Virus record (IMG/VR): IMGVR_UViG_3300023274_000002
Span: 6,633-70,632 of that record
Length of the DNA stretch: 64,000 nt
Strand: one strand, 5' to 3'
Source of the DNA: a virus
A model generated the notes under the pieces. That model was not told the DNA's origin, did not search any database, and worked only from the letters and a program-made list of their open reading frames with translations. Shown piece after piece: positions 1-64,000 of the stretch (the first letter of the stretch is position 1; each line of letters starts with the position of its first letter). A program made the position numbers and the translations under genes.

Positions 1-829
1 CCCGGCGCTGCACGCTGATCAGCTCGCCCCGCGGGCTGTAGGCCGACGCGCCGTCGCCACCGCGGACCAGCGGGATCGAGGGGTCGCGGACCGCGGGGAT
101 CCGGAGCACCTTCCACTCGCCGGGCTCGCCCTTGAGCAGTTTGCCGGCCAGGTCGTCGGCGTGCCAGCGGGTCAACATCAGCACGACGCGGGCGCGGCTG
201 GACAACCGGGTCGCCGAGTCGGACTCCCACCAGTCCCACGCCCGCTTGCGGTACGTCGGCGATTCGGCCTCGGCCCGGCCGTGCAGCGGGTCGTCGATCA
301 CGAGCAGATCAACGGGCTCGCCGGTGATGCCCCCCTGCACGCCCACACTCAGCACCCGGCCGCCGGCCGTGGTCTCGAAGTTGCTCATCGACTTCGAGCC
401 GTACTGGAGCTGGATGCCGAACTCCGGGTGCTGCTCGATCATCCGGTGGATCCACTTCCCCCACCGCTCGGCCTTCTCCGCCGAGTACGAGACGATGGCG
501 ATCCGCAACGTCGGGTCCTGCGCGAGCATCCACAGCGGGAACCAGCACGAGGTGCGGGTGCTCTTGCCCTCCTGCGGCGGGACGAAAATCATCTGTCGGC
601 CGGTGGCGCCCGGAGCGCTGGCGAGATCCACCAAGGCCTCGTCGATGGCGTCCAGCGCGGGAGTCTGGCGGGTGCGCGGCTCGTAGGCCTTGGCAAGCGC
701 GCCCGGGGTCGGGTAGCGCTCGCGGAACTCAGACCGACTCAGCGCCGCCGTCTGGACGCGGACCTGCTTGTACTGCTCCAGCTTGGCTATCAGGGATGCC
801 AGTTCGGCGTCGGAACTCGTCGATAGCAT
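1..829 (-). CDS. terL: terminase large subunit, N-terminal ATPase part (truncated by window edge)
   Basis: Manual translation (not in ORF track): Walker A-like MIFVPPQEGKS, GITGEPVDLLVIDDP (Walker B), VVLMLTRWHADDL; start codon uncertain. Confidence 0.9.
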   Translation of the reverse strand, partial: MLSTSSDAELASLIAKLEQYKQVRVQTAALSRSEFRERYPTPGALAKAYEPRTRQTPALDAIDEALVDLASAPGATGRQMIFVPPQEGKSTRTSCWFPLWMLAQDPTLRIAIVSYSAEKAERWGKWIHRMIEQHPEFGIQLQYGSKSMSNFETTAGGRVLSVGVQGGITGEPVDLLVIDDPLHGRAEAESPTYRKRAWDWWESDSATRLSSRARVVLMLTRWHADDLAGKLLKGEPGEWKVLRIPAVRDPSIPLVRGGDGASAYSPRGELISVQRR

Positions 830-1241
830 CGCGGAGAAGTCGATCGACATCCGACTCTCCGATCTCCACCTTGACGGGAGCGTTCTCGCCGCGGAGCTCA
901 CTGATCTGCCGGATGATCAGACGCGCCTCACGCATCATTTTCTCGTCGCCGTCCATCGCCCGGGGCATCGCGGCGGTGAGCAGGGCTTCGAGCCGGTCGA
1001 GGCTTTCCTGTACGTAGAGGTCGGTCTCGCGGTAGGCGAGCGTCTGGCGTTCCTTCATCAACGCCTTCACCGCGTTGTAGGCGTTCGACCGGTTGGCGTA
1101 GCCCGCGCCCTCGGCGACTTCGTCCCAGGTCTTGCCCAGGCGGCGAAGCTTCAGAGCCTCGAGCCGCATGCGGTAGCTCTCGGCCTTCTGGTCCGGTCCA
1201 CCTATCATCGGGCACACCTCTCTAGCGCGGAATTCTGGCAC
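729..1241 (-). CDS. terminase small subunit (HTH)
   Basis: ALKLRRLGKTWDEVAEGAGYANRSNAY HTH, directly upstream of and overlapping terL; real start may be internal. Confidence 0.75.
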   Translation of the reverse strand: MPEFRAREVCPMIGGPDQKAESYRMRLEALKLRRLGKTWDEVAEGAGYANRSNAYNAVKALMKERQTLAYRETDLYVQESLDRLEALLTAAMPRAMDGDEKMMREARLIIRQISELRGENAPVKVEIGESDVDRLLRDAIDEFRRRTGIPDSQAGAVQAGPRPDGGAESV

Positions 1242-1297
1242 ACGCTGCGATCATCCGCCAACAGCCTCCTGTTCACCGACCGAACCGGAGCGGCAAC

Positions 1298-1507
1298 TCA
1301 CTCGCTGGAGTCACGCGTGATGTTCGCGCCGAAGATGATCACGAACTCGGCCGCTGCCATCGCCCGAGCCTCGGCGTCGGTGTAGCCCTGGCTGAGGAAA
1401 TAGGCGCGCTGACCGGCCAGCCACTCATGGAACGGCTCCACCTGCTCGGTCAGCGACATCAACATGCTGCGCGTCTGCTGCCGGACGTCGGGCATCTCCG
1501 TACTCAT
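1298..1507 (-). CDS. hypothetical protein
   Basis: SD-like AGGAGGCAGG before ATG, ATGA-type coupling to upstream gene. Confidence 0.6.
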   Translation of the reverse strand: MSTEMPDVRQQTRSMLMSLTEQVEPFHEWLAGQRAYFLSQGYTDAEARAMAAAEFVIIFGANITRDSSE

Positions 1508-1701
1508 CCTGCCTCCTGCTCTCGTACCCACTCGGCATGCGCGAGCATGACGGCCTCGACCGGGTAGAGCGCGGCGCGGCGGCCACGGCGCCCGTACTGC
1601 GCCCCGACCGCCGCCACGTTCTTGAGCCGGCGAGCCAGCTCCCTGCGAGGAATGGGCGGCCGCATCGCCTCGGCCGCCTCGGTGATGGTCAGTCCACGCA
1701 T
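1504..1701 (-). CDS. small HTH DNA-binding protein
   Basis: LTITEAAEAM...RRELARRL...RAALYPVEAV, excisionase/MerR-like pattern. Confidence 0.55.
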   Translation of the reverse strand: MRGLTITEAAEAMRPPIPRRELARRLKNVAAVGAQYGRRGRRAALYPVEAVMLAHAEWVREQEAG

Positions 1702-1806
1702 GAGGGATGATGAATCGCGTACGAGAAGGGGGGCGGATTCGTGGCGTCGTGGTGGGCCAAGCAATGGAGTGACCAGCACTTTCTCCGCACGCTCCTGATC
1801 TCCTTC

Positions 1807-2433
1807 CTACTCCTTGCGGGATTCGTTGCCGTCGCCGTTCTCGGGATGACGGGCATTCTTCCCTGAGGCCGTCGCAGGGGTAGCCCCCTCACCCAGTTCG
1901 CCGATGCCGTGCAGCGCGGTGGTCGCGCCGGACATGCCGTCCGGGCCGAAGCGGGCCTCAACCTCGCCCACCTCGGCGACGCCGAACCAGGTCCGGCCCC
2001 CCTCGACGATCCGGACGGTGACCCGCTCCTGGTTCGGGCCGATCTTGATCCGGCCCTGCGTGGCCTGACCCACCAGTCCCTCGACCTCGACCGTCCACGT
2101 CCGGCTGACCGTGAAGTGGTGCACGCCGCTGTCGTCCACGCGCCCGGGGTCGATCTTCTCGTTGCAGATGCGGCAGTGATAGTCGATCTCGTCGTACCCC
2201 TCGCCACCGCAAACGCCACCGCACGTGCCGTCGCAGGGCACGTGACGGGTCACGGTGACCAGCGTCGGATAGGTGCCGCCGCGGGCCCACGCGTGGAAGT
2301 GGCCGACCGCGTCCACCGTGCTCCACTGCGGATCCGGCTTGGTCGCGTTGTCGGTCTCCACGTCGATCGACAGCCTGCCCGTTGCCGGCTCACCGTTGTC
2401 GACGATGACCTGGACCCCCTCGACCGTGGTCAC
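1807..2433 (-). CDS. hypothetical protein with Cys motifs
   Basis: GTG start coupled to previous stop; CDGTCGGVC and CRIC motifs. Confidence 0.55.
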   Translation of the reverse strand: MTTVEGVQVIVDNGEPATGRLSIDVETDNATKPDPQWSTVDAVGHFHAWARGGTYPTLVTVTRHVPCDGTCGGVCGGEGYDEIDYHCRICNEKIDPGRVDDSGVHHFTVSRTWTVEVEGLVGQATQGRIKIGPNQERVTVRIVEGGRTWFGVAEVGEVEARFGPDGMSGATTALHGIGELGEGATPATASGKNARHPENGDGNESRKE

Positions 2434-2663
2434 GGCAGTCTCGCCTCGATCGCGGCGATGCGCTCGGCGATAGCTTCGAACACCTCGACGCTCATCGTGT
2501 CGCTCACGGGCTGACCGAGGATCAGGCACGCCCGGGCCAGCCTCAGCGCCCTGTCGTACTCCATCACCCCGTTCGTCCGGGTCAGGATCACCGTACCGTT
2601 GCCTGCGGGCAGCGACGCCTCGTCCAGGGCCGCACGGACTTCGTCATCTGTTGGTCGCGGCAT
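2430..2663 (-). CDS. hypothetical protein
   Basis: Packed minus-strand operon, GC3-rich codons. Confidence 0.5.
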   Translation of the reverse strand: MPRPTDDEVRAALDEASLPAGNGTVILTRTNGVMEYDRALRLARACLILGQPVSDTMSVEVFEAIAERIAAIEARLP

Positions 2664-2665
2664 GA

Positions 2666-2893
2666 TCACCCCCACATCGCCCGGAGGGTGGCCACGGCCT
2701 TGTCGTAGCCGGCCGGTCGGCGAACGCTGGCGACCTTGACCACCTCCCACATGCCCAGATCCGTATCACCGAGGCGGAGCGGGAGGAGCGGTCGCTTTCC
2801 GGGGGCGGTGCCCATGTGCTCAGTGAGGAACTGCGCGGCGAAGTCCGGCGGCACCTCTACCTCGATCGCGGGCACGTCTTTGCTGTTCGCCAT
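2666..2893 (-). CDS. hypothetical protein
   Basis: GAGGT SD before ATG, operon packing. Confidence 0.5.
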   Translation of the reverse strand: MANSKDVPAIEVEVPPDFAAQFLTEHMGTAPGKRPLLPLRLGDTDLGMWEVVKVASVRRPAGYDKAVATLRAMWG

Positions 2894-2895
2894 GG

Positions 2896-4221
2896 TCACG
2901 ACCTCGGGAAGCGGGGGAAAGTGGCCGAGGCGGAACGGTACTGCTCGGCGACCATGACCGCGGCGGCGTAGTCGTAGGCCTGGCTCCAGCTCGCCGTGTA
3001 CTCGGGCTTCCACGCGGAACCCGCGGCGGCCACCAGCGTGCGGAAGAGGATCGTCTTGACCGTGGCGTACTCCTCCCACGTCGCGCCCTGGACGCTGCCG
3101 TCGGGGCGGATGAACGCAGCGTGCGAGCGGCCGAACGCCTTGAGCGCGGTGTCCAGTCGGCCCATCTTGTCCTCGTCGGCAGGATCGTAGAGCTCCGACA
3201 GCGCGATCAGCGCCTTGAGCAACTTGTCCCGCTGACCCCTGATCTTGTCCGCCGTGAGCAGGTCGGAGGGGAACAGTCCGGCCAGGGCGGGCGCCAGACT
3301 CAGCAGCTCGGCGTAGAACGCCTGGACGATCGGGTCACCGGAGTCGCCGACCAGCGCGATCGACGCGCGCAGGTGGTCGCTGATGCTCGGCATGTAGCCC
3401 ATCCCCTCGCAGTGCGGGCATGGTTCCCGCTCGACTCGGACCAACGGTGCGGGCACCTTGGCCGCCGCCATCACCGGCTCGCCGGCCAGGATGTTGCGGC
3501 CTGGCTGCGGGCCAGCCAGCACGAATTCCCCGCGCTCGCCGGCAGCGATGTCCCGAAGGGCGCGGCCGTGATCGTCGGTCAGGCGAGGATAGTCGTCGTC
3601 ATCGATCGGGATGTCCCCCCGGTGGAATGGGCCGGCCGGGATCGGCGACGGATCGGCGGGGCTGATCGGCGCGTTCAGCGGGTCGGCGATCAGGCGGGGA
3701 TCGGTCTGCATGAGGGACTGAAGCCGACGGCTCTCCTCACCCGGCTCGTGGGCGTCGGCGTACCGGTCCGGTTCGCCGTCGTCCTCGCCGGCCTGCGTCT
3801 CCACGGTGACCTTCTCGCCGTCGCGCTGGACGCTGACCACGTCGCTCAGTTCGGTCGCGCCAGGCGGGTAAGAGCTCTCGGGCACCTCGGGCAGCTTGTC
3901 GCCCGGCGTGGCCCATCGCTCGGGGATCTCGCCATGGGCTCGCGAGTCCGCGATCACGCGTTCCGCCGCAGCCCGGTCGGCGGCCTGCCGGTCGTCCGCG
4001 CTCATCACCCAGTTGTCGCCGCCGGCCGGCATGTCATCCGGCCGGCTCGGATTCGGATCGGTCATGGTCGTCTCCTGCTTTCGTCTCCGGAACATCCTCT
4101 GCATCCTGTAGATCAGTTCGAACAGGCCGAACATCACGGCCAGTATCAGAACGAGCATCCCGAGCGCCCACGGGTTGTCTCGCATCGGATCATTCCACAG
4201 GTCGTGCCACCAAGCGCTCAC
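2896..4221 (-). CDS. globin-domain protein (acidic low-complexity N-term, CxxC, C-terminal globin); alternative start at 4065
   Basis: LRASIALV..IVQAFYAELLSLAPALAGLFP..QRDKLLKAL..FGRSH (proximal His)..Y..V..LFRTL..G.AWKPE..SWSQAY resembles flavohemoglobin-type globin domains; AGGAG SD before ATG at 4065. Confidence 0.8.
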   Translation of the reverse strand: MSAWWHDLWNDPMRDNPWALGMLVLILAVMFGLFELIYRMQRMFRRRKQETTMTDPNPSRPDDMPAGGDNWVMSADDRQAADRAAAERVIADSRAHGEIPERWATPGDKLPEVPESSYPPGATELSDVVSVQRDGEKVTVETQAGEDDGEPDRYADAHEPGEESRRLQSLMQTDPRLIADPLNAPISPADPSPIPAGPFHRGDIPIDDDDYPRLTDDHGRALRDIAAGERGEFVLAGPQPGRNILAGEPVMAAAKVPAPLVRVEREPCPHCEGMGYMPSISDHLRASIALVGDSGDPIVQAFYAELLSLAPALAGLFPSDLLTADKIRGQRDKLLKALIALSELYDPADEDKMGRLDTALKAFGRSHAAFIRPDGSVQGATWEEYATVKTILFRTLVAAAGSAWKPEYTASWSQAYDYAAAVMVAEQYRSASATFPRFPRS

Positions 4222-4457
4222 CCCTGCGACCTCCCGTGCACGATGAAGCCGGCCACCACTCGGGTCGGCTCGATCGGCATAGGTAGGTCGTACTCGCGGG
4301 CCAGTCGCGCCAGCTCGGTCAGTTCGTCGGCGGCCCGGCGGCGTGCAGCCTCAGCCCGGTGCACTCGACGATCAAACTCGCGGTCGCTCATGTTGCGCGC
4401 CGGGCGACCGCCCGCCACCCGCACCGCGTTCGCCATCCGGTTCAGGATCTCGTTCAC
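4218..4457 (-). CDS. hypothetical protein
   Basis: GTG start overlapping previous stop. Confidence 0.5.
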   Translation of the reverse strand: MNEILNRMANAVRVAGGRPARNMSDREFDRRVHRAEAARRRAADELTELARLAREYDLPMPIEPTRVVAGFIVHGRSQG

Positions 4458-4891
4458 GTCGCCCCCAGTTCCCGGCGCCACTTCTTGCTCCAGCGTGCCG
4501 CATGGTAGAGGTCTTGGAACATGGGCGCCTCGTCGGTCTTCGGCGTGCCGTCGGTGCGCCACAGGCGGTAGGCCGTGGCGTATCGGCCGTTGAGGAAGCC
4601 GAGGCCGTAGGACTGCCAGCCGCGGTAGGCCACCGACCGCTCCAGCACGTCGAAGCCGCTCCACACATCGCGGGGCAAGGTCCGCAGGATCTCATCGACG
4701 ACAGCGAACGGGCCGGCCGCCGCGTAGTCCTCGATCGCGTCCAGCAGCACATGCACCCGCCCGTGAGCGTTCGCGCACATGCCCAGCGTCTGCGCGTCCC
4801 CACCGCCGCGCGGGCGCGGCCGGACGTGGTGCTCTTCGATCGGCACCGGCTCGTCGTGCTCGCGGTGCACGAGACACTCCCGGCCGAGCAT
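4454..4891 (-). CDS. HNH endonuclease-like protein
   Basis: CLVH..EEHHVRPRPRGG..LGMCANAHGRVH. Confidence 0.65.
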   Translation of the reverse strand: MLGRECLVHREHDEPVPIEEHHVRPRPRGGGDAQTLGMCANAHGRVHVLLDAIEDYAAAGPFAVVDEILRTLPRDVWSGFDVLERSVAYRGWQSYGLGFLNGRYATAYRLWRTDGTPKTDEAPMFQDLYHAARWSKKWRRELGAT

Positions 4892-5052
4892 CACGGCCCG
4901 ACCAGCGAGATGAGGTAGACGATCAGCATTGCCACGCCGGCCACCATGGCGATCAGGCTGATTCCAGCGACGCCGAGCAGCAGCGCGATCGCGGTCCGAC
5001 GAATGATCCACACGAGCACCTCCCCACCTACGTCGGACGGTACCCGCCGACC

Positions 5053-5409
5053 TCATGTCCGGTGGCGGCATTCACTCGCTTCGTGGCCCATCGGCCCGCC
5101 GCGCAGGTCGCCGCAGTTCGTGCAGTGCGGGTTGCGGCGCCGATCCACCTCGAGCCACGGCGTGACCACCTGCCATGCACCATCGACCCAGGCGCGGCAG
5201 TGACTCGCGCAGTCGTCGGCCGCCTCCATGGTCGGGTCGCGGTCGCCGCACGCCACCAGCTCGTAGCGCTCCTCCGACGGGCCCCACGCGATCACCGACC
5301 ATCCGAGATGCCGGCACTCGGCGTGCGGGCACGGTCCGAGCACCGGGAGCGGTCCGGTGCTCTTGAACCACTTCACCTCACCCGGCGCGTCGACGTGCAC
5401 TTCAGCCAT
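5053..5409 (-). CDS. Cys-rich hypothetical protein
   Basis: Several CxxC/CxH motifs, operon packing. Confidence 0.5.
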   Translation of the reverse strand: MAEVHVDAPGEVKWFKSTGPLPVLGPCPHAECRHLGWSVIAWGPSEERYELVACGDRDPTMEAADDCASHCRAWVDGAWQVVTPWLEVDRRRNPHCTNCGDLRGGPMGHEASECRHRT

Positions 5410-5412
5410 GGA

Positions 5413-5826
5413 TCACTCGTCTCCGCCGCCAGTACCGCGCGACCACTCGGGGTGCGAAGCGAGGAACGCGATCACGTCCTCGTTGATGCACTCGCCCGTG
5501 TCGGCGGCGTAGATGGTGCCGATGTAGCGGACCAGCGACCGCCGTTCATCCGGCTCCGGGTTGGTGTTCTTCTCGGTGACCACGACGAACGGCCAGCGAA
5601 TCTTGTGGGCCCGGGCGCGCTCCTCGACCTCGCTCATCGCCAAGTCGAGGAACTTGGCGGACTCGGCGTATCCGGCCTTGCCACGCTCCGGGGCGAAGCA
5701 TCCCTTCAGCCTGATCGGCGCCTCGTCCCACGTGCCGCGGCCCAGATCGGAGATGAGCAGGACCGTGTCCCCGTCGTCGCCGCGCGCCCGCAGCTTGTCA
5801 GACCGCCGTGCCCGGTTGTCCCACAT
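5413..5826 (-). CDS. thermonuclease (SNase-like) family protein
   Basis: DGDTV..DLG..IRLKGCFAPE..G..SAKFL..RYIG. Confidence 0.65.
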   Translation of the reverse strand: MWDNRARRSDKLRARGDDGDTVLLISDLGRGTWDEAPIRLKGCFAPERGKAGYAESAKFLDLAMSEVEERARAHKIRWPFVVVTEKNTNPEPDERRSLVRYIGTIYAADTGECINEDVIAFLASHPEWSRGTGGGDE

Positions 5827-6307
5827 CGGCTTTCCCCTCTGCATCGTCCAGCTCGACGGCATCGCGCAAGGGCACGCCGGCCTCCCGCTGCTTCTTGGCC
5901 ACCCCGCCAAGCACCATCAGGGCAAGGTTGACCGCGTCCACCGGCCGCAACTTCTCGGTGTCTTCCAGGCTGCGCAGCGCGGCGTACGCCTCGGGCATCA
6001 GAACCGCTGTCATCTCGATGTTGCCGTTGGGCAGCATCCGGAAGTCGCTCACGGCTGCATTCTTCCTTCGGCCTGCGGGTTGCAGCATCGCGTGTACGTG
6101 GTCGCCGCCGAAAAACGGCGCATGGCCGTTCACGATGCCCTCCCCCGCCAGCCGGTCGAAAAGGTCGGCCCGGATCACCATCGGCACGCCGCATGCCGTG
6201 ACCGGCTCGCCGCTGATCAGCGCAATGACCAGTCCGGTCCCGTCACACTCCCATCCCTTGTCCTTGCCGAACAGAGACGGGAGCCTCGCTCCGCATTCCT
6301 GCGTCAC
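5798..6307 (-). CDS. hypothetical protein
   Basis: ORF in coupled operon. Confidence 0.5.
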   Translation of the reverse strand: MTQECGARLPSLFGKDKGWECDGTGLVIALISGEPVTACGVPMVIRADLFDRLAGEGIVNGHAPFFGGDHVHAMLQPAGRRKNAAVSDFRMLPNGNIEMTAVLMPEAYAALRSLEDTEKLRPVDAVNLALMVLGGVAKKQREAGVPLRDAVELDDAEGKADVGQPGTAV

Positions 6308-6657
6308 GACCGACCCCCGATCGCGCGGCGGCCCTCGATCTCGCCGGCCGGCTCGGTGGCCCAGTCCGGCCGCGGGGCGTGACGCTCGTTCGCGACCAGC
6401 ATGCCCTCCATGCTGAAGCGCACGACGGTCAGGCCTAGGGTGCGCACTACTCGGTCCGAGGCGAACAGGTCAGTCTCGTCGCGCTCCATCTCGACCGTGC
6501 CGAACGATCCGGTCATCTGCCAGCTCATGAACTGGTTGGGCGCGAACTCAACCACCACGCCGGCCCGGCCGCGGAACATGCTGCCGTGCGGCGAGATCGG
6601 CTCGGCCGACCACATCCGCTCACTGCCGTAGCCCCACGACATGCGTTCGTTGCTCAC
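6304..6657 (-). CDS. hypothetical protein
   Basis: GGAGGG SD, GTGA coupling. Confidence 0.55.
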   Translation of the reverse strand: MSNERMSWGYGSERMWSAEPISPHGSMFRGRAGVVVEFAPNQFMSWQMTGSFGTVEMERDETDLFASDRVVRTLGLTVVRFSMEGMLVANERHAPRPDWATEPAGEIEGRRAIGGRS

Positions 6658-6881
6658 TGCGTCGTCCCCTCCTTCGGCACTAGCGTGCCCTCGGCAGGCG
6701 GCACGTACTCCAGTTCTTCACGAGCCACGACATGCACGCGCCAGAGTTGGCGCTCACGTGTGTCCACGGATACCCAGGTGATCGCCTCGGACTCGGAGGC
6801 GAACAGTCGCATCAGCGGATCATCAGCCCGCTTGCCCACAATCAGCTCGGCAATCCGCTGGAGGTTCGGATCCCAGTCCAT
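6654..6881 (-). CDS. hypothetical protein
   Basis: TGATG coupling. Confidence 0.5.
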   Translation of the reverse strand: MDWDPNLQRIAELIVGKRADDPLMRLFASESEAITWVSVDTRERQLWRVHVVAREELEYVPPAEGTLVPKEGTTQ

Positions 6882-7105
6882 CACGCGCCGTCCCGCTCGG
6901 CGATGGCTTGGCGCAGATAGCACGCCAGATCCAGCGCCTCCTCGTACGCATCACGCAGAGCGTCCCGGCCGTTGTGCGGCTGGAGCGGGGTGCCGTATCG
7001 GGCGATGCCGATCTTTTTGCGGACGGCCAGATCGGACATCACCATGTCCTGAACGCTCTGCCGGTCGCTAGCCACCGGGTCCGGTTGTTCCTCGTCGAGC
7101 TTCAC
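6881..7105 (-). CDS. small conserved phage protein, possibly all-helical NTP-pyrophosphatase-like
   Basis: RKKIGIARYGTPLQPHNGRDALRDAYEEALDLACYL. Confidence 0.55.
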   Translation of the reverse strand: MKLDEEQPDPVASDRQSVQDMVMSDLAVRKKIGIARYGTPLQPHNGRDALRDAYEEALDLACYLRQAIAERDGA

Positions 7106-7485
7106 GCGCCGCCGCCCATCATCGTCTCGATCTCTCGGTTCAGTTGATCCCCGTGCACCCCGGGCATCCACATTCGCCGCTGGAGCGAGCGCAGCGCACG
7201 CCGCTTCGTCCATCCGGTGCCACAGCGTCGGCGGTACTCACCGGCGGGGAACTCCGTCGGCTCGGCGAGGTAGCCGTTGAAGGTGTTCTTCAGGGCCCGC
7301 CAGTCACGATCGCGGACGTGCCGGCCGATCGTCTTCGGGATGTAGCTCAGTGACGTGCGTGCCCGCTTCAGACGCCACAGGGGCGAGGGTGCGCCGACGG
7401 ACGCCGGGAACTTCCGCGCGGTCAGGATGTGCCAGGTGTGGATCAACTGCTTGAGCACGCCGACCGGATACACGTCCACCGTCAT
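7102..7485 (-). CDS. hypothetical protein
   Basis: Coupled ORF flanked by a 15-bp direct repeat. Confidence 0.5.
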   Translation of the reverse strand: MTVDVYPVGVLKQLIHTWHILTARKFPASVGAPSPLWRLKRARTSLSYIPKTIGRHVRDRDWRALKNTFNGYLAEPTEFPAGEYRRRCGTGWTKRRALRSLQRRMWMPGVHGDQLNREIETMMGGGA

Positions 7486-8111
7486 GCGCCGCCGCCCATC
7501 GTCGTGCCGTCTCCGAAGATGAGACGCTCCTCGCCGGTCATGCGGCCCGGTTCCATGCGCGCCCGCGTGGGATTGCCGTCCGCATCTTTGCAACCGGGGA
7601 AGAAGCACCTCACCTCGCCCTTGCGCTTGAGCATACGCAGGCCGTAGGTACCGCAGTAGGGACACGCGAGCCGCCGGTCGGCGATGCGCGGGAGGTCCAC
7701 CCACGGCTCGTCCTCGTCGATCGCCGGCACCGACTGCGCGGCCGCAATCCAGCGCTCGAGCTCGCTGGTCGCCCACCGCAGCGGGGTGTCCGAGACGCTC
7801 GGCGCCATGTTGCGCACGATGGCCAGCGCCTCGGCGCCGTAGACGTCCTTGAACAGGGGCAGGTGCAGCCCGGCCGCCGAGCGCATGCCGCGGGCCAGAT
7901 TGGCCGCGCCGAAATAGATGTCCCAGTAGGCCGACGCCGCGGCAGGGGCCCACGGCTCGCTCGACTCCGGCGCGTGCCGGCCGATGGTGCCTGTGTCCGG
8001 GCCCGAGTTCTCCGGCTCGGACAGCAGCGGCTCCAGCCGATCGAGCACCGCCTCAGCCTCGCTGATCAGCTCGTTCAGCCGTTCCATCCGGTCCGTCTCC
8101 ACGCGCGCCAT
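7482..8111 (-). CDS. zinc-ribbon protein
   Basis: CPYCG..CFFPGC C-terminal motif. Confidence 0.6.
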   Translation of the reverse strand: MARVETDRMERLNELISEAEAVLDRLEPLLSEPENSGPDTGTIGRHAPESSEPWAPAAASAYWDIYFGAANLARGMRSAAGLHLPLFKDVYGAEALAIVRNMAPSVSDTPLRWATSELERWIAAAQSVPAIDEDEPWVDLPRIADRRLACPYCGTYGLRMLKRKGEVRCFFPGCKDADGNPTRARMEPGRMTGEERLIFGDGTTMGGGA

Positions 8112-8118
8112 GCTCGGA

Positions 8119-8419
8119 TCATGGCACGTCGGGAGGATCAGGGACGATGTCCAGGTGGGGGAAGATCTCCTTCTCGACCAACTCACCTACGGCTCGCAAG
8201 TAGGCGTCACGGCCGCTCGTCTCGTAGGTGTGCATCGTGGCGACGATGTGCAGGAGTCGGTCCCGCAGTTTGGCCATCGAGTACGGCCGATCGACGCGCG
8301 GAGGCTCCGTTCCCGGATGAACCTCTTCCAGGTCGGTCGCCTCGTCACCCTCGATGCTTCAGCGCCAGCAGGTGACGCAGGTCTTCGTCGGTCAGCAGGA
8401 TGATTGCTCGTCTCCTCAT
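8119..8419 (-). pseudogene. possible frameshifted or internally deleted gene
   Basis: MRRRAIILLTDEDLRHLLAL stops at ~8345; a coding-like frame (IEGDEATDLEE..HLDIVPDPPDVP) continues in another frame. Confidence 0.3.
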
Positions 8420-8443
8420 GCCCTGATCGTGGCACGAAAAAGA

Positions 8444-8472
8444 ACCGCCCACCCCGCTAAGGGTGGGCGGTT
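8444..8472. terminator. intrinsic terminator hairpin
   Basis: AACCGCCCACCC-cgctaa-GGGTGGGCGGTT with A-run to the left (U tail on minus strand). Confidence 0.7.
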
Positions 8473-8605
8473 CTACCCGGCTCCCGCATGGACTTGCGGT
8501 GCGTTCGGGCCGCTCGCCGCGACCTGGCGTCGACCCTGCGGCGGGCCGACCGGCGAGCCTTGCCGCCCGGGTCCGGGGATCAACCGGCCCGGGCGCTCAC
8601 TCCCG

Positions 8606-8812
8606 CTAGGCGAAGAAGCGGGAAACATCGGGGCAGTAGGGGGCCTCGTCGCCACAGGTCCGGCAGATAACCGCCGTGACGTGGAACTCCGCGGCGATCC
8701 CCCGCATCTGCTCGGTGGTCATGTCCGAGTAGTCGACGGGGGTGATCACGTCGTCCGCAGCCCGATAGACGACGGTGACCGGAACAGCCTTGCGAGTGGC
8801 GGTGCGGGCCAT
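8606..8812 (-). CDS. small CxxC protein in a promoter cassette
   Basis: GGAGGG SD; downstream of promoter at 8866-8894. Confidence 0.6.
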   Translation of the reverse strand: MARTATRKAVPVTVVYRAADDVITPVDYSDMTTEQMRGIAAEFHVTAVICRTCGDEAPYCPDVSRFFA

Positions 8813-8865
8813 GTCCCCTCCAAGGGACGTGGGGCCCAGCCCTTCCGGGCCCCGGTCATGTCTCT

Positions 8866-8894
8866 ACTGTACCCCCACTAACCAGGGAACGCAA
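8866..8894 (-). promoter_or_regulatory. phage promoter TTGCGT-N17-TACAGT with GGGGG box
   Basis: Copy of the GGGGGTACAGT motif; terminator hairpin at ~8904-8931 just upstream. Confidence 0.8.
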
Positions 8895-8961
8895 GCACGA
8901 GAAAGCCCCCGGTCGTGATGGACCGGGGGCCGTTACCGTTGCCGCCGCGCGGCGTGGTAGC

Positions 8962-9183
8962 TCAGCCGAGCAGGTGATCCCAGCTTCCGGCCTTGACGTC
9001 GCCGAAGAACTGGGTGAGCTCGTCGCGGTTGTAGCGCACGCTGCCCTTGTCGGCGCCGAGCGTGCTGGTGAACAGGAACTCGTCGCCGTCGGCCTTGATG
9101 TCCACGCACGCGACGTTCGCGCACGAACCGCCACCGATTCCGCCGGGCTGGATGGGCAGCTCGTGCGGCTCCATGTTAGGCAT
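8962..9183 (-). CDS. DUF397 / BldB-like small protein
   Basis: SCANVACVDIK..ELTQFFGDVKAGSWD matches the DUF397 pattern CVEVA..EW.AF..GVKAGEFD. Confidence 0.7.
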   Translation of the reverse strand: MPNMEPHELPIQPGGIGGGSCANVACVDIKADGDEFLFTSTLGADKGSVRYNRDELTQFFGDVKAGSWDHLLG

Positions 9184-9443
9184 GTCGTCTCCTCTGATCG
9201 GGGTGTTGCGCCTACCCGAATCCTATCGACCGGTGCCGTTGATCGGAATGTGCCCGTCATTGATCGTTGCCGATATCCAGCCGTATCCGCAGGTGCACAG
9301 GTGACCCACCTTGTCGACCGTGTGCCGCCGCTCCTTGCCGCACCGGTGCGCGCCGTCCGGGAAGTGCGAGCATGGTGGTCGGCCCTCGCCGGTGGCAGCC
9401 GGGCAGGAGGCGAACGAGCTGAGTTTGCCGTAGCGCGTATCGC

Positions 9444-9773
9444 TCACGGGCCCGGCGCGATCAGGCTGGAGCCGGCCGGCTCCTCGGGGATCGCCTGCTC
9501 GGCGCCGTGCTCGCGGAAGAACGCGTTCATCGACAGGATGTTCAGCGCCACCTGCACCTGCTGCATCTCGTACGGCCCCAGAAGATCCTGATGCACAGCC
9601 ACGTGCAGGGCGAACGACTGGATCACCTTGCCGCTGACCGCCTCGGTGATGTGGTTGGTGACCGTCCGGATCCGGTGCTGCGTCGCTCGCTCGATGTCCA
9701 GCCAGACCTTAGTGCCGTCCAGCAGATCCACCATCTCGCCGTGACGGTCGCCACCGATGATCAGCGCCTTCAT
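9444..9773 (-). CDS. hypothetical protein
   Basis: MKALIIGGDRHGEMVDL, AAGGAG SD. Confidence 0.6.
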   Translation of the reverse strand: MKALIIGGDRHGEMVDLLDGTKVWLDIERATQHRIRTVTNHITEAVSGKVIQSFALHVAVHQDLLGPYEMQQVQVALNILSMNAFFREHGAEQAIPEEPAGSSLIAPGP

Positions 9774-10195
9774 GCCGTCTCCTTGCTCTTCACCCACACC
9801 GGCAGGCCGGATACGGACTGCCACTTCGCCAGCGAATCTCCCGCTTCCAGCCGTTCGCCGGCAACCCCCGACGTGGGAACGGGGGCAGGACCGAGATCGT
9901 CGCATCCGGCCGGGTAGAGCGTGAATCCGTCCGGCCCGAACGCGACCATCGAGCCGGCGTGGATCGTCTTGCCTGCGGTGTACGTACCGACACTGGATCC
10001 GCCGAAAATCGTCTTCTCGGCATCGGTCCGCGACACGCCTCGACGGGACGGCGCCGCCAGCAGCCGATCGAGTACGAGATCGATGGCCTCCTTGGCCAGC
10101 GCGTCACCCGGCTCCAGCGCCCACTCCACCTCGACGCTCTCGGGCATGCTGCCGTCGGTGGCCGGATAGGTCGCGCTGATGCGAACAGTGCTCAC
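9770..10195 (-). CDS. hypothetical protein
   Basis: Coupled ORF. Confidence 0.5.
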   Translation of the reverse strand: MSTVRISATYPATDGSMPESVEVEWALEPGDALAKEAIDLVLDRLLAAPSRRGVSRTDAEKTIFGGSSVGTYTAGKTIHAGSMVAFGPDGFTLYPAGCDDLGPAPVPTSGVAGERLEAGDSLAKWQSVSGLPVWVKSKETA

Positions 10196-10464
10196 TGCTC
10201 AGCCTCCTTCGGCGTGACCTGCTCGACCTCGCGCCACGGCGTCGCCTCGGTGACCACCGTGCGCTCCAGAATGACCACCTTGCTCGCCGTCCTAGCCAGG
10301 CCCGACCGGATCAGGCTGAGTGCCATGCTTCGCAGGGGATCCTTCTGCGGTGCGCGGCCCGGCTCGCTGTCGGTTATCGTCCCGTCCTCATGGAGGGTGC
10401 GCACGATCGTCTCCGTGCGCTCGGTGCGGCCCTCCGGCACGCTGACCTTGCGGGATTCAGGCAT
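10192..10464 (-). CDS. hypothetical protein
   Basis: AAGGAG SD, coupled. Confidence 0.55.
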   Translation of the reverse strand: MPESRKVSVPEGRTERTETIVRTLHEDGTITDSEPGRAPQKDPLRSMALSLIRSGLARTASKVVILERTVVTEATPWREVEQVTPKEAEQ

Positions 10465-10813
10465 TGCTCGTCTCCTTACTCGCCTTACGGATCGCCTTGA
10501 GCTCGCGCTCGATCGTGCCGTCGTGCAGGTCGGCCGGGCGCCAGATACCGGCGTCAGCCACCCGGCCCAGCGTGCGGAGCCAAACCACCTGCTCGGGTTC
10601 CATCCGGCCGACGTCGGTCTTCAGTTCGCGGTACAGGATGCCGCCCGGGCCGACGATCACCAGATCCGGGAAGCCCTTGCCGTCGCCGGCCACCGCCGTG
10701 TGCCAGCGACCGGACTGCGACAGCGCCGGGCGGAAGTGCGCCGTCGACAAGCCGAGCAGCCGGGCCATGTCGAGTACCACCTTGAGTAGGTGGTCTTCCC
10801 TCATCACCGCCAT
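10457..10813 (-). CDS. VRR-NUC domain nuclease
   Basis: GFPDLVIV..YRELKT..G..EQVVWL..WRP.D (PD-(D/E)xK). Confidence 0.85.
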   Translation of the reverse strand: MAVMREDHLLKVVLDMARLLGLSTAHFRPALSQSGRWHTAVAGDGKGFPDLVIVGPGGILYRELKTDVGRMEPEQVVWLRTLGRVADAGIWRPADLHDGTIERELKAIRKASKETSNA

Positions 10814-11125
10814 GCGAGCCACACCTCGATCCCGATCCAGGCCCACAGGCCGAACATGATGCCGAGGCCGATCAGCACCGCACACAGGGCCAGTCCGTAC
10901 AGGATGCGGCCCATCATCGGGCACGATCCTCGGGCAACGTACCGCCCTGCGCGTGACCCACGTTGGCGATCCAGTCGGCAGACAGGATGACCACGATCAG
11001 CACGGCGCCGACCACCGCGAGCGCGGTCAGCTCGCCGAGCGTCACACCGTCGTGCTCGAGCCCCCAGGCCAGGACCGTGTAGCCGACCACGATCGCCCAT
11101 CGCAGGCCGGTGACCGCGGCCGGGC

Positions 11126-11521
11126 TCACGACTCGACCAGCGGGTAGATGCGGACGTGGATGCCTGCGGCGGCGGCCTTGCGGATGCAGTCCCACGTGCC
11201 GGTCGACTGCGCGTTCGGGAACGCCAGGCAGATCTCCGCGCCCGCGGCGACCATCTCCCCGTTACGCATCATGCCCGCCTTTCGGCCAAGACGCTTCCAG
11301 TCCGCCGGGTGCCCCTCGTTGATCAGGCCCTTGGTCGATGTGGCCAGATTCTCGGCCACCTTGTCCACGCCGCCGTACGGGCACTCGCCCTGCACGACGA
11401 TGACCGCATCGCCGCGGGACATCGGCGCATAGGCCGCTGCATAGATCACGTTCTCGACATACAACGCCTGCTGCTGCGTGCACGACCGCGCGCCGGTCAC
11501 GAGGATGCGGTAGCTCGTCAC
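11126..11521 (-). CDS. SLOG / DUF2493 (YspA-like) protein
   Basis: RILVTGAR..VVQGECPYGGVD..HPADW...G.KAG..RN..MV..GA..CLAFP..STGT. Confidence 0.8.
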   Translation of the reverse strand: MTSYRILVTGARSCTQQQALYVENVIYAAAYAPMSRGDAVIVVQGECPYGGVDKVAENLATSTKGLINEGHPADWKRLGRKAGMMRNGEMVAAGAEICLAFPNAQSTGTWDCIRKAAAAGIHVRIYPLVES

Positions 11522-11895
11522 GGCTTCACCTCGGGCATCGGCAGGTTGTGCTGGCGGGCCAGGTCGCGCAACCGGGCCAGCTCGTCGCGGTCGGCGAACT
11601 CACGCTCGATCGGGGTCCGGAACAAGCCGCGAGACGTGGCCAGACGGTAGACGCCGTAGACCAGGCCGACCACTGGCCAGCAGAGACCCAGTGCCATACC
11701 GCTGGCCATGCACACACCGCGGTTCTCATCCGCTATCTTGGCTGCCCCGTGCGCGTTCGGGGGGTACAGGCGCGGATATCGCCTCATATTGCTCCGAACG
11801 CTGGCGTCCAGGAACTGAACCGACAGCCACCTGCCGTAGACCAGCCAGACGGCGATATAGATCCCCGGGATACCCCACTGGATCAAGGTGCCCAT
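11518..11895 (-). CDS. membrane protein
   Basis: Two hydrophobic segments. Confidence 0.55.
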   Translation of the reverse strand: MGTLIQWGIPGIYIAVWLVYGRWLSVQFLDASVRSNMRRYPRLYPPNAHGAAKIADENRGVCMASGMALGLCWPVVGLVYGVYRLATSRGLFRTPIEREFADRDELARLRDLARQHNLPMPEVKP

Positions 11896-12330
11896 CAGTC
11901 GTCAGCCCCGTTCCAGTCGATCGACTCCCAGAGGTTGCGGGCGCGGTCGCTGGCGACGGCCAGGATCACGCCGATGCCGACGCCGGCCGCAGACCCGACG
12001 GTGACCGCAAGTACGACGATCACGGCGAACGACTTGCGGCCGATCATTGCGGTCGTCCGGGATGCGGAAGGGGCATCCTGCGGTTGACCGAGCGCAGGTC
12101 CCGGCACTGTTCGTCACCGGTCGCACCGCAAGTCCGGCAGGCCTGCGGGTCTGCGGGCGGGTTTGCGGAGCCCGGGTCTGCGCCCCACTTGCGGGGCACG
12201 CACCGATGCTCGGCTTGCGGGATCGGCGACGGGAACGGCCACGTCCCGTTGCAGAACTCGCAGCGCCAGAACGAACCGTCGCGATGCACCCGGTGATTGT
12301 CCAGCACCATGTCGACAGTGCCGAGGATGC

Positions 12331-12732
12331 TCACCACGGCAGATCCTCCATCCCGCGCAGCTCGGCCAGCTTGTAGGCGATCTCCTTGTCGGTGCGATGC
12401 GGCGACGCCAGCCAACGCCACAGGTTGACACGCTGGCCGGCCGGTAACTTGCGCATCGCCAGCGAGCGCAGCTCGGAACGCATCGCGGTCCGGTCCCCGG
12501 CGTCGGCCCGGTGCTGCGTCAGTGCGGGCGACCTCCTCGGCGCGTGGAAGCCCTTGAGCGTCTTGGCGAAGAATCCGTCGCGCCCGTTCTCCGGCTCGAC
12601 CCACGACTTCAGCACGACGCACTTCTCCCACTTCTTCGCCCCGCACTCCGGGCACGGCCGCGAAATCGGGCCCCGCGTCGGGGTGGCCACCGCGACGGGG
12701 TTCTGTCGGCCCTTGCCCCGATGGGTCTTCAC
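12331..12732 (-). CDS. zinc-finger-like protein
   Basis: CPECGA..C..FH.PR. Confidence 0.55.
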   Translation of the reverse strand: MKTHRGKGRQNPVAVATPTRGPISRPCPECGAKKWEKCVVLKSWVEPENGRDGFFAKTLKGFHAPRRSPALTQHRADAGDRTAMRSELRSLAMRKLPAGQRVNLWRWLASPHRTDKEIAYKLAELRGMEDLPW

Positions 12733-13088
12733 GACGTGACCTCCTGGGCCGACTCGGGCGGGGTGTCACACCGGGTCAGGTGCTGCACGTGAATCCAGTT
12801 GCCGTCAGGCATGATCCGCATCGCCGTCCGGGCGTGCCCGCACGCGCCGATCATCACGGTGGCCGCCCGGGCGCGCGGCACCTCAACCGGCAGTACCGCG
12901 GCGACCGCGGCCCACGCCTGCGCCGAGTGCGCCCGGGCGATGCCGGCGTCCGGCGAGATCGTGTTGTCGGCCGACGCCGACGCGCACTCCACGGCCTTGC
13001 GGATCGCCTCGGCCCGGGTCGGCGGCCGGTCCAGGTCCCACCGGCCGGCGTCGGGGTTGTAGGTCCATGGCTCATCGGTCATCGCCAC
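12729..13088 (-). CDS. hypothetical protein
   Basis: Coupled ORF. Confidence 0.5.
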   Translation of the reverse strand: MAMTDEPWTYNPDAGRWDLDRPPTRAEAIRKAVECASASADNTISPDAGIARAHSAQAWAAVAAVLPVEVPRARAATVMIGACGHARTAMRIMPDGNWIHVQHLTRCDTPPESAQEVTS

Positions 13089-13310
13089 ACCGCCCTAATC
13101 CGCACGCCGTCGCCCGCCGCGTGCCGGCCGGTGTGCCTGACCGGCCGAGTACACTGCCACGATCGATGAAGGCCGCCCGTGGGGGCGCGACTGGCGCCGA
13201 TGCCCGTGTCTACCCGCCAGCATGCGGGGCGGTCGGGCAGGCCTCCGGGGGTCAGGTCCAGAGGGAGGCGGTTGTAGGCCCACACCTCGCCGATCGAATC
13301 CCATTCGCGT

Positions 13311-13562
13311 TCAGGCATCGTCGATCTCCCCCGTGTAAATCTCACCGAGGCGGACGACGAGCTGGTCCGACAGGCTGTCGTAGTACAGCGGCTCCCGCGC
13401 ACCATCGGCCCGGAGATCCGGATCGATCGTCTCGTCATCGGCCAGCAGTCGCACTGTCGTCTGCTGATACGTCTCCGTACCGCCATCGTCGAGGTGCACG
13501 AGGAACGTCAGGTCGTTGTCCCGGCGCGCCAGCAGCAGCCGAGCCAGCTCGTGGCTAGTCAT
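13311..13562 (-). CDS. hypothetical protein
   Basis: MTSHELARLLL, coupled. Confidence 0.55.
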   Translation of the reverse strand: MTSHELARLLLARRDNDLTFLVHLDDGGTETYQQTTVRLLADDETIDPDLRADGAREPLYYDSLSDQLVVRLGEIYTGEIDDA

Positions 13563-14091
13563 CGGTCGGCCCCATCACTTCGTCACCGAGCGGCACGCCC
13601 GTGTCGGCGTGCAGCCGGTAGTCGTCGAGCAGATCGTCCAGCGCATACCAGGCTTCATCGATATGGCCCGAGTCCGGACCGTCGTGCTCGTCCCGCTTGC
13701 GCTTGAGCCACACCTCGACGTCGCTGCCACGGCACGGGACGTGCGGGTGGGGCATCGCCAGCACGGCGGTCAGGCCCTCGCGGATGCCGCTGTCGTCGTG
13801 CTGCACGAAGTCGATCCGGCTGTAGATCTCGTTCACCATCTCCGCGGTGACCCCCGCCCGGTCGATCGCCTCCAGTTCATCCAGTCGAGCTCGGCCGGCC
13901 GAGGTCAGGACAACGCGAATGATCCGGTCACCGTCAACGTGGGGGGCGAATCCGATCTTGCTCGGGACCTGCCACGCCTCGGTGATAAAAGACCCGATCT
14001 CCTTGTCGCCGATCCGGTAGGCGCTCGCTTCCCTGTCCCATACCAGCTCGCCGGCCGCGGCCGCCCGGATCAGGCTGTCCACGTCAGGCAT
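13555..14091 (-). CDS. hypothetical protein
   Basis: GAGGA SD, coupled. Confidence 0.55.
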   Translation of the reverse strand: MPDVDSLIRAAAAGELVWDREASAYRIGDKEIGSFITEAWQVPSKIGFAPHVDGDRIIRVVLTSAGRARLDELEAIDRAGVTAEMVNEIYSRIDFVQHDDSGIREGLTAVLAMPHPHVPCRGSDVEVWLKRKRDEHDGPDSGHIDEAWYALDDLLDDYRLHADTGVPLGDEVMGPTDD

Positions 14092-14634
14092 CCTCGTCCT
14101 CCCGGGTGATGAACGAAGCCAGCTTCTCGGCCACCCCGCGGTCGGTGATTAGGCACCCGCCGAGCCACAGGCCGTCGGTGTCCCATCGGGCGATCAGCTT
14201 CCGGTGGTTGGCGCCGATCACCAGCGCCATGTGCGGCGTGACGTCCTCGTACGTCTGCGGCACGTCGGCGGCCACCTCGTACGTGTTCAGCGCCTGATGC
14301 ACCTCGAACGCAGCGGCCGAAGCGCGCAGCGCGGTCACGCCGGCCGAATCCACGCGCTCCCACTCGGTGGCCAGCCGGGCCCGGGCGTCAGCCTCCTCGG
14401 CAACGGCAACCGGGCAGTCGTCGCAGCACTGGATGTCCTCAACGCCGTCCGGGTCGTGGTCGGGGCAGCACAGCTCGGGCATCGGCCATCGGCACCCGCT
14501 CACCGGACACGGCGAGCCAAGCGTGTGTGCATGCTGCGGCTCGGTCGGGATGTGCTGCGCGGCGGCGGCCGAGCCGACCACGGCGGCGGCCACCTGCATC
14601 AGCGAGTTGCCGTCGCCGCGGCCCTTGCGGTACC

Positions 14635-14850
14635 TCACGACGCATCTCCGATCTTTGCCCGCAGGTCCGCTGCCAGTTGAGGGAGATCCGTCTCGCAAGC
14701 GTCGGCATATGCAGCCACCGCCGCGCGTGCATATGGATCATGCACGTAGTCCAGAACGAAGTAGCCGGCATCGGCCTTGTCCCCACCGGGCCTATCGCGC
14801 CGATCCAGACGCTCGACGTGGAACTTTGCGCGCAGTCCGTCGTTCGTCAC
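14635..14850 (-). CDS. conserved small phage protein
   Basis: KFHVERLD..YFVLD..HDPYARAAVAAYA. Confidence 0.6.
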   Translation of the reverse strand: MTNDGLRAKFHVERLDRRDRPGGDKADAGYFVLDYVHDPYARAAVAAYADACETDLPQLAADLRAKIGDAS

Positions 14851-15251
14851 GACCGGGCCTCCTCAACGAACTCGGGGTGCTGACCCTTCATGTGGCCCGC
14901 CAGGTCAGCGAACGTCCGCGTGCAGCATGGGCAGGTGCCGGCCGCCGCGCGCTTGCGCAGCTTGGTCAGCTTGCCCTTGGTCGCCGCATGCGAGCGCCGC
15001 TCCGCCTCGGCCTGATCCCGCGCGGCCTGCGCCGACGTGTTGGCCCAGTCGCGCGCCCGCTCGGCCTGCTTGAGCCGCTGCTCCAGCATGTTGCCGCTGT
15101 AGACCAGTGAGTGACCGTTCGGGCACCAGAACGTCTTGCCGTCGTCGTGCCGCGCCCGATCCCATTCCGCCGGGACGCCGAACGTGATGCCGCAGTTCGC
15201 GCACGAGGTGCGCTTGAGCTGCACGGTGATCTGATCCACGATGCCGGTCAC
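14847..15251 (-). CDS. zinc-ribbon / coiled-coil protein
   Basis: CANCGITF..FWCPNGH..CPCCTRTF..HM...H. Confidence 0.65.
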   Translation of the reverse strand: MTGIVDQITVQLKRTSCANCGITFGVPAEWDRARHDDGKTFWCPNGHSLVYSGNMLEQRLKQAERARDWANTSAQAARDQAEAERRSHAATKGKLTKLRKRAAAGTCPCCTRTFADLAGHMKGQHPEFVEEARS

Positions 15252-15439
15252 AGTGGGACCTGATCCCTCTTGCGCCGCTCTGCGCGAACGGCGGCCATCG
15301 TGCACTGGATCGTGATGGTCGCGGCCAGACCCAGCAGCAGGCTGGCCAGCACGTCCGGCAGATCGGCCCGCCACCTCGTCCAGGTGAGTCCGGCGATCAA
15401 TGCCAATGTTGCGATCAACTCGTAGAGCTTGCTGCTCAT
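15248..15439 (-). CDS. small membrane protein
   Basis: Two hydrophobic helices; GAGGAG SD; first gene after promoter 15468-15496. Confidence 0.6.
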   Translation of the reverse strand: MSSKLYELIATLALIAGLTWTRWRADLPDVLASLLLGLAATITIQCTMAAVRAERRKRDQVPL

Positions 15440-15467
15440 CTCGTCTCCTCAATTCCCGGTTGGGTCT

Positions 15468-15496
15468 ACTGTACCCCCATCGCGCCACTACCTCAA
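15468..15496 (-). promoter_or_regulatory. phage promoter TTGAGG-N17-TACAGT
   Basis: GGGGGTACAGT copy. Confidence 0.7.
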
Positions 15497-15615
15497 GCGG
15501 CTGAGAGGCTTTCTCCGGGCCCGGGATCCGCTACCCACCCTGACCCCTGCACGAGGGCTGGCTAGCGGCTCCTGGCCTCACGTGGGGCGGCCGGATGGGT
15601 CATCCTGGCGCACGG

Positions 15616-16143
15616 TCATCCGGCATCGTTGTTTCGTCGCGCGTTGTGTGCCGTCTTCCGGGCGTGCCGCTGCTTCAGCCCCCAGTCCCGCCGGGCCTTG
15701 TGCCCGCGCTGGAACTCGGCGTTCTGCGCTCGCTGACGGCTCCGGACCGTGCTCGTCTCCAACTGCGCACCGAGGGCAGCCGTCGCCAGCCTCTCCGCCT
15801 CGCTCACGCCCAGATCCCGCCTTCCCCGGTAAGCCGACGTCCACCGCGTCGGCACCACGGTCACGAGCGATCCGGGCCGGGTCGGCGGCAGCATCAGCTC
15901 GAACGGCTTGGCCGGCGTCCCCTTCCGGATCGCCAGCTCGACCTCTGCCGCGATCAGCTCCGGCTCGAACGCGTACGCCGTCCACGAGTGCGCATCGTCC
16001 CAGGACTCCATGCCCTCGAGTCTCGGCGCCGGGCGCACCCGGTAGAGCCCGTAGCCCGCCTTGCCCGGCGTCCGCACCCGGCTCTTCGAGATCTCCACCC
16101 CGATCCACCCGGCCATCGTCCGCACCCGCTGCTCGTCGCTCAT
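15616..16143 (-). CDS. hypothetical protein
   Basis: MSDEQRVRTMAGWIGVEISKSR. Confidence 0.5.
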   Translation of the reverse strand: MSDEQRVRTMAGWIGVEISKSRVRTPGKAGYGLYRVRPAPRLEGMESWDDAHSWTAYAFEPELIAAEVELAIRKGTPAKPFELMLPPTRPGSLVTVVPTRWTSAYRGRRDLGVSEAERLATAALGAQLETSTVRSRQRAQNAEFQRGHKARRDWGLKQRHARKTAHNARRNNDAG

Positions 16144-16548
16144 ACCGGCACGTCCCCTTCCCAGATCTCGCCCTTGCCGTCGCACAGCGTGCACTCCGTC
16201 GTGTGACACCCCTGATCACACACGAACTCCCCGAGCCCGTGGCACCCCGGGCAGGTCACCATCACCGGCTCATCGCTCACAACTCCTCCGGATGCGGATG
16301 GTCGGTCCGGTGATGCCAGTCCTCATGCGCCCACTGCTGATCCCCGTACGCATGCTTCTCGTCCGCGATCACCAAGGCGTGGCATCGGGGGCAGGTGGCC
16401 AGCCCCAGCCATTCCCCGGTGCGGCCCGGGGCGCCATCGGGAGTCGGCAGGCTTCCGGTATTGATCGCCGTGTGCATCCAGCCGGCCATGTGCCACCGGC
16501 CCGCACGGCTCGAGTCGGCCATCGCGATACGGAACCACTCGCCTGCCT

Positions 16549-17091
16549 TCACCGCTCGCCCCCGATCCGCTTGAGCCGCTCCATCACCCGAGGGTCCACG
16601 CGCTGAGCAACCGTCAGCCCCGCCCTGGTGGCCGAGGCCCGCTCAGCTCTGGTCCGGTCCATGCTGGCCTGCTTGGCGGCCTGACCTTCCTCCGTCTCGG
16701 GATGTCCGGCGTGCCAGTACCGTTGCATCGTCACCGGACTGCGCGGGCAGATCTTGCACCGGTAGACGTGGAGGTCACCCACCTGCCCGCCGGTCTTCTG
16801 CTCGATCTGCGCCGCCCACAGCAGCGCCTCGTCGCGGTAGTGCAGCCGCACCTTGCCGCACCCGTCACGCCGCTCGGGCTCGACGGCCAGCGCAAGTTTC
16901 TGCCGGGTCACGCGCAACTGCTCGCTCAGGTTGTGCACCTCGGCACGCAGCGGCCCGACCTCCCTGCGCAGCTCCGCAATCCGGCGGTGCGCATCCCGCT
17001 CGGCACGGTCCTTGCGCTCGCACCGCTGCCGCCAGAGCTCCACCTCGGCCCGCAGTTCCGCCCGGCTCGGCCCGAACCACCGCCGCATCAC
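16549..17091 (-). CDS. coiled-coil + zinc-binding protein
   Basis: CGKVR..YRCKIC..WHAGH. Confidence 0.55.
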   Translation of the reverse strand: MMRRWFGPSRAELRAEVELWRQRCERKDRAERDAHRRIAELRREVGPLRAEVHNLSEQLRVTRQKLALAVEPERRDGCGKVRLHYRDEALLWAAQIEQKTGGQVGDLHVYRCKICPRSPVTMQRYWHAGHPETEEGQAAKQASMDRTRAERASATRAGLTVAQRVDPRVMERLKRIGGER

Positions 17092-17494
17092 GACGCGAAC
17101 CCCACGACCGGTGCCGTCGGGTCGATCGTGGTGAAGGTCAGACCGTCACCGAGTTCACGGGGGTACGGGTCGGCGAGCGCCGTTCCCAGCTCCATGCCGA
17201 TCGGCCGCATGCCTAGCCACCCGATCACCGCCCACACCTGCTCGCCCTGCGTCGCCCACAGCGGCCATCCCTGCTGGATCATCTCGTCTCCCGCCCCTCG
17301 GTCATCTTGCGTTCCCACGTGATCGTCGTGATGCCGGCCTTGACCGCGGTCACTGCCCGCCAGTCGGCCGAGCACACCGTGCACGTCCATCCCTCCGGGT
17401 CCGCCCCGCGCCCCGCCGGCCGGCACTCGTGCCCGCCGTTGCCCACCCGTACCGGGCTCCGCTCCATTGCCGTCTCCTCTCGCCCCCACCTAAT

Positions 17495-17745
17495 CGGGGT
17501 ATCAGTGTGGGGGACCTCCAAGCCCTTGGGGGACCAGAATTTCTTGGTCCCCCAGGGGGTAAGCGCGCCGCAAAACAACCTCTATACGCGAGTCAAACAA
17601 CTCTCTTCTTCTTTTTATATATTTTCCCAGCTCACACCGTGTTTTTTGAGATCTTGAGCTTTTCCAAGATATTTGCGCGTGCAATCAATTTTGCGTTCCG
17701 CGCGACACCCCGTGGGGGACCGTGGTCCCACTTGGTCCCCCACGA
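17495..17745. other. putative replication origin (iterons + AT-rich core)
   Basis: Five TGGGGGACC copies (17508, 17527, inv 17546, 17713, inv 17734) flank the most conspicuous AT-rich tract (~17570-17700), right after the helicase-like gene. Confidence 0.6.
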
Positions 17746-17756
17746 AGTTGATCATG

Positions 17757-19289
17757 TCAAACCGGCCTCGACGGGCCCAGCTCGAGATGCCCGTCAACGT
17801 CGTCCGCAGCGATCCAACCCATCGACCGGGCGTGGGCAAGCCCGGCATCGAAGTAGGGCTTGAGCCTCCCGAAGTTCTTCTTCAGCACGTACCGCTTGAC
17901 CCGCTCGAACTTCTCGTCCGACTCGGCCACGGTGCGTGCGATCCGCCGGGCCACTTGCTCCACCTCGGCTGTGACCGACGCGCGCATGACCTCGATCTCG
18001 GTGGCCTCGGTAAGCCTGGCCGTGCGCTTCTCCTCCACCTGGCGCGCCTGCTCGGCGTCGCGGTGCCGGATCAGCCGGTCGCGGATCGCGCACGAGACGC
18101 TCCAGATCATGCCGCCGAGCACCCAGTCCGAGCGGTCCACCTCCCACCGTCCGTCCAGCCAGCAGAGCAGCGCGGCCAGCTTGCACCGCATCAACGGCTC
18201 GTGGGAGTCCATCGGGTCCACCTCGATCTCGCCGCGGTGCTTGCCCCGGGTCTGTGCCCGCAGCCACCGCTTGATCTCGATAGGGAACCGGATGATGCCC
18301 TCGGTCATGCCCTCCGGCGGCAGCACGAGCGGCTCAGGCCACTCGTACATCTCCTCGGGCATCTCGGTGTCCTGCGCGCCGAACCACAGGAACCGTTGCG
18401 GTGTGCCCGGCCCGACGTCGGACAGCATGGCCACCGCCGTGTCGGGCTGGTAGCCGATCACGATGCCGCAGGAGTAGGTGCGCGCCGGCACGAACCGGAA
18501 CCGGTCCTCCGACGCGTTGGCCTGCCCGAGCGTGCCTCCTGACCATGCGGTGCGCAGCGTCGGGCCGATGGTGGAGCCCTGGCGCTCGCGCATCATCTTG
18601 GTCAGGGTCTCGCCCTCGTCGACGAAGAAGAACGCCCGGTGCCGTACGACCGCGCGGACCGTCTTCATCTCCGGCTCGGGCTGCGCGTTGCGACCCCGCC
18701 CCTTCATGACCATCTTGCCGGTCTCGCGCTCCACCATGCCCATGTACGCCTCGGCCAGGCCCTCGCCGGTACCGATCCCCAGGCCGTCGCGGAAGATCTC
18801 TTGGTCGGCGTAGCCCGAGTCGTCGGTCAGGTGCGACGGCAGCCGGACCAGCGTGCTGGCCGCCCCGTACGCCTCGCTCTTGCCGATGCCCGACGGTGCG
18901 AGCAGGCACGCGAACAGGCTCAGCGTGCCCGGTGCGCCCTTGCCCGAGTCGAACAGCACCTCATGGCCGGCGGCGCCCGCGGCTCGGGCCAGCACGCAGG
19001 CGAGCACCGCGTCCGGGTGCGTCTGGCTGGCCCACGCCGCCTGCCGGACGGCCTTGAACATCTCCCGCGCGCCCCAGAACTCCTCAGGCAGCCGGTACCG
19101 TGCCGCGATCGTCTCCTCCGGCGTCGCGCCGGCCACTTCGGCGGGCGCGATGTGCGGCGCCGTGTTGTCGCTGTACACCTCGTCCGGGTCTATCGGGTAC
19201 CCGTCCGCGTCCAGGTCGCCCGCCCACAGATCGTCAGGCACCTCGGCGTCGGACGGCGTCACGATCGGGCCATCCTTTCCTCGTCCCAT
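17757..19289 (-). CDS. replication protein, DUF3987-like P-loop ATPase/helicase with C-terminal wHTH
   Basis: LLAPSGIGKS Walker A, GTGEGL, FFVDEG Walker B, GTPQRFLW. Confidence 0.7.
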   Translation of the reverse strand: MGRGKDGPIVTPSDAEVPDDLWAGDLDADGYPIDPDEVYSDNTAPHIAPAEVAGATPEETIAARYRLPEEFWGAREMFKAVRQAAWASQTHPDAVLACVLARAAGAAGHEVLFDSGKGAPGTLSLFACLLAPSGIGKSEAYGAASTLVRLPSHLTDDSGYADQEIFRDGLGIGTGEGLAEAYMGMVERETGKMVMKGRGRNAQPEPEMKTVRAVVRHRAFFFVDEGETLTKMMRERQGSTIGPTLRTAWSGGTLGQANASEDRFRFVPARTYSCGIVIGYQPDTAVAMLSDVGPGTPQRFLWFGAQDTEMPEEMYEWPEPLVLPPEGMTEGIIRFPIEIKRWLRAQTRGKHRGEIEVDPMDSHEPLMRCKLAALLCWLDGRWEVDRSDWVLGGMIWSVSCAIRDRLIRHRDAEQARQVEEKRTARLTEATEIEVMRASVTAEVEQVARRIARTVAESDEKFERVKRYVLKKNFGRLKPYFDAGLAHARSMGWIAADDVDGHLELGPSRPV

Positions 19290-19756
19290 GAGCCATCAGT
19301 GCGCACGTACAGGCGACCGCGCGGTACGACCGGATCCGGTCGTGTCGCCTCCCATCCGTAGCGAGCCATCGCCGCGCCGGCCGCGGTCCACGGCGGTCGC
19401 GGCCCGTCCCATTGCTCGGGCGGGCGGCCGTACCGCCGCAGGTGCGCGATCTCGTGCGCCTCGGCCATCTCTGCCATGCGCCGCGCGATTCGGGCGTCCC
19501 GGGTCTCGCGCGGCACGAAGTGCGCCTCGCGCGCCGACTCGAGCTCGGCAGCGTCACCGGCCGTGCGCGCCGCCGCTCCGGCCGCGAACGCTAGTGCCGC
19601 GACGTAGGCGAGCTGCGCCCGACTGAACGTCTCCTGCGTGCGCATCGCCTCGACGGCGTTCAAGGTGACCCCTGCGCTGCGCGGGTACGCATCCGTGTCG
19701 ATCAGCGCGGCCAGCCAGCAGCATGCGTGAGCGGGGGTTCCGTTAGAATCTGTCAC
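19259..19756 (-). CDS. hypothetical protein
   Basis: AAGGAG SD before GTG. Confidence 0.5.
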   Translation of the reverse strand: MTDSNGTPAHACCWLAALIDTDAYPRSAGVTLNAVEAMRTQETFSRAQLAYVAALAFAAGAAARTAGDAAELESAREAHFVPRETRDARIARRMAEMAEAHEIAHLRRYGRPPEQWDGPRPPWTAAGAAMARYGWEATRPDPVVPRGRLYVRTDGSWDEERMARS

Positions 19757-19850
19757 GACAACTCCTTGTGATACTCCGGTGACCAGAGACCCCGCCTGCC
19801 CCGGCGGGGTTTCGCCGTCTGTGCAGCCTATGCAGCGCGGTCCGCCCGGA

Positions 19851-20477
19851 CTAGCGCCCGCGCTCGATCGCCCGCTGGACCCGCTCCGCCTTGCGCTGCA
19901 CGTCGGCGAGCCGGCGTAGGTGCCGCTCGGCCCGCAGCTTGTCCACGGTGCGCTTGTACCGGTAGATGGTCCGGTCGTTGACGCCGATCCGCTCGCCGAC
20001 CTCTGCCCGGGTCAGGTGGCGCCAGGTGCGCGGCCCGTCGGACACGATCCGCTGCGACAGTTTGAGGCTGGCCACGATCCGCTCACCCGGTGTCGGGTTG
20101 TCGGGGTAGCCGTGCATCAGCATCATCAGGCTGATGCGGCCGACCACCAGACGGCGACCGTCGACGAAGAGTTCCAGCCGGGTGGTCTTCTTCGGCTTGC
20201 GCGCCACCCATGCGTCGTTGAGCTTGACGGCCAGCGGGCAGCGGCACCCGAGGTCGGTGTACGCCCGGCGCGAGTCGTGGGAGCTGGCAGTGCACTCACC
20301 GGTGGATTCGAAGTGGGCCACGACCTTGCGCCGGGCTTCCCGCCGCCGGGCCTTGGCCTGTTCGTGCGCGGACAGCGCCCCCTTGCACCGGCACCTGCGG
20401 GTCCAGGCGTACTCGGTGGCGCTGTGCAGTTCCCCGCGGCACTGCGGATTGGTAGGGGCGATCGTCCGGACCGTCAT
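19851..20477 (-). CDS. zinc-binding + HTH transcription regulator
   Basis: Two H..Y..CRC motifs and C-terminal LTRAEVGERIGVNDRTIYRY HTH. Confidence 0.65.
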   Translation of the reverse strand: MTVRTIAPTNPQCRGELHSATEYAWTRRCRCKGALSAHEQAKARRREARRKVVAHFESTGECTASSHDSRRAYTDLGCRCPLAVKLNDAWVARKPKKTTRLELFVDGRRLVVGRISLMMLMHGYPDNPTPGERIVASLKLSQRIVSDGPRTWRHLTRAEVGERIGVNDRTIYRYKRTVDKLRAERHLRRLADVQRKAERVQRAIERGR

Positions 20478-20527
20478 CGTCGTCTCCTCTCGGTGCGCGG
20501 GGCGGCCGGAGCCGCCCCGCAAGAACG

Positions 20528-20788
20528 CTACTTCTGTGCCTGCGGGTCGACCCGCCACGGCCCGGTGATCACGATGCGCCGCATCGGCACGATGTTCTTG
20601 TCCGGGTCCTTGCTGTCGCCGGTCTCGAACTGCACGTACATGCCGATCTGATCGAGCAGCTTCCGGCCGGCCTCGGTCGGCTCGTGCAGGGCGCTGTCGA
20701 TCAGCCCGAGCGCTTCCAGTTCGTCACCGACGGCCCTCTCCGCCTCGGTCCGGGCCAGGACATCCTCGGTTGCCTTGCGCGTTGCCAT
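20528..20788 (-). CDS. hypothetical protein
   Basis: GGGAG SD. Confidence 0.5.
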   Translation of the reverse strand: MATRKATEDVLARTEAERAVGDELEALGLIDSALHEPTEAGRKLLDQIGMYVQFETGDSKDPDKNIVPMRRIVITGPWRVDPQAQK

Positions 20789-20797
20789 TTCGTCTCC

Positions 20798-21700
20798 CTA
20801 CTTCTCGTCGGCCTGCACGATGCTGACCGAGTACTCACCCTTGCAGATCTCGAACCCGTCGTTGTCGATGGCGCTCGCATTGGCCATGTCCACCAGCGCC
20901 GCGGCGTATCGCACGTCGGTGCACCACAGCGTCAGCCGCTCCCCGGTGGCATCGTGCAGCGTCAGCGTCGGCATGTCCTGCCGGAACCACTGCTCGATGA
21001 ACACGTCCACTTCCTCGCTGGTCCACCAGCCCCGCGGGTCGTCCGGCAGCGTCATCCACAGCGTGTTGTACCGCATGGTCCCGCTCGTGTCGCTCGGAGC
21101 CAGGCCAGGATCGGCCGGCTCCGCCTCGGCCAGCGTCCGCCCGCCGTGCTGGAACGCCCGCGTCCGGTTGTACGCGATCTTCCGCGCGTACTCGACGTCC
21201 AGGTCGATGCCGTATCGCCTAGCCACCGTGACCAGCGTCCGGAGCACGACGGCGAGCCGGTCGGCCGACATCAGTGCCCCGCCGATCTCGTAGTGCAACC
21301 AGGCCATCCAGTCGCCGAACGTGGTCACCATGATCCGCGGGTCCGGCCGATGCTCGCGGATATCGCTCAGGTACTCGTATCCGCTGACGCGGACCCCGAA
21401 CACGTCGGCCATGTCCAGCAGTCGGATCAGCACGTCCGCCAGCTCCGATCCGACACCCTCGGGCTTCGCCGGATGGTTGTCGCACTCGCCGAATGCGCAC
21501 GTGCCGACGGGGGTCGCATCCTCCAGCCGGTGATCCCGGTACGCCTCCAGCGCCTCGCTCACCTCGCTGTGCAGCAGGGCGATGTAGTCGCCGAGCGTGT
21601 TGGATCCGGGACCGCCGCCGGCCGGCCGCCAGCCCTTCTCGACGTTGACCACGCGGATCTCCTCGGTCATCTGCCGCAGCGTCTTGCGCTCGCTCGTCAT
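20798..21700 (-). CDS. MazG-like nucleotide pyrophosphohydrolase
   Basis: IALLHSEVSEALEA..SELADVLIRLLD..YGIDL..KIAYNRTR..HGG. Confidence 0.8.
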   Translation of the reverse strand: MTSERKTLRQMTEEIRVVNVEKGWRPAGGGPGSNTLGDYIALLHSEVSEALEAYRDHRLEDATPVGTCAFGECDNHPAKPEGVGSELADVLIRLLDMADVFGVRVSGYEYLSDIREHRPDPRIMVTTFGDWMAWLHYEIGGALMSADRLAVVLRTLVTVARRYGIDLDVEYARKIAYNRTRAFQHGGRTLAEAEPADPGLAPSDTSGTMRYNTLWMTLPDDPRGWWTSEEVDVFIEQWFRQDMPTLTLHDATGERLTLWCTDVRYAAALVDMANASAIDNDGFEICKGEYSVSIVQADEK

Positions 21701-21702
21701 CG

Positions 21703-22833
21703 TCAGCCCTTCAACGGCATGAGCACGTGCCGCCACGACTCGTTGCCAGGCACGGTGACCACGACGCCGGTGACGACGTCGGTGCGCATCGCGATGTCCA
21801 CCTCGTCGCCCGGCGCCGAGGCAAGCGCGTCGGCGAAGAACCGCGGGTTGAACGCCAGCGTGACCTCCGGCCCGGAGTACTGGGCGTCCACCTCCTCGGC
21901 CCCATCCTGCTTCAGTGTCTCGGCCTTGGCGTTAATGGTGATCAGATCCTCGGAGAAGGCGATCCGCACCGGCCCCTCCTTGTCCCGCACGATCCCCGCG
22001 CGCTTGAGTGGTCCGGCCAGGTCACCGACCTTGACGACCACGTGCTCCGGGTGCTGGTGCCGGAAGAATCCCCGGACCGCCTCGAGCATCGGGTACGGGT
22101 CGGCCACCTGCCGCAGCGTGATCGCCCGCGTCGGCGACGCCAGCGAGATCGAGCCGCCGTCCAGCCCGATCTCCACCTCGTCAGGCCCGGTGAACGCCTC
22201 GGCCACGTCCACCATCGTCTGCGCCATCACCAGCGCGGTCGCCTCGACGGAGTCGAGGCCGGCGTGGTCATGATCGAACGGTGCGATGTCCCGCGCAGCA
22301 CGGAACGAGTTGGTCGCCATCGCGGTCACCTCATTCTCGCCGAACGTGAGGTGCATCAGGTGCAGGGCAAGCGGCTGCTTCGGGTCCACCGACCGCGCCG
22401 CGCCGGCCCGGTGGATCGCCGAGGCGAGCCGGTCGCCAGGTGCCCGGCCGAGGATCGGCAGCTTGTCCGGCAGCGGCGGGAAGTCGTCCGCGTCAAACGT
22501 CGGCAGGGTGTACGTGAACCGGCTTGCGGTCAGGATCATCCCGTCCTTGTCGTCCTGGCGCAGCTCCACCGGCTTAGCCGGGAACGTGCCCACGAGCGCG
22601 TCCAGCAGCCGGCCGGACACGACGGTCCGGCCGGATCCGTCGCCGTCGACCGGCACGATCGCCCGGGCGGTCACCGTCTCGTTGTACGCGGTGATGGCCA
22701 TCGACCCGTCGCCGACGTCGATCAGCAGGCCACCCTGGATCGGGACGGTCGGCTTGGCGTCCAGGAACTTGGCCGCCCACTTGACGGCCGCCGCGAATAC
22801 CTGCGGCTTCGCCGTGATGGTTCCCTCGATCAC
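21703..22833 (-). CDS. dnaN: DNA polymerase III beta sliding clamp
   Basis: 376 aa; PTVPIQGG, VVSGRLL, DDFPPLP, ATNSFRAA, AFNPRF, LMPLK. Confidence 0.9.
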   Translation of the reverse strand: MIEGTITAKPQVFAAAVKWAAKFLDAKPTVPIQGGLLIDVGDGSMAITAYNETVTARAIVPVDGDGSGRTVVSGRLLDALVGTFPAKPVELRQDDKDGMILTASRFTYTLPTFDADDFPPLPDKLPILGRAPGDRLASAIHRAGAARSVDPKQPLALHLMHLTFGENEVTAMATNSFRAARDIAPFDHDHAGLDSVEATALVMAQTMVDVAEAFTGPDEVEIGLDGGSISLASPTRAITLRQVADPYPMLEAVRGFFRHQHPEHVVVKVGDLAGPLKRAGIVRDKEGPVRIAFSEDLITINAKAETLKQDGAEEVDAQYSGPEVTLAFNPRFFADALASAPGDEVDIAMRTDVVTGVVVTVPGNESWRHVLMPLKG

Positions 22834-23294
22834 TTGCTCGTCCCCTCTCGGTTGATCTCGTGCGCCAGGAAGGCGTCGAAGTCCGGGTAGACCTCGGTCG
22901 CCGGGTGGCAGTGAAACACGTGCTCGCGCGGGCCGACGAGGATGAGCCGCATCGGCGCGTCGGTGGACTCACCGAGCCATGGATATTCGTCGTGCACGGT
23001 GATCGCGACACCGTGCTCAACGTGCCGCCCACCGCGCCCGCCCTCGCCGGTGAACGAGACGATGGCGTGGCACATGCTCAGGTCTTCCAGGTCTTTCTGC
23101 GCGTACCTCCACGCCCGGGCGACCATGGCGGGGCTCCCCAGGTTCTCGGCACTGAATCCCGCGTCCACGGCGGTAAGATCCGGCTCCAGCCAGCGCGAAA
23201 CCACGACCGCGCCGATCTGCGCGGCGTGCATCCGGTCGGCGTTCGCCTTGAGCTCGGCCCGTCGCGTGTACGCGCCCGCGAAGTAGTAGCGCAT
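22830..23294 (-). CDS. nucleoside 2-deoxyribosyltransferase-like protein
   Basis: YYFAGAY..SRWL..DLEDL..C.AIV..GGRHVEHGVA..VGPREHVFH. Confidence 0.65.
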   Translation of the reverse strand: MRYYFAGAYTRRAELKANADRMHAAQIGAVVVSRWLEPDLTAVDAGFSAENLGSPAMVARAWRYAQKDLEDLSMCHAIVSFTGEGGRGGRHVEHGVAITVHDEYPWLGESTDAPMRLILVGPREHVFHCHPATEVYPDFDAFLAHEINREGTSK

Positions 23295-24268
23295 CACGAC
23301 TCCACGTCGAACAGGGTCTCGGGCTCCTCGGCCGCCTTGACGTCCACCGCGGCGAGGTTGCGCAGGGTCTGCTTGTAGTAGCTGGTCTTGAGCTCGGCGC
23401 CGATGCCGCGCCGGCCGCACCGGACGGCCTCGTACACCTCGCTGCCGACGCCCATGAACGGCGTGAACACCGTCTCGCCGGGGTTGCTCCAGAGCTGCAC
23501 GCCGCGGTGAATCACGTCGAGCTGAAGCGGGTGGACGTGCTTCTCGTCGTCGTCCTCCCGGCTCTCCCGGAACGGCAGCACGTTGTCCAGCCGCACGTCG
23601 TCCCAGAAGGCCGACGCGTACTGCCGCCACACCCAGTGCGAGAACCGGTTCTCAGTCTGCTTGCCGGTCCACCCGCGGTAGGGCAGCAGCTCGGCCGGCA
23701 TCTCGCGCTCGCCTGCGTACTCGGTCAGCCCGATCGGGTTGGCGATCGGCACCGGGTTGTCGCCGCGCTTGCGGAACGCCAGCAGGTAATCGGCCGACGC
23801 CACCGAGCAGTTGCTGGCATCCTCCACGATCGTCTTGTGCGCGAGGCCTTTCGTCATGGTCCGGTTCCGCACGGTCAGCGGTTCTTTCCAGACGTGGTAG
23901 CGCCCGACGTAGGCGAACCCCAGCTTGTCGTGCATCCGGATGATGTCGCCGGGGAAGTCGCGCAGCGCGTCGTTGCGTCCGGAGTTGGACAGCGGCACGT
24001 CCATGCAGTGCACCAGCGACCGACGGCCCGGCATGGTGATCCGGTGCAGCTCGCGGGTCAGCATCTCGTAGTGCGCGAAGAACTCCTCGTACGACCGGTT
24101 GTTGCTCAGGTCCCGCTCGCTGGACGAGTAGTGGTAGAGGCCGGCGAACGGCGGTGAGTAGATCGACAGGTGGATGCTGTCGTCCGGGTAGCTCTGCATG
24201 ACCTCCATCGAGTCGCCGTTGTAGACCGCCCACCGGTCGGTGATCTGCTGGTCGAGCACGTTGCCCAT
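23294..24268 (-). CDS. DNA methyltransferase (N4-C/N6-A, beta class)
   Basis: SIYSPPF catalytic motif precedes VFTPFMGVGSE SAM motif; HVHPLQLD. Confidence 0.9.
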   Translation of the reverse strand: MGNVLDQQITDRWAVYNGDSMEVMQSYPDDSIHLSIYSPPFAGLYHYSSSERDLSNNRSYEEFFAHYEMLTRELHRITMPGRRSLVHCMDVPLSNSGRNDALRDFPGDIIRMHDKLGFAYVGRYHVWKEPLTVRNRTMTKGLAHKTIVEDASNCSVASADYLLAFRKRGDNPVPIANPIGLTEYAGEREMPAELLPYRGWTGKQTENRFSHWVWRQYASAFWDDVRLDNVLPFRESREDDDEKHVHPLQLDVIHRGVQLWSNPGETVFTPFMGVGSEVYEAVRCGRRGIGAELKTSYYKQTLRNLAAVDVKAAEEPETLFDVES

Positions 24269-24285
24269 CGTCGTCCTCTCGGTTG

Positions 24286-24507
24286 TCACTGGATGATTCC
24301 GCGGCGCCGAGCCTCGGCCCGTCCGTCGTCGGTGATGGTCACTTCGGTCTGGTTGCCCTCGACCCATTCCAGCTTGGCAAGGCCGCGTGATCGAAGCGCC
24401 TCAGCGGTTCTCCCCCATCGGCCGTAGGTGCCTACGTACATCTGAGGATGAGTGGCGATGTCGGTCAGCAGCTCCGCTTGCGGAGCCGTCAGTCTCACCG
24501 AAGCCAT
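24286..24507 (-). CDS. small winged-helix-like protein
   Basis: LTAPQAELL..RTAEALRSRGLA..ITDDGR. Confidence 0.5.
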   Translation of the reverse strand: MASVRLTAPQAELLTDIATHPQMYVGTYGRWGRTAEALRSRGLAKLEWVEGNQTEVTITDDGRAEARRRGIIQ

Positions 24508-25886
24508 GGCGGCACCTGCACGGGGTTCGGGTAGTCGCTGACGGCATGCACGGCGAGCGCGTTGCGCATGTGTCGGGTGAGCGAGTCGAACATCTTGTCG
24601 GCGGCCTCGGCCTTGCGTCGCAGGCTGGCAAACGTCCGCCCGCCGCCGGGCGTGGTCACGATGTCGACGGTGACCGGGTGCTGCTGGCCGAACCGCCACG
24701 AGCGGCGTACAGCCTGGTAGTACTGCTCGTAGGAGTGCGAGGGGAAGTAGGTCATGCGGTTGCAGTGCTGCCAGTTCAGGCCCCAGGCGCCCAGCTTCGG
24801 CTTGGTCACCAGCACCCGGATCTCCCCGCGGCTGAACGCGTGAAGCTTCTCCTCCTTGGCCTCCGGCGAGTCCGAGCCGGCCACCTGCACTGCGCCGTCG
24901 ATCAGCTTGGTGAGCAGGTCACCCTCGTCGTTCAGGTGACACCATGCCACCGCGGATGGCGCGGTGGCGAGCAGGTCGGCCGCCTTCTCGCACCGCTCGT
25001 GCAGGGTGCGCCGGATCTCCTCGCGCTCCTCGTGCAGCCCGACAGCCGGCACGTCGAACAGCCGGCCCTCGGCCACCGACTGCACCTCGATCTTGTGCCG
25101 CCTCTCGATCAGCTCGGGCAGTACGTACCCGTCATCGGGGAAGCCGAGGTCGGACGGCCGCCGTACGGCCCGGGCCCACGACACGACCCAGCGCCAGAAC
25201 GCGTCTTCCGCGTGACCCTTGAAGCGCCATTGCTGACCCTCCCAGACCCGCGGCGCGCCGTGCCCCTTCCATCGACCCTTCGTGTCGGCGGTTTTGTTGG
25301 CGTTGATGAAGAACCGCCCGAGCATGTCCATGTGCCCGAGGTAGCCCAGTGCCTCGCTCGAGGTGCCCAGCTCCACGTAGTCGTTGGGCGCCGCCGTGGC
25401 GGTGGCCAGCATCCGGTAGGGCACGGTGCGCAGGAACTCGGTCACCAGCGCCTTGCGCTTGCCGTCGAAGTTCTTGATCGCCGACGACTCGTCGCAGACC
25501 ACCGCGCCGAAGTCGGCCGGCGAGAACTTCTCGAGCTGCTCATAGTTGGTGATGACGATCGGCGCGCCGATCTTTCCGTCGCGCGAGGTGGCCGCCTCGA
25601 TCCCGAACTTCGCCGCCTCGTCCTCGGTCTGGAATGCCACCGCCAGCGGCGTCAGCACGAGCACCGGCTTGCCGGTGGCAAGGTGCGCGTTCTGCGCCCA
25701 CGTCAACTGCATCGGCGTCTTGCCCAGACCGCAGTCGGCGAACAGGGCGCCACGCCCGAGACGGCACGCCCACTCGGTCAGCGAGCGCTGGAAGCCGAAC
25801 AGGAAGTCCGGCTGCCACGCGAACGGGAACCCGTCGTCGCTGCCGTACTGGCTCTTACCGGCCAGGAAGTCGATGTACTCGCTCAC
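24495..25886 (-). CDS. SNF2-family helicase
   Basis: FADCGLGKT, VVCDESS, ATATAAPND, WGLNWQ, QAVRRSWRFGQ. Confidence 0.9.
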   Translation of the reverse strand: MSEYIDFLAGKSQYGSDDGFPFAWQPDFLFGFQRSLTEWACRLGRGALFADCGLGKTPMQLTWAQNAHLATGKPVLVLTPLAVAFQTEDEAAKFGIEAATSRDGKIGAPIVITNYEQLEKFSPADFGAVVCDESSAIKNFDGKRKALVTEFLRTVPYRMLATATAAPNDYVELGTSSEALGYLGHMDMLGRFFINANKTADTKGRWKGHGAPRVWEGQQWRFKGHAEDAFWRWVVSWARAVRRPSDLGFPDDGYVLPELIERRHKIEVQSVAEGRLFDVPAVGLHEEREEIRRTLHERCEKAADLLATAPSAVAWCHLNDEGDLLTKLIDGAVQVAGSDSPEAKEEKLHAFSRGEIRVLVTKPKLGAWGLNWQHCNRMTYFPSHSYEQYYQAVRRSWRFGQQHPVTVDIVTTPGGGRTFASLRRKAEAADKMFDSLTRHMRNALAVHAVSDYPNPVQVPPWLR

Positions 25887-26122
25887 GCTGTCGCCCGGGG
25901 TCGCGGCGCACGGTACTGCCGGACCGGTCCGTCGGCGCGCTCCAGGCCCAGCCGATCGGCCGTCTCCTGGACCGTCTCGTCGACGAACTGGTCTACCGCC
26001 CTCGCGACCACCTTGGTCATGTCGACGTCGTAGCCGGCTTCCCGCATGACCTCGGCCTTGGAGATGCCGAGCTTCCACCGCTCCTTCGGGTACCGCACGT
26101 TCTGCTTGTCGGTGTTGGCCAC
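25883..26122 (-). CDS. putative ribbon-helix-helix DNA-binding protein
   Basis: KQNVRYPKERW strand-helix pattern, then DMTKVVARAVDQFV helix; GGAGG SD before GTG; motif dyad upstream. Confidence 0.55.
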   Translation of the reverse strand: MANTDKQNVRYPKERWKLGISKAEVMREAGYDVDMTKVVARAVDQFVDETVQETADRLGLERADGPVRQYRAPRPRATA

Positions 26123-26150
26123 CGGAACCTCCCTCGTCAGTCAATAAAAA

Positions 26151-26178
26151 ACTGTACCCCCATTATCGGGGGTACAGT
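26151..26178. promoter_or_regulatory. dyad ACTGTACCCCC-N6-GGGGGTACAGT (putative operator)
   Basis: Perfect 11-bp inverted repeat made of two motif copies. Confidence 0.75.
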
Positions 26179-26200
26179 CACCATTTAGCAAGCGCCCAGC

Positions 26201-26674
26201 TCAGTCCGCCTGAGTCGGCTCCACCAGCGCGGTCGGGCCGAGGTAGTCGGCCGACTCCTCCCACAGGGTGACCTCGGCGGTCAGCGATCCCACCTGGTGC
26301 TCCAGGTCGTCGATCCGCCCGAGGAGCACCTGCTGCTCCTCCTCGGCCTTGGCTGCCCGATCCATCGCGCTCTCGTGCGCCCGGGCGACGTCGTTGGTCA
26401 TCCCGCGCTGCGCCTCCAGCGATCCGGTCAGCCGTTCGATCTCGGCCCGCTGGCGGGACATCTCGCCGACAGCTACCAGGACCAGCGAGGTAGCGAACCC
26501 CTGATCCAGCGAGCATGCCACGCCGAGGCGGATCATCGGCGCGGGGCCGATGCACAGCGGCTCCCCGCCGCAGTCCGGAAGTTCCCGAACGTGCTCTTCC
26601 CGCGCCTCGATCAGCTCGTTCAGTACCTGCGCTGAATCCCGGTATTCCTTCTCGCGCTCTTCGCGTGAGTGCAT
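26201..26674 (-). CDS. coiled-coil protein
   Basis: TGATG coupling, heptad-rich C-term. Confidence 0.55.
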   Translation of the reverse strand: MHSREEREKEYRDSAQVLNELIEAREEHVRELPDCGGEPLCIGPAPMIRLGVACSLDQGFATSLVLVAVGEMSRQRAEIERLTGSLEAQRGMTNDVARAHESAMDRAAKAEEEQQVLLGRIDDLEHQVGSLTAEVTLWEESADYLGPTALVEPTQAD

Positions 26675-27504
26675 CAGGCCCCGCCCCCCTCTGTCGTCTT
26701 CTGCTTGGCGAGCCGCGCGGCGCCGACCCTGCGCACCAGCCGCCACAGCTCGATCTCTTCGTCGTCCAGTCCCTTGACCACGGCATTGGCCAAGCTCTGA
26801 TCGCCGGCCAGCTCGTCGCGGATCTGCTGAAGCCGGGGGATCGTCGTACGTTCATCGATGATCTCGGCGTGATACTGAGCCGGCGTAGGCCGCGGCGGCC
26901 CGGCGAGTTCATGCTGCGGGCCGTTTTCGGTGTCCCGCTCCGGCTGGTTGGTGGGGATGGCCAGTGCCTTGATGTAGAACTCCCGGAGAGCCACCGACTG
27001 CGCCTTGGTGGACGCCTTGTCGCCGGTATCGAAGGCCTCCCCCAGCGACTCAAACATCAGCGGCACGACGGTCCCCGCGTCGTTGGGCGCCGACAGCATG
27101 TCGCCACGCGGCCCCATGATGATGTAGCTGACCACGGCGCGGCAGTAGTTCATGACGGCGCCGGACTTGGCTGTCACCACCGTGTACTCCGGCCTCACCC
27201 GAGCCGGCATCACCGAGATGCCGTGCTTGCGCACCGCGGGTCCGACGACGTTGAGCACGGCATCGATGCCCCGGAACTCGTAGTTGAGCCCCTTGCTCGT
27301 GCCCTTCTTGACGTACTCAACCTCGGCCTGCACTCGCGTCCACGCCACGTGCACCGGCACGTCCAGGTTCGCCTCGATGTCCGACTCTGCCAGCTCGGCG
27401 ACCGCCTGGCCGTTCTGCTCCGGCGTCGGCGGTACCCACTGCGGATCCGGCCCGTCGGGCAGTTGTGTTCGCTCCGCCGCCTCGACCCTGTCCTTCAATC
27501 CCAT
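26674..27504 (-). CDS. ERF-family ssDNA annealing protein
   Basis: YEFRGIDAVLNVVGPA.RKHG..GEAFDTGDKASTKAQSVA. Confidence 0.85.
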   Translation of the reverse strand: MGLKDRVEAAERTQLPDGPDPQWVPPTPEQNGQAVAELAESDIEANLDVPVHVAWTRVQAEVEYVKKGTSKGLNYEFRGIDAVLNVVGPAVRKHGISVMPARVRPEYTVVTAKSGAVMNYCRAVVSYIIMGPRGDMLSAPNDAGTVVPLMFESLGEAFDTGDKASTKAQSVALREFYIKALAIPTNQPERDTENGPQHELAGPPRPTPAQYHAEIIDERTTIPRLQQIRDELAGDQSLANAVVKGLDDEEIELWRLVRRVGAARLAKQKTTEGGGA

Positions 27505-27515
27505 GTCGTCTCCTC

Positions 27516-28439
27516 TCAGACCAGCTCGGTAGAGATGTCCTCCACCGGGCCCGCGCCGTCGGTCAGCGTACGCACCGGCCACGACCCGTCCACGGTGGCC
27601 GCGTCCCCCTTCTTGCCCTGCGAGAGGAAGTAGTCCCTCAGCCCGTCGGCCTGCTCGCGCGCCCACCGCACCTGCGCGGCGTGCAGTTCGGGCAGGCTCA
27701 TGGCGCTGACCGCGGCGAACGACCGGACCAGGTCGAGCGGGTCTTTGCGCCCGGCGTAGTGCTGCATGAAGGGGTGCATCTGGAAGCTCATCGGCGGCCC
27801 GCCGAACTGCTCGATGTAGTCCGCCGCGGCGGCCGATCGCCGGCTGATCCGGAAGGCGATCCGCAGTGCTGCGAACACGTCGGCCGTAGCCCCGTGCGCC
27901 GACCCCTCCGCCATCGGCACGCCGTAGTGCGCGGCGACCGCCTCGAGCTTCCGACTTCCCCTGCGGTACCGGTCCACCGCCTTGTCCAGCACGTATGTGT
28001 CGATGACGGGGAACCGGGACACCTCCTGGCCACCGATGACCACTCCGACCATGCTGTCTCCGAACGTCACCGGATCGCAGATCAGGAATCCGACCTCGGT
28101 CCGCCGCATCTCGCGATCAAGGATGGTCAGGTCATAGCTGAGGTTGTGCCCGGTGATCGGCCGCTCGGGCCCCGCCAGGTCGGCGATGGTTGCCGCGATC
28201 AGCGCCACCCCCGGCGCCCGGTCAGTGCCTTCCTCCCGTGCCCGCTCGGTCGTGATGCCGTGGACGCCGGTCGCCTCGTCAGGGATGTTCCGCTCCGGCT
28301 TGAGCATCAGCTCCATCGCCTGCGGCTCCACCCCCGGCGCCAGCGACACGTGCGCCGCCGTGATGATCCGCGCGTCGAGCGGTTCCTTGCCATCGGTCTC
28401 GAGGTCGAACCCGAGCGCCCCGCCGGTCCACCACGTCAC
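27516..28439 (-). CDS. DnaQ-like 3'-5' exonuclease
   Basis: GFDLETDG (ExoI), GHNLSYDL (ExoII), AHGATADV (ExoIII). Confidence 0.9.
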   Translation of the reverse strand: MTWWTGGALGFDLETDGKEPLDARIITAAHVSLAPGVEPQAMELMLKPERNIPDEATGVHGITTERAREEGTDRAPGVALIAATIADLAGPERPITGHNLSYDLTILDREMRRTEVGFLICDPVTFGDSMVGVVIGGQEVSRFPVIDTYVLDKAVDRYRRGSRKLEAVAAHYGVPMAEGSAHGATADVFAALRIAFRISRRSAAAADYIEQFGGPPMSFQMHPFMQHYAGRKDPLDLVRSFAAVSAMSLPELHAAQVRWAREQADGLRDYFLSQGKKGDAATVDGSWPVRTLTDGAGPVEDISTELV

Positions 28440-29005
28440 GGGTGCTCCTCCCCCGAGCATCCGCACGCGGGAATCTCGCACACCCGCTTGAACGGCGGCG
28501 GCACCTCGCACGGCTCGCCGGTGACCGGGTCTCTCCCCTCCGCCTGCCACGGCCGCGTCCCGTGGCCCTGCACGGTCAGCCCCGCGGTGAGCGCCTTGTA
28601 AAGACTGGTCTCGCGCAGCCATCCTAGGGGGTCGTTGATGGACTGCTCGTTGACCTCGTCCAGTGCCCGCTCCAGCGAGGAGTGCGCTACCTCCCCGCCG
28701 TCGTGCGCGTCGACTTCATCGGCGAATCCCCACGCGTACCGGAAGGCGTGCAGCGCTGCTCCTCGCATCAGCATCGCCGCCGTGTTGTAGCGGTGCCCCG
28801 CGCTCATCTCCGCGATCCGCAGCCACCGCCCGTCCCGTGTCCGCCACCACTCGCCTTGAGTGAACCGCGCCGTCACGCTCAGCGGCTTGCCGTCCGGGCT
28901 GTAGCCGATCGACGCCGCATAGGTCGCGCGGCTCATGATGGTGGGGCCACCGCTGATGACTCCGCCGCTGTCGAGGAACCCCTCTACGCTGTTCTTGCCC
29001 GTCAC
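28436..29005 (-). CDS. hypothetical protein
   Basis: WRTRDGRWLRIAEMSAGH; AGGAG SD. Confidence 0.55.
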   Translation of the reverse strand: MTGKNSVEGFLDSGGVISGGPTIMSRATYAASIGYSPDGKPLSVTARFTQGEWWRTRDGRWLRIAEMSAGHRYNTAAMLMRGAALHAFRYAWGFADEVDAHDGGEVAHSSLERALDEVNEQSINDPLGWLRETSLYKALTAGLTVQGHGTRPWQAEGRDPVTGEPCEVPPPFKRVCEIPACGCSGEEHP

Positions 29006-30045
29006 TCTTTCTCCTTCCTCGGCTTGAACGCCTTGTCGATGTAGAGCACGGGGTACGTGGTCTCGCTGACCACCGCGTCGTAGGCCTCCGGCCAGCGCTC
29101 CTTGAGCATCTCGAGGTTGACTTTCGGCCGGCTGCCGCTGCGATACCAGTACGCCCGCTCGCCGCTGAACGTCGCGACCTCGGCGCCCGCAGCGGCCTTG
29201 CGCAGCAGCGCCTTGGCCGCGTCCTGCTTCTTGCCGAGCGCGGTGATCTGTGCGGCCAGGTCGGCGGCCTCCATCACCTCGCCGATGGTGTCCATATCCA
29301 CCTCGGCGACGCCGGTCCGTTTCGGGTGCGTGGCGTTGTCGAGGTCGATCAGCTTGTCGGCCTTCTCGACGTTCCACTCCGGTTCGATGCCGGGGATCAG
29401 GTGCTCGCGCCGGAACCGGTCGACCTCGCCGACCACGTAGTCCATGAGCCGCTGGTCACGGTCGCGGTAGATGATCCCCTGCCGGAAGTCGCCGGGCACG
29501 TCGACCATGTAGTGCATGTGGTGGTAGCCGGTGACGTAGAGCTGATGCAAGATCTGCGCCTTGATCCGGTCAGGTTCGTCGTCACGCCACAGTTTGGCGG
29601 ATGCCTCCTCCATCCGCTTCGTCTCCAGCCCGCAGTCCCCATACGTGTCGCCGTAGACCGGGCACTCGCGCACCCGCCGGTCGATGGTGGTCTGATGCCA
29701 CGGTGCACCGTCGCGGGAGACCAGCCCGATCTCGTCGATGACGGCCCGGTTGCGCCGGCACCACTCCATGGCGATGTACGGCTCGGACACCGTGCCCTTC
29801 ACCATGGCCGGCGTCGGCTCCCGCTCAATGCCGTACATCTTGTCCCGGTAGACGTGCACCGCCGTGTCGACGTGCTCCAGGTCGAGGATCGACGGCACGT
29901 CCGACGACCCGATGCAGTAGTTCAGCGAGTGCGGCCCGATCGTGTGCCCGCGCCACCGCCGCGCCTGCAACCACTCCGCCGTCTTTAGCCCCTCCGCTCC
30001 GAGCACCAACCGCCCGGTGGGCGTGACCAGATCCCCGACCTTCAC
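29002..30045 (-). CDS. YqaJ / lambda-exonuclease-like recombination nuclease
   Basis: WLQARR..IGSSDVPSIL..GTVSEPYI..TTIDR..LETK..QILHQLYVTG. Confidence 0.85.
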   Translation of the reverse strand: MKVGDLVTPTGRLVLGAEGLKTAEWLQARRWRGHTIGPHSLNYCIGSSDVPSILDLEHVDTAVHVYRDKMYGIEREPTPAMVKGTVSEPYIAMEWCRRNRAVIDEIGLVSRDGAPWHQTTIDRRVRECPVYGDTYGDCGLETKRMEEASAKLWRDDEPDRIKAQILHQLYVTGYHHMHYMVDVPGDFRQGIIYRDRDQRLMDYVVGEVDRFRREHLIPGIEPEWNVEKADKLIDLDNATHPKRTGVAEVDMDTIGEVMEAADLAAQITALGKKQDAAKALLRKAAAGAEVATFSGERAYWYRSGSRPKVNLEMLKERWPEAYDAVVSETTYPVLYIDKAFKPRKEKE

Positions 30046-30202
30046 CGCCGCCTCCGCTCCCACGCGTCGCCGTGGGGGTCGTAGTGCGTACCCCCGTGCC
30101 ACCGCCCGCGCATGCACCTGTACCGCTCTTCCGAAAACTCGGGCCATACGCGCTCAGGGCATCGCAGCCCCAGGGCGAGCATCACCAGCGTCACAGCCCG
30201 CC

Positions 30203-30682
30203 TCACCACGTCGGCTCCACGGCGGGGAAGCTGACGTTCTTCGGATCGTGGAACGCCTTGATGAAGGCCTCCGATCGGGGATCAACCTCAGGGTCATGCC
30301 ACAGCAGGCTCGCCTCCCAGCCGGCCCGGTACGCCGAGGAGAATCGCGGCGGGAGGTAGCCGTAGGCCACGAGCAGGTCCACCGCCTCCCGCACCGACGT
30401 GACGCGGTGATGGGAGAAGGTGCCGTACCGGTAGTTGCGCGCCTCGCTGATATCCCCGGGCGACTCCCGCTCGATCGTCACGATGCTGCGCACCCGTCCG
30501 GGCCATCCGTCCGCCGGGACGCCCCAACGGTCCCACTGAAGGAACCCGTGCGCTCCGCCGAGGCCCTGCCCGCGTCGGGTCAGGTAGAACGTCACGTCGT
30601 GGTTGCGCCGCCACCGGGCGACCTCCTTGAGCAGGCCGATCTCCTCGGCGCTCAGGTGCCGCACCTCGTCTTCGTCGCTCAT
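30203..30682 (-). CDS. hypothetical protein
   Basis: AAGGAG SD, ATGA coupling. Confidence 0.55.
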   Translation of the reverse strand: MSDEDEVRHLSAEEIGLLKEVARWRRNHDVTFYLTRRGQGLGGAHGFLQWDRWGVPADGWPGRVRSIVTIERESPGDISEARNYRYGTFSHHRVTSVREAVDLLVAYGYLPPRFSSAYRAGWEASLLWHDPEVDPRSEAFIKAFHDPKNVSFPAVEPTW

Positions 30683-31029
30683 CGGATCTCGTGCTCCTTC
30701 CTCGTCCAGCCCATGCTCAGGTAGGTGCCCACGACGGATTCGAACCGATCGCGGAGCCGATCCGGTGAACCCATGTCCCGAGAAGAGATGGGGATCTCCT
30801 GAACGAATCCGGGCAGGTCCCGGCCTCCGGGGATCACCACGGCCGGATGGCTGACAAAGATGCGCTTGATCTGCGGGTACGAGTGGATCCAGACGATATC
30901 GGTGTAGGTCGGGAACGCCCGGTGCAGCAGCGCCGTGTATGCCGGCCGGTTCTGCGCCTGGTGCTCGGCGTCGATCTCTCCGGCGATCTCATCGTCGGTC
31001 ATGTCCCAGTACTCATCGTGGGTCATCAT
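30679..31029 (-). CDS. hypothetical protein, first gene of leftward transcript
   Basis: GAGAGGGG SD; downstream of leftward promoter. Confidence 0.55.
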   Translation of the reverse strand: MMTHDEYWDMTDDEIAGEIDAEHQAQNRPAYTALLHRAFPTYTDIVWIHSYPQIKRIFVSHPAVVIPGGRDLPGFVQEIPISSRDMGSPDRLRDRFESVVGTYLSMGWTRKEHEIR

Positions 31030-31054
31030 CCCACCAGCCCCTCTCTCGGTGTAC

Positions 31055-31110
31055 GTACAGTATGCCCTTGCCCAAGGCCTTGCGCAAGGCTGGTCCGGTC
31101 GGGCAGACTG
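31055..31110. promoter_or_regulatory. divergent promoter/operator switch
   Basis: Tandem dyads CCTTGCCCAAGG CCTTGCGCAAGG (31066-31089); TTGCGC on both strands with CATACT (left) and CAGACT (right) -10-like hexamers. Confidence 0.6.
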
Positions 31111-31145
31111 CAAGAGGACAAGCCGAACCAACGGAAGGAGGGCAG

Positions 31146-31472
31146 ATGCCGACCGCGCATACTCGCCCGAACGAGACGCGTGAAATGCGTCTGTTCTCCA
31201 AAATCATCTTGCTCTCGCGCACGAAAGTGGCTGCGGGAGCCCAGTCGTTGCCGCAGTTCCTGGCCCGCCGCCGGATGCCCGGCGAGGGATGGCGCGGCTG
31301 GGACGAGATCCGCTACGAGCTCCGCGACGTCTCAGGCGAGATCGTCAGCGACGGCTCGATCCGCAAGTGGGCCGAGCGCTACGGCATCCCGGAGAACACG
31401 CAGGCCGACGGGACGGACGAACAGATTCAGGAGTACGTCGATACCCTGCGTGAGGCAGGCATCGAGCTGTAG
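31146..31472 (+). CDS. HTH DNA-binding protein (candidate switch regulator)
   Basis: GWDEIRYELRDVSGEIVSDGSIRKWAERYGI; AAGGAGG SD. Confidence 0.65.
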   Translation: MPTAHTRPNETREMRLFSKIILLSRTKVAAGAQSLPQFLARRRMPGEGWRGWDEIRYELRDVSGEIVSDGSIRKWAERYGIPENTQADGTDEQIQEYVDTLREAGIEL

Positions 31473-31486
31473 AGGAGGTGACCACC

Positions 31487-31522
31487 ATGCGCCCCACCTA
31501 CCGCACGATCGACTGGGACTAG
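31487..31522 (+). CDS. 11-aa peptide MRPTYRTIDWD
   Basis: GGAGGTG SD 6 nt before ATG. Confidence 0.35.
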   Translation: MRPTYRTIDWD

Positions 31523-31524
31523 TC

Positions 31525-32015
31525 CCCGAGCGCCGAGAGTGGTTTGTGAGTGACACGCAGGCAAAACGGTTGATCGAAGTCTCCGGACGGGATGGATAGA
31601 CGGGCAGCTTCCCCCCGGATCAGCCGACGCGCAGGAACTCACCGAAGACGGTCTGACAGCGCCGTGACGGTCACCAGAGGTGGCGGTGTTCGGAAGCCCG
31701 AAAGGGTCACGGTACGGCGGGGCAGGAGCCTTTCCGTCGGCGGGTTCGATTCCCGCCCCGAGCGCGAGCGTGACGAACGACGACCATCACGATGGGCCGC
31801 TCCGGTGCAAGGCCGGATCGTTCGCCACCTCAGGGACGGCGAGCCGTTTAGCCGCGGGTGGATAGAACTAGCAGCCGAAGCCGCGCGGTGGCCTGGCAGT
31901 GACCAGCTCGCCGTTCCACCGGTCGGGCGGGGCAGCCGCATCAACGACCGCAGGGAGCGCCACGGGCTGATCGGTGGCGGAAGTCTTGGAGTCCCTGCGG
32001 TGGCCCGGCCGGCAT
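31525..32015 (+). ncRNA. large structured RNA with tRNA-like T-arms
   Basis: No convincing ORF; many nested helices; GGCGGG-TTCGATT-CCCGCC and TCCGG-TGCAAGG-CCGGA arms. Confidence 0.55.
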
Positions 32016-32036
32016 CACCACCCGAGAGGAGACGAC

Positions 32037-32411
32037 GTGTCCGACGAGACCCGGTGCGGCATCTGCGGTGTCGACATGCTGGCCCAGTGGATTCGCATGC
32101 GCCAGACCAATCCGCGCATCGAGGTCACCTGGCAGCTCACGAGCGGGTTCTGCGCCTCCTGTCACCTGGCCCGCCGAGCAGCCGCCCATGAGTACGACCT
32201 GGCCGCTGCCGAGGTCCGGCTGTGGGACATGCTCGGCGCTGCGACGAAAGGTCGCGGTCGCAATGCGTCCGGCGCGAGCGCGCTGTCTGCCGCCATCCGC
32301 CGGGTGTCGGCCGCCGATGAGCTCTGCATCCGGTTGAAGATCTGGTCCGCCGCACGGTCCACCCGTAGGCCGTCCTGGTTCTACGGCGACGAGAGGAGCA
32401 ATACCGAATGA
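32037..32411 (+). CDS. zinc-binding hypothetical protein
   Basis: CGIC..CASC; GAGGAG SD. Confidence 0.55.
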   Translation: MSDETRCGICGVDMLAQWIRMRQTNPRIEVTWQLTSGFCASCHLARRAAAHEYDLAAAEVRLWDMLGAATKGRGRNASGASALSAAIRRVSAADELCIRLKIWSAARSTRRPSWFYGDERSNTE

Positions 32412-33154
32412 TCACCACGCCCACCACCGAGCTGATCGGCTGCCTGTCCGACGTGCTCCCGCAGATCTCCGACGAGAGGGGCGCCCTGGCCGGCGTCAAG
32501 GTCGCCTGGAACGGCGAGTCCCTGCACTTCACCACGTACGACGTCTACTCCGGCGCGACCATCGAGTGGACCCCCGGCGAGGGCGCCGAGGGCGACATGC
32601 AGAACGGCCCCAAGGGCAGTCAGTGGGACGACGACATCGTCTGGGGCGGCGAGGACGATCCGTGGGAGACGTGGATTTGGCTGCCGCACGCCAAGGACAT
32701 CGTCAAGCTGTTCAACCTGCCGGCGAAGCTCTGGCGCTTCCCGGTCACCCTGAAGTGCACGGCGGTCGGCGACCTGATCGTCGAGCGCGTCGACAGCCCT
32801 CGCGGCAACCGCGAGCTTCGCCTTCCCGGCGACCGCGACATGCTCAAGAAGATCCCCGATGTGCGCGCCGAGGTTGACAAGGTGGTCCGCCTGCTGGCGT
32901 CGCATCAGACCGAAGCGAAGTTCAATCACCAGCGCCTCGGCGCGTTCGGCGGGGTTCGTCCGCACGGCACGATGGTAATGACGTTCGGGGCCGATGACGT
33001 CCCGACCGCCGTGCACATCGGCTCGCGGTTCGCCGGATTCCTCTACCCGGTCGGCGCCAAGAACGTCCGCCCCTACAGCTTCCTGCGCGACGCCACCGGC
33101 TTCCACGCCGGACAGACCTCGAGCGGCAAGACGGAGCCGGACGAGGAGTTCTGA
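32408..33154 (+). CDS. hypothetical protein, possibly a divergent beta-clamp-like fold
   Basis: LAGVKVAWNGESLHFTTYDVYS resembles clamp-domain GV....ATDRY; ends F.GFLYPV. Confidence 0.45.
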   Translation: MITTPTTELIGCLSDVLPQISDERGALAGVKVAWNGESLHFTTYDVYSGATIEWTPGEGAEGDMQNGPKGSQWDDDIVWGGEDDPWETWIWLPHAKDIVKLFNLPAKLWRFPVTLKCTAVGDLIVERVDSPRGNRELRLPGDRDMLKKIPDVRAEVDKVVRLLASHQTEAKFNHQRLGAFGGVRPHGTMVMTFGADDVPTAVHIGSRFAGFLYPVGAKNVRPYSFLRDATGFHAGQTSSGKTEPDEEF

Positions 33155-33441
33155 TGGTCGATCAGGCCCCCGAGTCGACGCGCTTCGCACGCCGACATCT
33201 GATCCGTAAGGTCAACGACGAGTTTGCTATGCGCATCGAACGCGCCGAGGTCGCTACGCGTGTGACTGCGGACCACAGGGCGCACACCGAGGTCAGCCTC
33301 AGGCATGCCCCCGTATGGGATTGGGACAAGGAGGCCGTGGCCGCGCTCCGCGAGCTGCCGGGCGCCGATCCGGGCGTCCCGATCGGATCGCCGGGACGCA
33401 CCTACACCGTTTACTGGGACGGCGTCCGAGCGCCCATCTGA
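33154..33441 (+). CDS. hypothetical protein
   Basis: TGATG coupling; hairpin at ~33448-33475 follows. Confidence 0.55.
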   Translation: MVDQAPESTRFARRHLIRKVNDEFAMRIERAEVATRVTADHRAHTEVSLRHAPVWDWDKEAVAALRELPGADPGVPIGSPGRTYTVYWDGVRAPI

Positions 33442-33545
33442 CGCAGAAGGCCCCGGGCGCTGACCCGGGGCCTTCCTACCGAGAGGAGCGGTGACGAGCC
33501 GCCCCACCTGGACCTTGCGGTCCGAGAGGAGCCCTGATCATAGCC

Positions 33546-34625
33546 ATGACCACTGACAATCTCCTGGACATCGTGCGCACGGCGCCGCCGTGGGCGACCG
33601 GCGCAGCCGCGGGACTGGCCCTGCTGGTACTGATCCTGCTGGCCCGGGCGATCCGCAAGCGCGGCAAGGGCAAGGCCGCGAAGTGGGCCACCGGCGCGGC
33701 CACCGTGCTCGGTATGGCGTGGTCTGCGCAGGGCATGTGGGACACCGCGACGCGCCGCTACGGTCAGCCCGAACAGGTGGCCGTGGTGCTCTTCGTCGTG
33801 TTCGAGGCCTTCCTGGCCGGCCGCATGCTGCGCGCCCACCAGTACCGCGCGGACTTCGCCCGCCGCGGCCGGTTCGTGCAGGCCGTGTGGATCGGTGCCT
33901 GCATCATGGCGCTGGTGGTCGCCCTCGGCGAGGGCTGGCAGCAGGCTCCCGGCCGCCTGGCCATCCCGCTACTGGTGGCCTATGGCTGGTACACCGACCT
34001 GACCGCCGACGACGACCCCGGGCTCAAGCCGAAGACCTCGTGGCGACTGACCCCGCGCCGGATCGGCCTGGCGATCGGCCTGCTTGAGCCTGGCGAGCGT
34101 GACGCGCTGACGATCGACCGCGACCGGCTGCGCGCCAGGATGACCAGACTCGCCTTCCGCATCGAGTTCGGGGCGGACCCGATCAACGACCTGCTGCACC
34201 GGGACGTGCGGCTCGCCAAGCTCAAGACGATCGCTGACGATGCCGACCTGGCCGAGGTCCGCGCCCGACTGGCCCGGATGCGGACCGCGCTGATCGGGCC
34301 GACGCCGGCCGCGACGACCACGCCCGAGGCGAAGCCGAAGGATCCCGCTCGCCCGGGCCGGCCCACCGACGACCGCCTACCGCAGGGTGTGCACAAGCGG
34401 CTAGGCCGACTGCTGCGCGGCGCGGAGCTGGAGGCGGACGCGGTCGCTGTCATGACGAAGTCGATCGGACCGGACCGCCCTCGCGGGTACTCCTGGGTGG
34501 AACTGGCAGGCCTCTACGATCCGGCGCTGCGCCAGCGCAAGGCCGAAGAGTTCGTGGCAGCAGGCCGCAGGCAGGTTCGCTCCGTACAGATCAACGGCGA
34601 GCGCCCGAAAATCACCGTCCCGTAG
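33546..34625 (+). CDS. Spd-like multi-pass membrane protein (actinomycete plasmid spread family-like)
   Basis: 4-5 TM helices, SAQGMW..VLFVVFE, TPRRIGLAIGL..RDAL..DRDR, Pro-rich linker. Confidence 0.55.
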   Translation: MTTDNLLDIVRTAPPWATGAAAGLALLVLILLARAIRKRGKGKAAKWATGAATVLGMAWSAQGMWDTATRRYGQPEQVAVVLFVVFEAFLAGRMLRAHQYRADFARRGRFVQAVWIGACIMALVVALGEGWQQAPGRLAIPLLVAYGWYTDLTADDDPGLKPKTSWRLTPRRIGLAIGLLEPGERDALTIDRDRLRARMTRLAFRIEFGADPINDLLHRDVRLAKLKTIADDADLAEVRARLARMRTALIGPTPAATTTPEAKPKDPARPGRPTDDRLPQGVHKRLGRLLRGAELEADAVAVMTKSIGPDRPRGYSWVELAGLYDPALRQRKAEEFVAAGRRQVRSVQINGERPKITVP

Positions 34626-34647
34626 CCAAACCTTCTCCACTATCCAT

Positions 34648-34711
34648 TACTGTACCCCCAGTAAATCCTTCCGTCTAGGGGTTGCGGTAGGTGAAAACTG
34701 GGGGTACAGTA
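34648..34711. promoter_or_regulatory. 15-bp inverted repeat containing promoter TTGCGG-N17-TACAGT
   Basis: TACTGTACCCCCAGT (34648-34662) / ACTGGGGGTACAGTA (34697-34711). Confidence 0.8.
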
Positions 34712-34737
34712 TGAGTAACGGCAACGAGGGGGACGAG

Positions 34738-34968
34738 ATGAACGCCACTAGCCCGGACGGAACGCAGACGGTCACTTACACCGGAAAGCGCGCCGTGCAG
34801 TTCGCGACGTGGGCCAAGGATCGCAAGTCGATCGACGGCGGGGCCGGCCCGAAGACCGGATGGATTCACCTCGGCTGGACGTCCGCCACCGACCCGATGA
34901 AGGCCGTAGCCGCCGGGCGCAGTACGAACAAATACTTCATGACTTACGAGATCACCCCCGCCGAGTAG
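34738..34968 (+). CDS. cassette gene, hypothetical
   Basis: GAGGGGG SD; terminator at ~34976-35005. Confidence 0.6.
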   Translation: MNATSPDGTQTVTYTGKRAVQFATWAKDRKSIDGGAGPKTGWIHLGWTSATDPMKAVAAGRSTNKYFMTYEITPAE

Positions 34969-35016
34969 GCGCCGAATCCCCGCCCCTGAAGGGGGGCGGG
35001 GATTTTCTCGCTCCCC

Positions 35017-35045
35017 TTGCGCGCATGGTGTTCTGGGGGTACAGT
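35017..35045 (+). promoter_or_regulatory. promoter TTGCGC-N17-TACAGT (leaderless mRNA)
   Basis: ATG 6 nt after the -10. Confidence 0.8.
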
Positions 35046-35051
35046 AAGAGC

Positions 35052-35219
35052 ATGACCTACACGATGATCCTCACCGTTGAGAACGCCACCGGCTCCACCG
35101 CCTACCCCGCCGTCAAGGGAGTGCCCGCCGAGATGATCGAGATCGAGAAGGCCGAGACGGAGCGGGCACTGGTCAAGACCGGCGACATGCGGACATGGAA
35201 GGTCATCGCGGACATTTGA
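35052..35219 (+). CDS. leaderless cassette gene, 55 aa
   Basis: MTYTMILTVENATG..; terminator at ~35236-35264. Confidence 0.6.
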   Translation: MTYTMILTVENATGSTAYPAVKGVPAEMIEIEKAETERALVKTGDMRTWKVIADI

Positions 35220-35285
35220 ATCTCACACCGCCGAGCCCCCGCCGACACAGGTCGGCGGGGGTTTGTGCCATCCGGGTCCACGGGA

Positions 35286-35315
35286 TTGCGGCCCACTCCT
35301 TAGTGGGGGTACAGT
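35286..35315 (+). promoter_or_regulatory. promoter TTGCGG-N18-TACAGT
   Basis: Motif copy. Confidence 0.8.
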
Positions 35316-35345
35316 AATAGCATACCGAGAGAGAGCGAGAGGCCA

Positions 35346-35753
35346 ATGTCCACCGTCCCGAACTGGATCCCGCGAGCGTGGGTGCTGCTGCCGTCCAGTA
35401 GCCGCCTGCGGCCCGACGAGATCGTCCGCACCCTCTCCTGGCGCGCCACGCACACGCAGGTCGTGGTCAGGCTGGACAACCCGAAGCAGACCGCGATGCG
35501 GTTCTGGCTGGATGGCCTGCGTCCGCTCGGGAATGAGAACCACGGGGCCAAGCTGCTCGACGGCGACGACCCGGAGACGCAGGCGATGATCGCCCGCATC
35601 CGCGCGGACGAGGCCGTCGCCGACTTCGAGACGGCCCTGAACACCACGCGCATGGATCGCGTGCGTGGCGACCGCGAGGCTCAGGCTCGCCTGATCGGGC
35701 AGGTGCGCGACGCCGCGACCGCCGCTCTCGCCGCGCTGGAGCCGCTGCTATGA
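35346..35753 (+). CDS. cassette gene, hypothetical
   Basis: GAGAGG SD. Confidence 0.6.
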   Translation: MSTVPNWIPRAWVLLPSSSRLRPDEIVRTLSWRATHTQVVVRLDNPKQTAMRFWLDGLRPLGNENHGAKLLDGDDPETQAMIARIRADEAVADFETALNTTRMDRVRGDREAQARLIGQVRDAATAALAALEPLL

Positions 35754-36463
35754 GCGACGTCAGTTGGGGGTCCGACGAGCCGACAGTGCGCATGGAGCCT
35801 GTTGACCCCTGGGCGGGAGCGCCTGGCGACCGGTCGGCCGCCCCCGAGCCGCGACGGCGCAGAATGGCTTTCGGTCGGGTGTACGAGACGATCGAGGCGG
35901 GCCAGCGCGACGGCGAGCACCGGTACGTGGGGATGACCGAGAAGACCCTTCACCAACGCGTGCACGGCCCGAGCGGCCACACCTCGCCGGCCAGCGTCGC
36001 CAAGGATCCGTGGAAGGCCGGCATCCTGCCGGGCCGAGCCGGGTACCGGCTGCTCGAAACCGTCTACGACACCGGTGACCCCGCCGAGAACGACCGGGCC
36101 CTGCGGCGCGCCGAGGCGTTCTGGATCGACCGTCTGCGCCCCTCGCGCAACGACGTCCGCCCGGTCCGCCCCCCGGTGTCCGCGCGCCCGGTCGCGCCGC
36201 CCCCGCGAGCAGCCCGACCGACGGCCCCCTCGCTGACGTACCGCGAGCGCGCGGCCCGGCGTAAGCGCCGGATGGCCGCCCTGAAGTTCTTCGCCCTGAT
36301 CGCGGCGATGGCCTTGTCCGTGGCCCTGGCGATCCGCGCCGCCGCGCTGCTCGATCTGCCCTGGACGCAAGGTCCCGCGATCCTCGCCGCGGCGGCCGGC
36401 GCGTACGTGGGCTGGAACGTCTTCTGGTTCCTGCACAAGCACCTGCGGAAGCTGACGCGGTGA
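35750..36463 (+). CDS. GIY-YIG-like nuclease domain with two C-terminal TM helices
   Basis: GRVY..RYVGMT..LHQRVHG..LRRAEAFWI..N. Confidence 0.6.
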   Translation: MSDVSWGSDEPTVRMEPVDPWAGAPGDRSAAPEPRRRRMAFGRVYETIEAGQRDGEHRYVGMTEKTLHQRVHGPSGHTSPASVAKDPWKAGILPGRAGYRLLETVYDTGDPAENDRALRRAEAFWIDRLRPSRNDVRPVRPPVSARPVAPPPRAARPTAPSLTYRERAARRKRRMAALKFFALIAAMALSVALAIRAAALLDLPWTQGPAILAAAAGAYVGWNVFWFLHKHLRKLTR

Positions 36464-36468
36464 CCCTC

Positions 36469-36498
36469 TTGCGCTCCCTGGCTTAGTGGGGGTACAGT
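36469..36498 (+). promoter_or_regulatory. promoter TTGCGC-N18-TACAGT
   Basis: Motif copy. Confidence 0.8.
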
Positions 36499-36526
36499 AA
36501 GGGCATACCAAGAGAGAGGCACCGAG

Positions 36527-36754
36527 ATGCGGATCCGGATCACGACCACCGACAACGCCTTTGCCGCCGAGATCGGCTCGGGGCTGGCCGAGGACAAGTC
36601 CACCGTGATCACGATCGCCGACGACAAGGTGGAACGCCTGACGTTCGCAGGCCGGGACATGATCCGGTTCGACATGGCCGCCGTGGCCAGCGGGCGCCTC
36701 CCGAAGGACTGGGGCAACCGCTACACGATGTACCCCGCCACCCGGATCTCCTGA
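36527..36754 (+). CDS. cassette gene, hypothetical
   Basis: GAGAGG SD. Confidence 0.6.
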   Translation: MRIRITTTDNAFAAEIGSGLAEDKSTVITIADDKVERLTFAGRDMIRFDMAAVASGRLPKDWGNRYTMYPATRIS

Positions 36755-36786
36755 GCCAGAGATCGAGAGATTTTCGGCATCCCCTC

Positions 36787-36815
36787 TTGCGGTCCGAATG
36801 AAGTGGGGGTACAGT
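36787..36815 (+). promoter_or_regulatory. promoter TTGCGG-N17-TACAGT
   Basis: Motif copy. Confidence 0.8.
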
Positions 36816-36844
36816 AAGAGCATACCGAGAGAGCGGAGAGCACG

Positions 36845-37039
36845 ATGAACCGGAAGATGAAGGCCCTGCGGAACCGACGGACCATTCTTCAGGCCCTGCG
36901 CATGGATGCCCGCTTCACGCTGCCCTCCGGTGCGATCACGCAGGCCGAGCTGGACGCCCGGATCGTCTCGGCTGAGACCCTGTTCGCCGACCGCGGGTGC
37001 CCGATGACCGCCGCCGACCGTGCCTTTATCGGTCACTGA
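36845..37039 (+). CDS. cassette gene, hypothetical
   Basis: GGAGAG SD. Confidence 0.55.
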   Translation: MNRKMKALRNRRTILQALRMDARFTLPSGAITQAELDARIVSAETLFADRGCPMTAADRAFIGH

Positions 37040-37053
37040 GAAAGGGGAACGGG

Positions 37054-37350
37054 ATGTACACCTCGGGGCGCACCGTCAAGGGCAACGCCAAGCCGACAAC
37101 GGTTGCCAGGGCGACCACCGACGCGCGGCGACTGATCGGCAAGCACCTGCCGACGACTGAGGGGGTCACGGTGAAGACCACGCTGACCGCCGACCCCGTC
37201 ACGCTGGCGCCGCAGTTGCGAACCGTCATCACCTGGCCCGGTTCCATCACTCCCGCGCACGTCCAGTTGGGAATGGCGATCACCCTGCTGCCCGGGTACC
37301 TCTCCGCGATCAACGACGACTGTTCGATCACCTACCTGCGCTCCGCCTGA
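37054..37350 (+). CDS. hypothetical protein
   Basis: AAGGGG SD. Confidence 0.55.
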   Translation: MYTSGRTVKGNAKPTTVARATTDARRLIGKHLPTTEGVTVKTTLTADPVTLAPQLRTVITWPGSITPAHVQLGMAITLLPGYLSAINDDCSITYLRSA

Positions 37351-37365
37351 CCGAGAGGAACTCCC

Positions 37366-37557
37366 ATGGCCAAGCTCATCACCGACCACGACATGCGTGA
37401 CCAGGTCCACGAAACGCTCGGCGACGAGGATGCCTACTTCGACATCACCGCGATCGTGTCCGAGATCCAAAGCATCTACGGCACTGTCGCCATCGACACG
37501 ATCTCCGGCGAGGAGTTCTGGGAGATCGTCAACCGCCACTACATTGACGCCTACTGA
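37366..37557 (+). CDS. small acidic protein
   Basis: GAGAGGA SD; YFDITAIV..EEFWEIV. Confidence 0.6.
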   Translation: MAKLITDHDMRDQVHETLGDEDAYFDITAIVSEIQSIYGTVAIDTISGEEFWEIVNRHYIDAY

Positions 37558-37577
37558 CCGAGAGAGAGACGACGATC

Positions 37578-37733
37578 ATGGCCACGAAGACCAGCCCCCG
37601 CCGTTCCGCCCGCCGCGCCGCCCGCATGCTGGAGCGCGCCGAACTGACCGGGTACGCCACGTTCGGCGCGCCCGACCGGGCCGGCAAGTACGCGACGTTC
37701 GGCCTTCCGTACACCGCCCGGGCCACGCGCTGA
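37578..37733 (+). CDS. small basic protein with YATFG repeat
   Basis: Manual translation; GAGAGAG leader; TGATG coupling to next gene. Confidence 0.5.
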   Translation: MATKTSPRRSARRAARMLERAELTGYATFGAPDRAGKYATFGLPYTARATR

Positions 37734-37912
37734 TGGCAGGTCAGGGAGTGTGCGCCGCCAAGCTCGGTAAGCCGTACCAGATGCGCGAGTGCGGCAAGCC
37801 GGCCATCTACCTGACCGCCGAGGATCTGAGCGGCGTCAAGTACTCCGGGTGGTTTCACGTCGATCCCGAGGACGATCGCGATCACTGGCCCGTCCCGAAG
37901 CACGAACTCTGA
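37733..37912 (+). CDS. small Cys/His protein
   Basis: C..CGKP..WFHVD..H; terminator at ~37923-37948. Confidence 0.5.
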   Translation: MAGQGVCAAKLGKPYQMRECGKPAIYLTAEDLSGVKYSGWFHVDPEDDRDHWPVPKHEL

Positions 37913-37953
37913 AGCGCCACCCGCCCCCGGTCACCGCGACCGGGGGCCTTCTC

Positions 37954-37982
37954 TTGCGGTTGGGGGGTAGTGGGGGTACAGT
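37954..37982 (+). promoter_or_regulatory. promoter TTGCGG-N17-TACAGT (leaderless mRNA)
   Basis: Motif copy, ATG 6 nt downstream. Confidence 0.8.
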
Positions 37983-37988
37983 AGGAGC

Positions 37989-38153
37989 ATGACCGAAACG
38001 ATGCAGCGAATGGCCCTTCCGAGCGTCAAGAACGTGACCGGACTTCCCGTCGCGCACTGGGTAGACAGGATGATCCTGATGCGCGCGGTCCGTCGGCGCA
38101 TGACCAGCATCGAGTACATCGCCTACTGCAAGAGCGCCACGTCCATCCGGTAA
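37989..38153 (+). CDS. leaderless cassette gene, 54 aa
   Basis: Manual translation MTETMQRMALPSVK..; terminator at ~38167-38194. Confidence 0.5.
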   Translation: MTETMQRMALPSVKNVTGLPVAHWVDRMILMRAVRRRMTSIEYIAYCKSATSIR

Positions 38154-38197
38154 GCCAGCGCCACCAGCCCCCGGCCCACGCGGCCGGGGGCTTTCTC

Positions 38198-38226
38198 TTG
38201 CGTCCTGTGGGTAGTGGGGGTACAGT
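38198..38226 (+). promoter_or_regulatory. promoter TTGCGT-N17-TACAGT
   Basis: Motif copy. Confidence 0.8.
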
Positions 38227-38255
38227 AGAGATACGCCGAGCGAGGGAGACGGAAC

Positions 38256-38423
38256 ATGAAGCACTTCGATCACGAGCACAGCAACGCGTTCGATCTGCTG
38301 ACCTGCACCGCCGTTGACGGCCTCGTGGTGCGCGTGGCGCCGACCGAGCGCCCGCATCGTCCGATCGTCGACCGTCCCGCCGTTCCGGGCGCCGCCTCCC
38401 GTCACCGGAGCCGCCGTCGCTGA
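38256..38423 (+). CDS. cassette gene, 55 aa
   Basis: GAGGGAG SD; terminator at ~38437-38464. Confidence 0.5.
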   Translation: MKHFDHEHSNAFDLLTCTAVDGLVVRVAPTERPHRPIVDRPAVPGAASRHRSRRR

Positions 38424-38553
38424 TTCCGATTCCCGCAACCCCCACCCGATCGGGTGGGGGTTTTCGTGCGCCTAGATCGGACATGGTTGGCACGTGACGC
38501 ATGCGATGCGTCGTGCGATAATCTAGGTCATCTAGGGAATGGAGGTTGAACCG

Positions 38554-38775
38554 ATGGATGACGGCGAGAGTGTGGGCGGTGACCACCTGATGACCACGGC
38601 CGAGGTGGCTCGGAGGTTCCGAGTGGACCCGACCACGGTGAACCGGTGGGCCAAGGCCGGCCGGCTCGCCGGCATCCAGGTCTTCCCCGGCGCGCACCGG
38701 CGCTTCCGGGAATCCGAGATCCGTGCACTCCTGGAGGGGGGCGACGATGGCAACGACGACCAGGGTTCGCGGTAG
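38554..38775 (+). CDS. BldC-family / excisionase-like HTH protein
   Basis: LMTTAEVARRFRVDPTTVNRWAKAGRL..GAHRRFRESEIRALL closely resembles Streptomyces BldC. Confidence 0.85.
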   Translation: MDDGESVGGDHLMTTAEVARRFRVDPTTVNRWAKAGRLAGIQVFPGAHRRFRESEIRALLEGGDDGNDDQGSR

Positions 38776-41017
38776 TTCGGCCGCGGCAGAGCGCGAGCAC
38801 CACCGGACCAATCTGTGGGCGCAGCTCGCCCGCTTCGTCGGCCTGTTCCTCTCGCCCGCCCTCGGCCTGCTCGTCGCCTGGCTGCTGCACATCTGGGTGA
38901 TGGGCGTCAGCCTGCACTGGGGACCGATCGACGTCGAGCGCCGGACGCCGGCCGCCGCGCCGTTCGTCGCCGTCGCGATCGTGACCGCGGCGACCATCGG
39001 TCTGTCCGTGCTGGGCTGGCACATGGTCGAGCACCGTAAGCCGGTCCTGCGGTACGCGCTCGCCGGCTCGATCGCCACCGTCGGCGTGCTGTTCGCCGTC
39101 AACCTCGGCGCCGGTCCGACCTACTGGTGGGGCCCGCTGTTCATCGTCGGCTCGTGGGCGGTCGCCGTCGTGTGGGCGATCAACCGGCTCGACGTAGCCC
39201 GCAACGACAAGGGCGGCGACGAGAACCGGGAGGACGGCTTCCTGGAGCGTCACGGCCTGAAGGGCTGGCGCGCCCGCGAGGTGAGGCACGTCGCCGACGC
39301 CAAGGGCCGCCCGGTGGCCACCGAGATCGAGTTCGAGCACGCCGAAGGCGATACGGTCGATCAGCTCCAGGACGCGGTGCCCGCGTTCGAGTCGGCGACC
39401 GGCAGTCCCACCGGCATGTCGGACGCCACCGGCGACGACCGCGCGGACCGCTCGCGTCTGCGCGTCATGCACGTCGACCCGCTCAAGGAGTCGCCGGAGC
39501 TTCCGCCGTTGTCCTGCCCGGGCGGCTCGATCGCCGAGGCGCTGATGATCGGTATGTACAAGACCGGGGATCCGGTCAGGCTCAACATCGCCGGTGGCCC
39601 GGGATTCACGCCTACCTCGATCCTGTGGATGGGCATGACCCGCTCGGGCAAGACGTCCACCGAGAACGAAGCCATCACCGAGATGGAGTCCCGCCGTGAC
39701 GTGGTGCTTCTCTACCTGAACCGCGCCAAGGGCATGCAGGACATCCGCACCGTGATCCCCGGCATCGAGGCCGCCGTGATCGCCGACGAGGCGGACGAGG
39801 GTGGCCTCTATCGGGAAGCGATGGTCCAGCTCAAGAAGATCTTCGGTTACCGCCAGCGCCAGCTCGCCCTGTTCGCCGTCGATGCCTGGACGCCGGAGTG
39901 CTACAGCTCGCCGCCGTGGCGCACCGACGAGAACGGCCGGCGTGTGCAGATGGAGCCGATGCCGTTCCTGTTCGTCCACTTCGGCGAGGCCGACGACATC
40001 CTGCGGGAGGATCGGCGCGGCGAGTCCGTCTACCTCGCCAGCAAGGGCCTGTCGCTCGGCGTGGCCACCTCGTGGTCGCTCCAGCGCGCCGACCACACGA
40101 TGATGCCGACCGGCCTGCGCTACAACATCGGCGCCCGGCTGTGCTTCGGGATCGGCGACAGCGAGTCGGCCGAGTTCGCCCTGACCGACGACGTGATCAA
40201 GGCGGGCGCCCACCCGGAGTACTGGCGCGCGTTCAAGCCCGGCTATTTCTATTTCATCGGCCCGAATGTCGACCCTACCCTCTTCCCCGTTTTCGCCCGC
40301 TCCTACGGCCGCACCGACGACGGCGGTTCGGTGAGCGCGGAATTGCTGCGCCGCAATATGACGTGGGGTCCGAGAATGGCGAAACTGGACGCCGGCTCGG
40401 TGGCCTCCACCGACGGTTGGTGGGAGAAGACGGTGGCCGAGACGGACGCGCTCCGGGCGCGGCTGCTGACTGGCGCCGCACCGCAAGTTGCTCCGCAAAC
40501 CCGTCCCGCAACTCCGCAGACCGAGGAGGAGCAGGATGCGCAAACCGACCGCGAGACCCGAGAGGAGACGGACAAGGAGATGCGCGAAACCACGCAGGTC
40601 GAGGGGGTGGAGCTGTACCCGGACGTCGAGGGGGGTGGCGCGACACCCGAGCACGCAAAGAAGGTCTTCCCGCCCCTGCCCGCAAACGAGGAACTGACGT
40701 GGGAGTCGGAGAAGCCGGCCCCGCGGGACCGCAATGCCGCAGTCGAGGCGCTCCGGCGCGCGCTGCTCGAGCTGTCCCAGGACGCGACTCTGCGGGATCC
40801 GTCTGACCCGACCGGGCGGACCGTGATCCTCAAGCCGGGGATGGTGCACGACCGGTACCCGTTCCGGTCGCGGCCCTGGTTCACCGAGGCCCTGATCGAC
40901 ATGGCCACGGGCAAGCTCGACGCCGGCAACGGGCTGGTGCTGACGGCCATCACGGAGCCCGGTTTCGAGCCTGGTTCGTACCGGCTCCAAATCGTTCCCG
41001 ATGGGCACATTCGGTGA
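38747..41017 (+). CDS. traB: TraB-type FtsK/SpoIIIE conjugative DNA translocase
   Basis: Four N-terminal TM helices, Walker A GMTRSGKT, SLQRA, AGAHPEYW..KPGYFY, C-terminal wHTH with RSRPW, as in Streptomyces plasmid TraB. Confidence 0.85.
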   Translation: MATTTRVRGSSAAAEREHHRTNLWAQLARFVGLFLSPALGLLVAWLLHIWVMGVSLHWGPIDVERRTPAAAPFVAVAIVTAATIGLSVLGWHMVEHRKPVLRYALAGSIATVGVLFAVNLGAGPTYWWGPLFIVGSWAVAVVWAINRLDVARNDKGGDENREDGFLERHGLKGWRAREVRHVADAKGRPVATEIEFEHAEGDTVDQLQDAVPAFESATGSPTGMSDATGDDRADRSRLRVMHVDPLKESPELPPLSCPGGSIAEALMIGMYKTGDPVRLNIAGGPGFTPTSILWMGMTRSGKTSTENEAITEMESRRDVVLLYLNRAKGMQDIRTVIPGIEAAVIADEADEGGLYREAMVQLKKIFGYRQRQLALFAVDAWTPECYSSPPWRTDENGRRVQMEPMPFLFVHFGEADDILREDRRGESVYLASKGLSLGVATSWSLQRADHTMMPTGLRYNIGARLCFGIGDSESAEFALTDDVIKAGAHPEYWRAFKPGYFYFIGPNVDPTLFPVFARSYGRTDDGGSVSAELLRRNMTWGPRMAKLDAGSVASTDGWWEKTVAETDALRARLLTGAAPQVAPQTRPATPQTEEEQDAQTDRETREETDKEMRETTQVEGVELYPDVEGGGATPEHAKKVFPPLPANEELTWESEKPAPRDRNAAVEALRRALLELSQDATLRDPSDPTGRTVILKPGMVHDRYPFRSRPWFTEALIDMATGKLDAGNGLVLTAITEPGFEPGSYRLQIVPDGHIR

Positions 41018-41157
41018 CACCTGTCAGGTGACACCCGGACGCCCGCCCCGGCCGTCTGGCGTATAGGGGGGATCGCTTCTGACACCCCCCTATCTGACAC
41101 CTGACACCCCCTATCTGACACCCGGCACTGATCACACCCCGTATACATCTGACACCC
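41015..41157 (+). repeat. clt-like locus of co-oriented TGACACC repeats
   Basis: Exact TGACACC at 41015, 41029, 41080, 41095, 41102, 41116, 41150 plus TCACACC at 41132, directly after the traB stop. Confidence 0.75.
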
Positions 41158-41169
41158 CGAGGAGAGGGC

Positions 41170-41514
41170 ATGGTTGACGGTTACGAGGGCATCTGGACGC
41201 CCCACAACTCCAAGGAGTTCGAGGCTCGGCAGGCGGACATCCGGCACCACTTCCTAGGCAACTCGATGCGCCTGGTGGAAGTCGGCGTGGACCTGCGGCG
41301 CGAGCTGCCCCGCGCCAAGAACGTCTCCGGCTCGCCGTGGGCGTTCGGTGCCGATCTGAAGATCGCGGCATGGCAGATCAATCGGCAGTTTGCGCAAGCC
41401 GCCGCATCGCAGGTCGCCAGCGCCGCGGCCATCGCCCGGGCGTACGAGATCTTCCTGGGCAGCTTCCACAACCGCAAGTCCGGCTCGAGTCAGGGCCGGT
41501 TCGACGCAGCCTGA
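41170..41514 (+). CDS. TraA-like plasmid transfer protein
   Basis: Helical, AWQINRQFAQAAASQ..AAAIARAYEIF resembles TraA of pSN22/pJV1-type plasmids; adjacent to traB. Confidence 0.5.
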   Translation: MVDGYEGIWTPHNSKEFEARQADIRHHFLGNSMRLVEVGVDLRRELPRAKNVSGSPWAFGADLKIAAWQINRQFAQAAASQVASAAAIARAYEIFLGSFHNRKSGSSQGRFDAA

Positions 41515-41583
41515 TCACGCAAACCTGCGGACCGCAGGTTCGTGCCTGCGGTCCGCAAACCTCACCGAGAAGGAGTCCGCAAC

Positions 41584-41901
41584 ATGGCTAAGACGTTCGC
41601 GCAACTGTCCGCAGAGATGCAGGCCGTCCAGACCGAGGTCGTCAAGCTGATCGGTCGGGTGGAGGCGATGTACAGCCACGGCCGCACCCCCGACCTGTTC
41701 GACGCCGCGCTGCGCACCGCTGGCATGACAGAGGGGCAGATCGGCGAATACGGCAGTGCCCTGCGGTCGTATTTCCGATCGCTGGACGATGAATTGACAA
41801 GCGCGTCGAAAACGCTCGGCGCCCTGGCCCACATCGTTTCGGCCGCCGACCACAAAGCGCGCCGCGGCAATTCGGGGTCGCTGGTTCTGGAAAGCCGATG
41901 A
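41584..41901 (+). CDS. helical hypothetical protein (transfer module)
   Basis: AAGGAG SD. Confidence 0.55.
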   Translation: MAKTFAQLSAEMQAVQTEVVKLIGRVEAMYSHGRTPDLFDAALRTAGMTEGQIGEYGSALRSYFRSLDDELTSASKTLGALAHIVSAADHKARRGNSGSLVLESR

Positions 41902-42197
41902 GCACCCGCACGACCGCCGAAGCTACGGCGTGGGCGGCAGCCTGGGTCCGGCGACTGAAGGTGATCCAGGAGGAGATCGAGCAGTTCTTGCCGACCGTCG
42001 CGGCCGACGGTCTGGCCGATGGACTGGTGGCAGCCGGCGTGCGGCCCAGCCTGGCCAATCAGTACGCCGGGGCGATGGCGCGCCACCGCCGGTCCGCTGT
42101 CGGCAATCTGTCCGACGCGGTGCGTGACCTGGACGCCGTGATCACGGAACTGCGAGACGCACAGGGGCGCGCGGGGAGAGTGATGCCGCTGAGGTGA
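41898..42197 (+). CDS. helical hypothetical protein (transfer module)
   Basis: ATGA coupling. Confidence 0.55.
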   Translation: MSTRTTAEATAWAAAWVRRLKVIQEEIEQFLPTVAADGLADGLVAAGVRPSLANQYAGAMARHRRSAVGNLSDAVRDLDAVITELRDAQGRAGRVMPLR

Positions 42198-42240
42198 GCC
42201 GCCTCCGTGCTGTAATGGGCGTGACGAGAGGCAGGAGACG

Positions 42241-42621
42241 ATGCTCAGCAAGGGCGAGTGGAAGCAGGAAGCGGAGCGGGCCGCGGCGCGCAAGATGGGC
42301 GAGGACAACGCCGGCTGGTTCTTCTTTCGGCGCTTCCTGGCCGCACCGCTCGCGGTGGTCGGTCTGGCTGCGGCGGTCGCGCTCGGCGTGAGGTGGCTGT
42401 GGAGCCGGGCGACGGATGCGGTGGGAGGCTTCTCCGCTCCCGACAGCTCCACCAGTTCCGCCGCCTGGTTCGTTCTCGGTGGCCTGGTCATCGTCACGGC
42501 GGTGGCGTTCCGTCCGCGCGAGATGCCGACCCCCGCACACATCCTGCTGCTGAAGCTGATCGTGTTCGGCCTGGCCTGGCTGGGCACGTTGGCCTACCTG
42601 ATCGCCTACTGGCTTTCCTGA
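42241..42621 (+). CDS. membrane protein (Spd-like candidate)
   Basis: Three TM segments; hairpin at ~42633-42663 follows. Confidence 0.55.
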   Translation: MLSKGEWKQEAERAAARKMGEDNAGWFFFRRFLAAPLAVVGLAAAVALGVRWLWSRATDAVGGFSAPDSSTSSAAWFVLGGLVIVTAVAFRPREMPTPAHILLLKLIVFGLAWLGTLAYLIAYWLS

Positions 42622-42730
42622 TCCCCCTGACGAAAGCCCCCCGCTCACCGGGCGGGGGGCTTTCGCATGGGCGCACCCGTCACCTAGCATGAGACGCATC
42701 CGATGCGAATCGGGCACGAGAGGAGACGAC

Positions 42731-43198
42731 GTGACGAGTAGGGAACTGGTGCCCCGGGTGGAGACCATCGTGGGCACCCAGCATGACCTGGAGATGGTGC
42801 TGCGTGTCGCCGCGCATCGCGGCCGCCTGCTGACCGAGGTGGAGAAGATCCCCGTCCGCGAGATCGGCCCGGGTCTGTACGCGATCAAGGCTCGCATGCT
42901 GATGCCCGACGTGAAGGTGCCGCTGCGCACCCGCCTGCGCAAGTGGGATCGGTCGCACCCGATCATGTCGGCGATGCTGAAGGCGATGGCGTTCGCGGTC
43001 GCCTCCTGCGCCCTGATCGTCGGCGCGATCCTGGCCGCCATCGCGATGGTCCGCCACGCGATGGCGGGTGTCGACGCCCGCCCCATCGTCGGGGGATTCG
43101 TCTTCGCCGTGATCGTGCTGCTCATCCTGGCCAACCGTCTCAACCACGCCGGCGCATGCCCCGGCGTTGCCGTGCACTGCCAGGGGTGCAAGCACTAG
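42731..43198 (+). CDS. membrane protein with C-terminal CPG..HC.GC motif
   Basis: GAGGAG SD before GTG; two TM helices. Confidence 0.55.
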   Translation: MTSRELVPRVETIVGTQHDLEMVLRVAAHRGRLLTEVEKIPVREIGPGLYAIKARMLMPDVKVPLRTRLRKWDRSHPIMSAMLKAMAFAVASCALIVGAILAAIAMVRHAMAGVDARPIVGGFVFAVIVLLILANRLNHAGACPGVAVHCQGCKH

Positions 43199-43312
43199 CT
43201 TGCGATACCATCGCAGGACGGCGATGGTCGAGCCCGCTGGTCCCCCCGGGGGAGCGGTGGGTCTACCCGGAAAGGCCGGGCGTCGTAGAGCGCAAGTCGA
43301 CCAGCTAAAGAC

Positions 43313-43350
43313 GAAAAAGAAGCCGCCCCCGACCTGAGCCGGGGGCGGTC
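43313..43350. terminator. terminator between convergent arms
   Basis: GCCGCCCCCG..CGGGGGCGGT hairpin with A-run to the left. Confidence 0.7.
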
Positions 43351-43364
43351 CTGCGTGCGGTGGG

Positions 43365-43616
43365 TCAGAGGTTGGCGCGAGCCTTCTCCCGCTTGGCCTT
43401 GAACGCGGTCACGGCGCCGAGCGCGGTCGCCAGCGCAGCGGATGCCACGGTGGTCCACCATCCGCTCCAGCCGGACGTGTCCACGTTGGTCAGCGCGTCG
43501 ATCACGCCGTCAAGCACGCCGTCGAACACGACGGTGAGCCCGCCGGTGACGAGCAGGCCGAGCTTGGAGTCGTTGAAGAGTCGGTTCTTCCCGTTGGGCT
43601 GTTCCGTGCTGGGCAT
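43365..43616 (-). CDS. holin-like membrane protein
   Basis: Two hydrophobic segments, basic C-term, end of lysis cassette. Confidence 0.55.
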   Translation of the reverse strand: MPSTEQPNGKNRLFNDSKLGLLVTGGLTVVFDGVLDGVIDALTNVDTSGWSGWWTTVASAALATALGAVTAFKAKREKARANL

Positions 43617-44218
43617 TACGCCTCCTGTGGTTTGCGGCCCCGCCAGGGCCGGCGCCCGGTGAAAGGCCAGGCGAGTATGAGAGAGATCAGCGCGCCGAGC
43701 GCGCCCGGGATCAGGATCGGCGCCGACGCGAGCAGGATCCCGAAGACGGCCGGCGCGTCCCGCCAGAACTGCCGGCCGTACGACCGGCGCGAGTTGAAGC
43801 ACGACGCGAGCCGGACCGCGGCCCACATCTGCCACCGCGTCAGCCACGACACCCCGAGGTCTTCCATCGCTCGCCGGAAGATCCCATCCGTCTCGCGAGA
43901 CGTGGCGGGAGGCCGGGGCAGGTAGCCGGTCGGCCGCCCGCGGAAGCGGTACTCCCGTGCCCACGCGGCCAGCTCGACCAGCAACCAGTCGTGCAGCACA
44001 GCCGCGCGGGTGTACGGGCCGTACGGGCGGACCTTCCAGATCAGGAACCGCGGCACCGTGGCGAAGTCGGTCACGAAGCCGACGGGCACGGTGAACGTGT
44101 CGCCCTCGGTGCCGGTCCAGATCAGCGGCGCCAGCACCCGCCACGTGTCGTCGGTGCACTCCTGGACGCTGAGCCGCGAGTCGAACGCGTCCGGCCGCGG
44201 TGTGGTCAACATAGTCAC
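43616..44218 (-). CDS. DUF1353 family protein
   Basis: VPVGFVTDFATVPR..AAVLHDWL..D.IFRRAM..V...R..MWAAVR. Confidence 0.8.
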   Translation of the reverse strand: MTMLTTPRPDAFDSRLSVQECTDDTWRVLAPLIWTGTEGDTFTVPVGFVTDFATVPRFLIWKVRPYGPYTRAAVLHDWLLVELAAWAREYRFRGRPTGYLPRPPATSRETDGIFRRAMEDLGVSWLTRWQMWAAVRLASCFNSRRSYGRQFWRDAPAVFGILLASAPILIPGALGALISLILAWPFTGRRPWRGRKPQEA

Positions 44219-44233
44219 GGGTCTATCTTCCCA

Positions 44234-44620
44234 TCACGTCCGGCCGGCGTGCGGGGTGATCTCCGGCGGGGTCTGATCGAAGTGCCGGAGCCAGTCTTCG
44301 ATCGTCACGCCGGGCATGCGCGCGTACATAAGCATCTCGGTGTGCCGCCGGTAGGCGTCCGACAGCGCCTCGTTCATGGCGTTGACCTGAACGCTCAGTT
44401 CGGTCGCCTGATTCTTGACCCGGTGCAACTCCTGCCGGGTCTCGGCGAGTTCGGCCTTGGTCTCGGCCACCTCGTGCCGCAGGTCCCGGATCCGAGTGAC
44501 GTCCAGGTTCTGCGCCTGCACGGCGGTCGCCCGGCGCGCGTTGCGGCTGACCAGGAGGATGCTCGCCGCGGCGATCAGGAGTGAGATCAGGGTCAGGACA
44601 TCCTTGGTCTCAAGCGTCAT
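44234..44620 (-). CDS. membrane-anchored coiled-coil lysis accessory protein
   Basis: N-terminal TM plus coiled coil. Confidence 0.55.
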   Translation of the reverse strand: MTLETKDVLTLISLLIAAASILLVSRNARRATAVQAQNLDVTRIRDLRHEVAETKAELAETRQELHRVKNQATELSVQVNAMNEALSDAYRRHTEMLMYARMPGVTIEDWLRHFDQTPPEITPHAGRT

Positions 44621-45011
44621 GATCCTGATCCTTACCCATCCCGGTCGGCTCGGGCCATCCCGCGATCCGCCACACCGCCCACGCGAAAAAGCCCCAGATG
44701 CCGATCGAGCTGAGCGGTACGTCGCCGAGCACGCAGCCGAAGACGCAGCCGAGCCCCCACACGACCTTGATGCTGATCGCTGCGTAGAAGCCGGGCAGGC
44801 TCGGCCGCCGGAACGCGTAGAACAGGCAGATGACCCCGACCGCGGCCCACGCCACGGCCCAGAAGAAGATGGGCACCACGGCGTCGAACCAGCGCGAGGT
44901 GCCCGACGGCGGCCCGGTCAGCAGCCAGGTTGCGTACACGAAGTCCACCAGCGAGAACGCCACCAGGAACGATCCCCGGAAGCCGACGCTCCGGTGGAGC
45001 TTGAGGATCAC
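44610..45011 (-). CDS. four-TM membrane protein (holin-like)
   Basis: Hydrophobic; follows endolysin. Confidence 0.6.
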   Translation of the reverse strand: MILKLHRSVGFRGSFLVAFSLVDFVYATWLLTGPPSGTSRWFDAVVPIFFWAVAWAAVGVICLFYAFRRPSLPGFYAAISIKVVWGLGCVFGCVLGDVPLSSIGIWGFFAWAVWRIAGWPEPTGMGKDQDHDA

Positions 45012-46627
45012 CCGGCCATCCGCGCGATGCGCGGCCACCGGTCGCCGAACAGAGCGGCGAGCGCCTGCGCGGCCTGCTCGTCGCTGACGCTGGAATCGCC
45101 AAGCGCGTTGAGCACCTCGAGCGGTACGCCGGCCACGGCGCGCGACAGTTCATCGGATCGCCGGTTCACCTCGGCCATGATGCGATCGGCTTCGGCGTCG
45201 TCGTCGGTGACTTTGCGAAGCGTGGCCTGCGCGGTGGCGCCCACGGTGCGCAGAGCGATCCCCAGGTCGCGGATGACCGCCCACGCGTTGTCGCGGGGCG
45301 CTCCGTCCTTCATCCCGTTGGGGATGCCCTGATCGAGGGTGAGCCGGCCGATCAGCGATGTCGGAGTGCCGTCCGCCTGCTTGGACGACGCGAGCACCGC
45401 CCTGAGCCGAGCCTCGAACTCGTCGCCGATCTGATCCAGGGTGATGGCCATCTCGTCGTCCTCCAATACGCCGATCTCCGTGAAGTATCGCTTGAGCAGC
45501 CGGGTGAGCGAATCGCTCTTCTCTGCGTCGCGGAACCGGCTGAGGTGCGTGTGGCTCGTGTGGCTGCTGTCGCCGGTCGTGCGGTGGCCGAGCCGGTCGT
45601 ACCGCTTGACCACATCGCCGTCGGGCGAGTAGATCACCTCGCGGATGTCCGCCGTGTCCGCAGTCCCGGCCTTGCACTGCGCGACGACCCAGATCGAGAA
45701 CGTCCGCAGGTTGTGCCTCTTGCCGTCCACCGTGATCTCGAACCAGCCGAGGTCGAGCGCCGCAGCGGCGTTGGTCAGCCCGTTGCGGTCGCGCGAGGAT
45801 TCGACGATGGAGTACGCCGTCTCCTTCAGCGCGTCCTTGCCGAGGTGGTACGACGTGCCGGACTTCGCGTGCGAGTCGTCGCCGACGATGCCCACGGCCG
45901 CCGGTGCGATCGTGAATCCCGCCTTCTTGAGCGTGGTGATGTAGAACGTCCGGGCGTCGAGCAACGACTGTGGCGCGTAGCTCATGCCGGGCCTCCCGAG
46001 TGTGAGATCGCGCCACACCGTCTCGTCGCGGATGGCGCTCTTGCTGACCTTTATCGTGCCACCCGGCAGCGGACCGACGGCGTACTGCATAACGGCCAGC
46101 GTCGGCCATCCACCGTAGCCCGCCGTCCAGTGCTCCGATGCGTCGCCGGGGTAAGTGCCGAGATAGCTGGTGTTCGGCGGCGCCCACAGGTACGGGCTGA
46201 GGTCGTGCACGTCCCAGCCCTTGCGGGCCGCCCACCACCAGTCGCCGGTGTAGAGCGCGACCGGCCGGCCGAGTAGCTGCGTCATCCGCTCCAGGTAACT
46301 CCGCACCGAGGCCAGCGTTGGTGCCGGGTCGGACTCGACGTCCATCTGGTGAGCGGTCCCGCCGAGCAGGCCGAGCGACACGATCCGCCGGTATGCGTAC
46401 TCGGCCTGATCCTCGCCGGGCGCGTCGGCGGTCAGGTAGTGGAACGTCGAGATGCCGAGGCCGATTCGGCGCGCGTCGAGCGCCCACCATGCGACGTTGG
46501 GATGCACGCTCTTCACGCCGAGCCCGTGGGAGATCTTCAGGTTTACCGCGCCGAATCCGGCCGCCTTGACGTCCTCGGCCCGCAGGGCGCCCTGGTAGCT
46601 GGCGACGTCGACCAGGTGAAGGGTCAC
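45008..46627 (-). CDS. endolysin: GH25 muramidase + putative Zn-peptidase domain + helical C-term
   Basis: VDVASYQG, HQMDVE, LYTG.WW, MQY; then GIVGDDSH..SYH..AALD..HTSHTHLS. Confidence 0.8.
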   Translation of the reverse strand: MTLHLVDVASYQGALRAEDVKAAGFGAVNLKISHGLGVKSVHPNVAWWALDARRIGLGISTFHYLTADAPGEDQAEYAYRRIVSLGLLGGTAHQMDVESDPAPTLASVRSYLERMTQLLGRPVALYTGDWWWAARKGWDVHDLSPYLWAPPNTSYLGTYPGDASEHWTAGYGGWPTLAVMQYAVGPLPGGTIKVSKSAIRDETVWRDLTLGRPGMSYAPQSLLDARTFYITTLKKAGFTIAPAAVGIVGDDSHAKSGTSYHLGKDALKETAYSIVESSRDRNGLTNAAAALDLGWFEITVDGKRHNLRTFSIWVVAQCKAGTADTADIREVIYSPDGDVVKRYDRLGHRTTGDSSHTSHTHLSRFRDAEKSDSLTRLLKRYFTEIGVLEDDEMAITLDQIGDEFEARLRAVLASSKQADGTPTSLIGRLTLDQGIPNGMKDGAPRDNAWAVIRDLGIALRTVGATAQATLRKVTDDDAEADRIMAEVNRRSDELSRAVAGVPLEVLNALGDSSVSDEQAAQALAALFGDRWPRIARMAG

Positions 46628-46983
46628 GGGTGCGCGATGTCGTAATCCCGGATCTTCTGCTGAAGCACTTCCAGGGAGTCGGACATGGTCGCGCCGTACA
46701 TCGCCAGGTCTTCCGGTCGCACCTGGCCGAGGATCCAGCCGGGCCACCCGCCGGTCATGTCGATGGCCGCGTTGAGCCTGGCTTGCCACGCGGCATCGGT
46801 GGCCACGGCGGGATTGAGATCTTGGATCACCTTCATCACCATCGCGATCAGCGACAGCGTGGACAGGTTCGTGTTGTAGAGCGACTTCTCGCCACCCATG
46901 ATGTCGGTTCCCAGACCGTCGCGGACGACGGTGCGCTGAGCGCCGAGCAGGTACGGCACGAAGTCGGCCGACTTGGCTACCAC
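46624..46983 (-). CDS. hypothetical protein
   Basis: AAGGAG SD. Confidence 0.55.
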   Translation of the reverse strand: MVAKSADFVPYLLGAQRTVVRDGLGTDIMGGEKSLYNTNLSTLSLIAMVMKVIQDLNPAVATDAAWQARLNAAIDMTGGWPGWILGQVRPEDLAMYGATMSDSLEVLQQKIRDYDIAHP

Positions 46984-46995
46984 GATGTTCTCCTT

Positions 46996-47532
46996 CTAGA
47001 AGGGGAGCACGACCATGTTGCGCTGCGACCACGTGCCGTTGGTGCTGGTCACGCGGTACTTCGAGGTGAACGTGTTGGATCCGGCGGTCAGCGTGGGCAT
47101 GCTTACCCGGCTGGCGCCGATGATTTTGCTGGCCGCCGATGCGTCGTTGACCACAGCCACGTCGTCGGCCGCCGCGACCGTCGTCGCCCCGGAGACGGCG
47201 TAGCTCATGTACGCCCGGATGCCGGTCGTGTCGGTGGTCAGCACGCAGCCGATCGCCACCAGCGCCTTGGGCCCGGTGGTCACGGTGACCGCGGGGCCCG
47301 CGGTGGCCAGGTCGCCGTACGACGTGATCGCGCTGCTCTGGCCGGTGCTCACCGTGGCCGTCGACGGGATGCGCTCGGCGATCGAGTTCGCGGCCGTGCT
47401 GGCGAACATCGAGCCGGCCGCGGTCGCCTTGGCGGCCGGCGTCTCCAGCATGTTGTCCCGGACGCTGGCGTTCCACTGCGCCGCCGTCAAGGTCGCGTTG
47501 CTGACCGCAGTCAGCGGGGTAGACCAGGCCAT
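46996..47532 (-). CDS. minor tail / fibre protein
   Basis: MAWSTPLTAV..LTAAQWNASVRDN. Confidence 0.7.
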   Translation of the reverse strand: MAWSTPLTAVSNATLTAAQWNASVRDNMLETPAAKATAAGSMFASTAANSIAERIPSTATVSTGQSSAITSYGDLATAGPAVTVTTGPKALVAIGCVLTTDTTGIRAYMSYAVSGATTVAAADDVAVVNDASAASKIIGASRVSMPTLTAGSNTFTSKYRVTSTNGTWSQRNMVVLPF

Positions 47533-47987
47533 CAGTTCTCCTCGGGAGGTCGTGGCAACGCCGCGGCCGGGCCCGCCTCGGCGATCAGTGCCCGCGCCCG
47601 TTCGATGGCCGGCAGCAGCACGCCGGACACCACGCGGCCGTCCACCTCGGTCAGCACGTCGTCGGTACCCGGCTCGAGCTCGTCGGGCACGATGCCGTGC
47701 TGAGCGTTCTCCATCAATAGATCGGTGATCGTCTCGCCCGGCTCCCAGTTGCGGGTGATCGGGTCCGGCCGCTGCGCCAGCACGTACGCGATGGCTCCGG
47801 GGTCGGCGGGCCAGGTCGCCCGGTTGACCGCCCAGCAGTCGCGGCACATCCACAGGATGGTCGCGATCTCCACCTGCCACGCGTTGCGGCAGCCGGGCCC
47901 GGGGCACCGGGAGATCCAGCGGCTCCAGTTGACGACGACCGGCGCGGTCGTGTCGGGTGGCTGTTCGAGCAGTACGGGAAGCGTCAT
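47532..47987 (-). CDS. Cys-rich tail-associated protein
   Basis: VNWSRWISRCP..C..RNWEPGET..L..EN. Confidence 0.65.
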   Translation of the reverse strand: MTLPVLLEQPPDTTAPVVVNWSRWISRCPGPGCRNAWQVEIATILWMCRDCWAVNRATWPADPGAIAYVLAQRPDPITRNWEPGETITDLLMENAQHGIVPDELEPGTDDVLTEVDGRVVSGVLLPAIERARALIAEAGPAAALPRPPEEN

Positions 47988-47995
47988 CTCGTCTC

Positions 47996-50056
47996 CTAGG
48001 TCGCGAACACGCCTTGGTCGAAGCCCTGGCCCGCCTGGTCGAACACAAACATCGTCGACGGGTTGTCGATGCCCGGCGTGACGAATGCGCCCTGGTCGAA
48101 GCCCTTGCCGGCCACCCCGAACGTGATGGCGTTGCTCGGCTGCACGGGGTCGGCGCGCACGCAGGACACCCGCAGCCGGTGCACCTGCAACCGGGTCACG
48201 ATGTGCTCCAGCCGTTCCACCTGGAAGTCGCCGAGCACCCCCAGCACGTCGTTGCGGACGGTGATCCGGTCGGAGATCCGCAGGGACAGAATTCTGCTGG
48301 AGTACCGGTCGTTGAAGGCGGGCACGGTGAAGCTGATCCGCGGGCGGTTGTCGGCGTAGATCGAGACGGTCCGGTCGGCGATGGCCTGCGCGTCGTAGAC
48401 GTTGGCCCATTCCGGCGCCGACTCGCTCGGCCACTTCGCCGCCTGGTACCGGCTGATCGAGGCAGGGTCGGAGGCCGAGGCCTGGACGGTCCGGGCCACC
48501 GGCAGCGCGTTGCCGCGCAGCGCGAGCCGGCTGATCGTGCCGGTCCCGGTGCACGTGATGACAACGATGAACTTGTGCCCCGAGGTCCGATCGATGGTGG
48601 CGGTGAACGATCCGCTGAGCACCTGGATGTCCCCGTTGTCGGTGCTCGGGGTGATCGCGTTGATGACCGGGTCGCTCGGCTCGGCGAAGATGGTGCGCGT
48701 CTCGGACGCCGTCATGGAGATCGGGTCTTCCGACGACCACACCTCGATGATGTCTGTCGGCCTGCGCTGATCCACCGAGAACGTGGCCACGTTGTAGATG
48801 CTCTTCAGCCCATGGTCGTATTCGAAGGAGTCCTTCTCCACCTTGAAGTCGATCGTGTCCCGGATGCCGGCCGGGAAGATGTAGCTGAATGTGGCTTGCG
48901 ACGTGTTGGAGGCTGCGGACCGGATCCGGTGATGCCGGTCGCGGAAGACAAACGTCCCCGCCTCGACGTACGCGATGGCCGGCCAGCCCTCGGAGTTGAC
49001 CAGCTTGGCGATAGCCGCCGCCGGCTCGGTGCCCTCCTCCCACCAGTACGGGATCACCGTCGCGCCCGGGTCGAGCGACCGCCCACCGGTCCATCCGGCG
49101 GCGGTCAGCACGAGGTCGATCGCCGCGCCGGTGCGCACGCCTTGGTAAACCTGCGTCGACAGCGAGTCGCCGGTGGGCCCGTTCCACGAGTCGATCAGCT
49201 TCCCGCTGAACGTCCGGGCCGCCGACTGGCTGTCCACGCTCAGGTCGTCGAGCACACCGGAGAACAGGGTGTACGTCTTGCCGTCGTCGGCCGGCGTGCT
49301 CATCAGCGACATGTTGTCGACGGTGATCTGGAGCGTGTTGGGCGGAGTGGAGCCGAGCCGCAGTCGCAGCAGTGCCTTGGTCGCCGTGGCGGGCGGCACG
49401 AGCGCCGTGCTCTGGATCGTCGTCCAGGTGGTTGCGGGCAACGCCACCGCGCCGGTCGATGCGCTGGACAGGTAGGTGCTCGACGAGTCGTACCAGTCGA
49501 TGACGGCCGTCGTGTCCGCCCACGCCGTGCTGCCGTAGACGCGGAACGCCAGGATATAGCTCCCCGCCGGCTGATCGGCGATGCTCACGTACGACGAGGT
49601 GATGATGCCGACCGTGGCGACCGCGCCGGGCGGGACGTACCGCAGCGCACCATCCCCGTCCTCGGTCGGCGTGGTCACCCGGCTGACCGAGCCGCCGAAC
49701 TGCGCGGCCCATCCGGCGACCCCCGCCGCGGCGTCGGCCCACGACTCGCTCTTGACCGTGCTCGCGCCGCGAACCGTCTTGGTCAGGGTCGCCGTCTTGC
49801 CCGGCGTGATCTTCCCGTAGATCGGCGACGCCGCGTTCTCCGGGCTGAAGTACCGATCCCACGTGCGGGTGCGGTTGATCAGTCCGAACGAGCCGTCAGA
49901 CGCGGGGGTGTCCAGGTCTACCTTGTCGACCGGGCGCCCCCACGCGACGGTGATCGGTTCGCGGTTGACGTAGTTGGTCACGTCCTCGAGCGGCCCGGTC
50001 AGCCCCCCGCCGCCGGACCAGTCGATCGTGAGCTGCCACCCGCGGACCGCGCTCAT
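47996..50056 (-). CDS. minor tail protein with CBM-like insert
   Basis: Follows tape measure; FSPEN..SP.YG. Confidence 0.75.
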   Translation of the reverse strand: MSAVRGWQLTIDWSGGGGLTGPLEDVTNYVNREPITVAWGRPVDKVDLDTPASDGSFGLINRTRTWDRYFSPENAASPIYGKITPGKTATLTKTVRGASTVKSESWADAAAGVAGWAAQFGGSVSRVTTPTEDGDGALRYVPPGAVATVGIITSSYVSIADQPAGSYILAFRVYGSTAWADTTAVIDWYDSSSTYLSSASTGAVALPATTWTTIQSTALVPPATATKALLRLRLGSTPPNTLQITVDNMSLMSTPADDGKTYTLFSGVLDDLSVDSQSAARTFSGKLIDSWNGPTGDSLSTQVYQGVRTGAAIDLVLTAAGWTGGRSLDPGATVIPYWWEEGTEPAAAIAKLVNSEGWPAIAYVEAGTFVFRDRHHRIRSAASNTSQATFSYIFPAGIRDTIDFKVEKDSFEYDHGLKSIYNVATFSVDQRRPTDIIEVWSSEDPISMTASETRTIFAEPSDPVINAITPSTDNGDIQVLSGSFTATIDRTSGHKFIVVITCTGTGTISRLALRGNALPVARTVQASASDPASISRYQAAKWPSESAPEWANVYDAQAIADRTVSIYADNRPRISFTVPAFNDRYSSRILSLRISDRITVRNDVLGVLGDFQVERLEHIVTRLQVHRLRVSCVRADPVQPSNAITFGVAGKGFDQGAFVTPGIDNPSTMFVFDQAGQGFDQGVFAT

Positions 50057-53000
50057 GGCTTGATCCGCCGCTTGCTGACCGCCGAGTTGTAGGCGGTCAC
50101 GACGAGGTCTTCCGCCTGCCTGCTGTTGGCGATGACCGCGCCGGAGAACGCGCCCTCGTGGATGTTGATGGTCACCCCGCCGCCTCCCTGGCCTTTCGGA
50201 TCAACGTACTCTGTGCGGCCGGACAGATTCGCTCCCAGAGTTCCGGACGGCCAGTACCCGCCGGAGTCGAAGAGCTGGATCTTCTCGCCGAACAGTCCGC
50301 CGCCCGCGAACCGCGCCCCGCCCTTGCTGGCGAAGTCGCTGATCCGCCGGGCCCGGGCGCCGACGCGCACGCCACCGGATCCAGTGGACTCGAACGGCAG
50401 CGCGCCGATCTGGCCGGCCATGTGCCCGACCGACGCGGACGCCGGCCGCTGGCCCGGGTGCGACCATCCGGCCATGAGCGGCCCGGTCTTGCCCGGCCGG
50501 AACCAGGGGCCGGGAAGGCTGCCGGTGGAGAAGGTGTGCGAGTACGGGTTCTTGCCGGCCATCATGTTGTAGACCGCCGACACGATGCCGGAGCAGTCGT
50601 AGCCGTCCGGGCCGGCGTCGGCCCAGATGTACGGCTTGCCGGCCTGGGACCGGACGAAGTTCATCGCCTTGCCGACGTTGCCGCCGCCGCCCCCGGATCC
50701 GATCTTCGTGAGCCACGAGACTGCGCCGTTGAGCAGCCGCTTGCCCGCGCCGGCCACCATGTCGCGCAGCAGGCCGCCGCCGGGGATCCGCTTGAGCGCC
50801 GCCTCGAACGGCTTCTTCAGCAGTTCGCCGGGGTTGGTGACCGCGCCCCACACGTCCTTGACCCAGCCGACGATGCCGCCGTCCTTGAACGCGTAGCCCT
50901 CGCTGCCGTCGCCCGGCTCGCGCGCCACCTTGCGGCCGAGGAACTGCGAGAGCAGCCGGCCGCCGCCCTTCATGCCGGCGTTGATCCAGCGCAGCAGCGG
51001 CAGTGCCGCGGCGGTCATCGAGCGGCGGACGATGAACTCGCCGCCCTGGAGCTGCACGGCGCCCTGACCGGGAACCCACGCCTGACGGTTGTCGGTGAAC
51101 GACCCCGCACCGGAGATCTTGCCGCCGGACGCCTTGCCGTACTCGCCGCCCTTGACGAAGCCCGAGATCTCGCTGACCCGATCCTTGACCCCGACGATCG
51201 AGGCCGCCTTGTTCAGCCCGCGGATGAACGGGTTGATCACCGAGTTGACCACGAAGCTGACCGGCTTCTTGGCCACCTCCTTGACCTTGTCCCACGCGCG
51301 CCCGATCAGGCTGACGCCCTCGCCGAATCCGCCGACGACGTTCTTCTTGATGAAGTCGACGAACCGCTGGAAGAGCGGCCGGATCTTCGTGTTGTAGACC
51401 GTGCTGAAGCCGTTGGCGAGCGCGTCCCACCCGCGGCGCACCTGCGCGAAGATCGGCGACACGTAGGTACGCCACCATCCGGTGACCGTGTTGGCGATGG
51501 CCGTGAAGATCCGCGCGAAGAACGACCGCACGGTGTTGAGCGCGGTCTGGAGCGGTCCGAGCACGTAGGTGCGGAACAGGTTGAAGATGCCCTTGGCCAC
51601 ACCCCACCAGAACTGAATCGACCGGCTGATCTGCGCGAACACGACGTCCCACACCCCGCGCAGCCAGGTGACCGCGCGGCCGACGACGTTGGTGATGATG
51701 TTGGCGATCAGCTTGAAGACCACCTGGATCACGAGCCAGGTGATCTCGACGATCTTCGCGATGCCCTTGAATACCGGCGAGAACACGTTCTGCCACAGCC
51801 AGGTCGCGACGGTGGCGACCGCCTTGAAGATGCCGATGACCAAGCCGATCTGGAACTTCACCACGGCGACGGCCACGCTAATGATGCTCTTGATGCCCTC
51901 CCACACCGGCTGAATGATGTTCTTCCACAGCCAGACCGAGGCCGCTGCGATGGCGTCCCACGCCCGCTTGAGTGCCGGCCACGCCGTGCCGACGATCCAA
52001 TCCACGGTGGCCGATATCGCCTTCTTGATCGCGCCCCACACCGCCTGCACAATCTTCCGGAACGTCTCGTTGTGCCGGTAGAGCAGCACGAGCCCAGCAA
52101 CGAGCGCGGTGATCGCGATGATGACCGCACCGATCGGGTTGGCGATCAGCGTCGCGTTGAGCAGCACCTGAGCGGCCGCCCACGCCCGGGTGATCCGGGT
52201 GATGATGCTGACGCCCTTGAAGAACTGGAGCAGCCCGCCGGCCGCCTGCACGGCCAGCATCGCCGAGTTGATTTTCAGCGCCAGCGTCACGGCGCCGATG
52301 GCCAGCGCCCAGTCCCGGATCGTCCCGATGTTGTCCCGGACGAAGGTGAAGACCTTGCCGATCTTGTCGAAGATCCCGGGCAGTGCGGCGGCCAGGCCGT
52401 TGAGCCCCTGCGTCAGAGGTCCCTTGACGACGTTGTAGATCGCAATCGCCGCGTTCTCGAGCTGGCTCTTGACGTTGTCGATCGCGCCGCCGAGCCCCGC
52501 ATTCTTGGCCGCGGCAAAGTCGGCCGCCGCGCCGCTCTTGGTGATCGCCGCCCGCATTTTGTCGTAGACCGGAACTCCGCCCTTGAGCAGGGCCAGCACC
52601 GACCGCGTGGCGTCGGCGCCGAAGACCTGCGTGATGGCGTAGTTCTTCTCCTCCTGCGTCATGTTGGCGGTGCCCTTGGCCACCAGGTCGATGATGTCGC
52701 GCAGGGGGCGCATCTTGCCGTTGGCGTCGTAGGCGATGTCGCCCATGTGCTCCAGTTGCGGATTCATCTTGTACAACTGGTTGATGGCCGTGCCGCGGAC
52801 CTTGGCGCCGCCGTGCAGGATGTCGTTCTGCTGCTTGAGCGAGACGTTGACGCCGAACGCCTCGGCGGCCAGCTCACGCATGATGCCCTTGGCCTGATCC
52901 GACGGGCCGGTGAGCTGGAGCAACATCTGCTTCAGGCTGGTGCCCGCGTCGGACCCCTTGATCCCGTTGTTGCCGAGGATCGCGATAGCGGTGTTCAGCT

Positions 53001-53802
53001 CGGTAATCGCTTCCTTGCTGCCGACCGCCGGGCCGAGCAGACCGGAGAAGGCCGCCGCCGCCTGCTTGAACGAGAACGATGCCTCGGTCACTTCGATCGA
53101 CGACGAGTTGGCCGCGGCCGCGAGCTGATCGACGACGAAGCCCGTCTCCTTGGCCTGGATGCCGAACGCGTTGACGGCATTCGCCGCGATCTCCGCCGCC
53201 TCGGCCTCGGAGATGTTGGCGATGCGCGCGAGCTGGAGCGTGCCGCGCGCAGCGTCCATCGACTCTTGCACGCTGAAGCCCGCCTTGGCGAGCTCCGTCA
53301 TCGCCGCCGCCGCGCCGGCCGCCGAGACGCCGGGAAGCTGGACATCGGCGCCGAGTTTGCGCGCCTGGTCGGCGACCTGCTTCATCTGATCGCCGGTGGC
53401 CTGCGAGACGGACTTGAAGATATTCAGGTTGTCCTCGTAGGCGATGCCGATCTTCCCGATTTCGCCGACCGCGGCAGCCAGTCCGAGCGGGACGAAGACG
53501 CCGGCCGCCAACTTGAGGTTGCTCTTGATCGCGCCGACGATGCCCGACGAGCCCTTGGTGAAGCCGTCAGCGAAGCCCTGGCCCGAGCGCTGACCGCCCT
53601 CGAGCATGGCCTTCTGCGCGTCGGTGGCAAACCGGCCATTGGCCTGCCGCAACTTGCCGTTGGCGTCGCGGTAGAACCCGTCACCGAATGCCTTTCCGGC
53701 GCCCTTGCCCGCGGCGTCGCCCATCTCCTTGCCGGTCTTCTCGAACTCGCGCTTGTTGGGGTCCGGCCGCAGACGCACAAAAGCAGAGGCGAGAGCCACC
53801 AT
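50053..53802 (-). CDS. tape measure protein with C-terminal NlpC/P60 domain
   Basis: 1249 aa; MTELAKAGF, GIKGSDAGTSLK, W/F periodic repeats; GKPYIWADAGPDGYDCSG..H. Confidence 0.95.
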   Translation of the reverse strand: MVALASAFVRLRPDPNKREFEKTGKEMGDAAGKGAGKAFGDGFYRDANGKLRQANGRFATDAQKAMLEGGQRSGQGFADGFTKGSSGIVGAIKSNLKLAAGVFVPLGLAAAVGEIGKIGIAYEDNLNIFKSVSQATGDQMKQVADQARKLGADVQLPGVSAAGAAAAMTELAKAGFSVQESMDAARGTLQLARIANISEAEAAEIAANAVNAFGIQAKETGFVVDQLAAAANSSSIEVTEASFSFKQAAAAFSGLLGPAVGSKEAITELNTAIAILGNNGIKGSDAGTSLKQMLLQLTGPSDQAKGIMRELAAEAFGVNVSLKQQNDILHGGAKVRGTAINQLYKMNPQLEHMGDIAYDANGKMRPLRDIIDLVAKGTANMTQEEKNYAITQVFGADATRSVLALLKGGVPVYDKMRAAITKSGAAADFAAAKNAGLGGAIDNVKSQLENAAIAIYNVVKGPLTQGLNGLAAALPGIFDKIGKVFTFVRDNIGTIRDWALAIGAVTLALKINSAMLAVQAAGGLLQFFKGVSIITRITRAWAAAQVLLNATLIANPIGAVIIAITALVAGLVLLYRHNETFRKIVQAVWGAIKKAISATVDWIVGTAWPALKRAWDAIAAASVWLWKNIIQPVWEGIKSIISVAVAVVKFQIGLVIGIFKAVATVATWLWQNVFSPVFKGIAKIVEITWLVIQVVFKLIANIITNVVGRAVTWLRGVWDVVFAQISRSIQFWWGVAKGIFNLFRTYVLGPLQTALNTVRSFFARIFTAIANTVTGWWRTYVSPIFAQVRRGWDALANGFSTVYNTKIRPLFQRFVDFIKKNVVGGFGEGVSLIGRAWDKVKEVAKKPVSFVVNSVINPFIRGLNKAASIVGVKDRVSEISGFVKGGEYGKASGGKISGAGSFTDNRQAWVPGQGAVQLQGGEFIVRRSMTAAALPLLRWINAGMKGGGRLLSQFLGRKVAREPGDGSEGYAFKDGGIVGWVKDVWGAVTNPGELLKKPFEAALKRIPGGGLLRDMVAGAGKRLLNGAVSWLTKIGSGGGGGNVGKAMNFVRSQAGKPYIWADAGPDGYDCSGIVSAVYNMMAGKNPYSHTFSTGSLPGPWFRPGKTGPLMAGWSHPGQRPASASVGHMAGQIGALPFESTGSGGVRVGARARRISDFASKGGARFAGGGLFGEKIQLFDSGGYWPSGTLGANLSGRTEYVDPKGQGGGGVTINIHEGAFSGAVIANSRQAEDLVVTAYNSAVSKRRIKP

Positions 53803-53954
53803 CAGCTCTCACCTCCGCCTGTGAGTTCCTGGTTGGCCCGATCGTTGATCTCGGACCATCCGTACAGTTTGTCGTCGAACTCCTTGCGCCCCTTTTCGTC
53901 ACGCTTCTCGATGGCCATGGCGTAGACCATGTTCAGCACCGCCCGGGCCGGCAT
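53802..53954 (-). CDS. second tail assembly chaperone segment
   Basis: Manual translation MPARAVLNMVYAMAIE..; TGATG overlap with tape measure start. Confidence 0.5.
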   Translation of the reverse strand: MPARAVLNMVYAMAIEKRDEKGRKEFDDKLYGWSEINDRANQELTGGGES

Positions 53955-53959
53955 GACGT

Positions 53960-54556
53960 CTAGTGGCCCAAGTGCGCCACGGGGGTCAGCCCATCCGCCC
54001 CCGGGATGGTGGCCGGCAAGGATGAGACGTCCCTCGACTTCTCCGATGTTCGCCGCGAGGAGCCCGAGGAGAGCCCTCGCGGCTTGCGGGGGCGGGCTGC
54101 GATCACCGACATGGCCTCAGAGACGAAGTCCATCACGTCTTCGCCTTCCGCCTGCTCGTCGTCGGCAAGCCGGGCGAACCGGTCCCACTCGCGCTCGTCG
54201 CGCTGCGGGTGGCCGTCGTCGTCGACTACCCGCTGGCCGTTCTCGTACAGCGGCGGTCGCCAGATGACCGACCTGATCAGCGAGTACATCGCCGCCAGGC
54301 CTTCCATGTCGTCGGAGTCGAGGCCCTTTTTGCTGGCGTTGGCGAACGCCAACATCGGCATGATCCCGACCTTGTCAGCGAGCCGGAACTTCTCGCCCAT
54401 GAACTCGACGTGATCGCCCTCGACGACACCTTCCGCCGCGGCCTGCACGGACTGCGTGGTGTGCTCGACGGGGTACGGCTGACCAGCGCTCGGCTGATCG
54501 GGCAGGGGTGGCCAGTTCGCGGAAGCCGCGCCCGGCACCATCGCGAGATCAGCCAC
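53960..54556 (-). CDS. tail assembly chaperone
   Basis: Between major tail and tape measure genes; Ser-rich C-term. Confidence 0.7.
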   Translation of the reverse strand: MADLAMVPGAASANWPPLPDQPSAGQPYPVEHTTQSVQAAAEGVVEGDHVEFMGEKFRLADKVGIMPMLAFANASKKGLDSDDMEGLAAMYSLIRSVIWRPPLYENGQRVVDDDGHPQRDEREWDRFARLADDEQAEGEDVMDFVSEAMSVIAARPRKPRGLSSGSSRRTSEKSRDVSSLPATIPGADGLTPVAHLGH

Positions 54557-55130
54557 GGGTCGTACCCGCCGCCGCGAAGTAGACCGGCTGCGAGCTCGCG
54601 TCCGGCTCGAGCGTGAAGGTCAGCGGCAGCGAGGCGTTGTCGGCGCCCTTCTGCCGCTGGATGCCGACGCCACCGGTCTGGAAGCACTGCATCCCCCACC
54701 AGCGTTCGGTGTTGTCCACCGACTCCCACCCGATCTGCTGGCGCACCTCGGCGCCGATCGCCGGCAGGGTGTACGTGGTGAGCAGCGTCGTACCCGAGCC
54801 GGTCGGCGTCTTCGTGCCGCCGTTGAATGCCCGCTTGAAGTTGGTCAGGTGGATCTGCATGATCTCGAACTCGACCGTGATGGTGCGGCCGGTCGTGACG
54901 TTGAGCAGCGGGTCCAGGTACTCGGCCGCCTCCACGGCCTCGCTGTCGATCTCAATGTTGAGCGTGTGGCCCTCGCGGGTCACGCCCCACAGGTTCCAGC
55001 CCGCGGGCCAAGTGTCGGTGAAGACCGAGCCGACGACCGTGTTGGTCGGCGCGGCCGTGCCGGAGTCGGCAACGAGCAGGTATCCGGCGCCGAAAGAGAG
55101 GGCACTCTTCGGCACGGTCATTGCGGGCAT
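54549..55130 (-). CDS. major tail tube protein
   Basis: GWNLWGVTREG, position in tail block. Confidence 0.8.
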   Translation of the reverse strand: MPAMTVPKSALSFGAGYLLVADSGTAAPTNTVVGSVFTDTWPAGWNLWGVTREGHTLNIEIDSEAVEAAEYLDPLLNVTTGRTITVEFEIMQIHLTNFKRAFNGGTKTPTGSGTTLLTTYTLPAIGAEVRQQIGWESVDNTERWWGMQCFQTGGVGIQRQKGADNASLPLTFTLEPDASSQPVYFAAAGTTRG

Positions 55131-55210
55131 GGATCACTCCTAGGGTTCGGCCCCTCTGGGGGCACACCGAAGGCCCGATCCCGCTCGTGCGGGTCGGGTG
55201 GTCTAATGGG

Positions 55211-55292
55211 TGCGGACCGGAAGTCGCGGGTTCAAATCCCGACCCAGCCGCAACGCGGCGAGGTACCTCAGCTCGGTAGAGGGCCGGTCAAG
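55211..55292 (+). ncRNA. circularly permuted tRNA-like RNA (YrlA/Y-RNA-like topology)
   Basis: GACCGG / T-arm CGGG-TTCAAAT-CCCG / closed stem GCCGC-AAC-GCGGC / TA / D-arm CCTC-AGCTCGGTA-GAGG / CCGGTC. Confidence 0.6.
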
Positions 55293-55354
55293 CGGCAGGG
55301 CTCTGCGAGTGGACGCGCCTGCATCCCTGTCGCCGCTTCACTCGATCTCTCGTT

Positions 55355-55365
55355 GGGGGTACAGT
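55355..55365 (+). promoter_or_regulatory. GGGGGTACAGT motif copy (no clear -35)
   Basis: Upstream of antisense moron gene. Confidence 0.6.
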
Positions 55366-55391
55366 CAGCCGTACCGACGAGAGGGGACGAC

Positions 55392-55697
55392 GTGGAGACG
55401 ACCGAATTTCTGCTCAAGCTGAGCCGCGACGCTCAGAACCAGGCAGACGACCTGCGCGGGCTGGTGGCTCGCATGCGCGGCCTTCCGGTGCGCACCGGCG
55501 AGCGCAGCGTCTGCGCCGAGGTGACCGGCGGCCACGCGATGAACGCAGCGGCCGAGGCCGCGGCACTGAAGGCGTGCGGTCAGATCATGGAAGCCGTAGC
55601 CTCCATGGACCAGTTGATCGGTCAGTTCCGGGCTGAGGCGGAAGTGGTCGCCGATATCACCGACGACCTGATCGCCGGGGCGGGGCGCCTGTTCTAG
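55392..55697 (+). CDS. antisense moron gene, helical protein
   Basis: GAGGGG SD before GTG. Confidence 0.55.
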   Translation: METTEFLLKLSRDAQNQADDLRGLVARMRGLPVRTGERSVCAEVTGGHAMNAAAEAAALKACGQIMEAVASMDQLIGQFRAEAEVVADITDDLIAGAGRLF

Positions 55698-56134
55698 GCC
55701 GGCCGCATCCGCACGGTGAAGTTGACGATGAGGCGGGGTAGGTCGCCATCGGGCACCCAAGACGGTCCGGTGATGTCGTCGGACACCATCAGCACGGCGC
55801 CGCCGACGGTGACCCCCCGCCCTTCCATCTGAGTGCTGATCTCCTCGGCCAGCGCGACCGCCGCCGTGGTGGCAGCCTCTCGCGTCCCGCCGTAGACCTG
55901 CGCGCTGAGCGCGGCCATCATGTCCGGGTTCTCGCCGGAGTCCTGCGACCGGCTGGAGTACTGCTCCTCGATGAAGGCGTACGTCTTGGGCTCACCGCCG
56001 CCGAGCTTGCGCATGTGCGCGCCGAGCCAGAGCGGGTTGCCCGGACCGCACAGCGTGTCCGTCCGCGAGTTGATCCAGGCTGCCATCGCGCCGACCGCGT
56101 CGACGTACGTCCGGGCGCTCACGCCGGCACCCAT
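55694..56134 (-). CDS. tail terminator / completion protein
   Basis: Position; SAQVYGGT..GPSWVPD. Confidence 0.65.
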   Translation of the reverse strand: MGAGVSARTYVDAVGAMAAWINSRTDTLCGPGNPLWLGAHMRKLGGGEPKTYAFIEEQYSSRSQDSGENPDMMAALSAQVYGGTREAATTAAVALAEEISTQMEGRGVTVGGAVLMVSDDITGPSWVPDGDLPRLIVNFTVRMRPA

Positions 56135-56403
56135 CGTCCGTCACGGATGAAGCCGTGGTGGTCGCACTGCTGGCAGGCAAGCGATGGGCTCAGCGTGAGC
56201 GGATCTTCGCTCAGGACTTCCCACGTCGGCGAGGTGGGCGACCACCATTCCGGCCGGGTGCGTCCGGTGAACGCGATGAAGCCCGCTTCGTATTCGCCGC
56301 GCTCCTTGTGCCACTCGTGGATGCCGATCCACTCGTCGTCGCGGAAGACTTTCGTGTAAAACGTCTCGTGACCGAGGTCGATCGCGCCATCGGGGAGCGT
56401 CAC
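56119..56403 (-). CDS. small Zn-binding protein (DUF6527-like)
   Basis: PLTLSPSLACQQCDHHGFIRDGRW. Confidence 0.55.
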   Translation of the reverse strand: MTLPDGAIDLGHETFYTKVFRDDEWIGIHEWHKERGEYEAGFIAFTGRTRPEWWSPTSPTWEVLSEDPLTLSPSLACQQCDHHGFIRDGRWVPA

Positions 56404-56834
56404 CGGAACACCCTGCCGGCCAGGTCGCCGAGTGCCGCGCGGCACCACGGGAACGGCGGGTTGCCGGGGTGCTGCACGCTGCGACCGAAGATCTGGCCGG
56501 TCTTGCGGTTGCGCAGCGGATAGTCGCCGTGGCTCTCGATGGTGTGCGGCGGAGTGCCGAGTTCCAGGCCGAGGGGGTAGTTGTACCCCTCGGGCGTGGT
56601 CGCGTCGGAGCCTACGTCCCAGAACGGCCCGATCGTGTCGCCGCCCCGCTCCACCTGGACGCGGTCACGGGCGTAGCCGGGCGTGCGGCCGTAGCTGCCG
56701 TCCTCGCTCACCGGCATCCGGCGCTTCTGTCCAGCGGCCACAACAACGGCCGCCTGTTCCATCGCGGGCGCGCCGACGGCGAGCAGGCCGACCTCCCATC
56801 GCGGGTCCATCTGGAAGCGCACCGGCGCGGACAT
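56400..56834 (-). CDS. HK97 gp10-like neck protein
   Basis: YPLGLELGTPPHTI..VQHPG. Confidence 0.7.
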   Translation of the reverse strand: MSAPVRFQMDPRWEVGLLAVGAPAMEQAAVVVAAGQKRRMPVSEDGSYGRTPGYARDRVQVERGGDTIGPFWDVGSDATTPEGYNYPLGLELGTPPHTIESHGDYPLRNRKTGQIFGRSVQHPGNPPFPWCRAALGDLAGRVFR

Positions 56835-56836
56835 GG

Positions 56837-57343
56837 TCAGCCGTTCGCCTGCTCGGTCGCTGCCTCGGCCACCGGGTCACCCGAGCGCGCCGGCCCGGGC
56901 TGCCACGCCTGAAGGTCGGCCTTGGTGGTCGCGTCGTCGCCGGCCCACGCCTGATCCTCGGCGGTCGCCTGCGGGTGCTTGCTGACGTACGTGACCCACT
57001 CGGCCTTCTTGGCGGAGTCAGCCGGGCGGACTGGGCCGCTCTCCACGCGCTCGTCGTTGGCCGCCGGCTCGAACGATTCGAGGTCGTCCTGCGTGGCCGC
57101 CGCGGCATCCTCCTCGCTCATGCCGTTGGCGCGGGCCCACGTCTCCCACGCCACGCGGTTATCGCCCGGGCCCGGCCGGGGCACGACCGGGGCGGGCGGC
57201 TCGAGGTCGGGCCGCTCCTCGCTGACGTCCTCGCCGAGCACGAGTTCCCAGGCCTCGGCGACCTCCTCGCGGATCTCGTCGCCGCGCTGGTATCCGGCCA
57301 CCAGCGTGCCGGGTGCCGAAAGCCTGTGCAGTGCGTACAGCAT
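56837..57343 (-). CDS. virion-associated protein with repeated helical motifs
   Basis: RP..W..(W/Y)A..T..DL repeated twice. Confidence 0.55.
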   Translation of the reverse strand: MLYALHRLSAPGTLVAGYQRGDEIREEVAEAWELVLGEDVSEERPDLEPPAPVVPRPGPGDNRVAWETWARANGMSEEDAAAATQDDLESFEPAANDERVESGPVRPADSAKKAEWVTYVSKHPQATAEDQAWAGDDATTKADLQAWQPGPARSGDPVAEAATEQANG

Positions 57344-57353
57344 GATCGTCTCC

Positions 57354-57668
57354 TCAATCAGTCACGTAGTAGGTGAGCTGGCCCGGGGTGCCCGTGGTGA
57401 CCGCGAACGGGACGCGACCGTTGGCGTCGCCCCACGACGGGTTGACCCGGAACGACTTCACCTGACCGGTGGTCAGGGCGTGCGTCTTGTTGGCCACCGC
57501 GAGTCCGTCCTGCGTCTGCGCGTTGGTCAGGGTGATGGTCAGGCCGCCGGCCGCGACGGCGACCACTCGAGCGCCGGCCGGGACCGTGTCGCCGGAGCCC
57601 GTGCCGGTCCGGGGGGTCAAGAGGCCGCCCGCCGTGGTGTTGCCGGCGTCGGCTGCGAAATCGGTCAT
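57354..57668 (-). CDS. structural protein
   Basis: AGGAG SD; Thr/Gly-rich beta pattern. Confidence 0.55.
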   Translation of the reverse strand: MTDFAADAGNTTAGGLLTPRTGTGSGDTVPAGARVVAVAAGGLTITLTNAQTQDGLAVANKTHALTTGQVKSFRVNPSWGDANGRVPFAVTTGTPGQLTYYVTD

Positions 57669-57676
57669 GATCTCTC

Positions 57677-58465
57677 CTACTCGGGCCAGAGGAATTCGCG
57701 GTTACTGGCCACCGGATCGGATCCGTCGACCAAGAGGCGGTCGCCCCACGCGACGGGCGTGGGCGCGTACATCACGGGACCGACCGATGCGGGTGTCGTT
57801 CCGGCGTCGTCGGCCGCCGACTGCAACGCCTTCAGGTCCAGGGCGAACTGCCGGTCCAGACCGTCGGCTCGAGCCCGGTCGTCGGCGCTGCGCGCGAACG
57901 CGCGGCACAGCGTCGCCGCGGCGCGCAGCGCGGCCACGGTGCGAGCCATCGGCGACAGGCTGCCGGTGAGCGTCCCGAGCCCCGCCCCGACCATGCGTAC
58001 GGCCGCGTCGATGTGGCGCTGAGCCTGCTCGTCGGTCGGCGAGGTGTAGCCGGTGAAGGTGCCGAGCCAGACCTGCGAGCCGGGCGTCGACTCGTCCTGC
58101 GTCAGGAACGGCACGTGATCGGCGACGTCGGACAGGAACGGTGACCACGCCGGCCGGGTGGACGTGCCGGGCAGCGGCGCCACGTTGTAGATCTTCGGCG
58201 TGACCGACGCCCCGGTGCCGGTCACCTTCCAGACCACGAGCCAGTCCCCGGCGGACGCGTCGGTGGTCCCGCTCACGGTCCCGTCGTCGGTCGCGTAGAA
58301 CTGGACGGTCACCTCGTCGCCGACGAACGCGCCTGGCGCTGCGGCGACGGTCGTGCCGTCCGGCCGCTTGACCATGACCGTCCGGGTCGTGCTGACGTCC
58401 GGGGTCACGCCCAGCTTGAGCCGTGAGGTGATCGGGTCGCCCACGTCGTACACCGTCTGCGGCAT
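57677..58465 (-). CDS. head-tail adaptor with N-terminal Ig-like domain
   Basis: GDWLVVWKVTGTG; GTFT..T.PTDEQAQRHI. Confidence 0.6.
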   Translation of the reverse strand: MPQTVYDVGDPITSRLKLGVTPDVSTTRTVMVKRPDGTTVAAAPGAFVGDEVTVQFYATDDGTVSGTTDASAGDWLVVWKVTGTGASVTPKIYNVAPLPGTSTRPAWSPFLSDVADHVPFLTQDESTPGSQVWLGTFTGYTSPTDEQAQRHIDAAVRMVGAGLGTLTGSLSPMARTVAALRAAATLCRAFARSADDRARADGLDRQFALDLKALQSAADDAGTTPASVGPVMYAPTPVAWGDRLLVDGSDPVASNREFLWPE

Positions 58466-60072
58466 CAGTAGACTCCCGTCACGCTCGCGTTGATCGGATC
58501 CCCGCTCGCCACCGCGGTCGCCGCGTCGCCGGTTGCGACCGCCGCCACCGGATCCCCGGTCACCCCGGGCCGTCCGGTGACCAGTCCGGGAACGAACGTC
58601 AGGGCATCCGCTGCCGAGCCTGCGTCCCCGAACGATCGGACCACGTTGGCGACGTCTTGCCCCAGAGCGGCGTCGGCAGCAGCGGCGGCGTCCGACAGGG
58701 CCAGTACGACGGCCACAGTCAGGGTCTGCCCCGCGGCGCCACCGTCGGTCAGCGGTGCCGCGACGGATGCCGCGATGGACTGCGCCGCGCCGCCCGCGTC
58801 CGCCAGCGGGATCGAGCCGGCGACGGTCAGAGCGTCGGCAGCGGATCCCGCGTCCGCCAGCGACGCGCCCGCGGCGACCGTCAGGGCTTCCGCGGCCAAG
58901 CCGGCGTCGGCAACCGGCTTGGCCGTCCCCGTCCCGTTGTCGATCGTGTCGACGGCGGACCCCGCGTCGGCGAGAGGCATCACCGCGGCGACCGTCAGGC
59001 TTTGCGTCGCGCTCGCCACGTCGGCCAGCGGGGCCACGACGTTCGCGCCGAGCGTGTCGGTCGCCGCCGCCGCATCGGCCAGTCCGGTGGCGATCGTGAC
59101 GCCGAGCGTGTCGGTCGCCGAGCCGGCGTCGGCGACGCTCTTCGCCGTGCCCAGACCGTTGTCGATCGCGTCGGCCGCGCCGCCCGCGTCTGCCAGCGGA
59201 ATGACGGCGCTAGCCGCCAGCGTTTCGATCCCACCGGCCGCGTCCGCCAGGCCGACCGCCGCCGAGGCAGTGGCCGCATCAGCACCAGCGGCCGAGTCGG
59301 CCAGCGGGATGGTCCGGGCCGGAACGCTGAGCGCGTCGGCGCCCGATGCTGTTTCCGCCAGCGCGACCGCCGCGGTGGCGGACAGCGTGTCGGCGCCCGC
59401 GCCCGCGTCGCCCACGCTGATCGGCGTGGACCCTGCCGACGCCTTGAACGCCAGCGTGATCTGCTGGCGGACGGTGGTCGTGTTGGTCCACGAGCACGAC
59501 GAGGAGTACGCGCCCGCCGCGCCCGCCGGAAGCAGCTCGCCCACGAACGTGTGGCACATCGTGGCCGAGCCGGGCCCTGGCGAGGTCTGGCTGAGGACGT
59601 TGACGAATCCGCCTGTCCACGATGGCGATGTGGGCGCCGCCGCCGCCGAGACCAGTCCGGCCATCGCCGCCACGGAGATGATCAGATCGGCCGCCGCCGT
59701 GGTGGTCACCGATACGGCCGTAGTGGACGTTCCCGACGTGACGTTCGTCGACGAGTTCGAGGTGTCGAACGAGGCGACCCCGGAGTACTCGCAGACGGTC
59801 AGCACGATGTCGTCAGAAACCGACGGCGAAGCGGTGATCGTCGTCTCGGTGCCGTTGGCGAACTTGTACCAGGTGTAGGCGGCGTTGCCGTCGATGATGG
59901 ACGGCCCCGCCGAAGTTCCCGACGGCGCGTTCAGCGTGACCGTGGCGTCCGAGTTGGCCGTGATGACCAGCAGATTGCCGGCCGTCGGGGTGGCCCACCC
60001 GTCCGCCGAGCCGATGGAGACCGAGCCGGCGTTCGCGCCCTTGCTCTTGCGCTGAACGACGGCGATGCCCAT
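58465..60072 (-). CDS. fibre-like structural protein with ~18-aa repeats
   Basis: Repeated L/V.DAG.A.D.L units. Confidence 0.65.
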   Translation of the reverse strand: MGIAVVQRKSKGANAGSVSIGSADGWATPTAGNLLVITANSDATVTLNAPSGTSAGPSIIDGNAAYTWYKFANGTETTITASPSVSDDIVLTVCEYSGVASFDTSNSSTNVTSGTSTTAVSVTTTAAADLIISVAAMAGLVSAAAAPTSPSWTGGFVNVLSQTSPGPGSATMCHTFVGELLPAGAAGAYSSSCSWTNTTTVRQQITLAFKASAGSTPISVGDAGAGADTLSATAAVALAETASGADALSVPARTIPLADSAAGADAATASAAVGLADAAGGIETLAASAVIPLADAGGAADAIDNGLGTAKSVADAGSATDTLGVTIATGLADAAAATDTLGANVVAPLADVASATQSLTVAAVMPLADAGSAVDTIDNGTGTAKPVADAGLAAEALTVAAGASLADAGSAADALTVAGSIPLADAGGAAQSIAASVAAPLTDGGAAGQTLTVAVVLALSDAAAAADAALGQDVANVVRSFGDAGSAADALTFVPGLVTGRPGVTGDPVAAVATGDAATAVASGDPINASVTGVY

Positions 60073-60073
60073 G

Positions 60074-60430
60074 TCAGCTCAGATCGAACGTGATCCCGCT
60101 GAGGTCAGCGGACATGGTCACCGGACCGTTCGGGGCGGGCACGGCGGCAAGCTGTGCGGCGGTCAGGACCCGGTCGTTGATCGGGATGTTGAACGTCCGG
60201 GACGTTCCGGTCTCCGGGTTGCTGGCGGACACCTTGACCGCTCGACCGGTCCCGTTGTCGACGATCAGGCATGAGCCGGCCGGGTACTGCTTGCCCGACG
60301 GCGACGTCCATGCGGCGGTGGAGTTGCGCAGGGCGCCGGTCGCGGGGTTGTAGAACCAGGTGAGCGTAATGATCGGCGCGCCGCTGCCATCGCGCAACGT
60401 GCTGATCACCTGTCCGGACAGGGCGGGCAC
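60074..60430 (-). CDS. structural protein
   Basis: AGGAGG SD. Confidence 0.55.
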   Translation of the reverse strand: MPALSGQVISTLRDGSGAPIITLTWFYNPATGALRNSTAAWTSPSGKQYPAGSCLIVDNGTGRAVKVSASNPETGTSRTFNIPINDRVLTAAQLAAVPAPNGPVTMSADLSGITFDLS

Positions 60431-60438
60431 AGTGCCTC

Positions 60439-61083
60439 CTAGGTGAAGGTAAGCGTCGCGGTCGCGGTCCAGGTCTGGCCGCTGGCCTTGGTGCCCTGCG
60501 CGATGCTGGCCTTGTGGTTGAACAGCAGCGCGTTGACCGTGGTTCCACCGGCGACGGTAGGCGTGCCCACGTCGATGCCGAACTCGTTCCAGGCGAAGTT
60601 ACCGTCGGCCGTACCGAACGTCGCCGAGAAGGCCAGCGTCCGGGTACCGAGCGAGCCAGCGCCGGATACCGGCTGGAAGTATCGGTTGCTCGATCCCGCC
60701 GACGCGCCGAGATCCGTGTCCGTGTAGGCCTCGGCCGTGTTCGAGTTGCCCACGCCGATCCGGGTCGCGGTCGCCGACAGCGCCTGCGTGCCACCTTGCG
60801 CAGTGAGCAAGTTCATCAGCCGCGTCCACCCGGCGTTGGTGATCAGGTTGCCGACCACCTCGCTGGATTCGTACGGCCGAACTCCCCAGTACGCGAAGTC
60901 CCCGGGCGTCGGCTGCACGAGTCCGCGGCAGAACTCCCTGTCCGCATGGCGCATGACCCACTCGGTCTGCTCTTCATCCCATCGGTCGACTCGCCAGTGC
61001 GTCGTGCCGATCGCGGCGTCGGCGATCGGAGCGATGACCCCGACGCCGAGCATGTCGTGCGCTTGTGCCTTGTCGATGCCCAC
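60439..61083 (-). CDS. structural protein (fibre-collar-like)
   Basis: NLITNAG..IGVG..T.T.L..NFAWNEFGI..GTK. Confidence 0.65.
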   Translation of the reverse strand: MGIDKAQAHDMLGVGVIAPIADAAIGTTHWRVDRWDEEQTEWVMRHADREFCRGLVQPTPGDFAYWGVRPYESSEVVGNLITNAGWTRLMNLLTAQGGTQALSATATRIGVGNSNTAEAYTDTDLGASAGSSNRYFQPVSGAGSLGTRTLAFSATFGTADGNFAWNEFGIDVGTPTVAGGTTVNALLFNHKASIAQGTKASGQTWTATATLTFT

Positions 61084-61181
61084 GCCGGACCTCCTGATGT
61101 CTGATGGTGGAGCGCGGGGACAGGGAGACGAGTCTGCCCCCGCGCTCGCGGGGCCTGACGGGGGCGCGATCCGTCAGGGGT

Positions 61182-61664
61182 CTAGTTGGCGTCGGCGAAG
61201 ACCAGCACCGACACGCCGGAGATGGTGAGCGCCAGTCCGGCCTTGAGTACGACGTCCACGTTCTGTCGATCGATGACCGTCGCTGACTGCACGGTCAGGT
61301 TGCCGATCTGCGCGCCGCCCACCAGGAAGGCCGACGGCGTGTAGTTGGTGTTGGGCATCGCCGTCTTGAGCGTCACTCGCACGGTGGTCGTGCCGCCGAG
61401 GATCAGGGTCACGTTCGGCACCACCTTGACGCCGCGCGCCTCGGCGGTGAGCCGCGCCTCGAGCGCGGTCACTCGGGCTGCCAGCGAATTCAAGGTCGGC
61501 GGGTCGGCGGTCGCCGGCCACGCGTAGCCCTGCGCGGTCGGATCGGTGTTGATCGCTCGCTCCCCACTCGGAGGCGACCACGCTGCCGAGCCGTCCCAGA
61601 GGTATGGCCCGCCGGTGATCCGCATCAGCGAGTCGTTGACGGTCCACCAGTTCCCGATCGGCAT
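61182..61664 (-). CDS. structural protein
   Basis: AGGAGG SD; short coiled coil plus beta domain. Confidence 0.55.
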   Translation of the reverse strand: MPIGNWWTVNDSLMRITGGPYLWDGSAAWSPPSGERAINTDPTAQGYAWPATADPPTLNSLAARVTALEARLTAEARGVKVVPNVTLILGGTTTVRVTLKTAMPNTNYTPSAFLVGGAQIGNLTVQSATVIDRQNVDVVLKAGLALTISGVSVLVFADAN

Positions 61665-61675
61665 TCGCGCGCCTC

Positions 61676-62563
61676 CTAGAAGAAGGTTGTCACGATCACG
61701 ATTCCCGCGCCCCCGACGCCACCTGCACCGGAGTTGAAGCCGTTCAGTGATGCGCCGCCCCCGCCGCCCCCGCCGCCGTAGATGCCGCCCGAGGCGGCCG
61801 TGCCGCCGGCCGCGGTGATGCTGGACGCGCCGCCACCGCCGCCCTGTCCGGGCAGGGCCGAGTTGGCCGGCTGACCGGCGCCCGCGCTGGGGCCCGCGCC
61901 GCCCGCGATGCCGCCGGCCGCCGACGTGCCGGCCATGCCGACGCCGCCCGCACCGCCGTTGCTCACCGCGTCAGCCGCGCTGATGCCGCCGCCGGAGCCA
62001 CCACCGGAGCCGCCGGAGCCGGGCACGCCGCCCTGCGCACCGGCCGCGCCGGTCGCCGAGGCGATGCCGCCAGCGCCGCCCGCGCCGCCGGGGGTGGTCG
62101 CCGTGCCACCGGCCGCGCCGGTCGCCGTGCCGCCCCCGCCGCCCCCGCCGCCTGCGGCCCGGACGAACGTGCCGAAGATCGAGGTGCCGCCGTTGCCGCC
62201 GCCGTTGCCGTCGGTGTCGTTGGCCGTGACGGCCGCACCGAGCGTCCCGGCCGCGCCGACCGTGACGCTGACCGTGGCGCCGAGCACCGAGGCGGGGATG
62301 CTCTTGCTGGACGTGCTGCCCCCCGCGCCGCCGCCGCCGCCGCTGCGAACGGTGGCCGCCGCGCCGCGCCGGCCGGATCCGCCGCCGCCGCCGCCGCCGA
62401 CCGCCTCGACCCGCACCGTCTTGGCGCCGGTCGGCTTGGTCCACGTGCCGTTGGCGGTGAAGGCCTGCACGTCGGCCGAGGTGGCCGCGACCCCGCCGCC
62501 GGACGTGCCGATGCCGGCCGACCGGGCGACCTCGGGTCGGGTGGTCCGGATCGGCCTGGTCAT
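61676..62563 (-). CDS. glycine-rich fibre/decoration protein
   Basis: FTANGTWTKP..VGGGGGGG..GGAGIVIV. Confidence 0.7.
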   Translation of the reverse strand: MTRPIRTTRPEVARSAGIGTSGGGVAATSADVQAFTANGTWTKPTGAKTVRVEAVGGGGGGGSGRRGAAATVRSGGGGGAGGSTSSKSIPASVLGATVSVTVGAAGTLGAAVTANDTDGNGGGNGGTSIFGTFVRAAGGGGGGGGTATGAAGGTATTPGGAGGAGGIASATGAAGAQGGVPGSGGSGGGSGGGISAADAVSNGGAGGVGMAGTSAAGGIAGGAGPSAGAGQPANSALPGQGGGGGASSITAAGGTAASGGIYGGGGGGGGASLNGFNSGAGGVGGAGIVIVTTFF

Positions 62564-62853
62564 GCCAGGCTCCGGAAGCTGACCGCGGTGGCCGCCGCGC
62601 TGATCACCTTGACGACGATCGGCTGCTGGCCGCCGGTCCGATTGAGCTGAAGCGTGGCGCCGACGGCTGCGGGCACCACGTCGAAGTCGTTGCCGCCGAC
62701 GGTCGGGTTGACGGGCGACGCCGTGCCGTCGTAGCTGATATAGATCTCACCGGCGCCGTTGCGATTCATGACCTCGAAGCCGCTCGAGTTGTCGGTGAGC
62801 GTGAACGTCTGCACGGTGCTGGCCGTGAGCGTCATGTGCCGCACGTACGCCAT
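62560..62853 (-). CDS. small structural protein
   Basis: GAGGAGG SD. Confidence 0.55.
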   Translation of the reverse strand: MAYVRHMTLTASTVQTFTLTDNSSGFEVMNRNGAGEIYISYDGTASPVNPTVGGNDFDVVPAAVGATLQLNRTGGQQPIVVKVISAAATAVSFRSLA

Positions 62854-62864
62854 GCCGCCTCCTC

Positions 62865-62893
62865 TTGCGTGTTCGAGTTAGTGGGGGTACAGT
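62865..62893 (+). promoter_or_regulatory. promoter TTGCGT-N17-TACAGT (leaderless moron)
   Basis: Motif copy, ATG 6 nt downstream. Confidence 0.8.
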
Positions 62894-62899
62894 AGAGCC

Positions 62900-63100
62900 A
62901 TGACGACGAACGAGCACCCGATGGCCAAGGCTCCCGACAACGCTTCCCGCCGATGCTTTTACGGGGGAGTTCCCGCCGTAGCTCGCCAGGGACGCAACGG
63001 CTACGTAAACGTTGATCTCCTGCGAGACCCCGGATACGGCTCGATGTGCATCACCGGAACCGCGCCCGGAAACGTCGTGTGGATCGATCCGAGCTTCTGA
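62900..63100 (+). CDS. antisense moron gene, 66 aa
   Basis: Own promoter; bidirectional terminator AAAGCGGGGG..CCCCCGCTTT at 63118-63143. Confidence 0.6.
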   Translation: MTTNEHPMAKAPDNASRRCFYGGVPAVARQGRNGYVNVDLLRDPGYGSMCITGTAPGNVVWIDPSF

Positions 63101-63145
63101 ACCGCCGATGCGATGCAAAAGCGGGGGCCGTCGCCCCCGCTTTCG

Positions 63146-63676
63146 TCATGCAGTCGCTGCGGCGTAGCGCCGCTTGACCTCGGCGACGAGGTCAGTCTTG
63201 TTCATGGCCTCAGCCTCGCCGAGGGCCATGCCGATCTGCGGGCGGGTGGCGTAGGCCTCCCACACGTCCTTGCTGTCGCTCTGCTTGGGCAGAGCGGGCA
63301 GCGGCTCGGCCGGCGGGTTGTCGCCGGTCGGGGTGACCGGGACGTCCGGGTCGGTGACCGGCGGAGTCTCGTCCTCGACCACCACCAGGTCGGCGAGGGT
63401 CGGGGCCGTGCCGTTCGGATCGCTCGGCAGCACGACCGGCTGATCCGGCGTGCGGACCTGCTCGGGTACCTCCTCGATCGGACGCAGCACCGGATCCGGG
63501 TCAGCCGCGAACACGACCATGCCGGCCGAGGCCAGCGCGCTCACCTGGAAGGTGGGCACCCAGTCCGGAACCAGCTCGCCCCGCACCCGGATGACCTCCG
63601 GGCCGTCCGGGACCGTGGGCTGGCCTTCCTTCGTCTTCTGGAAGGACAGCTTGTTGAAAAGCACCTGGTAAGCCAT
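63146..63676 (-). CDS. capsid-adjacent protein
   Basis: Follows capsid gene; PKQSDSKDVWEAYA..MNKTDL motif. Confidence 0.6.
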   Translation of the reverse strand: MAYQVLFNKLSFQKTKEGQPTVPDGPEVIRVRGELVPDWVPTFQVSALASAGMVVFAADPDPVLRPIEEVPEQVRTPDQPVVLPSDPNGTAPTLADLVVVEDETPPVTDPDVPVTPTGDNPPAEPLPALPKQSDSKDVWEAYATRPQIGMALGEAEAMNKTDLVAEVKRRYAAATA

Positions 63677-63687
63677 CTCAGCCCCGA

Positions 63688-64000
63688 TCAGGTCAGCGTG
63701 CCGATGCCGGTGACCTTGCATGCCGCACCCGGCTCCCGAACGAACGGGACGACGGGGCGGCGGCCACGGACCAGCCACGAGTCGTTGGCGATCGGGTCGC
63801 GGCGGGTCATCGTCTCGATGCCGTTCGCGGGGTCGCCCTGGTATTCCGGCGACGGGATGCGCTCGTAGCCCATCGCGCCGAGCGCGCTGGTATCGACCAC
63901 GATCGCCGTGCCCGCCGTCGGCAGGTTCGGCGTCGGCATGATGGTCAGACCGGCCAGCACCGGCAGGTCGCCGGACATGGAGATGGTCGTGCCCGACTCG
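63688..64000 (-). CDS. major capsid protein, C-terminal part (truncated)
   Basis: LAGLTIMPTPNLP..VVD..LG..WLVRGRRPVVPFVREPGAACKVTGI, HK97-like C-terminus. Confidence 0.75.
   Translation of the reverse strand, partial: ESGTTISMSGDLPVLAGLTIMPTPNLPTAGTAIVVDTSALGAMGYERIPSPEYQGDPANGIETMTRRDPIANDSWLVRGRRPVVPFVREPGAACKVTGIGTLT

Follow-up and report, generated by a model that had tools for sequence, protein, structure and literature searches.

A tailed phage genome assembled from a leaf-litter metagenome (IMG/VR record IMGVR_UViG_3300023274_000002) appears to carry a functional TraB-clt DNA-transfer module as an integral and vertically inherited part of a complete genome of ~70.5 kb with a circular map; the probability of this reading is put at about 0.6. 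By virtue of a DNA pump and a loading site of the Streptomyces-plasmid conjugation kind, the phage may pass between hyphal cells without virions. Table 1 presents an overview of the features in the window, the 64,000-nt stretch (positions 6,633 to 70,632 of the record) to which all coordinates refer. A preliminary description of the same DNA had proposed a TraB/clt module in a tailed phage. The TraB-family translocase, the adjacent clt-type array and their integral place in the genome have stood, while the labels TraA-like and Spd-like for two other genes have not.

Table 1. Coordinates of the phage features and of the putative transfer module in the window.
Feature	Position	Strand	Basis or remark
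Terminase large subunit gene (terL), 5' part	2..850	-	Profile matches
Two adjacent 12-bp palindromes, CCTTGCCCAAGG + CCTTGCGCAAGG	31066..31089	.	Divergent intergenic region
Whole plus-strand arm, 22 called genes	31185..43198	+	Syntenic in related genomes
SpdB-like candidate, 359 aa (a lead)	33546..34625	+	Three N-terminal hydrophobic segments, charged C-terminal part
Promoter-like site, GTGACG-17-GATAAT with TG	38494..38522	+	Consensus scan; 5' of HTH-traB pair
HTH_17/BldC-like (excisionase-type) DNA-binding protein, 78 aa	38539..38775	+	Pfam, NCBIfam, PHROG
traB-like gene, 756 aa	38747..41017	+	NCBIfam NF041214, tblastn, Foldseek
clt-like array, seven co-oriented TGACACC	41015..41156	+	Repeat counts; likeness to pWTY27 clt
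Three small non-membrane genes, 114, 105 and 99 aa	41170..42197	+	3' of array
Two small membrane proteins, 126 and 146 aa	42241..43198	+	Hydropathy
Phage late arm	43365..64000	-	Holin-like membrane genes, minor tail genes and connector genes among contents
GH25 lysin	45008-46627	-	In late arm
Tape measure	50053-53778	-	In late arm
Tail tube	54549-55121	-	In late arm
Capsid gene, 3' part	63688-63978	-	In late arm

The plus-strand arm that holds the module diverges from a minus-strand replication/recombination arm at 31029/31185, where the paired palindromes look like an operator, and meets the tail/lysis arm head-on at 43198/43365. Profile, structural and hydropathy evidence together show the product of the traB-like gene to be a predicted membrane-anchored translocase of the TraB family, with an FtsK fold and a winged-helix C-terminus. 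The NCBIfam plasmid_TraB match spans aa 50-680 of the protein and 20-585 of the 639 profile positions (E 1.7e-73), which places the protein with plasmid TraB and not with chromosomal FtsK, although its 248 bits lie far under the equivalog cut-off of 800. The only other NCBIfam match listed at E<=0.1 is thyX (E 0.058, 12.9 bits), and Pfam FtsK_SpoIIIE gave no match at E<=0.05. By tblastn, 49 PLSDB records were found (44 from Streptomyces, 3 from Nonomuraea and 1 each from Amycolatopsis and Thermobispora), many of them annotated traB; E values are 7e-22 for pJV1, 3e-16 for pWTY27 and 7e-26 for pCQ3.

Four hydrophobic segments occupy aa 38-145 (helices 23-155 in the AF2 model), followed by the motifs GMTRSGKT (aa 295-302), FVHFGEA (408-414) and FRSRPWF (705-711). 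The AF2 model (pLDDT 80) has the FtsK motor as its best Foldseek match (E ~1e-14, TMt 0.64-0.71), and a profile, A1, matches FtsK in the PDB at E 1.5e-5. In the latter alignment K302 corresponds to the Walker A Lys and G413-E414 to the Walker B D-E, while SLQRAD pairs with ATQRPS; the motor residues are thus K302, the catalytic E414 and QR at 446-447. The C-terminal domain (aa ~660-750, including FRSRPWF) is modelled at pLDDT 89, and its top 50 VIA matches are nearly all winged-helix domains (Z 5.5-7.1). ORF calls, hydropathy, AF2 and VIA bear out the four transmembrane helices, Walker A motif and RSRPW winged helix described earlier. The non-canonical Walker B sequence, also pointed out there, proved to be a property of the clade: across 32 sequences, down to 27% identity, G296, G301, K302, E414, Q446 and R447 show little or no variation, and the Asp position is Gly (G413) throughout, with Ala in two sequences. 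In a quick tree the phage clade is set apart from the plasmid TraBs (SH-aLRT 100), so its function could have diverged.

The co-oriented repeat tract reported behind traB was likewise recovered. Seven of the window's ten TGACACC copies fall inside it, all on the plus strand and irregularly spaced (starts at 41015, 41029, 41080, 41095, 41102, 41116 and 41150); the first overlaps the traB stop codon, and the last immediately precedes the ribosome-binding site of the gene that follows. All five window copies of CTGACACC lie within 41079-41156, and the array also contains the palindrome CACCTGTCAGGTG (41018-41030), CCCGCCC (41042-41048) and TATAGGGGGG (41062-41071). Elsewhere, on both strands, none of 5060 windows of 250 nt holds seven copies of any non-simple 7-mer. 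The closest precedent is the clt of pWTY27, which, as reported in PMC3583192, is bound by the Tra protein, was proven by transfer assays, EMSA and footprint, and is made up of TGACACC (DC1) and CCCGCCC (DC2) repeats beginning inside the tra gene; in the pWTY27 sequence TGACACC is laid over the tra stop codon, as in the phage. Arrays follow the traB stop in all 16 viral loci examined, this one and 15 others. In eight loci no more than 1.3% of the other windows reach the exact 7-mer count, with 1.7-4.3% in seven and 29% in one; the test is weak for locus L019 and gives the proven pWTY27 clt a poor score (94 of 302 windows). The repeat word also changes in step with the C-terminal motif of TraB, as seen in a small number of related lineages: SRPW goes with (C)TGACAC/G, SPAW with GGGTGAsA, T/A-S-S-W with GGAACAGC, AQRPA with CCGACCAA, and DRSW with GGTGTGCGG, which on the opposite strand reads as the pJV1-type CCGCACACC given in the literature. 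TGACACC is the presumed recognition sequence of the TraB-like protein.

The gene overlapping traB by 29 nt at its 5' end encodes the BldC-like HTH protein of the preliminary description, likely a regulator or accessory factor. It matches Pfam HTH_17 (E 9.9e-13) and phrog_66 (E 3.8e-10), scores 72.2 bits against NCBIfam HTH_BldC, just below the 77-bit cut-off, and stands directly upstream of traB in six of seven close loci at 40-60% identity. The promoter-like site ahead of the pair comes from a consensus scan that found one site against 0.8 expected; terminator-like hairpins at 37923-37947 and 38166-38192 are both upstream of it. None of the three small genes beyond the array could be placed in a family or is a TraA homologue. 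The first of them (41170-41514), conserved in four of seven close loci, was tried and rejected as TraA-like, there being no NCBIfam match and no tblastn similarity to the TraA of pWTY27 or pCQ3 at E<=0.1.

The several membrane genes described for this region were confirmed, with three hydrophobic segments in 42241-42621 (126 aa), two in 42758-43198 (146 aa) and three in 33546-34625. The first two, conserved in five and three of seven close loci respectively, match no family in Pfam, NCBIfam or PHROG and are candidates for spread or pore functions. The 359-aa protein is conserved in the phage lineage; in Atlas, a language-model comparison, its features score 0.91 against a DUF2637 (15%) cluster and 0.83-0.85 against SpdB_N/HTH_SpdB_C clusters. 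Pfam, NCBIfam and PHROG returned no match for it, none of five orthologues matched the DUF2637/SpdB models at E<=1 or anything in Pfam, and tblastn against phages and plasmids gave nothing at E<=0.1. With language-model resemblance as its sole support, the SpdB-like assignment is only a lead. A search of the genome for Spd, TraA, Rep and Par homologues found none.

To achieve transfer, TraB hexamers would be seated in the membrane of hyphal tips or septal cross-walls and would be loaded by the C-terminal winged helix onto the phage's own double-stranded DNA at the TGACACC array. This DNA would then be pumped by the motor into the next compartment, or into an adjoining hypha, of a mycelial actinomycete, and the small membrane proteins of the plus arm could help in the way that Spd proteins help plasmids. 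The phage would then have two ways to move between cells, its virions and a TraB route that needs none, the latter conceivable in a plasmid-like carrier state as well as during lytic growth.

The module could also be an artefact, produced by chimeric assembly or by insertion of an AICE or a plasmid into a phage contig. The source is a metagenome assembly and IMG/VR classes the record as linear; however, the record ends share a 157-nt overlap (156 nt identical) with the capsid gene crossing the junction, and the record can be closed to a circle of ~70.5 kb with a full phage gene set and without host flanks. The phage context claimed earlier is present as terL, Mu-type portal, capsid, tail tube, tape measure and GH25 lysin genes; the 6632 bases left of the window supply the remaining terL, the portal, a MuF-like gene, a decoration gene and the capsid 5' part. 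G+C of the window is even (0.65-0.73) with no step at the arm borders, no att-like ends were found around the region, and integrase, large serine recombinase and ParB were found in none of five complete genomes searched. In related complete genomes, 65-83 kb in size, the arm with HTH, TraB, array and membrane genes has the same phage genes on either side; it is syntenic between a RecE-like exonuclease and the tail/lysis genes in L003-L009, which are independent assemblies with 39-57% protein identity. Logan contigs from other studies' runs bridge 31017-31504, 40869-41516 and 42595-43968, that is, both arm junctions and the traB-array-next gene stretch. The suggested co-occurrence of TraB and terL was found in all seven close records (62-75% terL identity in six, 37% in one), and four of these have direct terminal repeats, with CheckV completeness of 93-100%; 20 of the 91 homologue clusters are on 64-76 kb contigs. 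Circle closure, full phage genes with a terminase, shared synteny and the lack of integrase and ParB rule out a chimera or recent insertion, and the artefact, very improbable, is refuted as far as sequence data go. Instead, these comparisons show the predicted TraB-array module to be integral to the phage genome and conserved in position throughout a lineage known only from metagenomes. A pattern-limited scan of 185,579 species genomes returned no relative as plasmid or prophage. With the TraB-like protein as query, tblastn at a threshold as loose as E<=1 gave no similarity in 50,697 records of cultured phages, barring two spurious Clostridium matches.

Other uses of the same proteins are conceivable. 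As a surrogate partition pump of an extrachromosomal carrier phage, TraB-clt could move DNA across sporulation or vegetative septa into spores and compartments. FtsK-family pumps clear septa in sporulating actinomycetes, the lack of integrases and ParB would suit such a phage, and the operator-like site separates the plus arm from the divergent early lytic arm, a place where temperate phages keep maintenance genes. Segregation is nevertheless unlikely, since no sign of a carrier state was seen, including in the pattern-limited scan of species genomes, and it overlaps mechanistically with cell-to-cell transfer through the same pump and site. Gly in place of the Walker B Asp could also mean a crippled ATPase and a protein that acts solely as a sequence-specific anchor in the membrane or as a regulator of the genes flanked by the array, for example by holding replicating phage DNA in place or by repression of the operon downstream, a role that the position of the last TGACACC would fit. 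This is quite improbable: the conserved Walker A Lys, catalytic Glu and QR would be needless for a mere anchor, and the transfer-proficient Tra protein of pWTY27 has Glu-Glu instead of Asp-Glu, so the canonical Asp is not required in the family. Just as doubtful is a translocase that mobilises, excludes or hijacks other DNA (the host chromosome, plasmids or AICEs sharing TGACACC) for host takeover or competition. TGACACC does serve Streptomyces plasmids and genomic elements, namely pWTY27 and loci L081 and L090, where it adjoins TraB genes ~71% identical to named Streptomyces TraB, and PHROG puts FtsK/SpoIIIE-like phage proteins in 'moron, auxiliary metabolic gene and host takeover'; yet the array lies on the phage's own genome, beside the gene, in every relative, which is the layout of cis-acting self-transfer.

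A transfer module for the phage's own DNA resembles the TraB/clt systems of Streptomyces plasmids and AICEs (pSVH1, pJV1, pIJ101 and especially pWTY27), which likewise rely on a single FtsK-like translocase, anchored in the membrane and equipped with a DNA-recognition domain at its C-terminus, and on a cis site of short co-oriented repeats right after the gene. The phage shares with pWTY27 the repeat word TGACACC itself, an inverted copy, a copy of CCCGCCC, a CCCTAGG/TATAGGGG motif and the repeat over the stop codon. In contrast, identity to the plasmid TraBs is only 26-32%, on a separate tree branch and below the equivalog cut-off, with Gly for Glu/Asp before the catalytic Glu; profile and tblastn searches found no GntR-type TraR/KorA, recognisable Spd/TraA or Rep, and the carrier is a 70-kb phage genome. 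SpdB2 homologues are reported in actinophages phiC31 and VWB (Thoma et al. 2015, mBio), where the report concerns an Spd homologue and not TraB plus clt, whereas the phage described here has translocase and site but no demonstrable Spd homologue. Translocase-family (FtsK/SpoIIIE-like) genes are noted in the cultured Streptomyces phages Geonosis, Jaresh and AndoPrime; the available account speculates on their function and describes no clt, and the protein of the window has no tblastn similarity to any of the cultured phage records apart from the spurious matches.

The preliminary description implied that a phage with tra genes was new, but phage-plasmid hybrids of this kind are already known in print and in PLSDB as the Streptomyces plasmid-phages pZL12, pCQ3 and pSLE1, which likewise combine tailed-phage morphogenesis genes with a Tra translocase on one replicon. 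For pZL12, conjugal transfer plus a plasmid/lytic phage cycle is described (Zhong et al. 2010), and pCQ3 has annotated traA and traB beside capsid and tail genes. These plasmids, 85-90 kb in size and from cultured strains, carry ParA/ParB, to which pSLE1 adds integrases, unlike the metagenomic lineage described here. Between pCQ3 and the phage, only TraB (30%) and terL are detectably common.

The TraB/clt module recorded in the preliminary description is real and belongs, as an authentic and conserved component, to a complete phage genome. The window covers bases 6633-70632 of its source, an IMG/VR virus record of 70,632 bases that is rated 100% complete by CheckV. The 157 bases at the start of the record recur at its end with a single mismatch, and the capsid gene crosses the junction, so that the map closes into a circle of ~70,475 bp, a form that either headful packaging or a circular replicon would give. 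No host DNA was found at either end of the record, and G+C content passes the arm borders without a step. Gene calling with a codon-usage score trained on long ORFs gave 105 genes in the window, and Pfam and PHROG searches of the window and the 6.6 kb to its left recovered the complete gene complement of a siphovirus-type phage. One replicon with one circular map thus bears both the morphogenesis genes and a tra translocase. The arm junctions and the stretch from traB through the repeat array to the next gene are bridged by contigs of other runs (leaf litter, root, soil), some identical and some variant; the Logan contigs used are short and of low depth, and 'joints' of 20-24 letters were disregarded as metagenome cross-matches. 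No RNA run is among the sequencing runs listed for the stretch.

Features of the phage genome and its plus arm (window positions)
Feature	Position	Strand	Description
Head and packaging genes			T4-type large terminase, Mu-type portal, MuF-like protein, decoration protein, capsid (Pfam/PHROG)
Tail genes			Connector, tail tube, 1241-aa tape measure, minor tail proteins (Pfam/PHROG)
Lysis-side genes			GH25 lysin, small membrane proteins (Pfam/PHROG)
Replication/recombination arm			Primase-polymerase, helicase, sliding clamp, methylase, Erf, RecE-like and DnaQ-like exonucleases (Pfam/PHROG)
Early-arm protein	2896-4221	-	441 aa; Pfam Globin match (PF00042) at aa 301-423
Two adjoining 12-bp palindromes	31066-31089		CCTTGCCCAAGG, CCTTGCGCAAGG
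Plus arm	31185-43198	+	
Spd candidate	33546-34625		
Stretch replaced in X3	34626-35032		19 other letters
Small gene	34711-34968		
Membrane protein gene	35879-36463	+	194 aa; C-terminal membrane segment
Stretch replaced in X3	36464-36767		9 other letters
Small gene	36527-36754		
Terminator-like hairpin	37923-37947		Strong
Terminator-like hairpin	38166-38192		Strong
Palindrome	38437-38462		26 nt, perfect
HTH gene	38539-38775		
traB	38747-41017	+	756 aa
clt-like array	41015-41156		TGACACC repeats
CCCGCCC	41042-41048		
TATAGGGGGG	41062-41071		CTATAGGGG-type motif
TraA candidate	41170-41514		

The traB product has the length and every motif cited earlier, and profile and structure comparisons relate it to plasmid TraB and to the FtsK motor fold. 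NCBIfam NF041214 (plasmid_TraB) aligns to residues 50-680 (profile 20-585 of 639) at E 1.7e-73, with a score of 248.2 bits that lies under the curated 800-bit equivalog cut-off; among the NCBIfam matches listed at E<=0.1, thyX (E 0.058, 12.9 bits) is the sole other one. Pfam gives no match even at E<=0.05, and screens with Pfam FtsK_SpoIIIE overlook this subfamily. By tblastn against PLSDB the protein matches 49 plasmids of mycelial actinomycetes, in many of which the region is annotated traB, with E values of 7e-22 for pJV1, 3e-16 for pWTY27 and 7e-26 for pCQ3; BLASTP against pWTY27 TraB gives 2e-29. Four hydrophobic segments lie within residues 38-145, and an AlphaFold model that draws on 32 homologues (pLDDT 80) shows four helices of membrane-spanning length at residues 23-52, 71-93, 99-122 and 128-155. 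The best PDB matches of the core by Foldseek are the FtsK motor domains 2iut, 2ius and 6t8o (E ~1e-14, TMt 0.64-0.71), followed by TcpA and EccC/EssC. The C-terminal 105 residues, modelled separately on 16 sequences (pLDDT 89), have the topology H-b-H-H-b-b, and winged-helix domains make up nearly all of the top 50 VIA neighbours (Z 5.5-7.1). For this domain Foldseek returned nothing at E<=0.001, and FtsK-gamma is not singled out among the structural neighbours.

Within the motor, the Walker A motif GMTRSGKT keeps G296, G301 and K302 invariant across the 32-sequence alignment. Walker B reads FVHFGEAD, which is non-canonical against hhhhDE, as had been pointed out. When the profile is aligned to FtsK, G413-E414 falls onto the FtsK Asp-Glu pair. 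E414 is invariant in the 32 sequences; at the position before it the clade has Gly (replaced by Ala in two sequences) and distant members have Glu or Asp. At this place pWTY27 TraB has Glu-Glu, and the pWTY27 Tra protein supports transfer and binds its own clt (PMC3583192). Since a transfer-proficient protein carries Glu-Glu, the Asp is not conserved in proven members, and Gly at 413 reads as a further departure from it. The invariance of K302, E414, Q446/R447 and many other motor residues at identities down to 27% argues for selection on the ATPase.

The array beyond traB comprises seven copies of TGACACC, all on the coding strand, which extend from the traB stop to within 14 nt of the following gene at irregular spacings of 14, 51, 15, 7, 14 and 34 nt. 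Only three copies occur elsewhere in the 64-kb window, and none of 5060 other 250-nt windows contains seven copies of any 7-mer. pWTY27 provides the decisive comparison. Its clt consists of 16 bp within the tra gene plus 159 bp, has four TGACACC (DC1) and CCCGCCC (DC2) repeats plus inverted repeats, is required for transfer and is bound by Tra in band-shift and footprint assays (PMC3583192). In the pWTY27 sequence TGACACC overlies the stop codon of tra, and the repeat also occurs in inverted form, together with a CCCCTAGG motif. The window shares the word and the copy over the stop codon, and its counterparts of the other clt parts are the palindrome CACCTGTCAGGTG, one CCCGCCC and TATAGGGGGG. 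A CTATAGGGG or CCCTAGG-like motif lies between the inverted and direct copies in nearly all clt-like tracts, occurring at the same place as in the window in L003-L008 (close viral loci), L012, L017, L018, pWTY27 (L020) and pCQ3 (L021); a promoter element is one possible role for it, a further binding site another.

A co-oriented short-repeat array lies just 3' of the traB stop codon in all 16 viral loci examined. The exact 7-mer count of the array is equalled by at most 1.3% of other windows at eight loci and by 1.7-4.3% at seven, and is not distinctive at L019; the test is a crude one by which the proven pWTY27 clt also scores as unremarkable. The repeat words in use among relatives, which include CCTGACGC and GGAACAGC, covary with a motif at the start of the last winged-helix helix. 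Such covariation is predicted for a cognate protein-site pair, and it is supporting, short of proof, because the lineages are few and related. Triple CTGACACC arrays occur at no fewer than 120 loci (L022-L141, species-genome contigs) in many phyla and one archaeon, and only three of these, all Streptomyces (L023, L081, L090), adjoin a TraB gene. Among 24 loci inspected, picked mostly from named genera and not at random, 22 are tandem repeats with a period of 7-24; a few are less regular and some are apparently coding. Since tandem CTGACACC repeats are common, the word alone is not diagnostic; what counts is that the copies are irregularly spaced and follow traB.

A database search gave 91 clusters of TraB homologues, almost all metagenome proteins, with 20 on contigs of 64-76 kb. 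The single TraB protein matched no IMG/VR contig; an alignment of homologues (A1) was needed as query, and 17 IMG/VR loci were fetched. In the seven closest (32-53% identity) the plus arm is syntenic, with the HTH gene, traB, genes for 359-aa membrane, 248-aa and 194-aa proteins and small membrane proteins, and its neighbours are the same in each, the RecE-like exonuclease at one end and tail and lysis genes at the other. The suggested co-occurrence of TraB and terL holds, with a homologous terminase in all seven close records, four of which have terminal repeats. The identity ranks of terL and TraB concur on the nearest relatives (G001 and G002) and the farthest (G006), a pattern that fits common descent of gene and genome. 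Among 50,697 cultured-phage records, neither tblastn of TraB nor blastn of 38500-43200 gave a match at 1e-5, and at E<=1 only two spurious Clostridium phage matches appeared. A pattern-limited scan of species genomes with a second alignment (A2) gave 177 pattern matches, with no relative and no prophage or plasmid copy.

A quick maximum-likelihood tree built from 46 TraBs divides the window's clade from the group of the rest with SH-aLRT 100. Of the clade's 33 rows, 26 were given the label 'phage' on grounds of similarity, and full-length contigs carry only some of these. Placed in the other group are pWTY27, pCQ3, a named Streptomyces TraB and TraB proteins from nine further viral records. 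By this split and its score below the equivalog cut-off, the window protein represents a distinct TraB subfamily. An HK97 capsid or a tape measure was found in four of the five 'other' records searched, so TraB-clt and phage genes are combined in more than one lineage. One of these, the 59.7-kb record G012, combines terminal repeats and an HK97 capsid with a TraB of plasmid type and so hints at a second independent acquisition of TraB by phage. Three proviruses may represent an AICE beside a prophage.

For the window's element itself, an AICE identity was considered and rejected: the tyrosine integrase (PF00589) and large serine recombinase (PF07508) families were found in none of five genomes searched, the map is circular and host flanks are absent. 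Streptomyces plasmid-phage hybrids with tra genes are known, so the module is less surprising than the preliminary description held, real as it is. One of them is reportedly pZL12; pSLE1, syntenic with pZL12, has ParA/ParB and two integrases, and in pCQ3 (PLSDB) capsid and tail genes have traA and traB as neighbours. These plasmid-phages resemble the window's phage in that one replicon bears morphogenesis genes and a tra translocase. However, Pfam scans of 105 + 7 ORFs recognised no Rep or Par family in the window's phage, including RepA and ParA/ParB of the plasmid-phage type, and ParB_N was found in none of five genomes (the control matched 10 of 14). With no par, rep or int genes found, the lineage has its own TraB subfamily and only TraB and terL in common with pCQ3, and unlike the plasmid-phages it is absent from the cultured phages and species genomes searched. 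On pWTY27 (NC_013667.2), a 14-kb conjugative plasmid, positions 10642-12102 are annotated by PGAP as 'phage major capsid protein' ~0.6 kb past clt, which by annotation is another plasmid-phage link. FtsK-like genes are mentioned, but not analysed, for some cultured Streptomyces phages. The literature covered, which lies mostly outside subscription journals, yielded no description of a tailed phage that carries a TraB-clt pair but lacks plasmid functions.

Phage spread is normally held to depend on virions, and mycelial bacteria are compartmented, so that one infected compartment is a small prize. The likeliest function of the module, with a probability of roughly 0.6, is to pump the phage's own dsDNA, in a sequence-directed manner, from one hyphal compartment or cell to another. 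Phage TraB has persisted with its own loading site across deep divergence, in genomes that carry neither integrase nor partition genes, which suggests selection in phages themselves for moving DNA directly between compartments or hyphae; previously such pumping was known only from a few cultured plasmid-phage hybrids. A fuller and decidedly more speculative reading is that an uncultured and widespread lineage of tailed phages, with mycelial soil actinomycetes as hosts and no recognisable lysogeny or partition genes, may pump its replicating genomes with its own TraB-clt during infection through cross-walls and into touching hyphae. If true, plant-virus movement proteins would have a bacterial counterpart, virion-free cell-to-cell spread would be a regular part of the phage life cycle, and receptors and extracellular defences would be bypassed. 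The recognition words are common to phages and plasmids, and mutual mobilisation could follow. The module, one gene and ~150 bp, is a clonable test object. So far the idea has been voiced only in passing for SpdB2 homologues, those of phiC31 and VWB, which might aid the spread of phage DNA (Thoma et al. 2015).

Of the labels proposed for other plus-arm genes, TraA-like does not stand and Spd-like is a tentative lead. The HTH gene described as BldC-like belongs to Pfam HTH_17 (48.6 vs 27 bits), but its score for BldC (NF033787, 72.2 bits, E 2.2e-20) is below the curated 77-bit cut-off. The TraA candidate has no NCBIfam match at E<=0.1 and no tblastn match at E<=0.1 to the traA-bearing loci of pWTY27 and pCQ3, in which traA lies upstream of traB; the candidate lies downstream. 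For the Spd candidate, the DUF2637, SpdB_N and HTH_SpdB_C models are silent at E<=1 in all five orthologues, in a Pfam copy that may lack PF27079 and PF27080. Its Atlas feature scores against DUF2637 or SpdB-type clusters are 0.91, 0.85 and 0.83, and its build, a membrane N-terminus and a helical C-terminus, is a loose fit to an SpdB2-type spread protein. The 194-aa protein is kept in the lineage and matches SLATT_1 weakly (NCBIfam E 1.5e-4, 21.7 vs 41 bits; Pfam E 0.022).

The 155-nt divergent region between the minus early arm and the plus arm contains the two adjoining palindromes, which look like the operator of a putative switch. Shortly 5' of the promoter-like site of the HTH-traB pair lie the perfect palindrome and the terminator-like hairpins, which set this pair apart as its own transcription unit. 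Both stretches replaced in X3, a contig from another sequencing run, contain small genes, so that small plus-arm genes differ between strains. Among the terminases, that of G002 (the record of L004; G002:C1:31453-34098) is matched in two pieces (query 4-115 and 112-560) within a single 889-aa frame and looks as if it bears an intein-type insert. The pCQ3 terminase (26163-27890) is matched in two pieces around an annotated HNH gene, and G004:C1:44728-46317 has one in-frame TGA. The globin match in the early-arm protein (E 5.1e-5, 24.2 bits vs a cut-off of 22) would place such a domain within a phage gene, which is unusual.
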